A model generated the notes under the pieces. The model was given only the letters and a program-made list of their open reading frames with translations, had not been told where the DNA came from and did not search any database. Below are positions 1 through 49,780 of a stretch of 49,780 nucleotides of DNA, in pieces (the first letter of the stretch is position 1; the number at the start of each line of letters is the position of its first letter). The stretch is from a virus. Position numbers and translations under genes: made by a program. The stretch lies in IMG/VR virus record IMGVR_UViG_3300029310_000016; one strand, 5' to 3'.

Positions 1-99
1 TGCATATTCAAAAACCCTTGCATCGCCATATATCCACGCGTTGCCATACACCTCTGCGTTGCCACACACCTCTGCATTGCCACACACCTTTGCATTGCC
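1..99. repeat. Terminal overlap copy 1 (identical to 49682..49780)
   Basis: Direct comparison shows both 99-nt strings are identical, as expected for a circular contig closed with a k-mer-sized overlap. Confidence 0.95.
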
Positions 100-303
100 C
101 CACACCTTTGCACGTTCACGCACCCTTGCTTCGTTACACACCCACGCATTGCCAAACACCCTTGCATCATCATACACCCATGCTCCATTTTCCTGAGACA
201 GGTTGCTCTCTTTCTCTATCCAACCGCCCTTGTCGCCAGCTTTTACATCGGCAAAAGCCTCGACGCACTCTATTCTGTGAAGAATCACTGTGCCGACTTT
301 CAT
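1..303 (-). CDS. Hexapeptide-repeat (left-handed beta-helix-like) protein, N-terminal part; the gene wraps the circular junction
   Basis: Minus-strand ATG at 301-303. Own translation MKVGTVILHRIECVEAFADVKAGDKGGWIEKESNLSQENGAWVYDDARVFGNAWV... stays open to position 1. It is in frame with 49322..49780 through the 99-nt overlap. The plus ORF 18..305 is its shadow. Confidence 0.7.
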   Translation of the reverse strand, partial: MKVGTVILHRIECVEAFADVKAGDKGGWIEKESNLSQENGAWVYDDARVFGNAWVCNEARVRERAKVWGNAKVCGNAEVCGNAEVYGNAWIYGDARVFEYA

Positions 304-367
304 AGTCTCATCAGTTAATCTGTATTTCATATTGTCTGCGAAATGATTTTATATGTTACTTTATGCG

Positions 368-727
368 TTAGTTGCACTTCAATATATCTCTTATCACACC
401 CTGTACACTTGCCAGCGTGCTTGCCTTCACTCTGTTCTTCTCAGTAGGATTAAGCATCATCTCGTCCTCTGCGCGTCTATGCATCCCTCCAAGCCTGTGC
501 TGCAACATGTCAATCCTGCGCTCCAGCTCTGAGGCGCGACTTGTGAGCTTTACACAATCCCTGTACAAACCGCAGCCAGACATCAGGATGCCGCCACCAA
601 TCAGCAGGAGATAAGTCTCATCCAGCCAGTCCCCGACTCCGCAAAGGCGCAACGACAGGCCGCTGCCTATGCCGAACAGGCCCACGCATATCAGTATTAT
701 TGCAATACATTTTCCGTTCTTGTTCAT
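368..727 (-). CDS. Hypothetical membrane protein (two hydrophobic segments, charged C-terminal tail)
   Basis: 119-aa ORF. The N-terminal part IAIILICVGLFGIGSGL and LLLIGGGILMSGCGL is hydrophobic. Confidence 0.6.
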   Translation of the reverse strand: MNKNGKCIAIILICVGLFGIGSGLSLRLCGVGDWLDETYLLLIGGGILMSGCGLYRDCVKLTSRASELERRIDMLQHRLGGMHRRAEDEMMLNPTEKNRVKASTLASVQGVIRDILKCN

Positions 728-900
728 AGTGCCTGTTCTCCTTTCTTCCGCAGAGCTTCATCAACCCTTTTCAATTCTGCATCGATGATGCGTCCGTTAT
801 TCTGCCATTCCTTCAGCACGTCCTGATTCTTTGTCTTGTTATACTCAAACGTCAGTGCTCGCTGTCGCTTGACAAGACTATAAAAGTCTCTTGTGTTCAT
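724..900 (-). CDS. Small hypothetical protein (58 aa, below the ORF-track cutoff)
   Basis: Own translation MNTRDFYSLVKRQRALTFEYNKTKNQDVLKEWQNNGRIIDAELKRVDEALRKKGEQAL. Its TGA overlaps the ATG of 368..727 (ATGA coupling). Confidence 0.5.
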   Translation of the reverse strand: MNTRDFYSLVKRQRALTFEYNKTKNQDVLKEWQNNGRIIDAELKRVDEALRKKGEQAL

Positions 901-944
901 ATTTTTCTCTGTATTAGTTTGTTTTACTTATCTTGCGTTATTGT

Positions 945-969
945 GAAAAATGAGGGGATTTCTCCCCTC
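945..969 (-). terminator. Rho-independent terminator (minus strand)
   Basis: Minus-strand RNA GAGGGGA-GAAA-UCCCCUC (7-bp GC-rich stem) followed by AUUUUU. Confidence 0.6.
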
Positions 970-1034
970 GGAGTTTGCAAATGCGAAATAACAAAAAGCA
1001 ACATTGTGATTATTTCCATTTGTTCTCTAATACT

Positions 1035-1119
1035 GCAGGACTTCCACCTGCTGGGCCATGCCCTTCACTGCCTTTTTAGTATTTCATCTTCCCTGTTTCT
1101 TCGCAGGACTTTCACCTGC
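1035..1119 (-). repeat. Two copies of a conserved hairpin motif, 68 nt apart
   Basis: Copy one is gcagg-acttcca-cctgc at 1035-1051 and copy two is gcagg-actttca-cctgc at 1103-1119. The flanks are also similar (ctgg..gcc(a/t)tgccc). Confidence 0.6.
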
Positions 1120-1208
1120 TGGAGAGCCTTGCCCCTCCGTGTCATTGTTTGCCTCTGATGAGGATGCCGCACTATTGCGGTCTTGCCGTTTTTCAGAAAC
1201 GTTTAAAC

Positions 1209-1255
1209 TGGTGAGGGCAGAAGGACTCGAACCTTCTCTTGTGCCATGCGCCCTC
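1209..1255 (-). ncRNA. tRNA-like minihelix (acceptor stem + T-arm + encoded CCA; no D or anticodon arm)
   Basis: Minus-strand RNA GAGGGCG-CAUGGCACAAGA-GAAGG-UUCGAGU-CCUUC-UGCCCUC-A-CCA. The acceptor helix has 7 bp (one G-U), the T-stem 5 bp, and the T-loop is canonical. Confidence 0.5.
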
Positions 1256-1260
1256 AAAAT

Positions 1261-1278
1261 CAGCGCACGCTTGCGCTG
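1261..1278 (-). terminator. GC-rich hairpin directly 5' of the minihelix (weak terminator or structural hairpin)
   Basis: CAGCGCA-AGCG-UGCGCUG, preceded by U8 and followed by only AUUUU on the minus strand. Confidence 0.3.
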
Positions 1279-1391
1279 AAAAAAAATGCTAACATCAATA
1301 ATTTACAACTATTGACACATCGTCAAGCTATGCGTCTCGCACTGCTTGAATGACATACATCTAAACTTAAACCTTAAATTTTACAGTTCAT

Positions 1392-1430
1392 AAAAAAAAT
1401 GCCGTTCTATGCGTCACGCACCGTTCGGCA
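1392..1430 (-). terminator. Rho-independent terminator after the 1462..1671 gene
   Basis: UGCCG...CGGCA stem enclosing a UGCG-UGA-CGCA inner hairpin, followed by U8 (plus-strand A8 at 1392-1399). Confidence 0.45.
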
Positions 1431-1461
1431 CGTCAACAAAAAAATATCTAACCTTAAAAGT

Positions 1462-1671
1462 TCACCATTCCCTGTCCTCGCAGCACTTCTCGCGGATGGC
1501 AAGGTCTTTCGCTTTCCTTTCAAAGATTGCCCTTGCATGAGGATCCGCTGCCTCTTCTGCCCACAGCATTACCGTATTCCAATCCGAGTAGTGTACAGAG
1601 TTTAATGCTGCCAGTCGTTCTGTGTCTGTTTTGAGCTTTATCAGCTCGAAGAAATCTATATGCATTGCCAT
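1462..1671 (-). CDS. Hypothetical protein
   Basis: 69-aa ORF in the early-operon orientation. Confidence 0.5.
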   Translation of the reverse strand: MAMHIDFFELIKLKTDTERLAALNSVHYSDWNTVMLWAEEAADPHARAIFERKAKDLAIREKCCEDREW

Positions 1672-1800
1672 AGTTTTGTATTTTTATGTTTATCGTTATT
1701 GCTTATGCGTTCTATCACCTTGTTTTTGCCCTCATTTTTGCCCATTGTTGCGATTTTGGCTCAGTTGTGCATATTTCCTTGTCTATGCATTTTTACCGCC

Positions 1801-1986
1801 TTAATGCGTAAATTTCAAGCCTTCCTCATTTGTCGGCATGGGAATCAGTCCTGATGGTTGGTAATTCTCGCACCTCTTGCTGCTGTACTCCACCCCTCGC
1901 TTCATCCTGTTGCATCTCAGGCCTTGGATGCTGTTGTAGGCGTGCCTGCATCCTCTGCATGCCGATTTCGTTGTCGTTGTGCTCAT
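1801..1986 (-). CDS. Small Cys-rich (zinc-ribbon-like) hypothetical protein
   Basis: 61 aa with CRGC...C...C. ATGA overlap with the stop of the upstream replication gene. Confidence 0.55.
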   Translation of the reverse strand: MSTTTTKSACRGCRHAYNSIQGLRCNRMKRGVEYSSKRCENYQPSGLIPMPTNEEGLKFTH

Positions 1987-2948
1987 GTTCCCTGCTTCTT
2001 CAACAGTTCAAAATACTTCACGCCTGTCATTCTCGCATTCGGGTCGAGGTTGTTTGCCTTGCACCAGGCTGTGTACGCTGCCATCTTCTCTTCATTGCTC
2101 AGCTCTGGCTTCTTGGGTTTGCTGGCCGCTTCTTCGTCTATGCGCTCAAAGTCGTGGCGAGTGTCCGATGGCTTGGCATCATCATAGTTGCCTTCTAAGA
2201 CTTTCGGGAAGTTGTTAGGCAAGACAACCCAGTCAAACGTGAATATCCTGCCGTTCTTGCCGCCTCCGTTCAGGAATCGGCTCTCGCTCGCCTTCTTCAG
2301 GCCTAACGCGAATCTGGTCTTGCCATACTCCCTCACTCTCGCTGCCACATGCTGCCGTCTCTTCGTGTTCTCGTTTATGCCTGCAATCTTTGCCATCGCC
2401 CTGTCCTGCACAAGCTGATTCCAGAATCTCGTGAGTGCCGCATAATCAACCTTCTTTCCGCCGCCTGCCGCATCGGCCGCAGCGTTGCCCTCGTCAGAGT
2501 GCAACACATCACCTTCTTTAGAAGGGGATGCAATATTATTATTATGACACTCATTTATAAGTGTCCCATTCTCATTCTCATTCCCATTCTCATTCTCATT
2601 CTCTGTATCGTTTGTATTCATTTGTATCACTTGAATACATTTGTATTCATTTGTATCACTTGAATCATTTTTACTATTACCCCACCTCTTATTTATAGCT
2701 TCTCTGCGTTTTTCTCTGATTCTCTCAAATTTATCCCTGTCTCGTTCAATCTTCTCTTTAATCAGTTCAAACGCCATGAGGATGAGCGGGTCTGCAGGCT
2801 CTTTGCCCTCGAAAACATACATGCAGATCGCATCGTAGATTTTCACTCTCACAGATTCATTCTGCTTGCTTATCATCTTGAACCAGTCCTCATAGAAGAC
2901 AAAGCTCTTCCGTTTCTCATCCTTGCCCATGCTTTCTGAAGTATACAT
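1983..2948 (-). CDS. Replication-associated protein (two domains joined by a low-complexity linker)
   Basis: The C-terminal part FTFDWVVLPNNFPKVLEGNYDD resembles the conserved phage replication-protein C-terminus (TIGR02220-like, from memory). It lies directly downstream of the helicase. The start is taken at MYTSESMGKDEK because the track start at 3080 lies inside the helicase gene. Confidence 0.5.
   Translation of the reverse strand: MYTSESMGKDEKRKSFVFYEDWFKMISKQNESVRVKIYDAICMYVFEGKEPADPLILMAFELIKEKIERDRDKFERIREKRREAINKRWGNSKNDSSDTNEYKCIQVIQMNTNDTENENENGNENENGTLINECHNNNIASPSKEGDVLHSDEGNAAADAAGGGKKVDYAALTRFWNQLVQDRAMAKIAGINENTKRRQHVAARVREYGKTRFALGLKKASESRFLNGGGKNGRIFTFDWVVLPNNFPKVLEGNYDDAKPSDTRHDFERIDEEAASKPKKPELSNEEKMAAYTAWCKANNLDPNARMTGVKYFELLKKQGT
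2567..2602. repeat. Hexanucleotide microsatellite, 6 units (cattct/cattcc), encoding ENENENGNENEN
   Basis: Read directly; in-frame low-complexity linker of the replication protein. Confidence 0.9.
2612..2665. repeat. Tandem direct repeat, exact 25-mer x2 with 29-nt period (iteron-like)
   Basis: ttgtattcatttgtatcacttgaat occurs at 2612-2636 and 2641-2665. The period is not a multiple of 3, so the two copies are read in different frames. Confidence 0.9.
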
Positions 2949-4086
2949 TTGTAAGTTGTTTGCCTTTGCTCTCCACCGCATACATGCGCGGACGCCTCTC
3001 TGTGATGACAAGATCCTCCACCATGCCAAATCTGTTGCAGTTGCCGCACAAGTCCACCAGCCACGCTCTTTTGCCCTCATAAGGGCGTATGCATCTGCCT
3101 ACCATCTGGTAATACAATGCCAGGCTCATTGTCGGCCTTGCAAGCACCACCGTTGCCAGCTCTGGATAGTCAAAGCCTGTTGTCAGCACTCCCACATTCG
3201 CCACGACATTTATCTTGCCTTCCTTGAAGCGTCTCAGTATCCGCTCCCTTTCAGCCTTCTTCGTGCCGCCTGTCACTATTGCCGCCAAGCCATCCAAAGA
3301 ATCCACTAATCGACTTGCTTCATCCGTATATTGGGTAAAGACAAGTATGTTTGTCCTGCCTGTAGCAAGAAGCCTCTTAACAACACCCAAGAGCCGTTCC
3401 GAGAAGCGCACTTTCTGATAATAAGCCTTCACGCTCGCTTCATCAAAGTCCATGCCTGTGCTGTTGAGCTTCAGCCGTCTCTGGTCTACCACATTGAGCG
3501 AGTAGTAGTCTATCGGAGCTAAGAATCCTCGCTCGCTGAGAGTCTTGATCTGAACGCAGTATATCATGCTGTCAAAAAACCTGTCCCTCACTCTTGTGAG
3601 AAACTTGAGCATGCTGCCATGAAGGAGGCTGCTCGTCAGCCTGTAAGGCGTTGCTGTCAGTCCGAGCACCCTGCATCCTGTGTATTGAATGAAATCTCTG
3701 TACATGCCTCCTTGAGGATTGACGTTGTGACATTCGTCAACAATGCAGTACCTGTAGCGCGCAAAGCTTGACTTACAGCCTTTGACGCTGCCAATCGTGG
3801 CAAACGTCACCATGCACATTTCCTTTCGCCCCACGCTTGCCGAGTACACTCCAGCTCCAACATTCTTGCTTACAGCACAGAATTTCTCGTAGTTCTGCTC
3901 CAGTATCTCCTTGTTAGGCTGAAAGATGACCATGGGTTCGCCCAGCTCTTTAGCAATGCTGGCTATGACCACCGACTTGCCTGAGCCTGTGGGGAGCACC
4001 ATGATTGCATTCCCTTTTCCTGTGCGGAAGAACCGCAACGCCCTGTTGACGGCCTCTTGCTGATAATCTCTTAGTTTGTATTCCAT
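2917..4086 (-). CDS. Superfamily-2 DEAD/DEAH-box DNA helicase
   Basis: VLPTGSGKS (Walker A), IVDECHN (DExH) and GLTATP (motif III). The start is taken at MEYKLRDYQ (ATG 4084-4086); the longer track ORF runs into the tRNA-like element. Confidence 0.85.
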   Translation of the reverse strand: MEYKLRDYQQEAVNRALRFFRTGKGNAIMVLPTGSGKSVVIASIAKELGEPMVIFQPNKEILEQNYEKFCAVSKNVGAGVYSASVGRKEMCMVTFATIGSVKGCKSSFARYRYCIVDECHNVNPQGGMYRDFIQYTGCRVLGLTATPYRLTSSLLHGSMLKFLTRVRDRFFDSMIYCVQIKTLSERGFLAPIDYYSLNVVDQRRLKLNSTGMDFDEASVKAYYQKVRFSERLLGVVKRLLATGRTNILVFTQYTDEASRLVDSLDGLAAIVTGGTKKAERERILRRFKEGKINVVANVGVLTTGFDYPELATVVLARPTMSLALYYQMVGRCIRPYEGKRAWLVDLCGNCNRFGMVEDLVITERRPRMYAVESKGKQLTNVYFRKHGQG

Positions 4087-4108
4087 GTTCCGCTGTTTTT
4101 TCCTTTTG

Positions 4109-4163
4109 TGAAGTGATGGGGATTCGAACCCCACCACCCCTTTGCAGTCTTGTCTTACACTTC
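4109..4163 (-). ncRNA. tRNA-like element (T-arm + 6/7 acceptor-type helix)
   Basis: Minus-strand RNA GAAGUGU-(23 nt)-UGGGG-UUCGAAU-CCCCA-UCACUUC-A. The 5' strand overlaps the last two codons and the stop of the upstream CDS. The element ends 22 nt before the helicase ATG. Confidence 0.4.
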
Positions 4164-4994
4164 AATGATAGTGATGGCTGGTGCTGCTTCCCTGATGCGC
4201 TCTATGACTTCATCTATCGCCTTGTCCGCAAGCTCTACCTTAAGATCTTCGGCTTGTGCGCTGATGAGAGTGCATCTGTATGTGGCAGGGTCAATCCACA
4301 CTTCGACCTCTATGCTCTGCTTCGGCAAGCCGTTGAATATTGGTATCGTGAGCGTGAAACTGTCTGGCAAGTTGCTCTGTACAATCTGCTGTCTGAGCTG
4401 CGTTATATTGCCTCTTCTGTCATCAAGATCCTTCATCTGGCTTGTGACATTCGCTTCGAAATTGCGCAGAAGGTTGACAAGGCTGTTGGCTTCTGCCACG
4501 CTGGCGAAGCATGTGCGGTTCATCTTGAAGAAGTCGGCCATGTCTTGCGGATTCTTGTAATCTCCGCTGTTGATGCCGAACTTGTCGTATTTCACACTTG
4601 TGCAAAGACGCCCTTCTATGGTGTTCCTGTAGTAGCTCGTCTCATTTTCTATCAGAACCACTGAGCCATTCTCCCTGTACACCATCACGTGGCTGTTGTT
4701 GCCATTTTCCTCCACTATCGATGATTCATCCGTATTCCCTCCGTTGTAGGCCTCCTTGTGATTGAGCCGCTGCTTGCTCTCGACCCACCTTGCAGGAGCA
4801 TCGATCGTGCCAGTCAGGTTGACCGCCTCTGGCTCTCGCATCGGCAGAGCCTCACCCTTGCGCAGCACGACCTGCACCGTTGCACCGCTTCCGTTCAGCT
4901 CCATGCTGACTGCTATCTTCTTGCTGATCTCTTCTGCGAGCCTCTTCTCAAAGATTTTCATTTCTTCTTTTTCCATTGTCGGTTGTTTTTCCAT
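4155..4994 (-). CDS. Hypothetical protein of the recombination module
   Basis: 279-aa ORF between the exonuclease/RecT block and the helicase. No motif recognised with confidence. Confidence 0.6.
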   Translation of the reverse strand: MEKQPTMEKEEMKIFEKRLAEEISKKIAVSMELNGSGATVQVVLRKGEALPMREPEAVNLTGTIDAPARWVESKQRLNHKEAYNGGNTDESSIVEENGNNSHVMVYRENGSVVLIENETSYYRNTIEGRLCTSVKYDKFGINSGDYKNPQDMADFFKMNRTCFASVAEANSLVNLLRNFEANVTSQMKDLDDRRGNITQLRQQIVQSNLPDSFTLTIPIFNGLPKQSIEVEVWIDPATYRCTLISAQAEDLKVELADKAIDEVIERIREAAPAITIIEV

Positions 4995-5008
4995 TGTCGG
5001 TTGTTTTT
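4973..5008. repeat. Exact 18-bp tandem duplication covering the start codon
   Basis: ccattgtcggttgttttt x2, which duplicates MEKQPT / the ATG context of 4155..4994. Confidence 0.9.
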
Positions 5009-5023
5009 TAAATGTTTCACTTA

Positions 5024-5449
5024 TTATCCGTTCTTTCTCAAGACTTCGAAGATGGTGCGCTGCGCTTCCTCCTTCGTAGCAGGGCGGCTGTTGACAAGAA
5101 CACCGTCAGCGTCATAATATCCGACCATCTTAGTGTCTCTGTCTATGACCTTGTAACATTCGCCCTTCACTGTTTCCATCTTGCACTTCCACTTCTCCAT
5201 CAGCGTTTTTCTGAGCTGCGTGAGATGAGCCGTCTCTTTTCTGTGCTGATCGAGATACGCCTTCTTATCTTCCTCTGCGTCATTGATGGTGTCTGTGAGT
5301 TCGCAGATTCTCTCTTTCACCGTCTCAAGCTCAGAAGGCGAGAGGTAATGGCTGTAGCTTATGTTCTCTACAGCATCGCAGTTGGCTTCAAGGTACGATT
5401 TCCTTGCTTCCTCATCCTGCGGAATTCCGATAAATACTTTGTCTAACAT
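5024..5449 (-). CDS. Hypothetical protein
   Basis: 141-aa ORF, tightly packed with its neighbours. Confidence 0.6.
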   Translation of the reverse strand: MLDKVFIGIPQDEEARKSYLEANCDAVENISYSHYLSPSELETVKERICELTDTINDAEEDKKAYLDQHRKETAHLTQLRKTLMEKWKCKMETVKGECYKVIDRDTKMVGYYDADGVLVNSRPATKEEAQRTIFEVLRKNG

Positions 5450-5456
5450 ATTACTT

Positions 5457-6461
5457 TTACTTGATTAAAAATCTTCTGCTTCCAGCCGTAGCCTTCATGT
5501 ATTTCTCCGCTTCTTCTGGGTGGTCTTTCTGAAAGGCTTTGGCATCAAATTTAACACTGTCCTTCGCTGCCTTCCATGTGGCGATGTTGATGATCTGCGT
5601 GCCTTGCTGCGCTGTGACGGCCTCCGCATCGCCCATGGCTGCTTTGACCGCATCCTCATACATGGCTCGTTCTCTTGCAAGTTCCGTCTCTTCCTCCCTT
5701 AGACGCTTGATCTCTCCGACAGCATCCACGATTGACATCTGGTTGTTTTCGCCCGAGCCTATCGCAATGTTTGTCCATCCGTCTATCGTCTTGCCTTCTG
5801 TGTGCCTTGGGTACTTTGCGATAACATCCGCAGGAGTGCGAAGTTCAGGCTCTATGCCCTTCCCTATATTGACCGTCCAGAAATGCTGCGCCTCTTCTGC
5901 CATCCATTCGCACATGGCTTCGTCATATTCGATGTCCTTGTAGCCGAATTTTCGGTGCGTGAGGTTTATCCAGGCAAGGCTTCCTCTTTTGTACCCTGTG
6001 ACATGCATGAGCCACTGGACCTGGCAGAACCACGACATCGGCAAGTCCTTCTCGTCAACGTCAATAGATGTTGTCTTGCACTCAAGGATGCAGCGGTTCT
6101 GCTCGTTGTGCTTCTCCCCTTCGTTGTAATAGATTCTGTCTGGCGATGCGCGGAAGTAATCATGCTCAGGATGCACATACAGCCATTCTTCTTGCGAAGC
6201 CTTGATGATATGCCTTCCTGTCTCAATCTTCCACCGCTGCGCCACAGCGTCCTCCATCAGATGCCCCATGAGCATCGCTTCGTTTTCCTCCTTTGGCGCG
6301 TCCATGCCCATCTTCCTGCGCCACAGCTGGTACGGTGTTTCAAACTTGTTCAAGCCAAGCAGCGTGCCTATCTCAGATGAGCCGATGCCCTTGCTTCTGC
6401 ATGCCAGCCATTCATCGTGATTGGCCGTGCGAATCAGCTTGTGTCTTGTGGTTGTTTTCAT
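5457..6461 (-). CDS. YqaJ-type viral recombinase exonuclease (lambda Exo-like, PD-(D/E)XK)
   Basis: N-terminal GIGSSEIGTLLGLNKFETPYQLWRRKMG is the typical YqaJ signature, plus ECK in a PD-(D/E)XK-like context. Adjacent to RecT. Confidence 0.85.
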   Translation of the reverse strand: MKTTTRHKLIRTANHDEWLACRSKGIGSSEIGTLLGLNKFETPYQLWRRKMGMDAPKEENEAMLMGHLMEDAVAQRWKIETGRHIIKASQEEWLYVHPEHDYFRASPDRIYYNEGEKHNEQNRCILECKTTSIDVDEKDLPMSWFCQVQWLMHVTGYKRGSLAWINLTHRKFGYKDIEYDEAMCEWMAEEAQHFWTVNIGKGIEPELRTPADVIAKYPRHTEGKTIDGWTNIAIGSGENNQMSIVDAVGEIKRLREEETELARERAMYEDAVKAAMGDAEAVTAQQGTQIINIATWKAAKDSVKFDAKAFQKDHPEEAEKYMKATAGSRRFLIK

Positions 6462-6479
6462 GTTCCTGTTCTTTTATTG

Positions 6480-7199
6480 CTATTCTTCTGCGCCTTCTTG
6501 CGGTGCATCTTCTTCATTCTTCTTGTGTCCGTTGCGCGCCATGGCCGCCTTCACCTTGTCTGCAGGATCTTCAATTTTTTTAAAGTCCGCATCGTCTATA
6601 ACATCTGGCTGAGCCGCCTGCGCCTCTGCATAACTGATGTCTTCTTCTTCGTCCGCTGTGCGGAGACCCATGCTGATTTCTGGCGCATAAGTGCGCTGCC
6701 AGAAGGCCGCAGCCCTGTATCTCAGCATCTGGTCTGGCATCGTCACCCACTTGCTGCCAGCCTTGGTGCTCCAGCCTTCACGCTGCGCCATGTCGAGCGA
6801 CACCCATGAGCCTTCAAGCCTCTCGTTGTGATCCTTGTCGCTGCGCTCGTAGGCATAGCACCTGCATGCCCAGCTGGCCTTTCCTTCTTCGCCCTTGAAC
6901 TCATAGCGGAGCGGTGTGAAGCGGCCGCATGAATTGATGGTCGCAATGAGAAATTTGCTGCTCCATGCAGGATTGCCATGCACCACATAGAGGTTCTGCA
7001 TCACCATGAGCGGATTGCTGTTAAGGCGTTTCGCTATGTCCAATGCGATGATAACGTTCCCGATGTTCTTGTCACCCTGATACGCCTGTGGCACGATGGA
7101 TGAGCTTGTGTATACCTTCGCCTGTCGCTGTGCGAGATTAAAGGCTTTCTCTTCTTGCTCAACAAGTGTCAGAGCTGTGGTGTTCTTTCCTTCTTCCAT
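6480..7199 (-). CDS. recT: RecT-family single-strand annealing protein
   Basis: 239 aa with a RecT-like core (PLMVMQNLYVVHGNPAWSSKFL ... MLRYRAAAFWQRTYAPE). Paired with the YqaJ exonuclease downstream. Confidence 0.8.
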   Translation of the reverse strand: MEEGKNTTALTLVEQEEKAFNLAQRQAKVYTSSSIVPQAYQGDKNIGNVIIALDIAKRLNSNPLMVMQNLYVVHGNPAWSSKFLIATINSCGRFTPLRYEFKGEEGKASWACRCYAYERSDKDHNERLEGSWVSLDMAQREGWSTKAGSKWVTMPDQMLRYRAAAFWQRTYAPEISMGLRTADEEEDISYAEAQAAQPDVIDDADFKKIEDPADKVKAAMARNGHKKNEEDAPQEGAEE

Positions 7200-7767
7200 G
7201 TTGATAATGTTTTAATGATTATTGAATCGTGATTTCCAAATTACGCCAAGTCGCGCGCCTTGGCTTGCTTTGGTCTCGTCTGCTTCCGAGATGCCAGCAC
7301 CCTTTTATCGACTTGTGCGTGCGTGCATGTCGAGCTGTCAATGTTGCCATCATCCTCCGTTATTAGCTCGTTCGAGTCCAGCCGTGCAGGTGTTCATTGT
7401 CGGGTTAGCCTGTCCACCGTAGCTGAGTTTTACATCATGCGCAAGATGCCTTTTTTAACGTGTCTGTTCACGATCCGCGTCTTGGCTCATCACTAACTTT
7501 GTTTTTAACGTGGAGTGTCCCTGATTGCCATCGCGCCCGAACTCTCGATGTCTCCACAAGAATATTCTTTGTGCCTGTGCGTGTTCCGATGTTTACGCTT
7601 ACGCTCTCGCCAGAGCACAGGCTTCATAACTTAAAAAACAAGCCAGACAATCTCTCGATTGCCGCCTCCGTCCAACCTTCACGGCCAACCTTCAGCTTCA
7701 GCATGAAATAATAATAATGGGTTATTCGGAAAGTAGTATATTTTATGACCTGCTAAACTTTCACCGC

Positions 7768-7953
7768 TTATTTATCCTCTTTGTCCCAGATGAATCTGTC
7801 ACTCAGATAGTACACCATCAGCAGACTCGCAAAACCTATAAGAAAGCGGCATCCGTCAATGTTCCCATCCTGCTTTTCCATCGAAAGAACGGACAGAACC
7901 CCCACAAGGGAAAGTGATATCACAACTGCGTAAAGCAGAGCCTTCTTTTTCAT
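7768..7953 (-). CDS. Small membrane protein (2 TM)
   Basis: MKKKALLYAVVISLSLVGVLSVL...FLIGFASLLMVYYL. The start is chosen at the ATG that forms an ATGA overlap with the upstream stop; the track start is 7995. Confidence 0.55.
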   Translation of the reverse strand: MKKKALLYAVVISLSLVGVLSVLSMEKQDGNIDGCRFLIGFASLLMVYYLSDRFIWDKEDK

Positions 7954-8174
7954 TTCCCTGTCCTCCTGCTCTTTTTCGTTAGTATTATCCCGCATTTCAT
8001 CAACACGTTGCGCACTCCTGCTGTTGTCATCTTGTGCTTGTCTGCAATAGACACCATCCTTCTGTTTGCGCTCGCTTCTGGTGCAAGCTTGCTCAGTTCC
8101 ATGTAGTCTCCTACTATCTGCTGCCAGCGAGCGTCTCGCTGCTTCTGTCTTGTTGTTCTCAGATCTATTGTCAT
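7950..8174 (-). CDS. Hypothetical small basic protein
   Basis: 74-aa ORF, 30 nt downstream of the 146-nt tRNA-like element. Confidence 0.55.
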   Translation of the reverse strand: MTIDLRTTRQKQRDARWQQIVGDYMELSKLAPEASANRRMVSIADKHKMTTAGVRNVLMKCGIILTKKSRRTGK

Positions 8175-8204
8175 GATTTCGTGTAGTTATTAAATTAAAA
8201 ATTG

Positions 8205-8350
8205 TGGACTGCAGAGGACTCGAACCTCAGTTCAATGGCTGACTGAACGGACGCACGCCTGCGCCTCTAAGAAGTTGGTCTCTCCCCATCTTCTGTGAGT
8301 GTCTTTCTTTTTGTTCCCCAGTCGCTCCGCTCTTTCCGACTGTGCAGTCC
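8205..8350 (-). ncRNA. 146-nt tRNA-like structured element (perfect 7-bp acceptor-type helix + T-arm enclosing three hairpins)
   Basis: 5' GGACUGC (8350-8344) pairs with GCAGUCC (8212-8206). T-arm GAGG-UUCGAGU-CCUC. Internal hairpins are AGUCG/CGACU, GGCGCA/UGCGUC and GUUCA/UGAAC. It fills almost the whole intergenic gap. Confidence 0.45.
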
Positions 8351-8357
8351 TTGTCTC

Positions 8358-8645
8358 CTATTCCCTGTCCATCAATGCCTTCACATCGCTATACCTGTAC
8401 ATTGCCCTGCCTCCTATGTAGACAGGCTTGAGATAGCCAACCTTTGCCCAGCGCACGATGGTGGATGTGGTCTTGCGCACCATCCTGCACACTTCCGCTC
8501 TGGTGAGCAAGGCCTGTTCTTCTCTTGCCGACTGCTGCTCCCTTCTCTTAGCCAGCTCTATTGCAAACTCTATCGCAAAGGCCTTCAAGTCTCTCGCCTT
8601 GATGGTCACCGTTATATCCCTGTCTATCAATTCCTGAAAATTCAT
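8358..8645 (-). CDS. MerR/excisionase-type HTH DNA-binding protein (HTH_17-like)
   Basis: LLTRAEVCRMVRKTTSTIVRWAKVGYLKPVYIGGRAMYRYSDVKAL matches the excisionase/AlpA-like HTH pattern. Confidence 0.7.
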   Translation of the reverse strand: MNFQELIDRDITVTIKARDLKAFAIEFAIELAKRREQQSAREEQALLTRAEVCRMVRKTTSTIVRWAKVGYLKPVYIGGRAMYRYSDVKALMDRE

Positions 8646-8665
8646 AAGTCATTTTTTTAAGTTCG

Positions 8666-8740
8666 TGGAGGTCTGCGGAGTCGAACCGCTTTCAGTTTAG
8701 AATGCCTGGAACATTCAGCAGCTGCCGTTGCCTTCCCTCC
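8666..8740 (-). tRNA. Divergent tRNA-like cloverleaf with Trp-type anticodon loop (CCA); possibly a degenerate or pseudo-tRNA
   Basis: GGAGGGA AG GCA-ACGGCAGC-UGC U GAAUG-UUCCAGG-CAUUC UAAACUGAA (A)GCGG-UUCGACU-CCGC(A) GACCUCC A. The anticodon arm is perfect, the T-stem has 4 bp, the acceptor pairs 5/7, the variable region is 9 nt, and no CCA is encoded. Confidence 0.35.
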
Positions 8741-8813
8741 TTGTGGCATGCTATGCTCTCGCACCGCATGCCTGATAAATAACACATTATGTCACATTAA
8801 AGCATGTGATATT

Positions 8814-9236
8814 TCAATTCAGCTCTTGCAGTATAAGATCCTTGTCTTCTTGAAGCAGCTCATAATCGTTCTCTAACTTCTTGCGGAGGTAAGTCCTCGC
8901 TCCCATCTCTTCGATGCATATCTTGCGGAGGTTTGCATCCTCGTTCTCGCATGCGCTCTCAAACAGAGCGTCCACCACCTTTGCGTGTTTCTCTTTGATG
9001 GTCTCGATGGCAAGCTTGGCAGCTTTCAGCTGTAGTCCCAATTCAAACTCTCTGGCTTTATTCTCCTTGCCCATCTCTAATATGAAATTCCTCGCTTTTT
9101 TCCCTGCGGATACCCACATATCCGCAAATTCTTGTTTAGACATGTTCCCGACTGAGATGTAGGCAGATTCGATTTCTTTATAGTCCTCATCAGAATACTG
9201 TGTGCCTGTGAGTCTTTCAAATTCTTGTTTCAGCAT
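8814..9236 (-). CDS. Hypothetical protein, first gene of the leftward early operon
   Basis: The start is taken at MLKQEFERLTG (ATG 9234-9236). The upstream part of the track ORF is AT-rich operator DNA. Confidence 0.55.
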   Translation of the reverse strand: MLKQEFERLTGTQYSDEDYKEIESAYISVGNMSKQEFADMWVSAGKKARNFILEMGKENKAREFELGLQLKAAKLAIETIKEKHAKVVDALFESACENEDANLRKICIEEMGARTYLRKKLENDYELLQEDKDLILQELN

Positions 9237-9488
9237 AAAACTCCGCTTGACCGTGATGCGGTAGGGCTGGTAGCGTTTTAATTGAGTGTCTAAAAATTTT
9301 GTTATAACGATTTTTATAACTACTTTTGCAAGTGTTTTATAAATCGCTTTTAATTTCAGTTGCAAAGTTATAACTTTTTTGGTTATCATCCAAATAATTT
9401 TATAATTATTTTTAGTCATTTTTGATACCATATTTGTAAATAATTGGTTATCATAATGTTGAATTATAACTTTTTTAGGTTAGTTTAT
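9237..9488. promoter_or_regulatory. Divergent immunity/switch region with operator-like repeats
   Basis: TTATAAC at 9302, 9314, 9368 and 9464 (the first as the palindrome GTTATAAC). TTATAAC-TTTTTT-(A)GGTTA at 9368-9386 and 9464-9482. GGTTATCAT at 9381 and 9446. Confidence 0.6.
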
Positions 9489-9875
9489 ATGGAAAAAGTT
9501 GCTATTGCTCTCCAGGAGTGGGCAAAAGACAAAAATTACAAACAGCGAGAATTGGCTAATATACTCGGTGTTGCCCAGCCTTACATTGGGCGTATGATGA
9601 AAGGCAAACAAGAATTCGGTAAGAATACCGCTCGCAAATGGGCCGACACCTTCGGCATGTCCTACACATTCCTTCTCACAGGCGAAGGCTCTCTCTTTGA
9701 CCAATCCTCAGATGTGGCCGAACAGGCAACAGAGGACGTTGCGTCAGGTCTTGATCCTGAATCGGCAGAGTATTGGCGAAAGAAGTATGAAGAATGTCTT
9801 GCAGACCTTTATAAAGAACGTGCCGTATCAGAAGGCCTCCGCATCGCTTTAGGTGCTGTGCGTGACGCAAAATGA
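9489..9875 (+). CDS. CI-like HTH repressor (XRE/phage CI family)
   Basis: QRELANILGVAQPYIGRMMKGKQ is an HTH, and FLLTGEGSLF is typical of Bacteroidota phage CI-type repressors. The start is at MEKVAIAL. Confidence 0.75.
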   Translation: MEKVAIALQEWAKDKNYKQRELANILGVAQPYIGRMMKGKQEFGKNTARKWADTFGMSYTFLLTGEGSLFDQSSDVAEQATEDVASGLDPESAEYWRKKYEECLADLYKERAVSEGLRIALGAVRDAK

Positions 9876-9988
9876 AAAAATGGCACAGGAAAGCAAAGAG
9901 CATCGCATGCGGCAATGCACTGACAACAACATATAATAATTATAATAAAGGTGACATCAAAAAAAGAAACCTCCAACACGCATCTACA

Positions 9989-10450
9989 ATGACAGAACAC
10001 ATAGAAGAACGCATCAAGCAGATCATCGCTTACAAATGCAAAGGCAACACCTCGGCATTCGCTCGCCTGATGGAATGGTCAACGCCTTATGCCTTTCAAA
10101 CGGTCAGAGGGAAGAGCCTTGGCCTCTCCCCTATCATCACCATCGTCAGCAAGCTCCCCGAAATAGATGCGCGCTGGCTGCTCACAGGCGAAGGCACAAT
10201 GCTTCAGGCGGACGAGAGCACGCCACATGTGCCATCTGGCGCACCTTCGCTGTCTTACATGTTCGACATGGAGAAGTACATACCATTCATGACATCAGAA
10301 GAGCAGCAACAGCTTATCAGCGGACGCAAATTCGACATCATGCGTATCGACTCCTGGGAACGGAAACGGCAAGAGCGCAACGAGCGCATTGATGCCATCT
10401 TCTCCGCTGCCTACTCCAGGCAAGGCATGACGTATAATGGCGAAAAATAA
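9989..10450 (+). CDS. Second CI-type HTH regulator
   Basis: GNTSAFARLMEWSTPYAFQTVRGKS ... ARWLLTGEGTML. The start is taken at MTEHIEERIK; the track start is 9872. Confidence 0.65.
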   Translation: MTEHIEERIKQIIAYKCKGNTSAFARLMEWSTPYAFQTVRGKSLGLSPIITIVSKLPEIDARWLLTGEGTMLQADESTPHVPSGAPSLSYMFDMEKYIPFMTSEEQQQLISGRKFDIMRIDSWERKRQERNERIDAIFSAAYSRQGMTYNGEK

Positions 10451-10488
10451 AAAAAGACAGCTCCAATCAAATTGAAGCTGCCTTTTCC
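10449..10488. terminator. Bidirectional rho-independent terminator between convergent genes
   Basis: A-run, then the imperfect 11-bp hairpin GACAGCUCCAA-UCAAA-UUGAAGCUGCC, then a U-run. Confidence 0.55.
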
Positions 10489-10567
10489 AACTAAACTAAT
10501 GTGAAAACAATCTTAACCACAAGATCCACACCGCAAAGATATGAAATCTATTTGTAACGGCCAACAT

Positions 10568-12013
10568 CTAATCGATTAAATCGACAACGCCCTTCAGCAC
10601 ATCATCCGTTATCGCCCTGTATCGGCTGAACGCCTTTGATCCTTCCACGTGTCCGCTCATCCTGCCTATGAGGTTAGGGTCTTGCACCTTCTCGTACACG
10701 TTCCCGATGAATGTGCGCCTTGCCATGTGGCTGCTCGCCACTTCCCATATAGGGCGTGACTCATTCTCGCCTGTGACGCTGTTGCGCACGATAACAGGAC
10801 GGTCTATCCCTGCAAGCTTCAGCATGTCCTTAATCGCCATATTGTACTTAGTAGTGCTAACAAATGGGAAGAGACGCCCTCCGCTGTCTACTCCCCTGTA
10901 TTTTTCCACAAGCGCAAGTGCTCTCTCTGCAAGCGGCACCCTTGGCTTTACTTGCGCTTGTTCATCCCTTGTCTTATGCGGCACATACTCCAGCACTCCA
11001 TCTGTGATGTTCGCCTCTGTCATTCTTGTCAAATCGCTCACCCTGCATCCAACAAGGCACTGAAAGATGAAGATGTCACGCTGCACCTCCAGCTGCGGCC
11101 GTGATGGAAATCTTGCCTCAGCAAGCTTGTTGCGCTCGTCTATCGTCAGATAGAATGGTATGCCGTAAACCTCTGCGCCTATTGTCACCCCCTCAAACGG
11201 ATTGCACTCCGTGATCTTTCGCCTTCTCATCCAGTTGTACAGCACCTTCAGCTTCTTCAATTTCCCAATCACCGTGTTTTGCCCTCTGTCATTCACATCT
11301 TCCCGATGATGTCCGTCTCTCGGTATCAGCTCCTGCGGATAGCTGCTCATTATATCCTCAAAAAGCTCTGGCTGCTCCTTGCGCAGCATCCGCTCCTGTG
11401 ACAGATAGCTGCGCAAGTCCATCACATCGTCTGCATTCAAGCTGTCTATATCCAGTATGAATTCATGACTGTCCATAGCCTTGCGGTACTCTGCCCATCT
11501 GTATACATCCCTCATGAGCACTCTGTAATGCGCAGCTCGCCTTTTGCTTATATCCTCATCCTGCAGAAAGGTCTCACAGAATCCCCACAACGTGCGCCCG
11601 TTCTCCTGCCTCAGTCCTGCAAGCGCACACGTCACAGCTCTGCGTGTGATGTCCGCAACAGCCAAGTTCCGCGTCTTCTCTATCACCTGTGCCAGAACGC
11701 CTTTCCTTGCGCAAAAGTCCACACCCATGACGGACGCAATCATCTGCGCCCTCATTGCAATATCTTCGATGTCCCTTTTCGCTTTCTCCGCCAACTCCAC
11801 ATCTCGCATGTTCAGCCTTCCACGTTTCGGCACAACGATGCTGCCTATCTCATTCCCGGAACTTGTTCCTGTAGTCTTCCACATGCACGACCTTACTTTC
11901 ACATCGGTCTTGATGCGTATGTGCTTCAATCTTGTGAGCCGCAGCAGCAGATAAACCGCTCTGTTTCCGTCTGCGTCTTCTTTCCTGCTTATTATGTACG
12001 AGTATGATGCCAT
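10568..12013 (-). CDS. int: Tyrosine recombinase / phage integrase (Bacteroidota type)
   Basis: GCRVSDLTRM (catalytic R), HMARRTF (HxxR) and GHVEGSKAFSRY (H...Y). The start is at MASYSYIISRK. Confidence 0.9.
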   Translation of the reverse strand: MASYSYIISRKEDADGNRAVYLLLRLTRLKHIRIKTDVKVRSCMWKTTGTSSGNEIGSIVVPKRGRLNMRDVELAEKAKRDIEDIAMRAQMIASVMGVDFCARKGVLAQVIEKTRNLAVADITRRAVTCALAGLRQENGRTLWGFCETFLQDEDISKRRAAHYRVLMRDVYRWAEYRKAMDSHEFILDIDSLNADDVMDLRSYLSQERMLRKEQPELFEDIMSSYPQELIPRDGHHREDVNDRGQNTVIGKLKKLKVLYNWMRRRKITECNPFEGVTIGAEVYGIPFYLTIDERNKLAEARFPSRPQLEVQRDIFIFQCLVGCRVSDLTRMTEANITDGVLEYVPHKTRDEQAQVKPRVPLAERALALVEKYRGVDSGGRLFPFVSTTKYNMAIKDMLKLAGIDRPVIVRNSVTGENESRPIWEVASSHMARRTFIGNVYEKVQDPNLIGRMSGHVEGSKAFSRYRAITDDVLKGVVDLID

Positions 12014-12070
12014 ATATGTTTTGTTTACGTTTCGCAAAAATAGCGAATGCTGCCGCAAAAGAAAAAAATA

Positions 12071-12291
12071 TTTTGCAAATTATTTTGCAATGATGATATT
12101 TAATGCACATATCTGACATGTTTTGCAATCTCAGCTTTCAAAAAAGCCACGTGCGTACATATATATATAATTGTATATCTTATTATTACGAACGACCCCA
12201 TCCGAGTCACAAAATAGATTTATTATCTTGTTGATTATCTTGCGCTTACACCTGTTTCAAGAAATCAATTATTTTGCAATTATTTTGCAAT
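12071..12291. other. attP-like region with integrase arm-type repeats
   Basis: AATTATTTTGCAAT occurs exactly at 12078, 12267 and 12278. TTTTGCAA also occurs at 12071 and 12121. There is a (TA)n tract near 12160. The region is immediately upstream of int. Confidence 0.5.
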
Positions 12292-12317
12292 ACCATTTTT
12301 TAAGCCAAAAAGGCACT

Positions 12318-12345
12318 AAAAAAGGACTCGCATCACTGCGAATCC
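12318..12345 (-). terminator. Rho-independent terminator ending the lysis operon
   Basis: Minus-strand RNA GGAUUCGCA-GUGA-UGCGAGUCC followed by U6. Confidence 0.65.
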
Positions 12346-12411
12346 TTCTTCTTGTAAACTTTTCAAAACATATAAAAACATCTTGTTGATGAAACATTAG
12401 ATATATCTTAA

Positions 12412-12837
12412 TTACTGCATTTTTTTAATAAGTAGCCAGACAAAAGAAATGACTGATAGCACTGCCAATCCTATTGCGCACCATTTCACGATAGCTGGCG
12501 TTTTGTAAACAAATTCCTTTGTCCTCACCTTCACAGGAACTTTCACGGTGTCACTCTTGACGATATACAGCGTGTCGTGCGTTACTTCGTTCGTGTGACT
12601 GTAATACTTCTCAATCTGCTTCACCGTGTCACCTGCTGCCCCTATCACAAAGACGATAGAATCCTTCTGCATGACATCACGAATGCTGGATGCCATCTGC
12701 CACACGCTATCCTTGCTTGTATTGTTCAGCACCACAGCCTCTTCACGCACGAGTTGTTCTTTGCTCCTGCATCCACATAATGACAATGCTGCAACGAATG
12801 CGATAAGACTCAAAAAATAAATGTCATACTTCTTCAT
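12412..12837 (-). CDS. Unimolecular-spanin-like protein (N-terminal lipoprotein signal + C-terminal TM)
   Basis: MKKYDIYFLSLIAFVAALSLCGC is a signal peptide with a lipobox-like LCGC. The C-terminal WCAIGLAVLSVISFVWLLIKK is a TM segment. The gene overlaps the amidase stop. Confidence 0.5.
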   Translation of the reverse strand: MKKYDIYFLSLIAFVAALSLCGCRSKEQLVREEAVVLNNTSKDSVWQMASSIRDVMQKDSIVFVIGAAGDTVKQIEKYYSHTNEVTHDTLYIVKSDTVKVPVKVRTKEFVYKTPAIVKWCAIGLAVLSVISFVWLLIKKMQ

Positions 12838-13427
12838 TTCTCGCAGCTCTTGATAAATTTAAGAATAGCTCTATAATGCACATCTACTACAGATCTCTTG
12901 CCTTGCTCTGACAACAGAAAGATTACATCTTGCTTGTTGTCCTGAAACAGATTCTCTGTCAGCACAGCAGGACAAAGCGTGTCACGACAGATAGCGAGGT
13001 TCTGCGCTATATACTTGCATGCTGGCACATTCCGATTTCCTTTCATGCCAAGATTGACGGCTTCATCCCACAAGAAGGCCGCAAGCCTCTTGCTGTATGC
13101 AGACGCATTCATGCCCACATGAGCTGAAAAGCCTCTTGCTTCATGCCATTGCCCATCCCCTCCTGCCGCATTGTTGTGTATTGACACAAGCAGTACATTT
13201 GCAGGTCCAGCTTGTCTGCATACAGCATTAACTCGCCTGCATCTTTCGCTTAATGGAACATCATACCGCTCTGGTGTTACAAGTTGCACATCGCATCCAT
13301 CATCCTTCAGTTTGCTGTAAAGCATGCGAGCTATTTCTCTGCAGTATGCGTATTCTCGCAAGCTTCCGTCAGGAGACCGCTTGCCTGGCGTATTCTCGCC
13401 ATGTCCGTTGTCTATTAGTATCTTCAT
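12834..13427 (-). CDS. N-acetylmuramoyl-L-alanine amidase (Amidase_3) endolysin
   Basis: MKILIDNGHGENTPGK, VSIHNNAAGG and VLTENLFQDN. Alternative starts are at 13448 and 13481. Confidence 0.85.
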   Translation of the reverse strand: MKILIDNGHGENTPGKRSPDGSLREYAYCREIARMLYSKLKDDGCDVQLVTPERYDVPLSERCRRVNAVCRQAGPANVLLVSIHNNAAGGDGQWHEARGFSAHVGMNASAYSKRLAAFLWDEAVNLGMKGNRNVPACKYIAQNLAICRDTLCPAVLTENLFQDNKQDVIFLLSEQGKRSVVDVHYRAILKFIKSCEK

Positions 13428-13508
13428 AACCGTTTGATTATATTTCATATTGCAAAGATACAAAAAAAGACGTGCATACACACGCCCTTTTTGAATATTT
13501 CATATTTA

Positions 13509-13991
13509 TCACTTACGGTTTGCATTCCATGTCTTTCCTGCGTCTCCATCGGAGAAGTACACCATGTATGCAGCTTCCATGATGGCTGCATCGTCAAACT
13601 TAGGAGATAACGCAGCATACATAGAGTTAAACGCCACATATTTGTCGCACTCTGTCACTCCTGAAGGAAAGCTCTTTCCTGCTGTCGCTTCCTTGACTTG
13701 CTGCTTTGTCCAATGCGCGCCTGTGCGCTTCTCCCCATCTCTATCAATGTAACTCAGTCTCTCCACGTCTTCCTCTGCGCACCTCTCATCATAATGCTTG
13801 CCGAACAGATTCTCATGTTCAGCACGCATGAATGCCTCGTACTCTTCTGGATGATTCATCTTGACCTTTTCAAGCAATGCGGCAACATTGTCAATGCTCT
13901 TCCACATCTTCTGTTCTGTTGCAAGGCCAAGACGCTTAGCGTCCGCTATCATGTGTTTATACCTCATACCGACTACTAACATTTTGGACAC
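13509..13991 (-). CDS. Hypothetical protein
   Basis: 160-aa ORF upstream of the endolysin. Confidence 0.55.
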   Translation of the reverse strand: MSKMLVVGMRYKHMIADAKRLGLATEQKMWKSIDNVAALLEKVKMNHPEEYEAFMRAEHENLFGKHYDERCAEEDVERLSYIDRDGEKRTGAHWTKQQVKEATAGKSFPSGVTECDKYVAFNSMYAALSPKFDDAAIMEAAYMVYFSDGDAGKTWNANRK

Positions 13992-14061
13992 GCTCCCCTA
14001 AAACGAGGAAGGTGTCGATTTTTTATCATTACAGGCTCTGGCCGCATCTTTTCTTCCTGTC

Positions 14062-14370
14062 TCACTTCTGCCTGTCTCTTAGTTTGCTTATTCTGTCCCA
14101 TAGCTTATTGTACAGATCCTGCGCCCATATTAACAGCAATGCGAAATAATTGCTTAAATATGCGGCCGCAACTGACAACATTATAGCAACGACAGGGTCT
14201 CCACCCTTTACAATCAGCGTCACAAGGCACACCCAGAAGGTGCTGCACTGATGGCATGAAGCAATCTTATTGCAGACCTTCGCAATCGCTTCTGACAGTC
14301 CTGTATGCACAATGAGTGTTGCCCCTATCATTGCCAATAACGTCACCACAATCATACTTGTCACTGTCAT
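14062..14370 (-). CDS. Holin-like small membrane protein (3 TM)
   Basis: MTVTSMIVVTLLAMIGATLIV..FWVCLVTLIV..VVAIMLSVAAAYLSNYFALLLIW with a charged C-terminus. ATGA overlap with the upstream stop. Confidence 0.45.
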   Translation of the reverse strand: MTVTSMIVVTLLAMIGATLIVHTGLSEAIAKVCNKIASCHQCSTFWVCLVTLIVKGGDPVVAIMLSVAAAYLSNYFALLLIWAQDLYNKLWDRISKLRDRQK

Positions 14371-14798
14371 GCTGTTGTCGTTACTGTTACTGTCAGCGGA
14401 ATGTCGCAAACAAAAGTACGGCTGCATGGCTCACATGCACTCTTGGCGATGCCGTTCACTGCTGTTCCCTGTGCAATAGTCACAGATGGCGCACTCGCAC
14501 TCGCAAGCGGAATGGTGAAATCTTGAGATACAACTTGTGCCTTTGTGCAGCATGATCCGCATCCGCATGGCACATAATGCACAACGCCTTCGACATGAAA
14601 GGTTAACAGATACAATCCTGTACTGAGCAAACTTGCACCCACATAGCTAATGACAGGCGCAAAAACTGGCGATTCGTCAGCGCATGCGCTTGTGCAGAGC
14701 TTCTGGGTGATATTGACGCCAAACCTGTAAGGACTGGCCGTGCTTCCTGCCGCCAATGTCGTTTCTATATTGGCAGGCATAGTTTTCCTGTTGTTCAT
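14367..14798 (-). CDS. Hypothetical Cys-rich protein
   Basis: 143 aa with LCTSAC, PCGCGSCC and CEPC...C clusters. Confidence 0.55.
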   Translation of the reverse strand: MNNRKTMPANIETTLAAGSTASPYRFGVNITQKLCTSACADESPVFAPVISYVGASLLSTGLYLLTFHVEGVVHYVPCGCGSCCTKAQVVSQDFTIPLASASAPSVTIAQGTAVNGIAKSACEPCSRTFVCDIPLTVTVTTTA

Positions 14799-14811
14799 CT
14801 TTATGTCCTCC

Positions 14812-15234
14812 TTAATGTATTACTGTGTAGCGGTCTGCCGCCTCTATGGGCAGGTTCTTTTGCAACAGTTCGTCCAGCTCTGTGATATCTGCTTCCTCAA
14901 AAGTCAGAAGGCCATCAAACACGCTCAGCGTGCCTCCGTCCTCCTTTATCTTATCAACAATATTGCGTGCCACTTGCGGAATAGCCTCGTCTGGAATGTT
15001 ACCCATGTATTGCGCCAGCATAGGTTCAATCAATGCATCTACAACAGGGCGCATCAACGGTTTTATATCCTCTGCAAGGCTGTATCCTTGGCCGACCAGC
15101 CCACTGCTCATCATCACTCCCTGAAGACTGTTGAACATTGGCAACTGCGTGAGCTTGCCCGATGCTATCTGCAAGACCGCAGGGCGTGCCCACTCAGTTA
15201 CCACAGCCGCTAATTTCTGTGCGTTTGTCCACAT
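14812..15234 (-). CDS. Hypothetical protein
   Basis: The start is taken at MWTNAQKLAAV, just after the upstream stop at 15243. Confidence 0.5.
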   Translation of the reverse strand: MWTNAQKLAAVVTEWARPAVLQIASGKLTQLPMFNSLQGVMMSSGLVGQGYSLAEDIKPLMRPVVDALIEPMLAQYMGNIPDEAIPQVARNIVDKIKEDGGTLSVFDGLLTFEEADITELDELLQKNLPIEAADRYTVIH

Positions 15235-15242
15235 GATGAATG

Positions 15243-15767
15243 TTATCCGTTGCCGCATGCACAGCCGCAACCGCTCGTGCATACGTTAGATGATGGAATA
15301 TACAGCTTGGTCACGCTCTGCAGCGCTGCCGTCTGACTCTTAAGCACATCGATGCTGGCATTAGCAGCCGCATTGTAAGCCATCTGCTGTGCGTTGAACT
15401 GTTCCTGCGCTCTGCGGTCGGCCTCCATCTTGTCTGACAGGCGATTAGTCTGTGTTTCCAGGTTGGCGTACACTTCGACAAGCTTCTTGTCTGTGTAACT
15501 CTCGCTTTCCTTTATTGCAAGAAGGCTGTCACGCTTTGCAATCTCCAGGTTCTTTTCCGATAAGCTCATGCTCATATCAAGCTCAGCCTTGGTTACAGGA
15601 CGTGTGTCTGGACAGTTGGCCGCTGCGTTCTGGTTGACATATCCGAGGACGTTTGCGCCACCTCCAAGAAGAGCCGCTGCAAGTCCTGCTATGCCAAAGC
15701 CAAGAGCCGTATTTGTCTTGCCGTTGCCAGCCACGTCTGCTGTGCCGTTTGGTGTGTTGACTATCAT
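15243..15767 (-). CDS. Hypothetical membrane-anchored coiled-coil protein with Cys-rich C-terminus
   Basis: Gly-zipper TM ALGFGIAGLAAALLGGGANVLGYV, a central heptad-like region, and the C-terminal VCTSGCGCACGNG. Confidence 0.55.
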   Translation of the reverse strand: MIVNTPNGTADVAGNGKTNTALGFGIAGLAAALLGGGANVLGYVNQNAAANCPDTRPVTKAELDMSMSLSEKNLEIAKRDSLLAIKESESYTDKKLVEVYANLETQTNRLSDKMEADRRAQEQFNAQQMAYNAAANASIDVLKSQTAALQSVTKLYIPSSNVCTSGCGCACGNG

Positions 15768-15789
15768 ATCAATTCAATGTTAAAAGGTT

Positions 15790-16320
15790 TTATAAAACGG
15801 TTGTATGCGCACTCACCGATTGCCTATATAACATATCATGCACACGTTTTGTTTCCGAATTTAATATTTTTTTTATTTTTTGTCTCGCTTGCGCAATGCG
15901 TGCCTTTGTTGTGCCTATAGGTTGCTTAAGTATTTCGCTTATCTCTTTATACCGATACCCTTTGAGTAACAGCGTCAGCTCTGCCCTCAGACGTTTTGGA
16001 AGACATGCAATCATACTCCCTGCATCATCAGTATATTCTGGCTGCACTCCAACATCTTTTCCACTCCTGCTGTATAATGTGCGGCATTTCGACTTAAGAA
16101 GATTGATATGCTGATTATTCATGATGCTATACACCCATGCTTTCAGTTTGCCCTGTTCCTGGTATCTGCTTTCGTTGCGTAAAGCTACTAATAATGTCTC
16201 CTGAGTAAGGTCTTCCGCTTCATCGGTGTTGCCTGTCAGCTTCAATGCATGCAGCCGTAATTCCGCACGCATTGAAGCTACCCTGTTTTGAAAATCGTCT
16301 ACATTGAGTTCCATGTCCAT
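15790..16320 (-). CDS. ECF-type RNA polymerase sigma-70 factor
   Basis: Region 2 EAEDLTQETLLVAL...LKAWVYSIMNN. Region 4 LPKRLRAELTLLLKGYRYKEISEILKQPIGTTKARIAQARQKI. Confidence 0.8.
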   Translation of the reverse strand: MDMELNVDDFQNRVASMRAELRLHALKLTGNTDEAEDLTQETLLVALRNESRYQEQGKLKAWVYSIMNNQHINLLKSKCRTLYSRSGKDVGVQPEYTDDAGSMIACLPKRLRAELTLLLKGYRYKEISEILKQPIGTTKARIAQARQKIKKILNSETKRVHDMLYRQSVSAHTTVL

Positions 16321-16338
16321 CTGAATTAAATAATAATG

Positions 16339-16346
16339 CAAATGTA
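16339..16346 (-). promoter_or_regulatory. Bacteroidota -7 box (TACATTTG = TAnnTTTG) upstream of the sigma gene
   Basis: Plus-strand caaatgta, 18 nt upstream of the ATG at 16320. Confidence 0.35.
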
Positions 16347-16418
16347 GACGTAATCATTATTCTATTCGTTATTTGTGTTTTATTTTTACTAATAGTGTTA
16401 TAAGGGAAACTAATAACA

Positions 16419-17324
16419 CTAACCTTCCGCTGCGGAAAGGATAGGCATTGAATAGTCTTTAATCAGTCGGAGAAAAGCTTCCGCACTCGGCTTTTTAGGA
16501 CAGTTCTTCAGGAAGTGCACATTGCTTGATAATGCAACCGAAAATCCTTCAATTGGCAGAGCAATTAGGTATGGCCGCGTTCTTACGTACAGTTCTGGCA
16601 AGAACGTAAGAAGATTCAGATTGTTGGCCATTGTCATGGCTGCTGCTGCGTCTGTGACTGTTGCCCTTATTCTTAGCTTGGAGAAGTCAATATCTACGTA
16701 CTTGCCGATACTGCTGAACACTCGTTGCCCTGCATCTGGAAGGATAATGTCATGAGTCAAGACATCATCCTTCGTGATGATTGATTTGCCTGCGAGCGGA
16801 TGCGAACGTCCCATCACAGCTCTCAGATGATAGCTGATGCAAGGTGTACTATCTATCGGCTCGTTATGATATGCAATGTTTGTCGTAAATGCCATGTCAA
16901 TCTCCTGATTTCTTAGCAACGTGTTCAGATTCTTTGCCTGTGCAAAGATGGCATTCATACGAACATTAGGATGATCTGTCATGAACTTGGCCGCTGCAAG
17001 TTCTATGTATGGTGCAATGAAAGAGCCTACACCTATATTCAGTTCTCCTGTAAGCATGTTATTCACATCGGCTACAGAGTTGTAGCAGTCCTCCATGCTG
17101 CGCACTGCGGCCTTTGCTCTAATGAGAAGGGCGCACCCTGTATCCGTAAGCGACAAACTATGAGAATGCCTCTTTATGAGCTGCGCTTTCAGTTCATCTT
17201 CTAAGGCTCTTATTTGATAACTTACCGCTCCTTGTGTTATACTGCAGCGTTGTGCTGCTCTGCTGAAGCTTCCTGTTTCGGCTACCTGAATGAAGATTTT
17301 AAGCTGTCTGTATTCCATGATCAT
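16419..17324 (-). CDS. LysR-family transcriptional regulator
   Basis: N-terminal HTH LKIFIQVAETGSFSRAAQRCSITQGAVSYQIRALEDEL plus a substrate-binding-domain-sized C-terminus. Confidence 0.85.
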   Translation of the reverse strand: MIMEYRQLKIFIQVAETGSFSRAAQRCSITQGAVSYQIRALEDELKAQLIKRHSHSLSLTDTGCALLIRAKAAVRSMEDCYNSVADVNNMLTGELNIGVGSFIAPYIELAAAKFMTDHPNVRMNAIFAQAKNLNTLLRNQEIDMAFTTNIAYHNEPIDSTPCISYHLRAVMGRSHPLAGKSIITKDDVLTHDIILPDAGQRVFSSIGKYVDIDFSKLRIRATVTDAAAAMTMANNLNLLTFLPELYVRTRPYLIALPIEGFSVALSSNVHFLKNCPKKPSAEAFLRLIKDYSMPILSAAEG

Positions 17325-17340
17325 GAATTTATTTAAAGCA

Positions 17341-17371
17341 CAAATATATAAAAAGCTTGCGTGACTGCAAA
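17341..17371 (-). promoter_or_regulatory. Bacteroidota-type promoter for the LysR gene (TTTG -33, 19-nt spacer, TATATTTG -7)
   Basis: Minus strand reads TTTG-CAGTCACGCAAGCTTTTTA-TATATTTG, about 17 nt upstream of the ATG. Confidence 0.45.
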
Positions 17372-17401
17372 AAAAGGAACGAAAGACTATGCTTCCGTCC
17401 C
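17369..17401 (-). terminator. Strong rho-independent terminator ending the late/structural operon
   Basis: GGGACGGAAG-CAUAGU-CUUUCGUUCC (10 bp, two G-U) followed by U7. Confidence 0.7.
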
Positions 17402-17416
17402 TTAATTCTTAGCATG

Positions 17417-17758
17417 TTAATAACCGTTTTGTGGATCACGATTTACACAACCTCGTACCACGCACTGAAATCTCTGCAAGTTTAACTCCAACTGTGCTTT
17501 CTGTCTGCTCAGCTCCAGCACTTCTGTATTCAGCTTGCGCACAATTTCCGTTTGCTCGGCAAATCTCAGCTCTTTCTCTTTTAGCTGATTCTGCAGAAAA
17601 TCCATGGCATCCTTCAAGACGTTGAATTCCACATTATCAGCTTCTGCTTCAGCCTTTCTTCTGTTAGTCTTGCGATTCAGGCAGTACCTTATCGCTTCCC
17701 ATCCGCCCATCGCTGTGATGACAGATACTACAATCTCCATTACTTGCATAATCTTCAA
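17417..17758 (-). CDS. Hypothetical N-terminally anchored coiled-coil protein
   Basis: 113 aa with TM MEIVVSVITAMGGWEAI followed by a long heptad region. It is the last gene before the terminator. Confidence 0.55.
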   Translation of the reverse strand: MKIMQVMEIVVSVITAMGGWEAIRYCLNRKTNRRKAEAEADNVEFNVLKDAMDFLQNQLKEKELRFAEQTEIVRKLNTEVLELSRQKAQLELNLQRFQCVVRGCVNRDPQNGY

Positions 17759-17798
17759 TCAATTCTGTTAAAACTATAAAATTTCATTTGGCACTCTA

Positions 17799-20700
17799 TT
17801 ATTTAGTGATAGTCCATCCCTTTGCCAGAGCCTCTTCGATTTGCGTCTGCGTGATGTGCGCAAAAGTGTTGGCAGAGAAATACAAAGTGCGAGAGAGGTT
17901 GAGCGAAGTGAGGTCTGGAAGACATGAGAGCACATCGGCAATCTCATCATCGTTGACCCACGAGTCGAGGTCTTTGAACACGCTGTTGAAAGCATTAACC
18001 CTCTTGTAGAAATTGAAGAAAGGAGCACCGAGCTTTAGGGATTCAATCTTTCGGCATTCCTTAAAGATGTCGTTCATTGCATACGTAGGACCAAAGTTAG
18101 ATGTGTCCAAATCGCCCAAGTCAACATATTTAAGGCCGACACACCATTTGAATGTTTCGGCCAAGTTATCAATGGTGGTGGCCTCCATCCCTCGGAAATT
18201 AACTCTCTCCAATGCGTAGCAATCATAAAACATTCTGTACATGGAGTTAGTTCCAGGTTTGGAAATTTTAGCCTTTGAGAAATCCACACTCTTCAACGCC
18301 TTGCAGCGGAGGAACGCTTCGTCCATAACACCAACAATAGTCATGCCATCGAAGCAGACAGATTCGAGAGATGAGCAATCCACGAACGCTCGTAGAATTT
18401 TCACAGACTTGATGTTGCAAAGCTCGTTGAAAGACTTGATGGCTGTGTTGCCCTTGAACCAATCTGTGATGTCCGTCAATTCTCTAAAATCATCCTCGCC
18501 AACCACATTACCCTTATTGCCGACCTTCTTGCTAAGAATCACACGCTCCACCTCCGCATCGGCAAAACGCTGTCGCTGCACCGCATCGGCAGAGACAGCC
18601 ACCTCGATGCTGCTGACCGAAGACGGAGTGGTCTTGCTTCTCACCGTCACAGTGCCAGACGCAGCTTCGCCATGCGCATTAGCATAGACCCATCCGTTAT
18701 CAGACACGCCAATGCCGCCATCTGCCGAATATTCCACTTGCGTGTATCTCGCATTGTCGGTGTTGGACTCAAGCGCAGCGGAGACAAACTGATTGCCGAG
18801 CGACAGGTTGACAGCAGAGATGAGCGGATAAGCGCATTTGAACGTCCTCACCGCCTTCACTCCCTCGACCTGTGCCGACACAGCTGTGAATGTGACATCG
18901 TGCAGCGAGCCAGCGTTGGCCGCATTCATCGTGAGCATCTTGATGAACCGAGTTTCAGTGTCGGCCACAGAGACGCCATCCGAACCCGACTTTGACAGCG
19001 TGAAGTATTCCTTGCGAGTAGGCTCAGGGTCGTAGCCGATGGCAAGCGGAGCTGTGTCGAACACGAACGTCTCGCCATCCTTCCCCAAATATTCATTGGG
19101 GATGGACAGCGACAGGGCATTCAGCTCGTCCGTGGCATAATCGACACCGTAAATGTCGTAGTCGATATAGCGAAGGGAATAATCGTCAAACGTTTTGCCT
19201 TCCTCTTTGGCAAGCTGCCGCATGTATGATTGCCAATGCGAGCCACCAATAGCATAGATGCGCCCAGCATTCACAGACCAATTCTCAGCCTTTTTATAAT
19301 CGTCCATAAAGCCAGAAGGAACATAGATGACTGCACCTTGATTTATATTTTCAGAATTTAGATTCTCCGCTTTTGGAACGACAAAAGACCGCATGATCAA
19401 ATTAGAGTGACAGCACAAGGCTCTTGAGTCGGTCAATTCATGCACACCGATGTCAAGAATCCTCAATTCCTTATTGCCGTAAACCAGATGTCGGCCATAC
19501 GCACCAATATGGGGAGAGCCGATTTTTCTCACATTCGGAAAAAACACCGCCCTGCATAAGGCATTTTGCGACACGCATGCCTCACCAGCTTCTTCAACAT
19601 GTGGCGCAAATATGACCTTTCCCAATGTGCCAAGAGACGTGCCAAGAGAATAGCCTTCCGCAATGATTTTCACAGCACCTGTGTTAATCATGCCCTCCAC
19701 AGATGAATTAAGCCGCGTTATTCTTGTAGAGCTATACTGATTACCAATAAAACCCATGGGGAACACAGTCAGGCATTCAGGCGTGCTCAGATGCAAAAGG
19801 GTGCAATTCTGGAAAGTGACAGAATCGACCTTTGACACAGACGTCAGGGCAAACTCGTCAAAATATTTCACCGACTTATTATTCCTAAACCATTCCTTCA
19901 CATCCTTCACCGCAGCCAGTTCGTCCAAAGTGAGATTAGCGTTCTCGTCACCCTTCACGTTCTTGCCGAGCACCTTGCGCACCTCGTCATCCTTAAATCT
20001 GACGTAGTAGTTCAGTATATTCAGCACAAGCGCAGGGAAGGTGCTGCGCAACCTGTCTACATCATCCTTATAAGCGGCATCGGCAGTTATTGAACCCTGT
20101 ATCGCTGGCAATGAGTAATCTGGCATAAGCGTGCCGACATCTTCATTGTATGTGACATTAGCGTAACCCTTGCCTTCTTCGCTATTGACGTACAGATTAG
20201 CTGCAATCTTAGCGAGTGCCGATAAGTCTGTCGTGTCACCTTGAATATTCATATCCCATGACAGCGACAAGAATTGCAGCTTATTCCCTGCAATCGCAAG
20301 CACCTTCTTAAGAATATCCATAGGGTTGATGCCTCTGCATCGGTTAATGTACAGCGTATCTATATTTCCGTACCCTGCTATCTGTGCGCCTTCTTCTTTC
20401 AGCTTGTTTAATGAGTGCAGAAACAAAGTCGTAACACTCGAAGGAAGAGACAGCTTTTCAAGCTTAGAGCCAACAGGAAGCATGAGACGTGAAATGTTCG
20501 TGCCTCTAAAGTATGTCTCACGCAATCTTGGACACTGCTGCAAATCTATATTGCCACTAAGCGAAGACACGTTGCTCGCATCCACCACCTCCACGGCATC
20601 GCCAGCCACTGCCAGCGTTGCGGCATTGAATCCGTTAGCCGACACGTCAGCTGTGTTCGCATCGCCAACCTTGACGCTGCGCAACCTCTTGCTTCGCACA

Positions 20701-23700
20701 TCGAAAGAAATGTCTGTGCCACCACCACGAGAAGCCAGCTTCAATCCGCTCAAATCTCCAAGCTCAGACAGCAAATCCACGTTCTTCAGATAACATGTCG
20801 TGGCACCGTCAGATTCAGCAACAAGCTGGCACACCTCATCTGCCTTCGTGCGCTTGCCCTGTGTGCTTTCTGCGCCACCTATGCTTATTGTAGGATATAT
20901 CTCAATGGCAGGCTTGACATTAAACGTGAAAGGAGACGCTGGCGTGAATTCTATCGTGCCAAGTCCATCTGCGTCCGAGCCGTTGAATGCGCCTATGTGG
21001 TATTTGCTCATTATGTAATCTATGCGCCTCATTAGCCACAACTTCTCTCCTTCCAGCTGATCGCCTCCTGCTTGTGTCAATGGAGGCACGTTGTTGTACA
21101 CCGCTGTAGGCTTCTTGGCCCATACGTCCACATACGCCCACTTTGTATCTTCGTTATACGCTGCCATGGGGAAATACAGTGAACTATTCGCCCAGAAATA
21201 TTGACCCATAATCTTGTACACACGTTCTCTTGTGTTACCCGACAATCCCTGTTCTGTTGCCATTGATACCATTTCGCTGATGATAGTGCGCATCATGGTT
21301 CTAAGTCCGTCCGCATCTGTTAGTTCAAAGTGTCTCCAGAACGCAGAGGATGAACCTTGAAAAACCTCATCACCTGTTGCAAGGTAGTCCGATGGCTCTA
21401 CATTATATTTCTTTGTTCCCTGTCCGTTGTTGTCTCTGTCAAGAATAGTGTCCAGGTCATCCTGATTGAATCCCCATTTACCGCCATCGGCCACAGCCTT
21501 AAACTTGCGCCAATAACTGTTTTTTGCGTCATTGTCGGTAGCTCCTATCAGCATGCGGTAGCACCAGTGGAAGCGAGCCTCGCTGATGCTGATGTGCTCA
21601 TCCACTTCGGATAAAAACTTCAAGCTTCTTGCAGATCGAAGTTTGTTTCCTGCTGCTCCTGCAGACAAGCCAAGATAGTCGAAGACATTATGCCCCTCTA
21701 CTTTTTTGAAGTTTTTCGTAGCGTTGCTGTACGCATACAGCACACCATGCTCGTCAACAACACTGACAAGCTTGTGTGACACGTCATAGCTCCATGTGTC
21801 TGCATTAAGCATGCTGTGTCCGCTGCGGAATGCTGCCACGTCTGCATTGATTTCGTCTATGCTCTTGCCAATTTCCGATGTCGTGACAAGATACGGAGAA
21901 GTGAAGAATACAAACTCGTAAGCAGGGCGAAACTCACTCTCGAAGAGTGCCCGAACCTCATTAACGTCTTCTGCCGTGTCATAGCCAGATGCTATGTCAG
22001 CATCCCATCCTTCCTCTCCGCCAAACGTCAATGTCTCATTATCTCCATCATACACCACATCATCCCATGCGCACAGAAAGCGCGTGGCCAAAGGCGCATG
22101 GTTCGGACCTTCAATCATCATCAGATTCGGGAAGGAAGTAGTCTCGTTGTAGCCAAACGTCTTCTTGTTTCCCTTGTCCGCTCCTGCTGTGTACAAGCCG
22201 ATGAACTCATACCTGTTGTCGCTGTACTTCTGAAATCCCAAGAACGGATATTGCTTCGTTGCCACTCGGCATGATGCAGAAGGCAACACATCCTTCCACC
22301 CGATGATGCGATGCCACAAATCATTATACAGACCACAAGCTCCTATTTTGTGACCCTGCATCGAAGACGCTATGTTTTTCTTCGCTGTAAGCTTCGATAC
22401 CTTCGGACTGCGCTCATATCCGTCTATGTAGCCGTCTTTCCCCTCTTCTTTCTTGCTGTACGTCTGGCTGTCTTCATCCCATCCGTAATAGAATGTAGCA
22501 GACTTTATCTTGTTGCGAAGATTCCATCTGTAATACTTCTTCGAGGTCGTGCCCTGGCCATCGCATGGTATGTTCTCAATCTTCACATTCCATTCGGGGT
22601 GCTCTGCGTATTCAATGCGCAAGTTGATGCCGCTGATGCCCTTCGTGTTGTTCTCCAAATCTGGCAAATGCTGGTCTGTCTCATAGACGAGACAGTTGTA
22701 ACCCCTTGCCTTTGCCATGGAATAAGTGAGAGTCTGGCCATCCATGATGTCATTTGCTTCTCGAATCTCCGCACGATTGCGCTCAGAAGTCTCAATCATG
22801 GCATTAAGGAAATTGTCTTTTACCTCATTGCTCTCCAATGCTCTTGTGTAAGTGCGATACATATAGAGCGAGAAGTCTGAGGCATCCTGTCCCATGACGA
22901 TTTCACCGTCTCCAAAGCCACCTGTGTATTCAAAAACAAAATTGCTCACGCCATTAACGTAGCACTGGCAAAGATTGCGGCCGTTGCCTGAATAATTAGT
23001 AGTGAAGACAAGCGCAACATGATTGATGCTGTTCTCTGTGAGATTAACCTGTTGATAGTCCTGGCTGCGTTGAGCTGCAGTGAGGCACACTAAGCGAGTA
23101 GGGAAAAGCACAAGGCCGACAGAACTGCTCTCGCTGTACTCGTCAGTGTTCATGATCGTGAATATCGGCTTGCCGTAGTCGGCTATGGTGCTGACCTTGT
23201 ACAAAAATTCAACTGTCCGACTTCTCGCAGCCGTTTCTCGCAGTGGAGTTATCGGCACTTTGGCCGAAGAGTTAGCCAAAACACGAAAACATGAATGTCC
23301 GTCTTCGTCTGTGCAATACCCATCTTTCTCATTCCACATCATATCAACAGACTCGATCGCATACATCTTGCCGTTTGCTTCGTTGATGAGCTGCTCCCTG
23401 TTTGCGCCCTTGTTGCTGTTGTTTGCGGCTTTGAAGTAGAAATCGTAGCCTCTTGTCGCTATGTAAGCGTTGCTGTTGTCTACTTTCGTAGTTACCGTTA
23501 CAGTCTCGCCACCATCAGCCGCGCCTGTGATGATAAGCTGCATGCCTTCAGTCTCTTCACTCTCAATTTCAAGTGAGAGCGGATATTTCGTCACCGTTTG
23601 CGTCTGCACACCCATAATGACATCGTCAACTTTAACGCTGTAATCCTTCTGCGAGTCCTTTGCTGTAACATTGAATGTTGCCGTGTCCGTTCCATACAGC

Positions 23701-24623
23701 GCAAACTGAAACACCGCTTTGTTTGCGCTGTAGTTGACAGCAGTCTGCACATCGTTGATGCAGAGAAGGCGTGCTGTCATCATGTCTGCTGCTCGCACGA
23801 CCATCACATTATACTTGTAGTGCTGCGTCTCGATGCCCTCTCCGCTCATCCACATCTCCATCGTGTGAATACCTGTGCTGTCAGGCAGCTGCACACCTCG
23901 GAAGGTGTAAGCGGCTGACGTGTACCTCTCGCCTGCTGTGAATTCCTTGCTGTAGGACACCTTTCCGTCAATGAGCACATGCAGGGTCTTGACCATGTTG
24001 CCCTCAAAGTAAATGCCTGTAATCTCAACATCATTGCCCTCAATCCATGCCGTCTGCCATGGAAAACGCGATGTGAGCGCAAGTGTCGTGACGGTACAAT
24101 TATACACTACTGTCTTAGCCTGTTCTGAGCGCAAGCCTCTTATAGTCACTCTCAGACGGTTTGATCCGATTGTGACATAGCTGCCGATTACCAGCGTGTA
24201 TGTCTGACCATCCTTGATTGTTGGATCTGCAAGCGGACGGTCAACGAATTGCCCGTTGCCTGTATCTACTGCAAGGCTTATCTCGTAATCCTCCACGAAT
24301 GGCTCGCCCTGGCTCTGGCCAAGCTCATACACCATGGTTGTTGGACTGAATTTGATAGCCTTCGTCAAGTCTCCAGCGAGCATGTAAAATGCAGTCGAAG
24401 TGTCTGCGTTGTGCTTTATGCTGTAAGACGTGCCTGACAACGCCACACTGTCCAGCAATGTTGTGTGCTCTGCATCATCGTACAGCTTCAGCACGCCTTC
24501 TTCATAAGCTATGCCTCCGTACTTGTATGCTATTTGAGGTATAAACGTCTTGTTCTCCTTCACAAGCGAGATGGCTGTGTCTATATCCTCTCCTGTGTGA
24601 ATTGATTCATATCTCTTTGCCAT
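17799..24623 (-). CDS. Giant tail fibre / receptor-binding protein (2274 aa) with LamG-like, CotH-like and BspA-type LRR regions
   Basis: Uninterrupted 6.8-kb ORF after the distal tail genes. LamG/ConA-like segment VALVFTTNYSGNGRNLCQCYVNGV...LYMYRTYTRAL. CotH-like IGATDNDAKNSYW...WGFNQDDLDTILDRDNNG. C-terminal 26-residue-type LRRs (FxxCxxLxxVDL..DTSN). Confidence 0.8.
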   Translation of the reverse strand: MAKRYESIHTGEDIDTAISLVKENKTFIPQIAYKYGGIAYEEGVLKLYDDAEHTTLLDSVALSGTSYSIKHNADTSTAFYMLAGDLTKAIKFSPTTMVYELGQSQGEPFVEDYEISLAVDTGNGQFVDRPLADPTIKDGQTYTLVIGSYVTIGSNRLRVTIRGLRSEQAKTVVYNCTVTTLALTSRFPWQTAWIEGNDVEITGIYFEGNMVKTLHVLIDGKVSYSKEFTAGERYTSAAYTFRGVQLPDSTGIHTMEMWMSGEGIETQHYKYNVMVVRAADMMTARLLCINDVQTAVNYSANKAVFQFALYGTDTATFNVTAKDSQKDYSVKVDDVIMGVQTQTVTKYPLSLEIESEETEGMQLIITGAADGGETVTVTTKVDNSNAYIATRGYDFYFKAANNSNKGANREQLINEANGKMYAIESVDMMWNEKDGYCTDEDGHSCFRVLANSSAKVPITPLRETAARSRTVEFLYKVSTIADYGKPIFTIMNTDEYSESSSVGLVLFPTRLVCLTAAQRSQDYQQVNLTENSINHVALVFTTNYSGNGRNLCQCYVNGVSNFVFEYTGGFGDGEIVMGQDASDFSLYMYRTYTRALESNEVKDNFLNAMIETSERNRAEIREANDIMDGQTLTYSMAKARGYNCLVYETDQHLPDLENNTKGISGINLRIEYAEHPEWNVKIENIPCDGQGTTSKKYYRWNLRNKIKSATFYYGWDEDSQTYSKKEEGKDGYIDGYERSPKVSKLTAKKNIASSMQGHKIGACGLYNDLWHRIIGWKDVLPSASCRVATKQYPFLGFQKYSDNRYEFIGLYTAGADKGNKKTFGYNETTSFPNLMMIEGPNHAPLATRFLCAWDDVVYDGDNETLTFGGEEGWDADIASGYDTAEDVNEVRALFESEFRPAYEFVFFTSPYLVTTSEIGKSIDEINADVAAFRSGHSMLNADTWSYDVSHKLVSVVDEHGVLYAYSNATKNFKKVEGHNVFDYLGLSAGAAGNKLRSARSLKFLSEVDEHISISEARFHWCYRMLIGATDNDAKNSYWRKFKAVADGGKWGFNQDDLDTILDRDNNGQGTKKYNVEPSDYLATGDEVFQGSSSAFWRHFELTDADGLRTMMRTIISEMVSMATEQGLSGNTRERVYKIMGQYFWANSSLYFPMAAYNEDTKWAYVDVWAKKPTAVYNNVPPLTQAGGDQLEGEKLWLMRRIDYIMSKYHIGAFNGSDADGLGTIEFTPASPFTFNVKPAIEIYPTISIGGAESTQGKRTKADEVCQLVAESDGATTCYLKNVDLLSELGDLSGLKLASRGGGTDISFDVRSKRLRSVKVGDANTADVSANGFNAATLAVAGDAVEVVDASNVSSLSGNIDLQQCPRLRETYFRGTNISRLMLPVGSKLEKLSLPSSVTTLFLHSLNKLKEEGAQIAGYGNIDTLYINRCRGINPMDILKKVLAIAGNKLQFLSLSWDMNIQGDTTDLSALAKIAANLYVNSEEGKGYANVTYNEDVGTLMPDYSLPAIQGSITADAAYKDDVDRLRSTFPALVLNILNYYVRFKDDEVRKVLGKNVKGDENANLTLDELAAVKDVKEWFRNNKSVKYFDEFALTSVSKVDSVTFQNCTLLHLSTPECLTVFPMGFIGNQYSSTRITRLNSSVEGMINTGAVKIIAEGYSLGTSLGTLGKVIFAPHVEEAGEACVSQNALCRAVFFPNVRKIGSPHIGAYGRHLVYGNKELRILDIGVHELTDSRALCCHSNLIMRSFVVPKAENLNSENINQGAVIYVPSGFMDDYKKAENWSVNAGRIYAIGGSHWQSYMRQLAKEEGKTFDDYSLRYIDYDIYGVDYATDELNALSLSIPNEYLGKDGETFVFDTAPLAIGYDPEPTRKEYFTLSKSGSDGVSVADTETRFIKMLTMNAANAGSLHDVTFTAVSAQVEGVKAVRTFKCAYPLISAVNLSLGNQFVSAALESNTDNARYTQVEYSADGGIGVSDNGWVYANAHGEAASGTVTVRSKTTPSSVSSIEVAVSADAVQRQRFADAEVERVILSKKVGNKGNVVGEDDFRELTDITDWFKGNTAIKSFNELCNIKSVKILRAFVDCSSLESVCFDGMTIVGVMDEAFLRCKALKSVDFSKAKISKPGTNSMYRMFYDCYALERVNFRGMEATTIDNLAETFKWCVGLKYVDLGDLDTSNFGPTYAMNDIFKECRKIESLKLGAPFFNFYKRVNAFNSVFKDLDSWVNDDEIADVLSCLPDLTSLNLSRTLYFSANTFAHITQTQIEEALAKGWTITK

Positions 24624-24629
24624 GTGTCT

Positions 24630-24878
24630 TCATTTGATTTGCACATTAAAAATCCGTCCGTTAAACTCAATTAGATACTGTCCAGAAGAAAGGAGGAAGT
24701 TGCCCCCTCCTGTTCCTGCCCCTCCCACAGGACATACGAGGCCAAGCTTGGCTGTCAGCACGCTCGCCCTCGTCTTGGCTGTCAGCACGCTCGCCCTCGT
24801 CTTGGCTGTCAGCACGCTCGCCCTCGCAAGCGACATGCTTGATGTCCTCGAAGTAATAGATGCGCTTAAACATATCAT
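24630..24878 (-). CDS. Small repeat-containing ORF; the reading frame is ambiguous (alternative 24667..24873)
   Basis: ATGA overlap with the upstream stop, and the ORF ends 6 nt before the fibre ATG. It contains three 27-nt repeats. The other minus frame (MFKRIYYFEDIKHV...) is also open. Confidence 0.35.
   Translation of the reverse strand: MICLSASITSRTSSMSLARASVLTAKTRASVLTAKTRASVLTAKLGLVCPVGGAGTGGGNFLLSSGQYLIEFNGRIFNVQIK
24747..24826. repeat. 27-bp tandem repeat x3
   Basis: cttggctgtcagcacgctcgccctcgt repeated: two exact copies plus a third matching 26/27. Confidence 0.95.
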
Positions 24879-25237
24879 ACTGTTATAGGTGTGTAAAGAA
24901 TTATTCCTGTATCCACTGCGATTTTCTCATGTATCTCCTTGTTGCCCGATGCCTCGTCCATATATGTGACTTCTATCTTTGCGTACAGCTTACCTGTTGA
25001 CAGATTTGTCGTGTCTGCGATGCAAAGCAGACTCTCCTGATCGTCAGGATCTGGCTGAATCATCTGCTTCTTGTCAATCGGTTCGCCCTCAGCCAGGCCT
25101 GTATTGCCGTAATCAGTCCTCTTTACGGTAAAAAACGTCACTGTCAAGCTCACCGATGAATCCGTGAGCGACTTTCCGCCAAGTCCATCAATGCTCACAT
25201 TGAACGGAATGCGGCTTCCAACCAATACTTTTTGCAT
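24875..25237 (-). CDS. Hypothetical tail/baseplate accessory protein
   Basis: 120-aa beta-rich ORF between the tail hub protein and the fibre. Confidence 0.5.
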   Translation of the reverse strand: MQKVLVGSRIPFNVSIDGLGGKSLTDSSVSLTVTFFTVKRTDYGNTGLAEGEPIDKKQMIQPDPDDQESLLCIADTTNLSTGKLYAKIEVTYMDEASGNKEIHEKIAVDTGIILYTPITV

Positions 25238-25243
25238 TATCTC

Positions 25244-27445
25244 TTACTTGTTAAGTTTCACCTTTCTTTCAATATAATCTATCTTGCGATATGGCACACT
25301 GTTGCCTACCGTTATCTCCAGTCCAGCCTGTGGCAAGTCCAGATATTTCTTCACACCGATAACTCGTGATGAAAGCTGCACACCACCAAAATTGATAGTC
25401 GCTGGCGTTCCAAGTTCTGCGGCAAGCAAATCACTTGTCACCTTCGTTGGCTTCATTGTGCATGCATAAGTAGCTGTGTCCATGTTAAGCAGGGCAAGAT
25501 GAGCCTCTGCTGCTTTCTTAAGCTTTGCCTGCGCTGCTTCGTACAAGCCTCCTGATGTGTACAGGCTTTCATCGAGTCCATAAAGCGCATACTGGTCTCC
25601 CTTTGATGGCAGAAGGCTCTTGTTCGGAATCAGTGTGCCGTATTCCTCATTCGGAATGATGGCGAAAACCGTGCCTCCGCTGTCGGTGTTTTGGATGCTC
25701 AGCTCGAAGTCCATGCCCATTAACACGCCGCTCTTAAAAACGACATGCGCCTTCTCGTCCACATAATCCTCTGTAGTGAGGTTCGCTATCTCGCTGCAAG
25801 TGAATGTGTAATAACACAAGGTTCGTCCTGTCAGCACCCCATTGATATCCTTTTCTGGCACGCCCATGAATCCGCACACGTCCGTTATCTCTCCTTCGCT
25901 GCAGGGATAGATGTCTTCGAATATCTGCATCGCTTCGCAGCTGTCATCTTCGCCTACATACGGCACGCCTGGAAGCGTAAGCCTTCCTGCTGCTGTGAAT
26001 GCCGCATATGCTTGTGTGCTGCCGCTGTTAAACCATGAAATCGGCACTCTTGAATACAGCAAACCTTCTGGCCGTCCTGTGCCTTTAGACCCGAAGACAT
26101 TAGCTCTCTCGTCTGTGTCTGGGTAAAGGCCGGGATTCCACCAACCAAACGCATTGCCACAATAAACATTGTAACATGTGCTTATAATCTCATATCGGAA
26201 GTCGCTTTGTTTAAAGGCAACATTCATCTCAGCACTGTCCAGCTCTCTCTTAACAGTCACACGCAGAGCGAGCCTCATGCGCGCCCCAGGCTTGTGGTCA
26301 AAATGCAAAGCTTCAGGAAGATTGAAATCTATGCTGCACTTTCCGCTGCCTGTATGTCCTACATCTACCCCTTCGTAGGTTGCAGAATCCACCTCACACA
26401 AGACTTTTGCATTTAGTCGATTTGAGTCTTCAACCACAACGAGTGACACGGTAACAGTTTTGTAGTCTTTCGCAGCATCTCCGTTACTATCCATATAGTC
26501 AGATATATCCGCTCTTGCCGATTTGTTAGAAAACGTGATCTTTGCTGAGGTGCTCTTGTCATTTACTATCACGCTTCTCAATATGAGCTCCAAAGAGAAA
26601 AACGCATCGTTTGAACCTGTCACCTTGTGATTTTTCAACAATTCATCCATCCTTGCTGGTTCAGACAATACAAGATACGATTTAACGCTCTCCTTGAACA
26701 TTGAACCGCACACGACTCGCAGCGGATCATAATATCCATTAGTTTCATTGCCATCGATATTTATGGTTTTGCTCTCAGAGGCGTTGACATCCAAATTTGC
26801 ACCACTTCGTGCACTGATGTTCTTCGTGCCTCCATAGGCGTACAGTCTTGTAGTCTTGCGTTGTGAGCCTCCGCTGCTGGTGATGCTCAGTATGTTTGAT
26901 TCATCAAGGGTAATTCCTCCGTCTCTGTCACCCCCTTCTCCTAACTTGCCGACATTGACAGTGCTGCCATCAAACCACCATTCGTAATAGCCATTTTTGT
27001 CCATGGCATTGCACAGCTGATTGAGAGCGTCAATGCAATTCACGCCTTCAAAATGAATGTTCACCATAGGCAGGCCGCTCGGACACGCCCCTGTTGTCCA
27101 TCCTGCGCTACTGGCTATCAGTCCGAGCACACTTGCAGGACTGTCTGTGATGTCAAAAATAACGCCATAGTCTTTAAACTTTACAAGTTTGTTCTTCCCT
27201 TGCATGTATGATGCATTGAAAACGCAGTCGTAATCATATGCACCTGTATTGGCATTGTATGACGGTACGTAATCTTGCAGGAGGACGCCCGAATACCCTT
27301 CTGCTGACGCTTCCGTTCCTGCAGGAAGAGCCATCAGCTCGCTGTGGCTGAATTGAAGGTGAAGCGCATCCTCTTTCATCAGCTCCGCCTGATAATAGCT
27401 GCCCTTGCTGATAGTTATTTTATTCCCTCCGATGATTGCTTCCAT
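25244..27445 (-). CDS. Tail-associated hub protein (Tal-like minor structural protein)
   Basis: 733 aa. It is the second gene after the tape measure, the usual Dit-Tal position. Confidence 0.6.
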   Translation of the reverse strand: MEAIIGGNKITISKGSYYQAELMKEDALHLQFSHSELMALPAGTEASAEGYSGVLLQDYVPSYNANTGAYDYDCVFNASYMQGKNKLVKFKDYGVIFDITDSPASVLGLIASSAGWTTGACPSGLPMVNIHFEGVNCIDALNQLCNAMDKNGYYEWWFDGSTVNVGKLGEGGDRDGGITLDESNILSITSSGGSQRKTTRLYAYGGTKNISARSGANLDVNASESKTINIDGNETNGYYDPLRVVCGSMFKESVKSYLVLSEPARMDELLKNHKVTGSNDAFFSLELILRSVIVNDKSTSAKITFSNKSARADISDYMDSNGDAAKDYKTVTVSLVVVEDSNRLNAKVLCEVDSATYEGVDVGHTGSGKCSIDFNLPEALHFDHKPGARMRLALRVTVKRELDSAEMNVAFKQSDFRYEIISTCYNVYCGNAFGWWNPGLYPDTDERANVFGSKGTGRPEGLLYSRVPISWFNSGSTQAYAAFTAAGRLTLPGVPYVGEDDSCEAMQIFEDIYPCSEGEITDVCGFMGVPEKDINGVLTGRTLCYYTFTCSEIANLTTEDYVDEKAHVVFKSGVLMGMDFELSIQNTDSGGTVFAIIPNEEYGTLIPNKSLLPSKGDQYALYGLDESLYTSGGLYEAAQAKLKKAAEAHLALLNMDTATYACTMKPTKVTSDLLAAELGTPATINFGGVQLSSRVIGVKKYLDLPQAGLEITVGNSVPYRKIDYIERKVKLNK

Positions 27446-27849
27446 TATTTCGCTAATTTAATGAGATTGGCTGTAAACAGCAAAAAACCTTGTCCGTATG
27501 ATGTCGTGCCGCTAATGCTGCGGTATAGAAAAGACGCACTTGTGGCATTACTACCGCCTGTGTTGATTGCAATTTCCACAGGTTTGCCTTCATGGAATAT
27601 GCTGACCAGACCTTCCATTGCGGCTATCGAATTTGCGGCCAAGACTGCGAATTGCACAGCTACGGCCGTATCGTCCGTATGAATAGCGTCCAGCAGATAG
27701 TCTTTGCCATCCTCGCCTCTGCTCTCGTTGTACACATACTCCTTCATTGAGAGCGGCTGCGCAATAGCCATTGCGCCAGCTGGCGTGACGAACAATCCTT
27801 CTATCTTCGCTCCGTTGATATTCACGTCACATATAGTTATTGTCTGCAT
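27445..27849 (-). CDS. Distal tail protein-like
   Basis: 134-aa ORF immediately downstream of the tape measure; called by position only. Confidence 0.4.
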   Translation of the reverse strand: MQTITICDVNINGAKIEGLFVTPAGAMAIAQPLSMKEYVYNESRGEDGKDYLLDAIHTDDTAVAVQFAVLAANSIAAMEGLVSIFHEGKPVEIAINTGGSNATSASFLYRSISGTTSYGQGFLLFTANLIKLAK

Positions 27850-27851
27850 AT

Positions 27852-30800
27852 CTATAATTTTGCGTTAATGGTTGATATAAGTTCTCCGATTCGCCCATAC
27901 ACATTGTTGAAACCCCTATATGTCTCATTGTATATGTTAGCCAAATAGCTGTTGCTTGCCATGATGCTGATATTGATGTCCGCAAGCAAGCCGTTGGAAG
28001 CGTTGACTGCTGAACCCACCGCAGTTATGGCGTTGATGCCTTGCATCATGTTGGCTGCAATCTCTGCGTTGCTCATCTGTATAGCGGCCAAACGCCCTGC
28101 TATGTAGCTGCCAGTCTCTTCGCTCATGCTTGCCACGCTCTTTGTTGATGCCGTCAATTCCTGCCTGTTTACGCCTGTGAGCTTCTGCAGCGTCTCAGCA
28201 TCCTTCTGCGCCTCCTGCGCTATCTGCTGGTACTTTGCTTGCGCATTCTTTATCTGTGCGTCCGTAAGCTGTCCGTCCTGTGCCTGCATCGCCTTGAAGA
28301 CATCGTCATACCACGCTTCCACTTCCTTGCGATATGCATCACCCATCTTGTTATTCAGCATCGCCTTGTACATCATCTGCGAGAAATTGTCCGCAAAATC
28401 CTTTGATGTGTTGTCCATGCTGCTAACAAGGCTCACGAATTCATCGTACACGCTATCAAATGTGATGCCCATCAGAGACTGTTGCAGCTGCTTCTGATAA
28501 TCCTCCAGCTTCCCTGCTTGCTCGATGTATTGATCAACATACTGCATAACCCTCCACGAGTATTCATCGCTGTTCAGCGTCCTCATAATGTCTGGCAGAC
28601 TCCGTATCTTTTTCCATGCTTCAGGGCTTATCTCGAAGAGTCCACCTGTGCTGCCTATGCTCTCGCCTGTGTCCGCTATAGCCTTGTTGACCTCTTTTAT
28701 CTGCTGTTCTGTGAGCTTCACGTCCTTCGCCCACGAGTGATGAGCGTTATGGTACTGGCTCTCTGCTCTGGCTTGTTCGAGAAGGTTCTTGTTGAATTCC
28801 TTCTGACTTGAGATAAGCTGCTTGTATGTGTCTATAGACATTTTAGCTCCCTTAGTGCTGCCCATCTGGTCTGTCAATTCCTCTATGCTTGTACGCAGAT
28901 ACTTATTGCTCTCTTCCAACCTTGACACCGTCTTCGCCACCTCGCTTGCGTTGCCGCTTGTCCAAGAACTGAGACCTCCAAACGTAATATTGTCGATTGC
29001 GCCCTGCAGTCCTTCTTTGATGCTCAGCAGCGGCTTAGTGACAATGTCTCCCGATAGCGCATCTTTGAGCACGCCATTAACAGCATCAAATACCATGTCT
29101 ATAAGCTCCGACACGAAATTGCCTATGCCGCCCTTAAGTATGTCAAGGATCTCAAGCGCAGCTGTCACGATTGAACCTGTTGCACCTCCAAAGATTGATT
29201 CAACCGTCTTCGCAATCTTGCCGCCAAGAGTTGCCGCCAACTTCTTCAAACCCTCCAGCGTACCCGACAGGCTTGTTCCCATCTGGCCGAGACCGTTCGA
29301 CAATCCGTTCATGGCCTTTACAGCCTTGTTCGTCTCGTCATTCAGCTCTGTCTGTGTCTGCGTGAGCGTCTTCTGCGCGTCCTGCACCCTCTGACTGCTT
29401 TGAGTTGCCGACTCTTGTGCTGCATCCAGGCTCAGCTTCTTTTGTTCCTTCTTCGCATCGTCAGTCTCGCTGTCATACGCCTTCTGCGCCTTTGCGAGGT
29501 TGGCGTATGCTTCTTTCTCATCTTCCTGTGCGTTTATAAGTTCTTGCACAGACAACTGATAAGCCTGTGTGAGCTTTCCTATCTTCTTCAAGTCTACCTC
29601 TTGCAGGTTTGCGCCTACTTTGTCTTGCAGCTCTGAACGAGCACTGAGGATGGTCTGTTGGTCTGTTGCGTCAAGCTTCTTGAATTCTTCTGAACCTATA
29701 TAGGCATTCAGCTCATCGAGCGACCTCTTGAGCTGCTCTTTGATCATCCCATCGAATCCTCCGAAAATAGCACCCCAGTCAACATTGGCTCTTGCTGCTG
29801 TGGCATTAACCCCTGCTATCCTTCCGTCTCGTTCTTTCTCAAGGGACAGCCGCTCGCCTTCCGTCTGTGCCTTAGCAATCTTGTCAGCATACTCTTCTGC
29901 AATAGCGAGCTTCTGCTGCTGGAACGTTCCGTACTGACTGAGATAGTCTCTCAGAGTCTGAGCTTCCAAAACTCCCTGCTCCGCAAGCTGCTTCTCGTAG
30001 CTCGCCTTTGCTGCTTCCTCTTTGGCTTCAAAATACGCCCTGTCATTATCCGTAAGCGCACCCGAACCGCCAGCCTTGCCCCTCTTCTCCTGCAGATCTT
30101 CCTGTTCACGCTTTATAGCTTCCCTCTCTTTTGCGTAATTCAGCTCAATCTGCCTGACCGTCTTCTCTTGACCGTCCTGCATGATGCTTATGCGCGCTTG
30201 CTGCCGCTCCAGCTCCATATCTCGCTCTTGTCGTGCAAGCTCCTTTCCTGCTTTCTCTGCTGCATCTGCAGAATTCTTGCTGCCACCCTTCTTCTCTGTC
30301 TTGTAAGACGCAAGCTTCTCGTCATACCGCTCTATCTCCTTCTTGATTGCTGCGCCTTTCTTTCCTGCCGCCTCGATGCTTGTAAGCTTGCTCAGTCTGT
30401 CTTCTGCATCCTTCTTCTTCTCCCACCATTGCTTGCTCCCATCCGTCTGCTCTTTCTTGTTGCGTTCAGCCAACACGCCCTCAAAAATGCCCACCTGGCC
30501 TTCAAGCTCCTTTTTGGAGTATTCTCCTGATGCTCCGCCTCCCGAAACAAATCCCCTCGACTTGCCACTGACCTTCATCTTGGCCAGCAAGTCCTTGCGT
30601 GCCTTTATCTCTTGCCGCAGCCGTTCGTTAGAGACGCCTGTAAGGTCGGCCATATAAGCATTAGCATTGTCTTTGGAAATCTCCGAGCCGAGCGACAGGC
30701 TCTTCTTTTTCAGCATCCTCAATTCAGCCTCCTGCTTTTCCGTTCGTCCTCCAACCTGAGTGCCTTGGACGTATCGAGCCGACCCTCTCTGTTCGAGTTC

Positions 30801-32174
30801 CTTGATTCGCTTGTCCACATCCTTCTTCTCGTTAGCCTTGTTCTGCACAGATGCTTTTCCGTCCGCTACGTTGATGGCATTCTTAATATCCAGAATATGC
30901 TCCAGCTTCTCAGCTTCCGTATCGTAGGCCGCAAATATAGAAGGATACTGCTGTTCAAGCTTCACAAGCGCAAGCCGCCTTGTCTCTGTAGCAAGACTCT
31001 CATCTCCTGCTACAGACAAAAGCTGCTCTATCTTGGCCTTGTGTTCTTCTTCAAGCCTTATAGCTTCCTCCTTCCTCCTGTTGTATTCGTCTTCTGCTGC
31101 AGCAACTTGCTCTGTCATCGTTTTTTGACTCAGCAAGGCTGTCACAAGCAATCCTACAGCTGCTGCCGCTGCCACGTAAGGATTAGCCAACATCGTTGCG
31201 TTGAGAAGCTTCTGCGCAGCGTTCATGGCGTTTATGGCAGTGCGTGCTGTGAGTGTTGCGATGCTGTGTCCTTGCTCTGCTGCTGTTGCCAGCATTACAG
31301 CAGTCCTATACGCTCCATAAGTGGTTACAAGTCCTGCCAGAATGCGGCCGACTTGCTCGTAGTTCTTGACAAGTTCTGTTGCGACACCTACAGATGATGC
31401 GATGATGCCCTCTGTTGCCTCTCCGAGACTATTGTACGCATCATCAATAGCACCTTTCAGAGTGTTCAGCTGCCCTGCCAAACCTTTGCCCTGCTTCTCC
31501 AGCATGCCGTAGAATTGTCCACCCTCGCTTGTTGCGCTCTGAAAGGCTTCTGTCACCATTTCTGCGCTGATAGCTCCTGCGCTCATCTCGTCCTTCAGGT
31601 CGCTGATGGATTTGCCTGTCTTCTTGCTTATTTCCATAAGCGGATTGAAGCCTGCATTTATCATCTGCAGCAAATCTTGACCCATGAGCTTGCCTGTTGC
31701 GCTCATCTGGGAGAATGCAAGCGTCAGAGACTGAAAACGCTGTGCATCACCCATGCTTATATCTCCGATGGATTTAAGCAGCGGCACGACCTTCTGCGCC
31801 TCTATGTTAAAACCGAGCATCGTCTGCGCACCTCCTGCCAGGCTGTTCAGCATGAGCGGAGTCTTGACAGCGAAATCTTTCAGCTCGTTAAACATGGCCG
31901 TTCCTGCCGTATCGCTGCCGAGCAGGGTTGAAAGGCTAATTTGGTAGCCTTGCATTTCCTTGCGAACATTAACTATCTCATTCGCAAACTCTCTCAGTTT
32001 GTCTACAGCGAAGTAAGCACCAATGGCCGAACCCACCTTCTGGAAGGATGCGTCCATCTTTGAGCCTTCTGCCTGTGCCGTGCTGCCGACCTCTCTCATG
32101 CGGCTCACGACATTATCTATTGCCCTCAAGAACTGCTCGTCCGAGAGCGTTATCTCATATTTGGATTCTGCCAT
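27852..32174 (-). CDS. Tail tape measure protein
   Basis: 1440 aa, highly alpha-helical and Ala/Gln/Lys-rich. TP901-type core MLGFNIEAQKVVPLLKSIGDISMGDAQRFQSLTLAFSQMSATGKLMGQDLLQMINAGFNP. Confidence 0.9.
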   Translation of the reverse strand: MAESKYEITLSDEQFLRAIDNVVSRMREVGSTAQAEGSKMDASFQKVGSAIGAYFAVDKLREFANEIVNVRKEMQGYQISLSTLLGSDTAGTAMFNELKDFAVKTPLMLNSLAGGAQTMLGFNIEAQKVVPLLKSIGDISMGDAQRFQSLTLAFSQMSATGKLMGQDLLQMINAGFNPLMEISKKTGKSISDLKDEMSAGAISAEMVTEAFQSATSEGGQFYGMLEKQGKGLAGQLNTLKGAIDDAYNSLGEATEGIIASSVGVATELVKNYEQVGRILAGLVTTYGAYRTAVMLATAAEQGHSIATLTARTAINAMNAAQKLLNATMLANPYVAAAAAVGLLVTALLSQKTMTEQVAAAEDEYNRRKEEAIRLEEEHKAKIEQLLSVAGDESLATETRRLALVKLEQQYPSIFAAYDTEAEKLEHILDIKNAINVADGKASVQNKANEKKDVDKRIKELEQRGSARYVQGTQVGGRTEKQEAELRMLKKKSLSLGSEISKDNANAYMADLTGVSNERLRQEIKARKDLLAKMKVSGKSRGFVSGGGASGEYSKKELEGQVGIFEGVLAERNKKEQTDGSKQWWEKKKDAEDRLSKLTSIEAAGKKGAAIKKEIERYDEKLASYKTEKKGGSKNSADAAEKAGKELARQERDMELERQQARISIMQDGQEKTVRQIELNYAKEREAIKREQEDLQEKRGKAGGSGALTDNDRAYFEAKEEAAKASYEKQLAEQGVLEAQTLRDYLSQYGTFQQQKLAIAEEYADKIAKAQTEGERLSLEKERDGRIAGVNATAARANVDWGAIFGGFDGMIKEQLKRSLDELNAYIGSEEFKKLDATDQQTILSARSELQDKVGANLQEVDLKKIGKLTQAYQLSVQELINAQEDEKEAYANLAKAQKAYDSETDDAKKEQKKLSLDAAQESATQSSQRVQDAQKTLTQTQTELNDETNKAVKAMNGLSNGLGQMGTSLSGTLEGLKKLAATLGGKIAKTVESIFGGATGSIVTAALEILDILKGGIGNFVSELIDMVFDAVNGVLKDALSGDIVTKPLLSIKEGLQGAIDNITFGGLSSWTSGNASEVAKTVSRLEESNKYLRTSIEELTDQMGSTKGAKMSIDTYKQLISSQKEFNKNLLEQARAESQYHNAHHSWAKDVKLTEQQIKEVNKAIADTGESIGSTGGLFEISPEAWKKIRSLPDIMRTLNSDEYSWRVMQYVDQYIEQAGKLEDYQKQLQQSLMGITFDSVYDEFVSLVSSMDNTSKDFADNFSQMMYKAMLNNKMGDAYRKEVEAWYDDVFKAMQAQDGQLTDAQIKNAQAKYQQIAQEAQKDAETLQKLTGVNRQELTASTKSVASMSEETGSYIAGRLAAIQMSNAEIAANMMQGINAITAVGSAVNASNGLLADINISIMASNSYLANIYNETYRGFNNVYGRIGELISTINAKL

Positions 32175-32180
32175 TATGCG

Positions 32181-32363
32181 TTATTGTTTCTTTTCTTCAG
32201 TTGTCTTGACTTCCTTTAAACTTTCTGTCAGCAGAGAGAAAAACTCCCTCGCTTTCATCCTGTCACTTTCCACATTCTTCATCGTTTCGCAGACAGCATC
32301 CTGCAAGGCTTCTGACTGCGTGTGGAATGCCTTGTCTATTGTGTTCTTGATGAATTTCAACAT
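32181..32363 (-). CDS. Small hypothetical protein (tail assembly chaperone position)
   Basis: The ATG at 32361-32363 is 1 nt after the upstream stop. The track start at 32393 is a TTG. Confidence 0.4.
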   Translation of the reverse strand: MLKFIKNTIDKAFHTQSEALQDAVCETMKNVESDRMKAREFFSLLTESLKEVKTTEEKKQ

Positions 32364-32364
32364 A

Positions 32365-33072
32365 TCATTTAAACATGGCTTTGATTTGTTCAATGTTGTC
32401 AGCTGTCACCTTTATCTGCTTGGCGTTGGCTGCTGGCAAGTGCGCATTCTTCCTTTCTTCGTCCGTCAGGTAGATGCTCTGCACGCTGTCTGCTAACATG
32501 AGCTGCAGATTATTGTAAGATATTCCCCACATCACGTAATCGTACGTCCAGCCGAATTTTTCGCACGCTGTAGCCAAGAGTGAACCGTAAATGCTTTTAC
32601 CGCCAAAAATATAGGTGTTAGCATTGTCTTTCGCTTTCTGAACCCTTTCCATGCGTTCTCGCTCCTTGATGATGCCGAGAATCTTCATATACTGCATAAG
32701 CTTGCTGTCTTGCAACACGATAAGCAGAAGAACTGCTATATCCTGTTCGCTCGCCTGACGTTTGAGAAAGTCATGAATCATGCTGTCTCCCCATTGTGAC
32801 ACCCAATCACGAGGATCTATCATGTAAGCCTGTAATAGCATGCAGCATTCATGCTTGCAAGTGTAAGCAAGGCGCAAGCACTCCAGCACAGGATTCTTGC
32901 CCATCAAGCGCGCATCTATGCCTAATTGTGGCAATAGAACTGCTGCTGCTTGCATCACTCCGAGCGTAGGCTGGTAGAGCATGTACGCCCCCCTTTTTCT
33001 TCCGTCCTTGTCTAATATAATAAAACGTCTTCTGCAATCAAGCAATACAGGCGTGATGTCTGTTGTTTCCAT
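32365..33072 (-). CDS. Tail assembly chaperone-position protein
   Basis: 235-aa ORF between the tail tube and the tape measure. Confidence 0.45.
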   Translation of the reverse strand: METTDITPVLLDCRRRFIILDKDGRKRGAYMLYQPTLGVMQAAAVLLPQLGIDARLMGKNPVLECLRLAYTCKHECCMLLQAYMIDPRDWVSQWGDSMIHDFLKRQASEQDIAVLLLIVLQDSKLMQYMKILGIIKERERMERVQKAKDNANTYIFGGKSIYGSLLATACEKFGWTYDYVMWGISYNNLQLMLADSVQSIYLTDEERKNAHLPAANAKQIKVTADNIEQIKAMFK

Positions 33073-33088
33073 ACTTGTATGATTTTAT

Positions 33089-33131
33089 AAAAAAAATGGC
33101 GGCAAGGCTTTTTGCTCATCCCTACCGCCAT
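33089..33131 (-). terminator. Rho-independent terminator/attenuator after the tail-tube genes
   Basis: AUGGCGG...CCGCCAU 7-bp stem followed by U8. Confidence 0.5.
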
Positions 33132-33137
33132 CTTTAT

Positions 33138-33503
33138 TCATGATTCTGTAGCATAGCCTTCCACGGTGATGTCTGTCACGAATCCGACACTGCTGTTCCA
33201 ACCGACCGTAATAATCTGTGTGCAGTCGTAAATTACAAGAGAACTGCCCGATGTGGTCAGCATGCAAGAGTCAACCTTCTTGAATCCCACAGCATCTTCA
33301 GCCACCCCATACGTCTGATACTTGAGGGTGTATTTGACTCTTCCTCCTATGGCTGCCACCTCGCCACCTTCATACTTTGCCTTGATAATCTCAGAATCGT
33401 CCGAGGAAAGGCTTACCGAGCCTTCCACGACCTTTTCTCCCTGAATCACCAAGTCTTTAGCAATAACAATTTCTGTTGCCTCTGCTCCCTGCTGTACTCC
33501 CAT
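33138..33503 (-). CDS. Major tail (tube) protein paralog 2
   Basis: Shares VEGS..L......EGGEV.A......Y.L..Q..G with 33518..33964. Confidence 0.55.
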   Translation of the reverse strand: MGVQQGAEATEIVIAKDLVIQGEKVVEGSVSLSSDDSEIIKAKYEGGEVAAIGGRVKYTLKYQTYGVAEDAVGFKKVDSCMLTTSGSSLVIYDCTQIITVGWNSSVGFVTDITVEGYATES

Positions 33504-33517
33504 AACTCACCTCCTTG

Positions 33518-33964
33518 CTATTCTTTTGTTTCCTCAGTAGCGACAGCCCATTTTATAGAGCCATCCTCCTGCCGCACTGCATCACAGGTGTAATTGGTAA
33601 CTGTGCCGTACTCGCTTGAAAAGCCAGGCTGCACGTTGATAACTGCTGTGATTGTGAATACCTCTTTGTCCACGCCTGAATCACAGTTGACGAGCGTCAC
33701 GTCATGATAACCAGCAACGATACCGTCAATGTTTTCGATTGACGGCTGGCCAAACTCTTGAAATGTAAGGCTGTACTTGTTGCGCTGATAGCGTGTCGCA
33801 ATGACTTCACCGCCTTCAATGACGGCTTCGGTCTTCTGTCCTTGCTCTGTGTTCAGCTGCGTAGACCCTTCGACAATGTCCTCTATGGTTATTGCCTGTC
33901 CGCGCTGTCCATTCTTATCTACGACAACTTTGCATTTACCCCAGTCGAGCTCTTGATTTTCCAT
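33518..33964 (-). CDS. Major tail (tube) protein paralog 1
   Basis: Lies after the tail terminator-like gene; paralogous to 33138..33503. Confidence 0.55.
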   Translation of the reverse strand: MENQELDWGKCKVVVDKNGQRGQAITIEDIVEGSTQLNTEQGQKTEAVIEGGEVIATRYQRNKYSLTFQEFGQPSIENIDGIVAGYHDVTLVNCDSGVDKEVFTITAVINVQPGFSSEYGTVTNYTCDAVRQEDGSIKWAVATEETKE

Positions 33965-33978
33965 ACTCTTGATTTTTT

Positions 33979-34389
33979 TTACTTGATATTTGGACGTTTG
34001 AAATCGAACGAAAAGTTAAGAAGGTGCTCTCTTGTGTCTCTCAGTATAAAATTGTCTGGTGCTTGGGAAAACGACCAAGAACTGCTGCTGTTGAGCTTAA
34101 GTAGCGCAAGCATCTCATCCCCCACTTCTTCAAGCTCTGTCATCCTTGCCTTGTTAGGAAAGAATCGGCTTTCTGTCTTGATGTCCTGAACGTAGATATT
34201 GACTTTCACAACCCCACGCTGCACCTGTCCGCTTGACACTGTGCTGACCACAATCTCAGCATCTTCCTGTCCGCTGTCCTGCGGTCTGCACTCAGACCTG
34301 TAGACACCACCTTTGACAATGTTGCTGAGATATGGTCTCAGAATCGTGTAAACCCATTTCTCTATACGCTCTCTTCCTATTATCGCCAT
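33979..34389 (-). CDS. Tail terminator / tail completion-like protein
   Basis: 136 aa; gene order places it between the gp10-like neck protein and the tube. Confidence 0.45.
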   Translation of the reverse strand: MAIIGRERIEKWVYTILRPYLSNIVKGGVYRSECRPQDSGQEDAEIVVSTVSSGQVQRGVVKVNIYVQDIKTESRFFPNKARMTELEEVGDEMLALLKLNSSSSWSFSQAPDNFILRDTREHLLNFSFDFKRPNIK

Positions 34390-34841
34390 ACTGATTTCAA
34401 TGCTCTTTTAACACCTTCTCGCACTTCTTCTTCCGCCTTGATTTTAGCCGAGTCGAGCACATTCAGACCCATCGCTTCCACATACGTTGCGTATGACATT
34501 CCAGCTACGATGATGAGCACAAGTCCTTTGCTGTACTGAGCTGCCAGCTGCTCCACAAAATCTTTGCCCTTCAAAGATCCTTCTGCTCCATCACCGAGGT
34601 TGCCTGATTTTGGCTTAAATCCACCCTCATCTACAATCCTGCCGCCATCGACTATGCAATAGCCGACCGAACTTTGTAGATTGCCTGTCTGCGCAAGATA
34701 GCGATGATGCTCTCTCGCTTCCGTTACCGCTTCCAGTCCTGCTTTATGCAGAGCCGAAACAAGGCGTTGATGAAGCTTGTCCGCTTTCGCCCGAATATCC
34801 TTGATGATAGCGTTCGGGTCTCCTATACTCTTAATCGGCAT
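34380..34841 (-). CDS. HK97 gp10-like neck protein
   Basis: GMSYATYVEAMG and the length fit the gp10 family. The start is at MPIKSIGDPN. Confidence 0.55.
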   Translation of the reverse strand: MPIKSIGDPNAIIKDIRAKADKLHQRLVSALHKAGLEAVTEAREHHRYLAQTGNLQSSVGYCIVDGGRIVDEGGFKPKSGNLGDGAEGSLKGKDFVEQLAAQYSKGLVLIIVAGMSYATYVEAMGLNVLDSAKIKAEEEVREGVKRALKSVWR

Positions 34842-35169
34842 ATCTCTCAACAGATAGCTTAACGGCATCAACGCAGTCGAGGTACTGCACATCTTGAATG
34901 CGGAATCGCCCCATCCTGCCGCCCCTGCTGTCACGCAAAATGACTTCTGAGACCTCAATAGCGGTTTGTTCGCACAGGACATCGCAAGTTGCAGAAGTAA
35001 ACGCTACCCCTCCGCCTTCTGTCTGATTGTCCTTTCTCCTGCTTCCGCTTATATTAACAGGGACGGCCTCTCCTACTGTCTCGCCCCCCTCTGTGACAGG
35101 TGCTCCGTATTTATCGAATCCTCCGCTATGGATAAGCACCTCCTGCATTGTGCCGTTAGCTATAATCAT
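34831..35169 (-). CDS. Head closure / head-tail joining protein
   Basis: 112 aa; called by position in the connector block. Confidence 0.45.
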   Translation of the reverse strand: MIIANGTMQEVLIHSGGFDKYGAPVTEGGETVGEAVPVNISGSRRKDNQTEGGGVAFTSATCDVLCEQTAIEVSEVILRDSRGGRMGRFRIQDVQYLDCVDAVKLSVERYAD

Positions 35170-35174
35170 GCTTG

Positions 35175-35498
35175 TTAATAATTATCGCCAACATAGCCAT
35201 ACGCCATGCTCGCTCCTGTTTCATCCCCAGTCTCATCAGACAATGACTCTGCCATCTTGCGATAACGCTCTTTGTCAGATTCGCCCAACGTGTAGCTGAT
35301 GCCTGCCTGAGTGACGTTTGGAGCAGTTGCCAAAAACCTGTAAACGCTTGCAAGAGCCGCCTTGTACTGCTTGCTCCTTCGCAGTTCTTGTGCAGCTTCC
35401 GCTTCCGTTTTCAACCCTGCCGCTTCGCAGATATTCTCCACAACTGCAACAGGCACAGGATATGACGTGACAGCTCGTAGCGATTGTATTACCTTCAT
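35175..35498 (-). CDS. Head-tail connector (gp6-like) protein
   Basis: 107 aa, directly downstream of the capsid gene. Confidence 0.45.
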   Translation of the reverse strand: MKVIQSLRAVTSYPVPVAVVENICEAAGLKTEAEAAQELRRSKQYKAALASVYRFLATAPNVTQAGISYTLGESDKERYRKMAESLSDETGDETGASMAYGYVGDNY

Positions 35499-35520
35499 CC
35501 TATTCCTTGTTAACTCTCAC

Positions 35521-36636
35521 TCACTTCTGGCCTCCATTCCATGATGTCTGTGTGACATTGAGGAAGCCTTTAGTGCGTCTGTTAGTTAGACCAACTTGAG
35601 CATAACCCTCTGCCGATGTGATAACATTGTCAGGATTGCGCTCACCGATGATGCTCACGCTGTAGAACTCTCCCTGTGACTCGATTGATACCTTGTCCTC
35701 CGCATCTTCGATATGCTTACGCTTCCAATACGTCCAGCCAAGCTGCGGAGTGGTCGAAAGTGTCACCACGTTCTCGTTCCAAGGCTTGATGTTCTCCTGC
35801 GAGCCGTCAAGATTCTCGTAGCCAACCCACGAATCTATGACGAGAATGTGCGGATATCCCATGCCGTCCATGTAGTTGTTTATGGTCGAAAGATTGACCA
35901 TTCCGCTGCTGTACAGGTCAAGGTTCTTCAGAAGAGGGAAAAGTCGTTTACAGGTCTTCTCTTGCGCTATGAGCTGATTGAAGGCCTTCTTTTCCATGTA
36001 CGCAAACATAGGCTTGCCGAATCCCTTTGAAGAGATAGTCTCCTGAAGGTCGATGATGTCCTTCAAGCCATCCGCATTCTTCTGGTCAGTCCAAGCTGTG
36101 GCCGCACCGATGAAATTCTCAGCTGGCACATTGAAGTCAATCTCATCCTCTGTAGCCATATCCCCCTCTCTGTCCACAGGGAAGGTTTGCTTGCCGAGCG
36201 ATGCAATGCCGAGCGCGTCAATCTCAATCTTGGCTGGCATGGCCTTCTCGCAGAAACGCACATCATTGTACGCCATGTTCACCAGCTCGTTTGCTATAGC
36301 TGGATCTGAACTGTTGGCAGCGATTGACTGCAGATCGCGGAAATCCTGTATCTCGATCTCGTCCATGCTGCGTGACGCTGCGTATTTACCAAGCTTCAGC
36401 TCATTCTTGCCAAGTTCCTTGCGCGTGAAGAGCGGATTCTTAGAATTAAAGGCAACTCGTCTTGCTGCGATTGGCAGTCCCTCATCACCTTCGATAGTCT
36501 TAACTGTAAAACGCACCACCTCCTTCAGGGGGAAAAGTGTGCGCCAGTAATGTTGAGAGCCGAGCGTACTGTTATTCAGCTCGAACGTTAATGAGGCGTT
36601 GTCCACCTCAGTCAGTGGTTTGCATGCTTGTCCCAT
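35521..36636 (-). CDS. Major capsid protein (lambda gpE-like)
   Basis: 371 aa. The order scaffold, decoration-position gene, capsid mirrors lambda Nu3-D-E. Confidence 0.7.
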   Translation of the reverse strand: MGQACKPLTEVDNASLTFELNNSTLGSQHYWRTLFPLKEVVRFTVKTIEGDEGLPIAARRVAFNSKNPLFTRKELGKNELKLGKYAASRSMDEIEIQDFRDLQSIAANSSDPAIANELVNMAYNDVRFCEKAMPAKIEIDALGIASLGKQTFPVDREGDMATEDEIDFNVPAENFIGAATAWTDQKNADGLKDIIDLQETISSKGFGKPMFAYMEKKAFNQLIAQEKTCKRLFPLLKNLDLYSSGMVNLSTINNYMDGMGYPHILVIDSWVGYENLDGSQENIKPWNENVVTLSTTPQLGWTYWKRKHIEDAEDKVSIESQGEFYSVSIIGERNPDNVITSAEGYAQVGLTNRRTKGFLNVTQTSWNGGQK

Positions 36637-36653
36637 GTCTTGCTTCGCTTAGA

Positions 36654-37226
36654 TTACACGAGATTCACGCCCTTCATGAGAGCCACAACCTCTTCTGCCA
36701 CTGGTGCTGTCTCCTTGCGGAGATTGCAACCGTTAATAAGTCTCACTGCATAGTCTCCCTCTCCTGCTGGCACATCATTGCCTGCAATGTAGACTGGCAC
36801 ATCCTTTGGTGCTGCCGCATTTGCTGATGCCGCCTTCGCTTCGTAGAGAGCGACTCCTTTGGCGATGTCCACGCCAAGGGTGACGGTTACTGAGTCATAC
36901 GCTTCGTTGCTTGTGTCTACCGCAGTGCATGCCACAGCCTTCTTGCCATGACCGATAACGTCACCGTTAGCCACGCCCGACCCTTTTGCAATCTGGATCG
37001 TCTCGTCTGATGCCTGTACAGCCTTCACTAGGACATACGCCTTAATCGCCTTGAACCTGTTGCCATCTGCAGCTACGGCCGAACCCTGCTTCACGACATT
37101 GGCAGGATTGGAAATGATTCCACCTCCAGGCTTCTCTGCCCACACCTGTTCAATGACAACAGGCGCAGCCGATGGTGCTGCCTCATACTTTGTGTTCACC
37201 TTCATTTTCTTTTCGTTTTTGTTCAT
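36654..37226 (-). CDS. Head decoration-position protein
   Basis: 190 aa, Ala/Val/Gly-rich, between the scaffold and capsid genes. Confidence 0.45.
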   Translation of the reverse strand: MNKNEKKMKVNTKYEAAPSAAPVVIEQVWAEKPGGGIISNPANVVKQGSAVAADGNRFKAIKAYVLVKAVQASDETIQIAKGSGVANGDVIGHGKKAVACTAVDTSNEAYDSVTVTLGVDIAKGVALYEAKAASANAAAPKDVPVYIAGNDVPAGEGDYAVRLINGCNLRKETAPVAEEVVALMKGVNLV

Positions 37227-37925
37227 TTAATTACCGTCTGACGGCATGCCCAAGATTATTGCCGCTCCTGTCTTCGCTGGAGCTGTCTTCTGCGCCTCCA
37301 CTTGTGCTTTAAGGGCTGCATTCACTTCACCTGTGCCGCTTCCACCAGCTTTAGGTGGCGTGACAATTCCTGTTTTCGCCAATACGGTTTTGTTCACATT
37401 TTCAACTTCGTCCTTTTTCGCCTTCATCCAGGTTGCGAAATCATCATCATCCTTGAATGACATGCGGCCAAAGCTGTCTACATACAGAGCCTTGATAGGC
37501 TCTGGCAAACCTGCAATAACGGTTTCAAGCTGTGCCTTGCGTGCGCTTGATGTCTTGTCTTCGTCCATCTTAGCCATACGCTCCTGAAGAGCCTTGTTGC
37601 TGTCGATTAACGCCTTGGCCCAAGCTGGCACATCGTCAGGGTTTGGCTCTACAGTCACAGGTGGCTTTTCCACGCCCTCCACTGGCTTGCCGTTCTTGAC
37701 TTTATACTTCTTCTCATAATTGGTTACAGCGTTCTTTGCGGCTTCTGTTGCCCTGCTGTCCCCATACGCACCCAGTACCGTCTGGAACGTGACCCCTTTA
37801 ATGTAGGTTTCCACTTCTTCCTCGCTTGTAATAGTCTTCGCAGCCTTCTCTGCTATCCTATCCAGGATGCCATCCTCAACCCCTTCAAACTTGGTTTTGA
37901 GAGCTTCTTTGATTTTTGTCTTCAT
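37227..37925 (-). CDS. Scaffolding protein
   Basis: 232 aa, helical, Lys/Glu/Ala-rich, upstream of the capsid genes. Confidence 0.55.
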   Translation of the reverse strand: MKTKIKEALKTKFEGVEDGILDRIAEKAAKTITSEEEVETYIKGVTFQTVLGAYGDSRATEAAKNAVTNYEKKYKVKNGKPVEGVEKPPVTVEPNPDDVPAWAKALIDSNKALQERMAKMDEDKTSSARKAQLETVIAGLPEPIKALYVDSFGRMSFKDDDDFATWMKAKKDEVENVNKTVLAKTGIVTPPKAGGSGTGEVNAALKAQVEAQKTAPAKTGAAIILGMPSDGN

Positions 37926-37956
37926 GCAGATTAAATTATAATTAGCTAATTACATA

Positions 37957-37964
37957 CAAATATA
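37957..37964 (-). promoter_or_regulatory. TAnnTTTG -7 box (TATATTTG) upstream of the scaffold gene
   Basis: Plus-strand caaatata, 31 nt before the ATG, in a 174-nt AT-rich gap. Confidence 0.3.
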
Positions 37965-38099
37965 ATCACTTTTGCTGTTTTCTCCTTATATTTTATATTA
38001 TTTAACCTTTTCTTATATTGTCTGATATGGTCTTTCTGTTTCTTATGAAATGCAAACAGAATACAAACAGGACTGTAAAAATATATCTAACCACTTCTT

Positions 38100-38342
38100 T
38101 CATCCATCTTCATCATCTTCTTCGTCACTGCCGAGCGCATCCATCACAGCCAGACTTTCTTTCCAGTCCTTTGTCCATCGGAGCTTGCCGTTCTCTTCGA
38201 TGATATACTGAGGATAACCTATGCAATGTTCTTGGCCATCGGTAAAGATTGGCTCATAGACTTTGCAATCATGCCACTTTCCTGCATAGCGCACGCTGTG
38301 AAAACCACTTTTTCGTGCTAATTCCTTAATTTTTTTCTTCAT
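38100..38342 (-). CDS. Small acidic-tailed protein, candidate immunity partner of the MuF fusion
   Basis: 80 aa ending in SDEEDDEDG, immediately downstream of the MuF polyvalent protein. Confidence 0.4.
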   Translation of the reverse strand: MKKKIKELARKSGFHSVRYAGKWHDCKVYEPIFTDGQEHCIGYPQYIIEENGKLRWTKDWKESLAVMDALGSDEEDDEDG

Positions 38343-38447
38343 TCTGTTTGTTGTTTTAGAAATAGTTTGTAATTTTGTGGTGTAAGAAAGTTAGGTGACT
38401 TATGGTCTGTCGTTTGGAGGGCTTTTTCCATGTAAGGGCAGCATAGG

Positions 38448-40808
38448 TCACTTTTCTTTTAACGAATATGGTATTTCCTGTAGCGTTCTGTGCTTATTTG
38501 ATTTTTTTCTAAGCACCTCAGTTTTTAATTCATACACCTTACCATTATACTCAAAATTGTAAGACACCATGTGTTTTACTCCATCTGCAATCTTTTTCTT
38601 GTAGTTTTTTCGCTGCATATTGATATAACTATATTTTGCGTCTTTCAGGTCGTGCAAATTGTCTCTCAAATGTGCAATGGCAAGTAATTCGTCTTTTGTA
38701 TAAGCATGGAATATTAGGCAGTCTAAAGCATCTTTGGTAAGTGTTAACGATTTCGTATAAGCATTATTAAGCGTTATTACATTCTCGCTCCATTTGTCTC
38801 TCAATGATGATTTTGTCAATTCTTTGCCCATCTTACGGAATAAACTCTTGTCAGTCTCAGGTGTAACATGACAATCTTTATATTTCTCTTTCCATTCATG
38901 TAATGAGAGTGGCGTACCGTTCACGCCGCCTGACGTTTTCTTCTCTATTTTCTTCTTCCACCATTCCTTCTGCTCTGCAGTCATCATTGGTGTTGCAAGT
39001 CCGCTTCCAGCCTTCTTTACCACACCCTTCACAATAAGGGGATTAGGCCGTAAGTTGTCAACACGATAAGCACGCAGCGAAGCTTTCTTCAAATCAAAAC
39101 GCACTCTCCGTCCATCCATCATCCACTTGTTTATAGAGGCCGACTCTATTCCTGTTTGAGGATCGTAATAACGCCTTGTTCCGTCCGCAAACACCTCCAT
39201 GGTGATGATATGCCCTGAATACTTCTGGCCTCTATGCTTTTTCCACGTCCAGCTTATATGGTATCTACCTGGCTCAGCTGTCTTCTTCTCGAATTCAGTC
39301 AAGACTTCCTTCTCTGTTGTGAGAATCCATCGCCCCGACCGCCAGTCTATCGGCAGCTGAAAGCAGCGTATCGGCTTTGGCATATTCCCATCAACATCGA
39401 GCCATGCCGCACGTGTGTTGTATGCGAGCTGACCTCCCATGCTTCCATCCACATTGCCGAACGCTTCTACTGGAAGTCCTCGCCTTCTCAGCTCGTATGT
39501 CACCACGCAGCTCTGACAGTTGATTCTGTACTGCTCATCCTCGCCATAACATGGGTTTGGATGCTTCATGTCGGCCTGTTCGTGTGCCATCGGCTCGCCT
39601 ATCTCCACACCAACAGCTTTTGCAAGCTTAGACAGTTCATCATCCGATTTTCCTGTCTTCTTCTGCTCGCCTGTCCATCGCAGTCCTTTCTTTACATCTC
39701 CGTCCTTGTAGTTGTCCTTGATGAAATAAGGCATGCTCTTTGCTTTCTCGATCCTGTCCTCATTCTTCTTCATCCAGCCTGTAAAAGCATCTGGCATGTC
39801 CTTTACTTCGTCTTTGAAGTGGTAGTCACTAATATCTTCACCTCTGTCTTCCGCTTGCCACATTTCATCTATCTCGTCCCATGTCGCAACGATAGGCACA
39901 GCGATGCATCTGCAAAACGGATGCCACCCATCGAATTTGAAAGGCTTCGGGTAGTCACCCTGCAGCTCATCGCAGATGTCCCAAAACGGCACTCTCTGCC
40001 CTTTGTTGTTCACGATAGTGTGATTGTTGCTCAGCTCTATGCGTATGCCCTTAACCAGCGGTATGCCCTGCCATTGGTGGTAATCGGATGTGTGATAGGC
40101 TATATTCGTCTCTGTGGCCGTCATGCGGATGGCGTTCCTGTATGAACTTCGATACACGCCCTGCCCTGGATGGTATGCCGCTGCCCTCTTAGACAAGTGC
40201 AGCATCCCATGCTTGTCCCTAACCCTGCGGAACAGCTTTTTAGGCTCGTTAAGATACTTCCTCACGTCTCTTGACAGCTCTGCCGCACTCTTGCCTTCTC
40301 CAAGTCCTAAATCAAGCGCAAGCTCCAGCTCCTGCTTCGCCTGATCCTTGATTCGCCACACTCGCTGCGAGAGATTCATTCCGTCCGTCTTGCGCTTCTG
40401 GAACGCCTTCAATGCGGACAGATTAGGCTCTTTCCATTTCTCGATGATGCTCTTGCTTATGCCTGTGCTCTTCGTGAGCCCATCAATAAGCTTTGCGTTC
40501 TTCTCCGCAGCCAGCAGCCACTCACTCTTGTCACCTCGCTCCACAACGATCTGCATCTTCTGTCCCATCTGTGACAGCAGTTCGTCTATCCTCTTTTCCG
40601 CTTGCGGATGCTCTGAAAGCACAAAAGGCGAGGCAGGGTCGTTGAACCCTGTAGCCTCACCTATGCGCGCTGCTTCCTTCGCAAGCTCGTCATACACAGC
40701 ATCTATCGCCTTCTTTATCGCATTGAGGTTCTTAAGATGCCGCTTGTCGTATGCGCTCGCTATCTTGCGCACGACCTCTTCTGTAGTTACCTTCCCCTTC
40801 TTAGCCAT
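38448..40808 (-). CDS. MuF / SPP1 gp7-like head morphogenesis protein fused to a papain-like (Cys-His-Asp) domain and a further C-terminal domain
   Basis: MuF core ...NIAYHTSDYHQWQG...GWHPFCRCIAVPI. Then NCQSCVVTYELRRRG ... SGHIITMEV ... YYDPQTG, then about 230 more residues. Confidence 0.7.
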   Translation of the reverse strand: MAKKGKVTTEEVVRKIASAYDKRHLKNLNAIKKAIDAVYDELAKEAARIGEATGFNDPASPFVLSEHPQAEKRIDELLSQMGQKMQIVVERGDKSEWLLAAEKNAKLIDGLTKSTGISKSIIEKWKEPNLSALKAFQKRKTDGMNLSQRVWRIKDQAKQELELALDLGLGEGKSAAELSRDVRKYLNEPKKLFRRVRDKHGMLHLSKRAAAYHPGQGVYRSSYRNAIRMTATETNIAYHTSDYHQWQGIPLVKGIRIELSNNHTIVNNKGQRVPFWDICDELQGDYPKPFKFDGWHPFCRCIAVPIVATWDEIDEMWQAEDRGEDISDYHFKDEVKDMPDAFTGWMKKNEDRIEKAKSMPYFIKDNYKDGDVKKGLRWTGEQKKTGKSDDELSKLAKAVGVEIGEPMAHEQADMKHPNPCYGEDEQYRINCQSCVVTYELRRRGLPVEAFGNVDGSMGGQLAYNTRAAWLDVDGNMPKPIRCFQLPIDWRSGRWILTTEKEVLTEFEKKTAEPGRYHISWTWKKHRGQKYSGHIITMEVFADGTRRYYDPQTGIESASINKWMMDGRRVRFDLKKASLRAYRVDNLRPNPLIVKGVVKKAGSGLATPMMTAEQKEWWKKKIEKKTSGGVNGTPLSLHEWKEKYKDCHVTPETDKSLFRKMGKELTKSSLRDKWSENVITLNNAYTKSLTLTKDALDCLIFHAYTKDELLAIAHLRDNLHDLKDAKYSYINMQRKNYKKKIADGVKHMVSYNFEYNGKVYELKTEVLRKKSNKHRTLQEIPYSLKEK

Positions 40809-42187
40809 TATTCTGTAGGCTCGTTAAACAGGCTGCTTGTTGATGCCTCCTGCTCGTTTGCTATCTGCTCCAGCTCTGCCTCCACATCATCAACCATGCC
40901 AAGGCGTTTGACAGCTGTCCTCTGTGACATTATTTGCATGCCCCCTGTTGCATTAGAAAGCATCTGCACCCTTTCAGAAGTGTCATTGATTTGGAACGGT
41001 GTAATCTGCACGTTTACTTGCAACGCATCTATGGCTGCTGAAAGAGAAGGGTACATGTTCTTCATGTGCGCCTTTACCACGTTGACCTCACGACTGAAGA
41101 ATTCTTCCCAGATGCCGCTTTCATCTGTAGCCTTCTGCTGTGCGTCAAGGAACATCATCTTGCGGCTCTCGCCTGACATCGGAGCACTCTTCATGTTCTC
41201 GTAGCTGATATCTGGCAGCTGGAGCTGCATGAAGAAATTCTGCTTGATTGTGTCTACATGGAACTTCAAGCTGTCGATTGCCTGCGCCCATGTCTCATAT
41301 CCAACCTTTGCGTCCTTCGGGTAATGCAGAAAGGCCACGCCATCATTATCCTTGTTGACAGTGCTCCCTTGGGTAACGTTCTTCTCGTCCGAACACACCA
41401 CCCAATTAGGGCGAGCGTTCTTCCTGAGATAATTTCCATTGCGCGAGAGTGCCCATTCTGCTTCATACACATTGTCACTCTCATCCTCCCACACTGGTTC
41501 TGGTCTCATGGCATACACGCCACTTATTTTGCCGATGCTGATTGACTCCCTCAGTTCCTCTTGCCATCCTCCAATCTGCACCCATCTGACATGTTCTTCG
41601 GCCGCATAGGTCTCAAAGTAGTTGATTGTGTCGTTGCCTTCTGTGCGAGAGTATTTCACCGAAAGCGCAATCAGATCATTATACTCGTCAAAGAGCGGAT
41701 AAAGCTCAGAGCCGCCCATCGGACTGTACGACACGCAGCGCAGTTTCAGTTTGCTCGGTTCTTCTGCATACGTGACATCAGCCTCCTGAGCATACCATAT
41801 CGTAAGGATCTCGCACGAGGCGTACAGCTGCTTGCATCTGTCCCTGTTCACAGAATCAATCCTGTTGGCCTTGAATATGGCTTCCATTATGGATGCAGCC
41901 TTCTGTTGATTCTCATCGTCATGTGCATCATAGATACGCTGCACAGGCGTGCCGAACAATAGGCCTGACATTCGTTTTACGGCCAATTTCTGCCATCCTC
42001 TTGTGATGCGCGTGACCTTCTCCTTCTTCTTATCTGGATAAAGTGCCTTATCCATGACTGGATGCTTCTTCTGATTGTACTCTCTCTCAAGCTGCGTCCA
42101 TGGGCGCAGCTTAAATTGCTTCTTCATCAGGTCTGCGATAGTGTCTGCCGCAGCTCTGTCTCTCTTCATTATCTCCTTTATATCCAT
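40808..42187 (-). CDS. Portal protein (SPP1 gp6-like)
   Basis: 459 aa between terL and the MuF protein. Confidence 0.75.
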   Translation of the reverse strand: MDIKEIMKRDRAAADTIADLMKKQFKLRPWTQLEREYNQKKHPVMDKALYPDKKKEKVTRITRGWQKLAVKRMSGLLFGTPVQRIYDAHDDENQQKAASIMEAIFKANRIDSVNRDRCKQLYASCEILTIWYAQEADVTYAEEPSKLKLRCVSYSPMGGSELYPLFDEYNDLIALSVKYSRTEGNDTINYFETYAAEEHVRWVQIGGWQEELRESISIGKISGVYAMRPEPVWEDESDNVYEAEWALSRNGNYLRKNARPNWVVCSDEKNVTQGSTVNKDNDGVAFLHYPKDAKVGYETWAQAIDSLKFHVDTIKQNFFMQLQLPDISYENMKSAPMSGESRKMMFLDAQQKATDESGIWEEFFSREVNVVKAHMKNMYPSLSAAIDALQVNVQITPFQINDTSERVQMLSNATGGMQIMSQRTAVKRLGMVDDVEAELEQIANEQEASTSSLFNEPTE

Positions 42188-42284
42188 TCCTTCATTTTTT
42201 TATTCTGCGAACATCAACCATCCGTCAAATGTTCGTCTGATTACACTTCATGCCTCTGTGCGCTTGTTTGGCGGCAAATCAAGC

Positions 42285-43883
42285 CTACCACAGCACCTCG
42301 GCCATATCCTCATCACTCATCTGTGCGTTTCCGCGCTCATCCCATCCGACATTAGCCACTGCAGCTGGATGAAAAGTATTTGCAAGCGCATCGAATTTGT
42401 CCGTTGAACGGCCTATGCGCTCCTTGATATCCTCTTTCGGCTCGATGATAACCTTGCCATTGCTCAGAAAGCTCCAACGTATCTCTGTAGCCTCTTCCAA
42501 CAGCTCATCATCAGGTGGAAGACACGCCCCAGTCTTGTTGTCGGGATTCAGCCAATCACGCACAGCCCAGAAGAGGTATGCCCTCATGTTAGCAAACTCA
42601 AACTGCTGCGTGATATCCTTCAAGCCTTTCGCACTCTCGCTGTACTTGCAGCTTATGATTGCATCCTCAGACAGGACATTCCCTGTGTCTGTCTCGCACA
42701 CCTCCACCGCTCGTGAATAAACTCCTGCGCCCTCTCCGATTGTATCTATTGAGTAAGTGCATCCCGAACGCTTCCGCATGTGGTCTATTATAACTCCAAC
42801 CGTCCGCATGTGATCTGCCTTGCCTCCGCTGTCATGCTTCTCCAAGTCGAAGACATAGCTGCCGATTCTAAAGCACATGACCGTGCTGTCTCGTCCCATG
42901 CCTGCAACGTCCACGCCCATAACTCCATCATGCTGCGCTGGCGCATGCGTGAGCTTCCATCGCTCCTGTGCCAGCTCCACCCATCGCTGCGGAATCAGCG
43001 AGCTGTCATCAGCCTTCGGAAACTCGCCAAGCACTTTTTTTCTGAACAAATCTGATGGCCTATACCATTTGCCTTCCCATTCGAAGTCATTCTCACTCTC
43101 CTTAGCCTCTTCCTCTGTTATCTGTTCACACCAAGAGTTTACACGTTCCTCCACCCAGTCATAGTCAACCTGTCCAACATAAGTGATCTTCTTGTTTACG
43201 ACATTAGGAGCTGTAAGACTGTTTAGACAAAACTTCTCCCAGCGAGCTTGTTTCTGGCTGCGTGCTGCATATCCCTTAGTTGTGTTAGGGTTAAACACAA
43301 GAAGAATACGGCTATTACCTTGCAAATTACCCTCTATCGCCTCATATGTATCATCCTTGATGCCTGTTGCTTCCGTAATCACGAACATCGTGTTGGCCGC
43401 ATGAAATCCAGACCACGCTTCATGATTATTCTCGTCAGCTTTGAAGCCTACCAAGAACCACTCTTTGTTTTTTGGCATTCTTATACTGTCGCTATTGAGT
43501 CGGCCTGGCAAGGTAAAGCCTCTTGATTTAGCCTTTGTGTACAATCGGCTTATCTCTGCCATCATGATGTTCTCAACTTGCCTTCCCGTAGGAGCAGTTA
43601 ATGCCACCTTGGTGTTAGCCATCATTTCGCCTTTTTTATTCCAGCGCGGCGTGAGATACAGGAAGCACATAGCTATACACGCTGCCACGTAATCTTTTCC
43701 TCTTGCAGTGCCACTTCGCACGCTGACCATCTTATGCTTCTGCACAGCTGTTACTATAGCCTTCTGATCATCGTCAAGCGTCACTCCTAATACGTCTCTG
43801 ATAAAGGCGTTCCAATCCTTTCTCCAGAGACTAAATAATGCTGACGCTTTCCTTCGTATCTTATTATCTTCATCCTTCTTCAT
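42285..43883 (-). CDS. terL: Terminase large subunit
   Basis: RSGTARGKD (Walker A-like), MFVITEATG (Walker B-like), and a C-terminal nuclease-sized domain. Follows terS. Confidence 0.85.
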   Translation of the reverse strand: MKKDEDNKIRRKASALFSLWRKDWNAFIRDVLGVTLDDDQKAIVTAVQKHKMVSVRSGTARGKDYVAACIAMCFLYLTPRWNKKGEMMANTKVALTAPTGRQVENIMMAEISRLYTKAKSRGFTLPGRLNSDSIRMPKNKEWFLVGFKADENNHEAWSGFHAANTMFVITEATGIKDDTYEAIEGNLQGNSRILLVFNPNTTKGYAARSQKQARWEKFCLNSLTAPNVVNKKITYVGQVDYDWVEERVNSWCEQITEEEAKESENDFEWEGKWYRPSDLFRKKVLGEFPKADDSSLIPQRWVELAQERWKLTHAPAQHDGVMGVDVAGMGRDSTVMCFRIGSYVFDLEKHDSGGKADHMRTVGVIIDHMRKRSGCTYSIDTIGEGAGVYSRAVEVCETDTGNVLSEDAIISCKYSESAKGLKDITQQFEFANMRAYLFWAVRDWLNPDNKTGACLPPDDELLEEATEIRWSFLSNGKVIIEPKEDIKERIGRSTDKFDALANTFHPAAVANVGWDERGNAQMSDEDMAEVLW

Positions 43884-44439
43884 CCTCCACTATGCTTGTT
43901 TCCAACAGAGCGCGTTCAAAGTCAAGAGTTCCTGTCACCTCACGCTTTTCCGCTGCATACAACCCAAGAAGTTTTCTACGTTCTACGAGCAACTTGTTAA
44001 TCATCTCAATATAGCGCACATCGCCACAGCACCGCTCCTGTTTAAGAATCAACTCCATTCGCTCAACCGTCACATCGTTCTTCTTCGTAGAGTTAGGCGT
44101 ACCCTTCTGTTTCTGGCTTCTTGCGTCATAGTCTTCCTTACTCTTCTCCCAAGCCTCCCAACACTCCTTGATAAGTTCGTCTATGCGTGCCAGCTCTGTA
44201 GCCATATTCTTATCAAAGTCTTTCTGTCGTTGTTCGTGCCACTCCCCTGTCAAGCTGTTAATGTCTGCTTGCACTGTAGATAGAGAATAAGTTTCCAACC
44301 CAAGACCCTTCATTACCTCAAGCCTGATTTCTCTGCATGTATAGCCATGCTTATACAGCGGAGCTATGATATTCATGCGCAGCTCTTTAAGCCTTTTCCT
44401 GTTCGCTAATACAGCGTGTGAGTTCTGTTTATTCGCCAT
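43870..44439 (-). CDS. terS: Terminase small subunit
   Basis: 189 aa with an N-terminal HTH-like GYTCREIRLEVMKGLG, immediately upstream of terL. Confidence 0.6.
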   Translation of the reverse strand: MANKQNSHAVLANRKRLKELRMNIIAPLYKHGYTCREIRLEVMKGLGLETYSLSTVQADINSLTGEWHEQRQKDFDKNMATELARIDELIKECWEAWEKSKEDYDARSQKQKGTPNSTKKNDVTVERMELILKQERCCGDVRYIEMINKLLVERRKLLGLYAAEKREVTGTLDFERALLETSIVEDEEG

Positions 44440-45676
44440 TGTACCTGTAAATTATATTGCCTTCTTCATCTGTTCCGTCTGGTATCATCACACCCTCATA
44501 CATCTTATAAGGATTCTGACCGTTTTGCGGATTGTTCCACACCCATCTGAGATAGTCTGCCATGGTCATTCCGCGGAATCGCGCACGCTTCTCTTCACTA
44601 CAACAATTAAATCCACTTGCCTTCCCCCACTCATACTCATGCAGCTCAATAATATCCTTGCTAATATCGCTCCACATTACCTTTCCCTTGCCCTTGGCTA
44701 TCTGCAAGGCTTCACACCATTGGCCTCTGGAATAGTTCCAATCAGAAGGGAGACCGCAACACGATCCATTGTGACAATATTCCTTGAAGTGCGCATCGCT
44801 TACATAGAAGCGCATGCCTATCTCATTGCACACTTCATTCATGTTCTCCACGAAGGGACGCTTTATGTTGCGATTCAATCTCATATAGCCACAGCTCACA
44901 CTGTACTTCTTGTAAAATTTCATAATATCAAAGCCAGCCATCTTGTTAAGCTCTGGCAGAAAAGCACGTAGCGTAGGAGACCTTTGCTCGATACACAAGA
45001 ATTCTGTAGTCATAGCATCTGCACCCCTTTTGCCTGCCTCGCGTATAAGATCAAGATAGCTGGGTGTTGACACTCCGATGATGAATGGGCGCAGTCTTAA
45101 TGTTGCACCTCCTGCTCCTGCGTTAGCGATTCGTTCAATAGCTTCGAGTCTTTCCTGAGGACTTTCCACACCCTTTTCTATTATACGAGCTTTTTCTTCC
45201 TCCATAGTAATGATTGAGAACTTAAAGTTCCAGTTCTTCTGACCTCTCACCAAATCCATATAACGCTCGTCTTTTGTCCACCATGCGCCCTTCGTGGAGA
45301 AGCATAGTGGATAATCAATGTCTTTAAAGAACTTCAACAACTCCAGAGTCTTACCGTACTTACGTTCGTAGCCATCAAATCCATCGCTCATCCCACCCCA
45401 CTGCATAACCTTCCGTTGCTTGATGTACTGAGCAAATTGGCCTGCATGCTCGTCTGGTTCAATGAACATCTTCTTCACCTTCTCGATATTTACCGCACGA
45501 ACTTCCTTGTTCATATAATCGTTACGCTTTTTCTCCCCTCCTATGCCTCGTAGAAATTGAGCAAAGCAATACATACACCCGAAAGCGCAATTGCTATACG
45601 TGTCGAACGTCATTGGCATTGAGCAATCAGCTATCTCGGCTGTCCATCGTGGGGAATTGTAGTAGTTGGTCTCCAT
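44429..45676 (-). CDS. Radical SAM enzyme, SplB/COG1533-like
   Basis: SNCAFGCMYCF (CX3CX2C). The downstream pattern GGMSDGFDGYE...STKGAWW...RLEAIERIANAG resembles the spore-photoproduct-lyase-like family. The C-terminus is Cys-rich. An alternative start is at 45619. Confidence 0.75.
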   Translation of the reverse strand: METNYYNSPRWTAEIADCSMPMTFDTYSNCAFGCMYCFAQFLRGIGGEKKRNDYMNKEVRAVNIEKVKKMFIEPDEHAGQFAQYIKQRKVMQWGGMSDGFDGYERKYGKTLELLKFFKDIDYPLCFSTKGAWWTKDERYMDLVRGQKNWNFKFSIITMEEEKARIIEKGVESPQERLEAIERIANAGAGGATLRLRPFIIGVSTPSYLDLIREAGKRGADAMTTEFLCIEQRSPTLRAFLPELNKMAGFDIMKFYKKYSVSCGYMRLNRNIKRPFVENMNEVCNEIGMRFYVSDAHFKEYCHNGSCCGLPSDWNYSRGQWCEALQIAKGKGKVMWSDISKDIIELHEYEWGKASGFNCCSEEKRARFRGMTMADYLRWVWNNPQNGQNPYKMYEGVMIPDGTDEEGNIIYRYNGE

Positions 45677-46437
45677 AATACTTTCCTTGGTTTCTTGTCT
45701 ATTATAAATCTCACTTCTTCCATGTTGTTCTTCTGTGTAGTTACCATGCCAGGGTATTGCGACACAAGCATAGTGGCACACCTGTAATTCGCATCAGTCT
45801 TCCACCATTCCTCACACCCCCCCTTTGTTTTATGCCCTGCCTTAACAGATAGCATGTTAAACCGCAGGACATTGTAGCCTTTGTTCATGACACGAAGGCT
45901 GGCTTCATAGTCCTCTTTTACCAAATACCTCTTATCGAAACGCCAACCGAAGAACGATACGCCCATCATGCACCCTGTAATCATTGCCTTGTAGTGTATC
46001 GTGTGTGCCTTGAAGAAGTAATTATCCACAGCCGCACATCCCCATAGAAAGCATTCTCCATTCATGGCCGTTATAAAACACCTCTCCAATATATCCTGAA
46101 AGGCTTCCCTTGTCTTTAACGGAATATCACTCCTGCTATCTTCACTAAGTAAATTAACAGCGGTAACATCATCATCGAACATCACCATTCTCTTGATCTT
46201 ATTCCTTTGTCCCCAATCCAGCAAGTTATTACGGTTATCACCTACACAGCATCCCTTCTCGTATATAATGATTGCATCCTCTCCCCAATTCCGACTGTAT
46301 GCCTCAAAGTCCTCTTTCGTCTGAGTAGATATTACTATATCTTCCCTGCCATACCCCATACTCCTTAAGTATTCTACCGTCTTCTGCTTGTCTGGTCTCT
46401 TGTAGCTAGGTATTCCAAATATAATCCTCATCGCCAT
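45631..46437 (-). CDS. GT-A-fold glycosyltransferase-like protein
   Basis: IFGIPSYKRPD is the N-terminal beta-strand motif, and MFDDDV is a DxD motif. Confidence 0.55.
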   Translation of the reverse strand: MAMRIIFGIPSYKRPDKQKTVEYLRSMGYGREDIVISTQTKEDFEAYSRNWGEDAIIIYEKGCCVGDNRNNLLDWGQRNKIKRMVMFDDDVTAVNLLSEDSRSDIPLKTREAFQDILERCFITAMNGECFLWGCAAVDNYFFKAHTIHYKAMITGCMMGVSFFGWRFDKRYLVKEDYEASLRVMNKGYNVLRFNMLSVKAGHKTKGGCEEWWKTDANYRCATMLVSQYPGMVTTQKNNMEEVRFIIDKKPRKVLWRPTTTIPHDGQPR

Positions 46438-47069
46438 TCCTCCAATCTGTATGAATGTTTTAACTCCTTGCTTAATATCTGCTCTATCTCGTTTTCACGT
46501 CCTCTTGGATAGATGATTATAACTCTCTGCCTATCTGCGCATACAGGCGTGCTCTGGGTCTCGTTAGACATATCCATAAAGCTACTGATTCCGCCCCATG
46601 TCTGCACACCCCACTCTTCAAGGTCTGCGTTATCAAACGACTCCAGGGCATCCATATCCCACTCTCCTGCGCTCACATTGTCCTTGATAACAAACTGCGG
46701 AATTTCAGTATCGGTAAAGTCTGCGCGAATCACTTCCACCTCTGGTTGCAACCTCCACTGCTTCCACTGTTCCTCTATCGCCAATATCTCTCCGTCCGTC
46801 TTTTGTCTTCCCTGCGCTGCTCTGCTGATCTGTTCAATCAGTTCTTCATCCGACATCGCCAGAATAGCCGAAAGCGCACGAAAACGCATATTGCCTCCTA
46901 TTATAACATTGTCCGCATTTAGCACTATCTTACGTATGTCAAGCATTGTCGGGAATATCAAAATTGAACGTATCAGCTTTTGAAGATTATCATCCGTTAT
47001 AACACGTGGATTCTCGTCATTTTCCCGAAGCTGCGCTAGCAGCACCTTTTCTGATTCTCCTTGTCTCAT
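46428..47069 (-). CDS. ParB N-terminal-domain (ParB/Srx) protein, paralog 2
   Basis: DENPRVI...IRKIVLNADNVIIGGNMRFRAL and FVIKDNVSAGEWDMDAL. Confidence 0.7.
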   Translation of the reverse strand: MRQGESEKVLLAQLRENDENPRVITDDNLQKLIRSILIFPTMLDIRKIVLNADNVIIGGNMRFRALSAILAMSDEELIEQISRAAQGRQKTDGEILAIEEQWKQWRLQPEVEVIRADFTDTEIPQFVIKDNVSAGEWDMDALESFDNADLEEWGVQTWGGISSFMDMSNETQSTPVCADRQRVIIIYPRGRENEIEQILSKELKHSYRLEEWR

Positions 47070-47072
47070 CTC

Positions 47073-47819
47073 TTAACCCTCCCTCATGTATTTAATTTCA
47101 TCAAGCGTATAAGACACCTTATTCGTCCACATCTCTCTCCTGATGCCGAGCACCTTCAAAAGTTTGTCAATATCTTCTGTGTTATAGCTGATAGTAACGA
47201 AATCGTTAGGCCGTTCGTCTCGCCCTGCGATATCTGGCAATTCGTCTGGCTTCATGTCCACACCCTGCAGTTCTTCTGGCATGGCATCTGCGTAGTCCTC
47301 ATCATCTTGTTCCTCGTTCTGATTTGTGCTTGCCTGCGGTCTGTCATCCCATACGTCCATGCCCCAGTTCTGCAACTTGACGCTGTCCCAGTTATTCGCA
47401 AGGCTGTCATAATCCCATGCACCGTAGCTTACATTATCCTTTATGACGAATTGTTTCCTTTCATCCGATGTCAACTCATCAGCCATGATGACATGCGCTG
47501 TTGGACTCTCTATCCAATCTGCCCAAAACTCTAAAAGGTGCTTCCGCTCACCCTCTGTCTTTTCTGTATAATCGGAAATCTGACATAGTCTGTCTGCAAT
47601 GCGCTCTATGTCCATTTTCGCGATCTCCAGCAAGGCTCTCGCCCTCTGGTTGCCACCCAATGCCTTAAAGGTGTTATCAAGTACGATAGGGCGCACCGAT
47701 AGCATCTTTGGAAACACAAGCAAGCTATCCACCAGCTTACGAAACTTCTCTTGTCGTATCTCTCGAGGATTAGCTTCATTTATCCTTATCCTCGTCAAAT
47801 CAATTATTATTATCTGCAT
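47073..47819 (-). CDS. ParB N-terminal-domain (ParB/Srx) protein, paralog 1
   Basis: EANPREI...VRPIVLDNTFKALGGNQRARAL and FVIKDNVSYGAWDYDSL. Confidence 0.7.
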   Translation of the reverse strand: MQIIIIDLTRIRINEANPREIRQEKFRKLVDSLLVFPKMLSVRPIVLDNTFKALGGNQRARALLEIAKMDIERIADRLCQISDYTEKTEGERKHLLEFWADWIESPTAHVIMADELTSDERKQFVIKDNVSYGAWDYDSLANNWDSVKLQNWGMDVWDDRPQASTNQNEEQDDEDYADAMPEELQGVDMKPDELPDIAGRDERPNDFVTISYNTEDIDKLLKVLGIRREMWTNKVSYTLDEIKYMREG

Positions 47820-47848
47820 ATCTTTTAACTTAACGTCTTAGGTTTATA

Positions 47849-47856
47849 CAAATTTA
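47849..47856 (-). promoter_or_regulatory. TAnnTTTG -7 box (TAAATTTG) upstream of the ParB-GT-rSAM-terminase operon
   Basis: Plus-strand caaattta in the 88-nt gap upstream of 47819. Confidence 0.3.
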
Positions 47857-47907
47857 CGAATTTTGTTCGTTTATTCCGTGTTCGTACTGTCAATTAACTC
47901 GAAACAA

Positions 47908-48345
47908 TTATTTTGCCACATACTCATTAAACACATACGGTTCATGCTTTTCTGCTTGCAAGTCCATATCCGTATTGATCTTGCGCATGAGCAGCTTCAC
48001 CAGCTTGCGCCTTAGCGGATAATCTCTCACTTGAGCCGTGGCCTTGCTCTTGACTTCTTCCACTACCCATCGGTTCTGCAGTTTGTCATGGTAGAAAAAG
48101 TCGCAGTGATACAGGACGGCACGCTCATCCACCCTCTCTACAATTTTGACTTTCGTTTTGAGTTTCTTCTCAACCTTGACCGTCTGCTTGGGAATCAGTT
48201 CAAATTGCTTCTGCAGCTCCAGATTGTCAATGAGTCCTCGTCTCTGCATTTCTCGAAGCTGCAAGTAACGCATGAGTTCCGTCTTGCTGTCGAAGGTATG
48301 CCCATCTGCCATGACCTTGTGCGCAAAGTATTTCTGTTTTGCCAT
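47908..48345 (-). CDS. DUF1064-like protein (PD-(D/E)XK-type endonuclease-like)
   Basis: KYFAHKVMADGHTFDSKTELMRYLQLREMQRRGLIDNLELQKQFEL matches the DUF1064 pattern as recalled. The start is at MAKQKYF. Confidence 0.6.
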   Translation of the reverse strand: MAKQKYFAHKVMADGHTFDSKTELMRYLQLREMQRRGLIDNLELQKQFELIPKQTVKVEKKLKTKVKIVERVDERAVLYHCDFFYHDKLQNRWVVEEVKSKATAQVRDYPLRRKLVKLLMRKINTDMDLQAEKHEPYVFNEYVAK

Positions 48346-48432
48346 TTTTTTAAAATATTGCCTTTGTTGTTTTATACAATTTATGCCCTCCCTCATACCC
48401 ATTCCTTGTGCGGAATTCTCCTTATGCAGCCT

Positions 48433-48768
48433 TTACAGCTGCTCTTCGTCATTAATGATCCTGTTGACTGGTTTGAGTGTGATTACCGCTATTGCCTCGC
48501 CAGAGTTCGGGTTGTCGTAAAACGAGAAGCCAGCATGATCATTAAAATCATCCATACGAACAGTGATATCCCTGCCTGTGTAACTTTGGTTTATTTTCAT
48601 GAGGTAGTTCTTAAGCCAGCGGAGCATTGTCTGCAGAGTGATGCCTCCATCTTCGCCAAACTCTATAAGGGCGTTGTCGTATCGCTTCAAGAGCTCGGCA
48701 AGAGCTGCTGTCTTCTTGTTGTGCACCCTAACTTTCGGGCGTTCGATGTAATACTTTTTTGTAGTCAT
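48433..48768 (-). CDS. Hypothetical protein
   Basis: 111-aa ORF. Confidence 0.5.
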   Translation of the reverse strand: MTTKKYYIERPKVRVHNKKTAALAELLKRYDNALIEFGEDGGITLQTMLRWLKNYLMKINQSYTGRDITVRMDDFNDHAGFSFYDNPNSGEAIAVITLKPVNRIINDEEQL

Positions 48769-48798
48769 GTGGTTGTGTTTTTTTAATGTTACAATTAT

Positions 48799-49329
48799 TC
48801 ATTCCTTTACCATGAATGCAAACTCGAGTTCACGCATGTACTGTTCTTCAAGCTTAGGCCTCCGCTTCGTCTCAGCAGTAATGTAGCATTCGCTGCTTCC
48901 TTTTGCAATGACGTAACCGTACGAGCGCAATCTGTAACGTGCGGTTTTTTTTCTTGTTGCGTTATGATCCGCATACTTGTACTTAGTCAGCGGAGACAGT
49001 CCGTATGCCCTGCGCAGTTTGTCTCTTCTTACAAGGCTCTTTTTGATTTCTGACATCTTAGTGCATAAATACCTATGCCTCTGATGCAAGGCTTCTGATG
49101 CCCTCTTGGCGTTTTCTCGCAAATAAGATCTGCGGTATGCATCATCCTTTTTGAGGCCATACTTCCTTGCGATCCTCTGCATCTGGTACAAGCTGATTCC
49201 AAACATCAGGGTTATTTCCTTGTTGCTGCGGACAGGAAACGACATGATGAATTGATCCCGCGTCTCGTCCGTCCATGTGCGTTCTATTCCTTTTGTTGTC
49301 ATGTTCACGGTTGTTTTTTCATCATTCAA
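48799..49329 (-). CDS. Hypothetical basic protein (possible DNA-binding)
   Basis: 176 aa, Arg/Lys-rich, with an HTH-like ITLMFGISLYQMQRIARKYGL. Confidence 0.5.
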   Translation of the reverse strand: MNDEKTTVNMTTKGIERTWTDETRDQFIMSFPVRSNKEITLMFGISLYQMQRIARKYGLKKDDAYRRSYLRENAKRASEALHQRHRYLCTKMSEIKKSLVRRDKLRRAYGLSPLTKYKYADHNATRKKTARYRLRSYGYVIAKGSSECYITAETKRRPKLEEQYMRELEFAFMVKE

Positions 49330-49780
49330 TCTCTTGTAAGTCTTTCACGAGCTTTACATACAAAGCATAGCACCTTGCTTTCTTTTCGTTGTCTTTTCTT
49401 GCCTTTTCAATCAGTTCCTCGCCAGTGCCATGGAAACAACCGACCGTCCACATATTGTCGCTCCTTGTCCAAGTGAAATATCTTCCCGATGAAAAGTTGT
49501 TTTGGAAAACTATGTAATCAGATGTTTGTGAAATTTTTGCGTTGCCTCTAATATGCGCATACCCTTTCACTACTGCATTGCCATACACCTTTGCATCGTC
49601 AAGTATCTCTGCATAATCAAAAACACTTGTATCGCCATATATCCACGCATTGCTACCGACATTTGCATCGTCAAACACACTTGCATATTCAAAAACCCTT
49701 GCATCGCCATATATCCACGCGTTGCCATACACCTCTGCGTTGCCACACACCTCTGCATTGCCACACACCTTTGCATTGCC
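49322..49780 (-). CDS. Hexapeptide-repeat protein, C-terminal part (continues from 1..303 across the circular junction; about 220 aa in total)
   Basis: Repeats YGNAWI/YGDARV/FEYASV/FDDANV... followed by a globular C-terminus ...WTVGCFHGTGEELIEKARKD.... Open to the window edge, in frame. Confidence 0.7.
   Translation of the reverse strand, partial: GNAKVCGNAEVCGNAEVYGNAWIYGDARVFEYASVFDDANVGSNAWIYGDTSVFDYAEILDDAKVYGNAVVKGYAHIRGNAKISQTSDYIVFQNNFSSGRYFTWTRSDNMWTVGCFHGTGEELIEKARKDNEKKARCYALYVKLVKDLQEIE
49682..49780. repeat. Terminal overlap copy 2 (identical to 1..99)
   Basis: Direct comparison with positions 1..99. Confidence 0.95.

Follow-up and report, generated by a model that had tools for sequence, protein, structure and literature searches.

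The window, meaning the whole 49,780-nt stretch of DNA analysed here (IMG/VR virus record IMGVR_UViG_3300029310_000016), comes from a gut Bacteroidales temperate phage, and four short tRNA-like RNA elements (E1–E4) are interspersed among its early genes. A preliminary description had placed the 10-mer GGANTCGAAC at four plus-strand sites and one inverted site, all non-coding. The search confirmed these five matches: four on the plus strand (1223, 4120, 8216, 8677) and one on the minus strand (7370). When the sequence was shuffled 100 times with dinucleotides preserved, the mean was 0.24 and no shuffle reached five. The minus-strand early operon contains all five matches, each in a gene-free gap and none within a minus-strand ORF. 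E1–E4 are all on the operon strand, in gaps flanked by recombination and replication genes, and in each a T arm leads into a 7-nt 3′ strand of the acceptor and then an A-C-N-A tail. The acceptor stem and T arm are thus kept, and a working anticodon arm is mostly absent. When the whole window was scanned under relaxed settings, no additional members appeared beyond the early arm. The features are as follows:

1209–1255 (−), E1, a 47-nt tRNA-like minihelix (pairing, Rfam tRNA alignment, tRNA-Lys match): acceptor 5′ strand GAGGGCG 1249–1255; 12-nt linker 1237–1248; T arm GAAGG-UUCGAGU-CCUUC 1220–1236; acceptor 3′ strand UGCCCUC 1213–1219; discriminator A 1212; encoded CCA 1209–1211
4087–4105 (−), A-rich leader from E2 to the helicase start codon (ATG 4084–4086), from the sequence; discriminator to ATG 22 nt
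4106–4163 (−), E2, a minihelix of 35–58 nt (folding and relatives): T arm UGGGG-UUCGAAU-CCCCA 4117–4133; acceptor 3′ strand UCACUUC 4110–4116; A 4109; CAA 4106–4108; first 5′ strand candidate GAAGUGU 4157–4163, pairing 6/7, touching a stop codon and followed by a 23-nt linker; second candidate, the adjacent GGGGUGG 4134–4140, giving a continuous 12-bp hairpin
7370–7379 (+), inverted 10-mer copy, T stem 4/5, within a conserved 568-nt gene-free stretch where no fold signal was seen
8175–8201 (−), A/U-rich leader from E3 to a 74-aa ORF (ATG 8172–8174), from the sequence; discriminator to ATG 30 nt
8202–8350 (−), E3, a 149-nt element (folding and relatives): acceptor GGACUGC(A) 8343–8350 with (U)GCAGUCC 8206–8213; T arm GAGG-UUCGAGU-CCUC 8214–8228; A 8205; CAA 8202–8204
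8646–8662 (−), A-rich leader from E4 to an HTH_17 excisionase-like gene (ATG 8643–8645), from the sequence; discriminator to ATG 20 nt
8663–8740 (−), E4, a degenerate tRNA-Trp-like cloverleaf (relaxed ARAGORN call): acceptor GGAGGGA 8734–8740 with GACCUCC 8667–8673, 5/7; anticodon arm GAAUG-UUCCAGG-CAUUC at about 8698–8714; T arm (A)GCGG-UUCGACU-CCGC(A) 8674–8690; A 8666; CGA 8663–8665
9363–9370 (−), TAACTTTG, candidate early promoter upstream of E1–E4 (regex scan)

The T stems (GAAGG/CCUUC, UGGGG/CCCCA, GAGG/CCUC and GCGG/CCGC) and loops (UUCGAGU, UUCGAAU and UUCGACU) given in the preliminary description were seen in the minus-strand T arms. Its acceptor pairings for E1 to E4 (7/7 with one G-U, 6/7, 7/7 Watson-Crick and 5/7) and its discriminator-to-ATG spacings for E2, E3 and E4 (22, 30 and 20 nt) were reproduced, and the 5′ strand said to overlap an upstream stop codon is that of E2, the stop codon being at 4155–4157. 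The inverted match at 7370–7379 has an internal C.C mismatch in its T stem, its possible acceptor partners are all G-U-rich, and neither an A-C-N-A nor an N-C-N-A tail was found there; it was doubted as a family member and probably lies outside the family, as a chance match. The Bacteroides −7 promoter box has the consensus TAnnTTTG. In a strict regex scan of the operon strand from 800 to 9700 with this consensus, TAACTTTG was the sole intergenic match and no box was found near E1–E4, which fits their co-transcription with the operon.

In E1, the Rfam tRNA model aligned to nothing but the acceptor and T arm, with 20.8 bits against a gathering score of 29. When E1 was compared with the tRNA-Lys(UUU) gene of the related locus L053, the 5′ GGGCGCAU and 23 of the 27 3′ bases matched, and the D arm, anticodon arm and variable region were absent from E1, which looks like a tRNA-Lys-like gene with a deleted middle. 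E1 is identical in L007, and L094 and L095 differ solely at the discriminator (A to G). A terminator-like hairpin with a short U tract precedes E1, and the next ATG-initiated ORF of at least 50 aa lies 311 nt away; this distance and the position behind the hairpin leave no obvious punctuation by E1, which counts against the processing mechanism considered below.

For E2, an uninterrupted 12-bp hairpin, GGGGUGGUGGGG/CCCCAUCACUUC, was the minimum-free-energy structure (−22.6 kcal/mol, z = −3.1), and position 4134 changes from G to A in three relatives, turning a G.U into an A-U pair. In L010 this junction carries an element whose upstream strand pairs 7/7 Watson-Crick and whose 22-nt linker is alignable, which favours the form with the upstream GAAGUGU strand that the preliminary description had drawn. 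Among six relatives, five columns vary between the stop codon and the T stem (position 4134 and four in 4141–4157), and the T arm and acceptor 3′ strand are invariant.

The E3 acceptor can be extended to 8 bp, with the T stem then 4 bp, and the minimum-free-energy fold closes this 8-bp acceptor beside the T arm (−52.3 kcal/mol, z = −2.3). Its 113-nt interior contains a D-arm-like hairpin (CAGUCG...CGACUG), a purine-rich single strand and three more hairpins. Relatives are 97–99% identical, with an A-U to G.U change as the only one in the acceptor and three variable columns in the whole interior among six close relatives. Elements B and E of L008 have the 5′ hairpin and a GCGAC-AGGAAAG motif in common with E3. 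E3 sits in a generally low-diversity block, and the neighbouring ORF is equally low in diversity.

ARAGORN called E4 as tRNA-Trp(cca), c[8665,8740], at −ps90 only. The check with ARAGORN and Rfam (Infernal-type) that the preliminary description had proposed gave no tRNA in the window at ARAGORN default or with Rfam, none of the four elements passing the Rfam gathering score, with sub-threshold tRNA likeness in E1 and E4. Decoding is therefore unlikely, and we regard it as very improbable that some elements, chiefly E4, are working tRNAs, whether tRNA-Trp (CCA) or an opal-reading UCA variant in L007. E4 does have an anticodon stem of 5 bp closing the 7-nt loop UUCCAGG, in which position 33 is U and position 37 a purine; besides the relaxed call, both failed acceptor pairs form tandem G.A/A.G, which can be helical. 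Against decoding, E4 was missed by ARAGORN at its default threshold and by the Rfam tRNA model at E<=10, its D arm is weak (D stem 3 bp) and its variable region has 9–10 nt. Its anticodon arm gathers changes among near-identical phages: 4 of 17 columns vary among six relatives, including the anticodon (CCA versus UCA in L007) and one stem mismatch, and the acceptor, D region and T arm together vary at 0 of 50. In addition, E1–E3 lack any anticodon arm, and the window's long ORFs read through under the standard code. The gene downstream of E4 was assigned to HTH_17 by Pfam and to excisionase by PHROG.

We surveyed 72 related Bacteroidota loci for T arms uncalled by tRNA finders, with the opposite strand as control. 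The results showed that unannotated elements similar to E1–E4 are common in relatives. On the operon strand, 53 uncalled T arms were found. A 7-bp acceptor partner was present for 33 of them, where permuted strands predict 4.3, and 33 had an N-C-N-A tail (background 6.2%); on the opposite strand the corresponding numbers were 6/40 and 8/40. The four outer T-stem positions were all paired in 53 of 116 operon-strand motifs versus 2 of 116 in a slid control. Twelve canonical tRNAs neighbour uncalled T arms and share an identical trailer, and matching places in relatives are occupied by bona fide tRNAs, which have the same N73-CAA trailer, and by insertion-bearing tRNAs. Together with the tRNA-Lys match of E1 and the tRNA-Trp call of E4, these tRNAs indicate descent from tRNA genes. 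What had been described as tRNA-like elements thus have a real acceptor helix and T arm on the operon sense strand, but they are phage tRNA gene derivatives rather than a free-standing new motif.

A DUF2303-like homologue, whose gene precedes E2 in the window, was detectable in 13 relatives (26–43% amino-acid identity), and in 8 of them a well-formed tRNA-like element lies within about 330 nt past its stop codon, with inner lengths of 34 to 132 nt. Four or five relatives (L016, L018, L027, L028) have a plain G+C-rich hairpin at this junction, so the tRNA shape is dispensable there, a point against the processing mechanism considered below. These hairpins, set beside the tRNA-like elements of the window and eight relatives, and the plain 12-bp fold open to E2, would suit an account in which any stable intercistronic stem-loop serves as a 3′ exonuclease block or leader insulator, the tRNA shape being incidental and tRNA enzymes uninvolved. 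This is improbable, because an invariant T loop, 7+5 bp geometry, a G at position 1 and an N-C-A-A tail are kept family-wide and are needless for a hairpin.

Placement close to a start codon, as stressed in the preliminary description, is common but not universal: for just 15 of 42 family elements is an ATG-initiated ORF of at least 50 aa found within the next 40 nt. ORF-free tandem arrays also occur; the one in L008 has five elements, and L054 and L046 have several each. Both observations count against the processing mechanism, and the arrays look more like RNA genes than punctuation. Released, anticodon-less RNAs could then act in trans as decoys or sponges, or as stable scaffolds displaying a variable insert. 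The targets envisaged (tRNA-targeting defence nucleases, nucleotidyltransferase toxins, the CCA-adding enzyme and synthetases) read the acceptor/T-arm half, which is the part under selection, while the anticodon region is free to vary. The three variable columns in the E3 interior also fit such a role, but that low diversity is common to the neighbouring ORF. No defence or anti-defence gene was found linked to the elements, no tRNA-related enzyme was present among 20 window proteins scanned against Pfam, and antisense targets of at least 11 nt in the phage were no commoner than chance, making trans-acting mimicry quite doubtful. Nothing specific spoke for the decoy alternative of the preliminary description.

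To assess conservation, we used six close relatives, which are only about 5% diverged and mutually non-independent. In this sample 2 of 124 columns of the acceptor and T-arm cores vary, both changes preserving pairing; among third codon positions the variable share is 18.7% (p = 1e-8), and in intergenic DNA elsewhere it is 7.4% (p = 0.014). Across the family, 11 of 12 helix pairs were changed on both sides, a circular number because the set was chosen for pairing. The ends of relatives' elements are 86–96% identical and their middles unalignable. Conservation and stem covariation in related phages, on which the earlier proposal depended, are thus borne out by the 72 loci, the pairing controls and the eight syntenic elements, and the recurrence and near-invariant cores indicate tRNA-derived elements whose minihelix is under selection.

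The elements are not excision debris, the alternative named at the outset: they occupy four separate intergenic gaps 1.8–9.4 kb from the integrase gene (10568–12058) and have their own 5′ strands. It is extremely improbable that the elements act at the DNA level, either as attachment sites copied from host tRNA 3′ ends or as handles through which modules are exchanged by recombination. In favour of this, tRNA genes are integrase targets in this phage group, tRNA 3′ fragments on the opposite strand lie 7–9 kb upstream of the helicase in L014, L016, L017 and L031, and recombination could yield replaced middles between conserved ends. However, all four sites are on the operon strand, an attP copy would have no matching 5′ strand, and compensatory changes indicate that pairing is maintained at the RNA level.

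It is also unlikely that E1–E4 are decaying, non-functional remnants of ordinary early-operon tRNA genes after deletions or insertions. The internal deletion in E1, the two acceptor mismatches, weak D arm and drifting anticodon arm of E4, the presence of every stage from canonical tRNA to minihelix among relatives, and the rejection of all four elements by default tRNA finders would agree with decay. Random decay would not be expected to replace the middle and keep the ends, nor does it agree with a perfect GGUUCGANUCC and paired helix in 4/4 elements, with cores far less variable than synonymous or other intergenic sites, or with same-junction elements persisting down to 26–43% protein identity.

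We tentatively favour, with slightly less than even confidence, the reading that E1–E4 are phage tRNA gene derivatives in a polycistronic early transcript processed by host RNase P and RNase Z. For RNase P, RNase Z and the CCA-adding enzyme, an acceptor/T-arm helix with its tail suffices as a minimal substrate. On this reading the anticodon arm has been lost, replaced or relaxed, and purifying selection keeps the 12-bp coaxial acceptor/T-arm helix, the T loop, the discriminator (A in all four window elements) and the C-N-A tail. In 44 family elements, position 1 is G in 33 and position −1 a pyrimidine in 36, and C74 and A76 occur in 40 and 35, so that the ends resemble RNase P and 3′-processing substrates; E2–E4 have A at −1, unlike the pyrimidine typical of the family, which counts against the mechanism. 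Host RNase P would cleave each element at its 5′ end, cleavage past the discriminator would fall to RNase Z or to a pathway of 3′ trimming, and the long early mRNA would be divided into units. This would leave the downstream cistron with an A/U-rich leader that is short and unstructured, and would set free small tRNA-like RNAs about 35–149 nt long. A further point against the mechanism is that an RNase P cut would deprive the upstream mRNA of a protective 3′ structure. Within the long early mRNA, the elements most probably serve as signals for cleavage or stability. Processing by RNase P and RNase Z is the mechanism that appears to fit best, with a presumed effect on expression.

Phage and bacterial tRNA genes are co-transcribed with mRNAs in the T4 tRNA cluster and the E. 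coli tufB operon. E1–E4 resemble these in strand, position within an operon and canonical acceptor/T-arm geometry, whereas E1–E3 lack the anticodon arm and E4 is sub-threshold. In mitochondrial tRNA punctuation and plant t-elements, complete or partial tRNA structures between cistrons set mRNA ends via RNase P and RNase Z. Plant mitochondrial t-elements are likewise acceptor/T-arm-like structures short of a full cloverleaf; both systems are organellar with mapped transcript ends, whereas E1–E4 are predicted elements of a phage with a bacterial host. In mascRNA/MEN-beta (Rfam RF01684), RNase P and RNase Z cut a tRNA-like structure in a long transcript to give a small RNA and a new 3′ end. The RF01684 model aligned weakly to E2 as a bare acceptor/T-arm helix, with 20.5 bits against a gathering score of 42.5; the score lies far under gathering, the family is eukaryotic, and there is no homology. 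Host tRNA-processing enzymes mature several small phage RNAs, among them C4 of P1/P7, CI of P4 and the stable species 1 and 2 RNAs of T4; C4 and CI are antisense RNAs on defined targets. E1–E4 differ from C4 and CI in having no Rfam match and no complementary targets of at least 11 nt in the window above chance. The ends of YrlA RNA are located away from its acceptor. E1–E4 have neither a tag reading frame nor a G3:U70 pair, and searches for tmRNA (ARAGORN, Rfam) and YrlA (Rfam) gave no match. They share with the tRNA-like domain of tmRNA and with YrlA, a bacterial Y RNA tRNA mimic whose genes occur in phages too, a design in which acceptor and T arm are present and a non-tRNA insert replaces the anticodon arm (PMC4201824). 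Allo-tRNAs with 8/4 acceptor/T-stem geometry have been reported in bacteria and phages (PMC5389517), and the E3 fold likewise combines an 8-bp acceptor with a 4-bp T stem; allo-tRNAs keep the anticodon arm and decode, whereas E3 carries a 113-nt multi-hairpin insert in its place.

The 10-mer GGANTCGAAC, the reverse complement of a T-stem/T-loop, has four plus-strand copies (1223, 4120, 8216 and 8677) and one minus-strand copy (7370), as the preliminary description had counted, and all five copies lie, as it had placed them, in gaps between early-arm genes. Dinucleotide-preserving shuffles gave a mean of 0.24 matches, and none reached five. The genes around the elements are all on the minus strand and make up an early arm typical of a temperate phage:

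8358-8645, minus strand, HTH_17 excisionase-like gene
listed between the excisionase-like gene and RecT, minus strand, two small ORFs
6480-7199, minus strand, RecT
5457-6461, minus strand, YqaJ/RecE-like exonuclease
4155-4994, minus strand, DUF2303-like gene
2917-4086, minus strand, superfamily-2 helicase
1983-2948, minus strand, DUF6291/DnaD-like initiator

Read on the minus strand, the four plus-strand copies are the T arms of four tRNA-like elements (E1-E4), with the stems (GAAGG/CCUUC, UGGGG/CCCCA, GAGG/CCUC and GCGG/CCGC) and loops (UUCGAGU, UUCGAAU and UUCGACU) first described. The earlier acceptor pairing counts (7/7 with one G-U, 6/7, 7/7 Watson-Crick and 5/7) were also right, as were the spacings of 22, 30 and 20 nt to the following start codon. 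We found in addition that an A-C-N-A end, absent from that description, follows the 3' strand in all four elements (ACCA, ACAA, ACAA and ACGA). The inverted copy at 7370, whose T stem is mismatched and which lacks a tail, was treated as a chance match, and a relaxed scan of the remaining 40 kb of the window found no additional members.

Several other features of the window were recorded. The inverted copy lies in a 568-nt gene-free stretch (7200-7767) between a 75-aa ORF and RecT, in which 28 of 565 columns vary among six relatives, a higher conservation than in the flanking genes. Folding of its conserved 446 nt (7200-7645) gave no signal (z = -0.83). It also holds a terminator-like hairpin (7646-7663, minus strand) and two ACACGTTAAAAA repeats near 7461 and 7513. 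The stretch could be an origin or regulatory region. The DUF2303-like gene has two in-frame ATGs six codons apart, owing to an exact tandem duplication of 18 bp (CCATTGTCGGTTGTTTTT; 4973-5008, plus strand) across its start codon. At 44429-46437 (minus strand), a TET-associated glycosyltransferase (TAGT) gene adjoins a radical-SAM gene, which suggests phage DNA hypermodification.

ARAGORN with default settings called no tRNA or tmRNA gene in the window, and Rfam gave no match there at gathering thresholds. In E1 (1209-1255), a 12-nt linker joins the 5' strand of a 7-bp acceptor to the T arm, and the 3' end is discriminator A plus an encoded CCA. At a permissive threshold the acceptor and T arm alone align with the Rfam tRNA model (20.8 bits; gathering score 29). 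E1 shares its 5' GGGCGCAU and 23 of the 27 bases at its 3' end with a tRNA-Lys(UUU) gene of a related locus, L053, and so looks like a tRNA-Lys gene stripped of the D arm, anticodon arm and variable loop. E2 has two candidate 5' strands, an upstream one touching the stop codon and an adjacent GGGGUGG that gives a continuous 12-bp hairpin. The upstream strand is favoured by the element at the same junction of the relative L010, in which the upstream strand pairs 7/7 Watson-Crick and the 22-nt linker can be aligned, while the hairpin is the minimum-free-energy fold (z = -3.1) and is also favoured by a G.U to A-U change in three relatives. Among six relatives the T arm and 3' strand of E2 are invariant, and five variable columns lie between the stop codon and the T stem. 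In E3 (8202-8350; 149 nt), an 8-bp acceptor closes beside a 4-bp T stem, and the interior contains four hairpins, one of them D-arm-like, together with a purine-rich strand. The Rfam tRNA model matched none of E2-E4 at E<=10.

The canonical 7-bp acceptor on a 5-bp T stem, with a UUCRANY loop and G53-C61, is found in E1 and, with either 5' strand, in E2; departures are the 8+4 bp of E3 and the 5/7 acceptor pairs and 4-bp T stem of E4. None has the full cloverleaf with a D arm and an anticodon arm of 7-nt loop: E1 and E2 have only a linker and E3 a 113-nt insert, and an anticodon-arm-like hairpin is present in E4 alone. That E4 (8663-8740) is a decoding tRNA is very improbable. ARAGORN called it tRNA-Trp(CCA) at a lowered threshold only (-ps90). 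Two mismatches in its acceptor form a tandem G.A/A.G, its D arm is weak and its variable region is too long. Its anticodon also drifts, being CCA in the window (8706) and most relatives and UCA, which reads opal, in the relative L007 (3300 region), which is 96% identical overall to the window.

Downstream of E1, a 300-nt non-coding stretch carries two T-arm-shaped hairpins on the minus strand (1035-1051, GCAGG-UGGAAGU-CCUGC; 1103-1119, GCAGG-UGAAAGU-CCUGC), which are kept in L007, L094 and L095. Their stem is that of the T stem in tRNA-Leu-like elements of relatives, their loop is not a T loop, and Rfam gave only weak, chance-level matches to them.

Searches of the early arm by megablast and blastn against 50,697 phage records returned distant RecT matches only and nothing close, and contigs of relatives were reached through helicase and excisionase homologues in a large protein collection. 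Close relatives (L007 and L093-L099; about 94-97% nucleotide identity) have the same four elements; more distant ones include L008 (68% helicase identity) and L010/L011 (63%). A scan of GTDB genomes yielded 80 loci, mostly prophages, in Bacteroides, Phocaeicola, Parabacteroides, Alistipes, Prevotella/Segatella, Muribaculaceae and others. Helicase relatives in IMG/VR were at most 51% identical, G+C-rich and uninformative. Many elements of the same kind lie on the operon strand, the strand of the early genes, in distant relatives. In L008, a tandem array of five, spaced 220-280 nt apart (2600-3700), occupies a 1.2-kb stretch between RecT and the excisionase-like gene where the original gene predictions called no ORF, and a sixth follows the DUF2303-like gene. 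B. xylanisolvens XB1A (L054) carries four or five, as does L046. Elements B and E of L008 share a 5' hairpin and a purine-rich GCGAC-AGGAAAG motif with E3. Rfam RNAs with no counterpart in the window were also seen in relatives: abiF RNA (L010 507-543), DUF2693-FD RNA (L033 4112-4160, L074 1540-1588, L031 4361-4409) and a FopS-family sRNA (L074 13777-13850).

We then counted the family in 72 loci (1.24 Mb), scoring as acceptor partner a 7-bp pairing with at least 6 Watson-Crick pairs within 260 nt; such scans detect only elements that still have a T loop. On the operon strand, 53 T arms were uncalled by ARAGORN, and 33 of these had an acceptor partner, compared with 4.3 expected from permuted 3' strands. 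An N-C-N-A tail likewise followed 33 of the 53, against a background of 6.2%. The opposite strand had 40 uncalled T arms, 6 with an acceptor partner and 8 with N-C-N-A. All four outer T-stem positions were paired in 53 of 116 operon-strand GUUCRANYC motifs and in 2 of 116 in a slid control. A covariation count on a spliced alignment of 31 elements showed that 98.4% of cells pair and that both sides change in 11 of 12 pairs. Since these 31 were themselves chosen for pairing, the permuted-strand control is the unbiased test.

The pattern GTCGNNAAGNNNGNAGCGACNGG, the inner motif of E3-type elements, had 36 matches in IMG/VR, none followed by GTTCRANNC within about 150 nt; they were mostly G+C-rich, unrelated-looking sequence and were rejected. 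A gapped E3/L008 pattern in metagenomes gave one real tRNA-like element (L190) in 120, among the matches listed (at least 120), and a GACAGGGAA-like regular expression was too loose for use. MAFFT/RNAalifold on E3-type elements recovered the T arm alone because the insert lengths differ.

The same 72 loci contain, on the operon strand, 12 ARAGORN-called tRNAs with the N73-C-A-A trailer of the uncalled elements. In many uncalled elements, 50-130 nt that form no anticodon arm separate a typical class II D arm at the start (UGGCGGAAUUGGUAGACGC, the tRNA-Leu type) from an ordinary T arm and acceptor at the end; others, 47-60 nt long, are wholly without the anticodon arm. ARAGORN describes uncalled elements only with 'introns' of 9-158 nt, and some of those in relatives pass the Rfam tRNA gathering score. 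These sequence features indicate that the elements of the family are tRNA derivatives, and the range of forms in relatives gives a continuum between working tRNA and bare minihelix, with E1-E4 at its reduced end. In phage tRNAs and tRNA-like elements the N73-C-A-A trailer replaces an encoded CCA (C at +1 in 40/44, A at +3 in 35/44), and it is inconsistent in the few host tRNA genes of the same loci.

Another reading is that E1-E4 are attP copies or excision debris, the case of host tRNA 3' fragments that the preliminary description had named as fatal to its proposal. This is barely credible given their number, position, strand and 5' strands. An attP is a single site beside the integrase gene, whereas the four elements lie 1.8-9.4 kb from it (10568-12058). 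An attP copy would hold the tRNA 3' part only, and each element has a complementary 5' strand. In relatives, the real att sites with tRNA fragments lie 7-9 kb upstream of the helicase and on the other strand.

To compare selection with decay, we used a six-genome alignment of close relatives, which are not independent of one another. Only 2 of 124 columns vary in the acceptor strands and T arms of E1-E4 (the cores), both from A-U to G.U. By comparison, 18.7% vary at third codon positions of the flanking genes (Fisher p = 1e-8), 8.9% in all coding columns (p = 0.002) and 7.4% in other intergenic DNA of the same arm (p = 0.014); E3 sits in a generally low-diversity block. Within E4, 4 of 17 columns vary in the anticodon arm and 0 of 50 in the rest (acceptor, D region and T arm). 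At greater distance, a homologue of the DUF2303-like gene (26-43% amino-acid identity) was detectable in 13 relatives, and in 8 of them its stop codon is followed, at no more than about 330 nt, by a well-formed tRNA-like element; L008, the ninth, has a weaker one. Their acceptor sequences differ and their inner lengths range from 34 to 132 nt. These tRNA-Leu-like elements lie at the same junction:

L026, 941-1047, tRNA-Leu-like element
L031, 9235-9348, tRNA-Leu-like element
L033, 9357-9511, tRNA-Leu-like element
L136 (Bacteroides phage BS-TP2), 9748-9858, tRNA-Leu-like element

Among L026, L031 and L033, identity is 86-89% over the 27 nt at the 5' end of the element and 96% over the 28 nt at its 3' end, while the middles (52, 59 and 100 nt) are 41-49% identical and effectively unalignable, even where the two flanks reach 87-93%; the downstream gene is 82-87% identical and the upstream 300 nt 93% (L031 against L033). 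The inner segment looks like a replaced cassette. BS-TP2 has yet another middle, and a conserved CCCGGAAAGACGGG hairpin precedes all four elements. The pattern in E1-E4 is evidence for selection and not decay, and since it contradicts the view that they are pure relics of tRNA genes, we consider that view unlikely.

The elements keep a 12-bp helix of coaxially stacked acceptor and T stems, the T loop, G at position 1, the discriminator and the C74-N-A76 tail. A 12-bp acceptor/T helix with these features is the minimal substrate of RNase P, RNase Z and the CCA-adding enzyme, and G1, the discriminator, C74 and the T-loop geometry are substrate-like for the predicted RNase P (+1) and RNase Z cuts. 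In three of the four elements an A/U-rich leader and a start codon follow within 20-30 nt. A strict scan of the operon strand for TAnnTTTG, the Bacteroides -7 promoter box, gave a single intergenic copy between 800 and 9700, at 9363-9370, upstream of the whole arm, and none at E1-E4. The sense-strand position of the elements, their spacing and the absence of an adjacent promoter box point to co-transcription. On this fit, the placement of leaders and start codons and the kept minimal substrate, we favour the processing model of the preliminary description, in which host enzymes would excise E1-E4 from the early transcript and so cut it into units. The host would have to supply them, since 20 window proteins searched against Pfam included no RNA-processing or tRNA-related enzyme. 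The -7 box lies in an AT-rich divergent control region (9240-9480) between a 205-aa ORF and an HTH repressor-like gene, where repeated TTATAAC/GTTATCA are candidate operators; as the box is inside the annotated start of the 205-aa ORF, its true start is probably further downstream.

Several observations count against the processing model or limit it. E1 lies between a terminator-like hairpin on its upstream side and 300 nt of non-coding DNA. With a crude ORF caller and a minimum length of 50 aa, the next ATG-ORF was within 40 nt for only 15 of 42 family members, and some elements are in ORF-free arrays. In four or five relatives a plain G+C-rich hairpin stands at the E2 junction in place of a tRNA-like element:

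L016, about 9240-9300, plain hairpin
L018, about 8500-8550, plain hairpin
L027, about 9940-9990, plain hairpin
L028, about 9940-10000, plain hairpin

The need at this junction may thus be for any stable structure. Extending this to a generic hairpin role in which the tRNA shape is incidental would leave the invariant T loop and tail unexplained, and we regard it as quite improbable. The arrays and the conserved E3 interior would fit a trans-acting tRNA mimic or decoy, which is distinctly unlikely, as it has no specific support and no antisense target was found in the phage. More broadly, temperate Bacteroidales phages, prevalent cultured ones among them, might keep non-decoding tRNA-scaffold RNAs that act in trans, beyond serving as cut sites, with the top half (acceptor/D/T) selected and the anticodon side deleted or swapped for fast-replaced inserts. 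Such RNAs may be, for example, decoys for acceptor-reading immune effectors or tRNA-scaffolded effectors; we hold this to be rather unlikely.

Among known RNAs, tmRNA was not found in the window by ARAGORN or by any Rfam tmRNA family even at E<=10, and its G3:U70 pair is absent, the third acceptor pairs being G-C, A-U, A-U and A-U (G.U if E2 is the hairpin). A CGAC-AGGG motif, similar to the tmRNA 5' region, had raised tmRNA-domain mimicry, which was rejected for want of that pair and of a model match. YrlA or bacterial Y RNA had no Rfam match, and no TROVE/Ro (Rsr) protein was among the 20 window proteins scanned, a subset of the ORFs. For C4/CI-type antisense RNA, all four elements together gave one 11-nt match in the phage, at chance level, and no Rfam C4 match.

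A full-text literature search found no description of such elements in Bacteroidales phages, in agreement with the novelty first claimed. The closest cultured phage, Bacteroides phage BS-TP2 (54% helicase identity), carries unannotated elements of the same kind, including the tRNA-Leu-like one after its DUF2303 gene, and such an element lies at about 19550-19660 of PQ571275.1; its paper reports the phage in 33.5% of 930 gut viromes and does not mention tRNA. Most elements are missed by standard tRNA finders and Rfam, with 33 well-formed uncalled elements against 12 called tRNAs on the same strand of the 72 loci. As a phage-host pair (BS-TP2 and B. salyersiae BG8) is in culture, the question is directly testable either way. 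Action in trans, if true, would make the elements a new kind of phage tRNA mimic, and cutting by host RNase P and RNase Z, if it occurs, would account for the division of long early operons in hosts not reliant on Shine-Dalgarno sites.

E1-E4 fail the cloverleaf and score criteria of a canonical tRNA, and in origin they are closest to phage tRNA genes. They have the sense-strand acceptor/T minihelix, within a presumably longer transcript and at cistron boundaries, that marks t-elements and mascRNA. In their proposed action they are closest to mitochondrial tRNA punctuation, plant mitochondrial t-elements and mascRNA-type elements, and if host RNase P and RNase Z do cut at them, they would be a bacterial-virus counterpart of organellar tRNA punctuation.

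Follow-up and report, generated by a model that had tools for sequence, protein, structure and literature searches.

The window analysed here, a stretch of viral DNA of 49,780 nucleotides that constitutes a complete circular genome, carries on its minus strand a run of four tightly coupled genes for two ParB-like proteins (ParB-A and ParB-B), a glycosyltransferase (GT) and a radical SAM enzyme (rSAM), which leads into terS (Table 1). The junctions along this series measure +3, -10, -46 and -11 nt, exactly as the first-pass annotation of the sequence had given them; the coupling of the four genes into terS is confirmed, and all motifs quoted there were located in the translated genes. The start of rSAM was placed at an ATG and not at an upstream GTG because the N-terminus is conserved in homologs. 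The operon had also been credited with its own TAnnTTTG box; such a box does exist upstream of ParB-A, but it was over-read as a promoter, since 32 occurrences of the motif in the window against 26 ± 5 expected show no enrichment, and the motif on its own carries little weight as promoter evidence.

Table 1. Features of the ParB-GT-rSAM locus and the adjoining packaging genes (window coordinates)
Feature	Position	Strand	Remarks
TAAATTTG	47849-47856	-	possible Bacteroidetes-type -7 promoter element; in 88-nt gap upstream of ParB-A
ParB-A	47073-47819	-	248 aa
ParB-B	46428-47069	-	213 aa
GT	45631-46437	-	268 aa
GT DxD (D88-D90)	46168-46176		invariant
rSAM	44429-45676	-	415 aa counted from ATG
rSAM CX3CX2C (CAFGCMYC)	45566-45589		aa 30-37
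rSAM C306-C307	44756-44761		conserved across the family
terS, presumed small terminase subunit	43870-44439	-	start overlaps rSAM stop by 11 nt
Presumed large terminase subunit	42285-43883	-	same operon, after terS; between terS and SPP1-type portal; phrog_5902

A Pfam scan returned no match for the presumed large terminase subunit. In related loci L004-L007, terS homologs lie between rSAM and a Pfam-confirmed Terminase_3 large subunit, and a homolog of the window-type terS adjoins the module in 52 of 72 loci; terS is outside the chemistry of the module, yet it is its invariant downstream neighbour.

Protein families and folds

ParB-A matches the PHROG ParB families (E 1e-12 to 1e-17), and the ParB family profile matches the solved N-domains of Spo0J/Noc/ParB at E 3.8e-11. 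Its N-terminal domain is of the nucleotide-binding ParB/Srx type, with NPR (aa 17-19), GGNQR (aa 55-59, opening the longer motif GGNQRARAL, aa 55-63) and IKDN (aa 126-129), and leads through an acidic linker, which bears an LPxELQGxD motif, to a small C-terminal domain; an HTH for DNA binding was not detected in the protein. ParB-B combines an N-domain (GGNMR, aa 58-62, within GGNMRFRAL, aa 58-66) with a C-terminal domain as in ParB-A, without the long acidic/LPxELQG linker. At 35% identity (phmmer E ~1e-32) the two are indeed paralogs, and both carry FVIKDNVS.G.WD.D.L. The first-pass annotation had taken this segment for the linker of ParB-methyltransferase fusions; such fusions do share it (phrog_498), but it forms the latter, conserved half of the ParB/Srx nucleotide-binding domain, where N129 is invariant. 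N17, R19, S32 and R59 of ParB-A show spacing identical to that of the residues mutated in ParB176 (N14, R16, S29 and R56; PMC13229309). A short second ParB of the ParB-B type recurs in a subset of related loci, for example in Segatella copri prophages.

The GT, with IPSYKRPD at aa 9-16 and DDD at aa 88-90, falls in the Pfam family TAGT (PF20691; E 3.8e-15, 56.8 bits against a cutoff of 27.5), the TET-associated glycosyltransferases, and also matches phrog_842. Its AF2 model (pLDDT 87.5) retrieves GT-A folds in Foldseek, the best PDB matches being protein or glycan glycosyltransferases; the earlier assignment as a GT-A-like transferase is borne out by family, fold and the invariant DxD.

The rSAM reaches the Pfam Radical_SAM profile exactly at its cutoff (29.5 bits), and sequence searches yielded no solved structure and no membership in spore photoproduct lyase (SPL). 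Its high-confidence AF2 model (pLDDT 95.5), in contrast, has SPL structures as all six of its best PDB fold matches (E ~6e-9, TM 0.5-0.6), well separated from other radical SAM enzymes, and the family profile aligns with gp53 of phage M6 in hhalign (probability 97.3%, 20% identity over 234 columns). The proposed SplB-like character stands with its CX3CX2C motif and fold, but the Cys-rich C-terminus is only partly conserved: C18 near the N-terminus, C228, C283 and C306-C307 are kept family-wide, whereas C321 and C358-C359 are not. Public annotations label homologs 'DNA repair photolyase'.

An invariant pair and its variable cassettes

Gene-neighbourhood mining, proposed earlier for the whole quartet, showed that the pairing of ParB and rSAM recurs while the GT slot varies. 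Among the distinct related loci that offer at least 3 kb of upstream sequence, 108 of 108 have a ParB-family gene next to rSAM, in most cases immediately ahead of terS; the count does not amount to 108 independent events because the loci come mostly from related gut phages. The pairing nevertheless spans rSAM identities of 28 to 97% and differing terminase and portal types, and the same gene arrangement occurs in more than 100 independent contigs; that it is more than chance is confirmed.

ParB and rSAM form the invariant core, and the slot between them holds TAGT alone; TAGT with the sugar-activation genes HAD/APH-like and cytidylyltransferase; a P-loop kinase alone; an amino-acid:DNA transferase (PF18724) with a kinase, with or without GNAT and glutamine amidotransferase; or ADDT with a kinase and a GT. 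In some loci the pair abuts directly, with no recognised transferase in between. The cassette kinase belongs to phrog_800, the PHROG family of the 5-hmdU DNA kinase, with weak similarity to M6 gp54 (E 0.003) and HMUD2 (E 0.004).

Fusions of TAGT and rSAM, in either order, number at least 13 among 150 listed representatives, and other fusions combine P-loop kinase-rSAM-TAGT or rSAM-FkbM methyltransferase; leaving ParB aside, all fusion partners identified are of enzyme types that work on a hydroxyl handle or downstream of one. In characterised systems, the GTs, the kinase and the amino-acid:DNA transferase require a 5-hydroxymethyl pyrimidine in DNA (PMC8989533, PMC8256090). A phage SAM synthetase gene adjoins the module in 32 loci (in L030 directly after rSAM), as would suit an enzyme that uses up SAM in bulk as its co-substrate. 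Other linked genes encode C5 DNA methylase and ASCH proteins in some loci, a C5-MT being present in ~8% (15 loci), and a dUTPase near the module in L004-L007.

Hosts and sources of hydroxymethyl pyrimidine

Prophage and MAG matches came from Segatella copri, Prevotella, Phocaeicola, Paludibacteraceae, Tidjanibacter and rumen or cecum Clostridia. The hosts are gut and rumen anaerobes, mainly Bacteroidales, and the phage is a temperate one infecting strictly anaerobic gut Bacteroidales. A distant family member occurs in an MCM/MtrA-encoding virus, probably of a methanogen. Fe/2OG dioxygenases require O2, and such an O2-dependent enzyme would be unworkable here because the hosts are strict anaerobes.

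No other source of hydroxymethyl pyrimidine was detectable. The lack of TET, kinase, methyltransferase and thymidylate-synthase-like genes, remarked on in the first-pass annotation, holds for the complete phage genome in Pfam scans: the window ORFs, many of them small or unannotated, gave no TET_JBP, thymidylate synthase or C5 methylase, the TET/JBP result depending on the sensitivity of Pfam. TET_JBP is likewise absent from all precomputed Pfam contexts of related loci; a Pfam census of neighbouring gene clusters covered 25 of 64 families. A search for homologs of the M6 dUMP hydroxymethylase came back empty for the window and for ~115 related loci alike, at a threshold as loose as E <= 10. 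The 5mYOX study notes that divergent 5mYOX sequences lacking a Pfam annotation run into the thousands (PMC13229309).

A proposed pathway and its alternatives

The locus is very probably a DNA hypermodification module, as had been proposed from the sequence, with support from the TAGT membership of its GT, the relationship of its rSAM to SPL and gp53, the DNA-acting sister cassettes and the fusions with GTs and kinases. Within that frame, we lean slightly towards rSAM as maker of the acceptor over rSAM as tailor of the product. A late-expressed, post-replicative module, in which ParB and rSAM make an acceptor on phage DNA and TAGT glycosylates it, has about an even chance of being correct, and the specific route from thymine through 5hmU to glycosyl-5hmU is offered tentatively, at rather less than that.

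Read from gene content and fold, the pathway would have DNA as its substrate and thymine as its base. The ParB proteins, with no recognisable HTH, would load or activate rSAM on double-stranded phage DNA, the part demonstrated for ParB in the ParB-dependent phage thymine dioxygenase systems; rSAM would cleave SAM reductively to a 5'-deoxyadenosyl radical, which would take hydrogen from the C5-methyl of a flipped-out thymine; the resulting allylic radical would be oxidised, perhaps with help from the further conserved cysteines or from a second cluster, and react with water to give 5-hydroxymethyluracil in DNA; and TAGT would add a sugar to its hydroxyl, yielding a base-J-like glycosylated thymine just before packaging. 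The two steps predicted here follow the logic of base J synthesis in kinetoplastids (JBP1/2 thymine hydroxylase with the JGT glucosyltransferase), although that system is eukaryotic and O2-dependent, has no ParB, and uses a hydroxylase and a GT unrelated to those of the module. SPL (SplB; PDB 4FHC and related), the best structural match, acts on a thymine-derived lesion in DNA through a thymine methyl (allylic) radical and has the CxxxCxYC cluster motif in common with rSAM; in contrast to it, the window enzyme has ~75 extra residues and other conserved cysteines, is undetectable by sequence profile, and sits in a probable modification operon, not in the repair context of spore formers.

Several points count against the proposed pathway. 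Hydroxylation of a nucleobase methyl group is not a reaction known to us for any radical SAM enzyme, and its second oxidation step calls for an electron acceptor; cassettes made up of a kinase or a GNAT alone are hard to account for. Moreover, the sole phage relative with a characterised function, M6 gp53, tailors and does not initiate: a radical SAM N-alpha-glycinylthymine isomerase, it rearranges glycinyl-thymine in DNA (Lee et al. 2021, PMC8989533).

That precedent, together with the rSAM beside a kinase/transferase gene in SP10 and the unannotated ORFs still present in the window, favours the unlikely but strongest rival, namely that rSAM rearranges, cross-links or oxidises a group already attached by the GT or transferase, the acceptor coming from elsewhere, for example from a hydroxylase that escaped recognition or from direct action of the GT on a canonical base. 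M6 resembles the module in placing an SPL-like rSAM, acting on a thymine C5 substituent in DNA, within a phage hypermodification cluster, and ADDT, kinase and GNAT genes recur in the sister loci. However, M6 makes 5hmdU pre-replicatively through the thymidylate synthase homolog gp58, whereas the module has no detected hydroxymethylase, and the partner of gp53 is a PLP decarboxylase and not a ParB, and related phages can dispense with gp53, whereas the module's rSAM is invariant and always ParB-paired. One shared reaction is hard to picture for transferases that differ as widely as those for sugar, phosphate, amino acid, acetyl and methyl groups, some ParB-rSAM pairs abut without a recognised transferase in between, and the complete genome contains no detected ThyA-like or TET-like gene.

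It is rather improbable that rSAM and NTP-binding ParBs instead hydroxylate or hydroxymethylate a free nucleotide such as dUMP, dTMP or dCMP, with incorporation and glycosylation on DNA to follow. Most classical phage hypermodifications do begin at the mononucleotide level (PMC13326640), ParB/Srx domains bind nucleotides and a dUTPase lies near some modules; yet the complete genome of this temperate phage yielded neither a DNA polymerase nor dNMP kinase or dTTP-exclusion genes, the module is placed with the late packaging genes and apart from those for replication, the nearest fold to rSAM is that of an enzyme acting on duplex DNA, and the ParB precedent is post-replicative and dsDNA-specific. 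Quite improbable, too, is a substrate other than DNA bases: the enzymes would glycosylate a virion or terminase protein or mature it by radical chemistry, or would build a modified sugar or another small molecule, and ParB would serve packaging or partition. Virion protein glycosylation had been named as an alternative from the start; GT-A enzymes and rSAMs are versatile, the PDB matches of the GT would suit such a reading, and the terminase-adjacent position could reflect a packaging role. The GT falls specifically in TAGT, however, amino-acid:DNA transferase and DNA-kinase-like genes occupy the sister cassettes, the nearest relatives of rSAM by fold and profile are two DNA-acting enzymes, and C5 methylase and ASCH genes are linked in some loci. 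Highly improbable is an SPL-like lyase clearing thymine lesions before packaging, with the GT as unrelated cargo, for which the best fold match and the photolyase labels speak, but spore photoproduct forms in dehydrated spore DNA under UV and is irrelevant in the gut, sequence-level SPL membership is lacking, and the repeated GT, kinase and methyltransferase fusions and strict ParB pairing would stay unexplained.

The earlier remark that the gene set matches no known pathway holds in so far as no description of a ParB-cassette-rSAM module was found in the searchable literature, but its closest analog is published: the post-replicative, phage-encoded 5mYOX/TET-JBP pathways (O'Toole et al. 2026, PMC13229309; Burke et al. 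2021, PMC8256090). Some phage 5mYOX thymine dioxygenases need a cognate ParB in which a nucleotide-binding domain at the N-terminus and a C-terminal domain are present but a DNA-binding domain is not, the same two-domain make-up as here, and their neighbourhoods are enriched in GTs (31%), ParBs (27%) and terminases (19%), with C5-MT in only 6% (PMC13229309). Partners in both systems include GT, kinase, amino-acid transferase and O-methyltransferase, terminase genes are often close by, a C5-MT turns up in a small minority only, and the module's GT belongs to the family named for TET association; the module differs in lacking an Fe/2OG dioxygenase, its invariant slot being filled by a radical SAM enzyme, in its strictly anaerobic hosts and in its linked SAM synthetase genes. 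The rSAM may be an O2-free stand-in for the TET/JBP dioxygenases of aerobic phages, the modified phage DNA would withstand restriction by the host as well as other defences that target DNA, and the module would be the anaerobic counterpart of the published ParB-dependent 5mYOX pathways.

Module layout and genome context

The two ParB-like genes, the glycosyltransferase gene and the radical SAM gene that run into the presumed terS on the minus strand, which is the coding strand of every gene in this part of the window, very probably constitute a DNA hypermodification module. Their tight coupling, described in the first-pass annotation, was re-found with junctions of +3, -10, -46 and -11 nt, as was each of the sequence motifs quoted there from the proteins, and a gap of 88 nt lies between the DUF1064 gene and ParB-A. 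The ATG at 45676 is regarded as the correct start of the radical SAM gene, because the resulting N-terminus (M..YY.SPRW..E..DC) is kept across homologs. The TAnnTTTG box behind which the genes had been placed is indeed present (TAAATTTG, 47849-47856), but the motif is not enriched in the window (32 occurrences versus 26 ± 5 in shuffles). Sigma-70 promoter and terminator scans of the window likewise performed no better than shuffles, and promoter support from motif statistics was rejected as no better than chance.

Genes of the module and its flanks
Feature	Coordinates	Strand	Length (aa)
DUF1064 / Holliday-junction-resolvase-like	47908-48402	-	164
ParB-A	47073-47819	-	248
ParB-B	46428-47069	-	213
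Glycosyltransferase	45631-46437	-	268
Radical SAM protein	44429-45676	-	415
Presumed terS	43870-44439	-	189
Presumed TerL	42285-43883	-	532
SPP1-type portal	40808-42187	-	459

The first and last 99 nt of the window (1-99 and 49682-49780) are identical, and a contig with 97% identity (L001) maps straight across the junction of the ends; the window therefore represents a closed circular, complete phage genome of ~49.7 kb (49.68 kb). The phage is temperate, and its further genes include an integrase, RecT, YqaJ, a helicase and an Amidase_3 lysin. Megablast of window positions 40000-49780 against 50,697 GenBank phages returned no match.

Several other regions of the genome deserve mention in their own right. 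Directly after the portal gene, a 786-aa protein (38448-40808, minus strand) carries a Gln_amidase domain ('Papain fold toxin 1, glutamine deamidase'; aa 429-553, E 4e-13), to which the equivalent gene of two related loci (L005 and L007) shows a faint match; one possibility is an effector that the virion delivers, joined to a head-morphogenesis protein. Between the genes for the tail and those of the lysis/integrase region, the stretch 15790-17324 (minus strand) encodes a LysR-family regulator (301 aa) together with an ECF-type sigma-70 factor (183 aa), a regulatory cargo unusual for a phage. In addition, an ORF of hexapeptide/beta-solenoid-like repeats (YGNA.V.G.A...; 49322-49768, minus strand) reaches the assembly junction, so the way in which the ends are joined decides its real length.

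Radical SAM, glycosyltransferase and ParB-like components

In the Radical SAM superfamily (PF04055), SAM is cleaved by a [4Fe-4S] cluster held through a CX3CX2C motif. In the window protein this motif comprises C30, C34 and C37, which are 91-95% conserved among 58 diverse homologs, and the Pfam Radical_SAM match is borderline, lying exactly at threshold (29.5 bits against a cutoff of 29.5). Structure prediction, which the first-pass annotation had proposed as a check, yielded a very confident AF2 model (pLDDT 95.5, pTM 0.93) that resembles many solved radical SAM enzymes, whose fold is a partial TIM barrel, in a Foldseek search of the PDB. The best six matches are all spore photoproduct lyases (SPL; E 6e-9 to 5e-8, TM 0.5-0.6), and the first radical SAM family other than SPL follows at E 2e-5. 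By sequence, a 56-sequence profile of the family found no SPL, nor anything else meaningful, among all PDB sequences even at E <= 10, and NCBIfam returned solely sub-threshold matches to the PA0069, Rv2578c and mobile-pair-B radical SAM families, uncharacterised COG1533-type models far under their cutoffs. The protein has an SPL-like predicted fold and is not a member of the SPL family by sequence. A queuosine/deazaguanine-type enzyme such as QueE was rejected, with no such family among the Pfam and NCBIfam matches.

Catalysis by SPL relies on a hydrogen-donor cysteine (C140/141) and a tyrosine relay; in the window protein, Y36 occupies the tyrosine position of CxxxCxYC. Further conserved cysteines are C18 (78%), C228 (72%), C283 (64%) and the pair C306-C307 (~90%); in the C-terminus, earlier called cysteine-rich, C321 and C358-C359 are not conserved. 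The family profile also aligns with the radical SAM protein gp53 of phage M6 (hhalign probability 97.3%, E 1.7e-11, 234 columns, 20% identity), an enzyme that isomerises N-alpha-glycinylthymine in DNA (PMC8989533). Database labels are misleading for this group, since both M6 gp53 and homologs of the window protein are called 'DNA repair photolyase'. Several homologs (P0125, P0133, P0136, P0145, P0172 and P0219) are interrupted by inteins that carry LAGLIDADG or DUF559-type endonuclease domains, and NCBIfam holds an intein-containing model in the related Rv2578c family.

The glycosyltransferase matches Pfam TAGT (TET-associated glycosyltransferase, PF20691; E 3.8e-15, 56.8 bits against a cutoff of 27.5) as well as phrog_842. 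Its AF2 model (pLDDT 87.5) has a GT-A fold by structural matches, and in its DxD motif D88 and D89 show no variation, with D90 conserved to 90% or more, which bears out the earlier call of a GT-A-like transferase with a DDD motif. No TET/JBP neighbour of the TAGT gene occurs in the complete window genome or in the Pfam-annotated contexts inspected. The contexts of 4 of the 24 glycosyltransferase homologs were inspected, and all four adjoin a radical SAM gene. Searches of GenBank phages with the radical SAM protein and the glycosyltransferase (tblastn) found merely three unannotated gut contigs and one cyanophage glycosyltransferase, that of S-CBWM1, which is surrounded by sugar-activation genes with no annotated TET or ParB.

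ParB-A and ParB-B are paralogs with 35% identity. A 29-member profile of their family finds structures of Spo0J, Noc and ParB through their N-terminal CTP-binding domains (E 3.8e-11 to 3e-6) and, more weakly, sulfiredoxin, confirming the earlier assignment of two paralogous ParB/Srx-domain proteins. The two window proteins themselves do not match Pfam ParB/Srx (PF02195); homologs do. The classical ParB motif is GERRxRA, in place of which the window proteins carry GGN[QM]R, and in the family G56 and R59 of the GxxR arginine motif are invariant. Structural matches of the profile end at position ~82-87, ahead of the HTH; the remainder consists of the second half of the ParB/Srx domain (FxIKDN, with N129 invariant), an acidic linker and a small C-terminal domain. 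The FVIKDN segment belongs to the ParB/Srx domain itself and not, as suggested in the first-pass annotation, to the linker of ParB-methyltransferase fusions. No HTH Pfam match was obtained for either protein and no ParA-like ATPase among the scanned window ORFs; a partition ParB (ParABS) was rejected, there being no HTH, ParA or plasmid context.

A different precedent is provided by the ParB partner of 5mYOX, the TET/JBP-type 5-methylpyrimidine dioxygenases, which has an NBD and a CTD, lacks a DNA-binding domain and is required for activity on double-stranded DNA (PMC13229309). The NBD/linker/CTD layout apparent for the window proteins, the absence of a detected DNA-binding domain and their glycosyltransferase and terminase neighbours agree with the published description of this partner (ParB176). 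The mutated ParB176 residues N14, R16, S29 and R56 are spaced as N17, R19, S32 and R59 of ParB-A, by residue numbers alone.

Conservation of the ParB-radical SAM pair and its variable cassette

The radical SAM family comprises more than 2,153 clusters at 90% identity, 1,242 clusters at 50% identity (E <= 1e-3) and ~345 IMG/VR contigs; single-sequence scans of IMG/VR with two distant members (P0156 and P0224) found nothing, and for two others (P0258 and P0185) the short contigs gave no informative context. For the gene-neighbourhood mining that had been suggested earlier, 185 fetched loci were annotated by iterative profile searches seeded with the window proteins. A same-strand ParB-family gene lies beside the radical SAM gene in 108 of 108 loci (distinct radical SAM sequences with at least 3 kb of upstream DNA), over radical SAM identities from 97% down to 28%, and the glycosyltransferase slot is variable. 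Window-type terS follows the radical SAM gene directly in 52 of the 72 loci of the first set. The packaging genes of module phages vary as well (Terminase_3 or Terminase_6N; SPP1_portal or Phage_portal), and one distant member belongs to a virus that also encodes an MCM helicase and an MtrA-like protein.

Between ParB and the radical SAM gene, the cassette takes several forms: TAGT alone, as in the window; an HAD/APH-like protein with a cytidylyltransferase and TAGT, a set suggestive of a sugar being activated and then transferred; a P-loop kinase by itself, the commonest form in Segatella copri prophages; an amino-acid:DNA transferase with a kinase, to which a GNAT acetyltransferase and a class-II glutamine amidotransferase may be added; the same amino-acid:DNA transferase with a kinase and a glycosyltransferase; or nothing, ParB abutting the radical SAM gene directly. 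The amino-acid:DNA transferase of sister cassettes matches Pfam ADDT (PF18724; 42.5 bits against a cutoff of 26.2), and the kinase matches phrog_800 (E 1e-12), the family of M6 gp54, a 5-hmdU DNA kinase demonstrated by experiment (PMC8989533). In GenBank, gp54 is mislabelled 'terminase small subunit', a name that phrog_800 bears too; the mislabelled genes of Pseudomonas phage M6 are L034:10189-11631 and L035:86-649.

Fusion proteins support a functional link of the radical SAM protein to its partner enzymes: TAGT-radical SAM fusions, in both orders, account for at least 13 of the best 150 representatives, and one protein each joins P-loop kinase, radical SAM and TAGT, or radical SAM and an FkbM-type methyltransferase. 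A phage SAM synthetase adjoins the ParB-radical SAM module in 32 fetched loci (e.g., L018:6844-7872) and in L030 directly follows the radical SAM gene (9047-9841); the window phage itself has none. C5 cytosine DNA methylase genes (15 loci) and ASCH-domain genes (14 loci) go with one subtype of the module, ParB-ADDT-radical SAM (e.g., L078:874-2382, L156:3077-4183).

Two further observations concern individual relatives. In phages with the sugar cassette, ~8 kb downstream of the module, a 117-aa protein (L004:19742-20095, and the same gene in L005-L007) gives DUF559/Vsr-like and PvuRts1I-like matches in its N-terminal part, PvuRts1I being an endonuclease family dependent on modified cytosine. 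At a TAGT-type locus, an additional radical SAM-SPASM protein and a PIG-L family deacetylase are encoded directly upstream of the glycosyltransferase (L033:5360-7004), which suggests further tailoring of an N-acetyl sugar.

In species-representative genomes, the 22 matches lie in prophages or on MAG contigs of Segatella copri (one of them in a complete chromosome), Prevotella, Phocaeicola, Bacteroidaceae, Paludibacteraceae and Tidjanibacter, as well as rumen or cecum Clostridia and Victivallales, all of them gut-dwelling strict anaerobes. One such relative is the prophage of Segatella copri HDE04 (NZ_CP152346, about 1.93-1.95 Mb, L023). Metagenomic sources that are named comprise samples of the human gut, along with MAGs from rumen or cecum.

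A candidate oxygen-independent route to modified pyrimidines

To our knowledge, there is no example of radical SAM hydroxylation of a nucleobase. In characterised systems, TAGT-type glycosyltransferases, 5-hmdU DNA kinase and amino-acid:DNA transferase use a 5-hydroxymethyl pyrimidine in DNA, or a later product of it, as their substrate; acetyltransferases modify what has been attached, and O-methyltransferases are found together with 5mYOX clusters. Two origins of the hydroxymethyl group are known, a thymidylate-synthase-like enzyme that works before replication and a TET/JBP-type dioxygenase that works after it (PMC8989533; PMC8256090; PMC13229309). The commonest 5mYOX neighbours are glycosyltransferases, ParBs and terminases (PMC13229309).

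Neither source was detected here. Pfam searches, which took in essentially every window ORF of 90 aa or longer, detected no TET_JBP, 2OG oxygenase, thymidylate-synthase-like hydroxymethylase, C5 methylase, kinase or amino-acid transferase, in line with the first-pass statement that methyltransferase, TET and kinase genes are missing. The M6 dUMP hydroxymethylase gp58, a ThyA homolog, matched nothing in the six-frame translation of the window or in ~115 loci (phmmer, E <= 10). TET_JBP occurs in none of the precomputed Pfam contexts of related loci, nor among the 25 families listed for 129 neighbouring gene clusters (39 further, single-member families stand outside this list). Compared with the thymidine hypermodification pathway, the module has no 5hmU source that could be found, whether ThyA homolog or TET_JBP, and the 5-hmdU DNA kinase and amino-acid transferase of that pathway are absent from the window but present in sister loci with the same ParB and radical SAM genes (PMC8989533). 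Compared with the ParB-dependent 5mYOX pathway, the Fe(II)/2OG dioxygenase partner of ParB has no counterpart found here (PMC13229309); the module may, by analogy, work like that pathway, but is no member of it.

The radical SAM protein is the sole invariant enzyme of the module and always accompanies ParB in the surveyed loci, its two nearest functional relatives both act at the C5-methyl region of thymine in DNA, and its pairing with ParB mirrors that of ParB with the phage thymine dioxygenases. Given this invariance, these relatives, this pairing and the undetected hydroxymethyl source, ParB and the radical SAM protein are proposed as an oxygen-independent replacement for ParB and 5mYOX. 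A 5'-deoxyadenosyl radical would take hydrogen from the thymine methyl group, the allylic radical would then be oxidised, possibly via the extra conserved cysteines or a second cluster, and addition of water would give 5hmU, which TAGT would glycosylate in the window phage. The linked SAM synthetases fit a stoichiometric use of SAM, and the location of the module, heading the packaging operon, agrees with a late modification step, ahead of encapsidation. In the minority of relatives that bear a C5 methylase, 5mC rather than thymine may be the substrate. With the chemistry inferred, we hold it slightly more probable than otherwise that the radical SAM protein is the initiating enzyme, and put forward the specific sequence from thymine through 5hmU to glycosyl-5hmU only tentatively. 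That ParB-partnered, SPL-like radical SAM proteins are oxygen-independent 5-methylpyrimidine hydroxylases, anaerobic counterparts of TET/JBP acting on thymine (and, in phages that also bear a C5 methylase, on 5mC) in duplex DNA to give the hydroxymethyl base, is a plausible reading to which we give somewhat less than an even chance.

The main alternative is that the radical SAM protein tailors a product, as M6 gp53 does; this would leave unexplained both why the enzyme is constant while the transferases vary and where the acceptor group originates. A pre-replicative route at the nucleotide level fits poorly with a temperate phage devoid of its own polymerase and nucleotide-metabolism genes. 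Protein or glycan substrates, including the virion protein glycosylation considered in the first-pass annotation, conflict with the assignment to TAGT, with the cassettes that hold DNA transferases and with the fusion proteins; on the same three grounds, SPL-type repair of spore photoproduct was rejected. The candidate DNA hypermodification system named in the first-pass annotation is supported and sharpened.

Phage hypermodification clusters with ParB, glycosyltransferases, kinases, amino-acid transferases and even an SPL-like radical SAM protein are already described. In the literature searched, a scope outside which the 2013 paper defining TAGT falls, no description was found of an obligate ParB-radical SAM pair, often with TAGT and without dioxygenase or hydroxymethylase, in phages of anaerobes. 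The publications found that join radical SAM to phage, ParB, glycosyltransferase or hypermodification were the M6/ViI papers, all others being unrelated, and the 5mYOX and phage glycosyltransferase papers mention neither radical SAM nor anaerobes.

Phages of strict anaerobes dominate the gut virome, and the known routes, through a 5mYOX dioxygenase or a thymidylate-synthase-like enzyme, leave post-replicative installation in such phages unexplained. If ParB and the radical SAM protein initiate modification, the activity, in which a radical SAM protein oxidises the methyl group of a base in DNA, would be new, and it would offer an oxygen-independent route to 5hmU or 5hmC. The recently described function of ParB-like proteins in activating DNA-modifying enzymes would then extend past dioxygenases. 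Practical consequences would concern sequencing bias in gut virome work, the success or failure of restriction and CRISPR defence, the therapeutic use and engineering of phages in Bacteroidales, and enzymes that might serve to hydroxymethylate or label DNA without oxygen. Since the radical SAM family is large, many phages of Prevotella, Segatella and Bacteroides may have non-canonical DNA; should the hydroxylase reading be true, phages widespread in gut and rumen would have thymines that are glycosylated in the manner of base J, phosphorylated or modified with amino acids, all without any use of oxygen.
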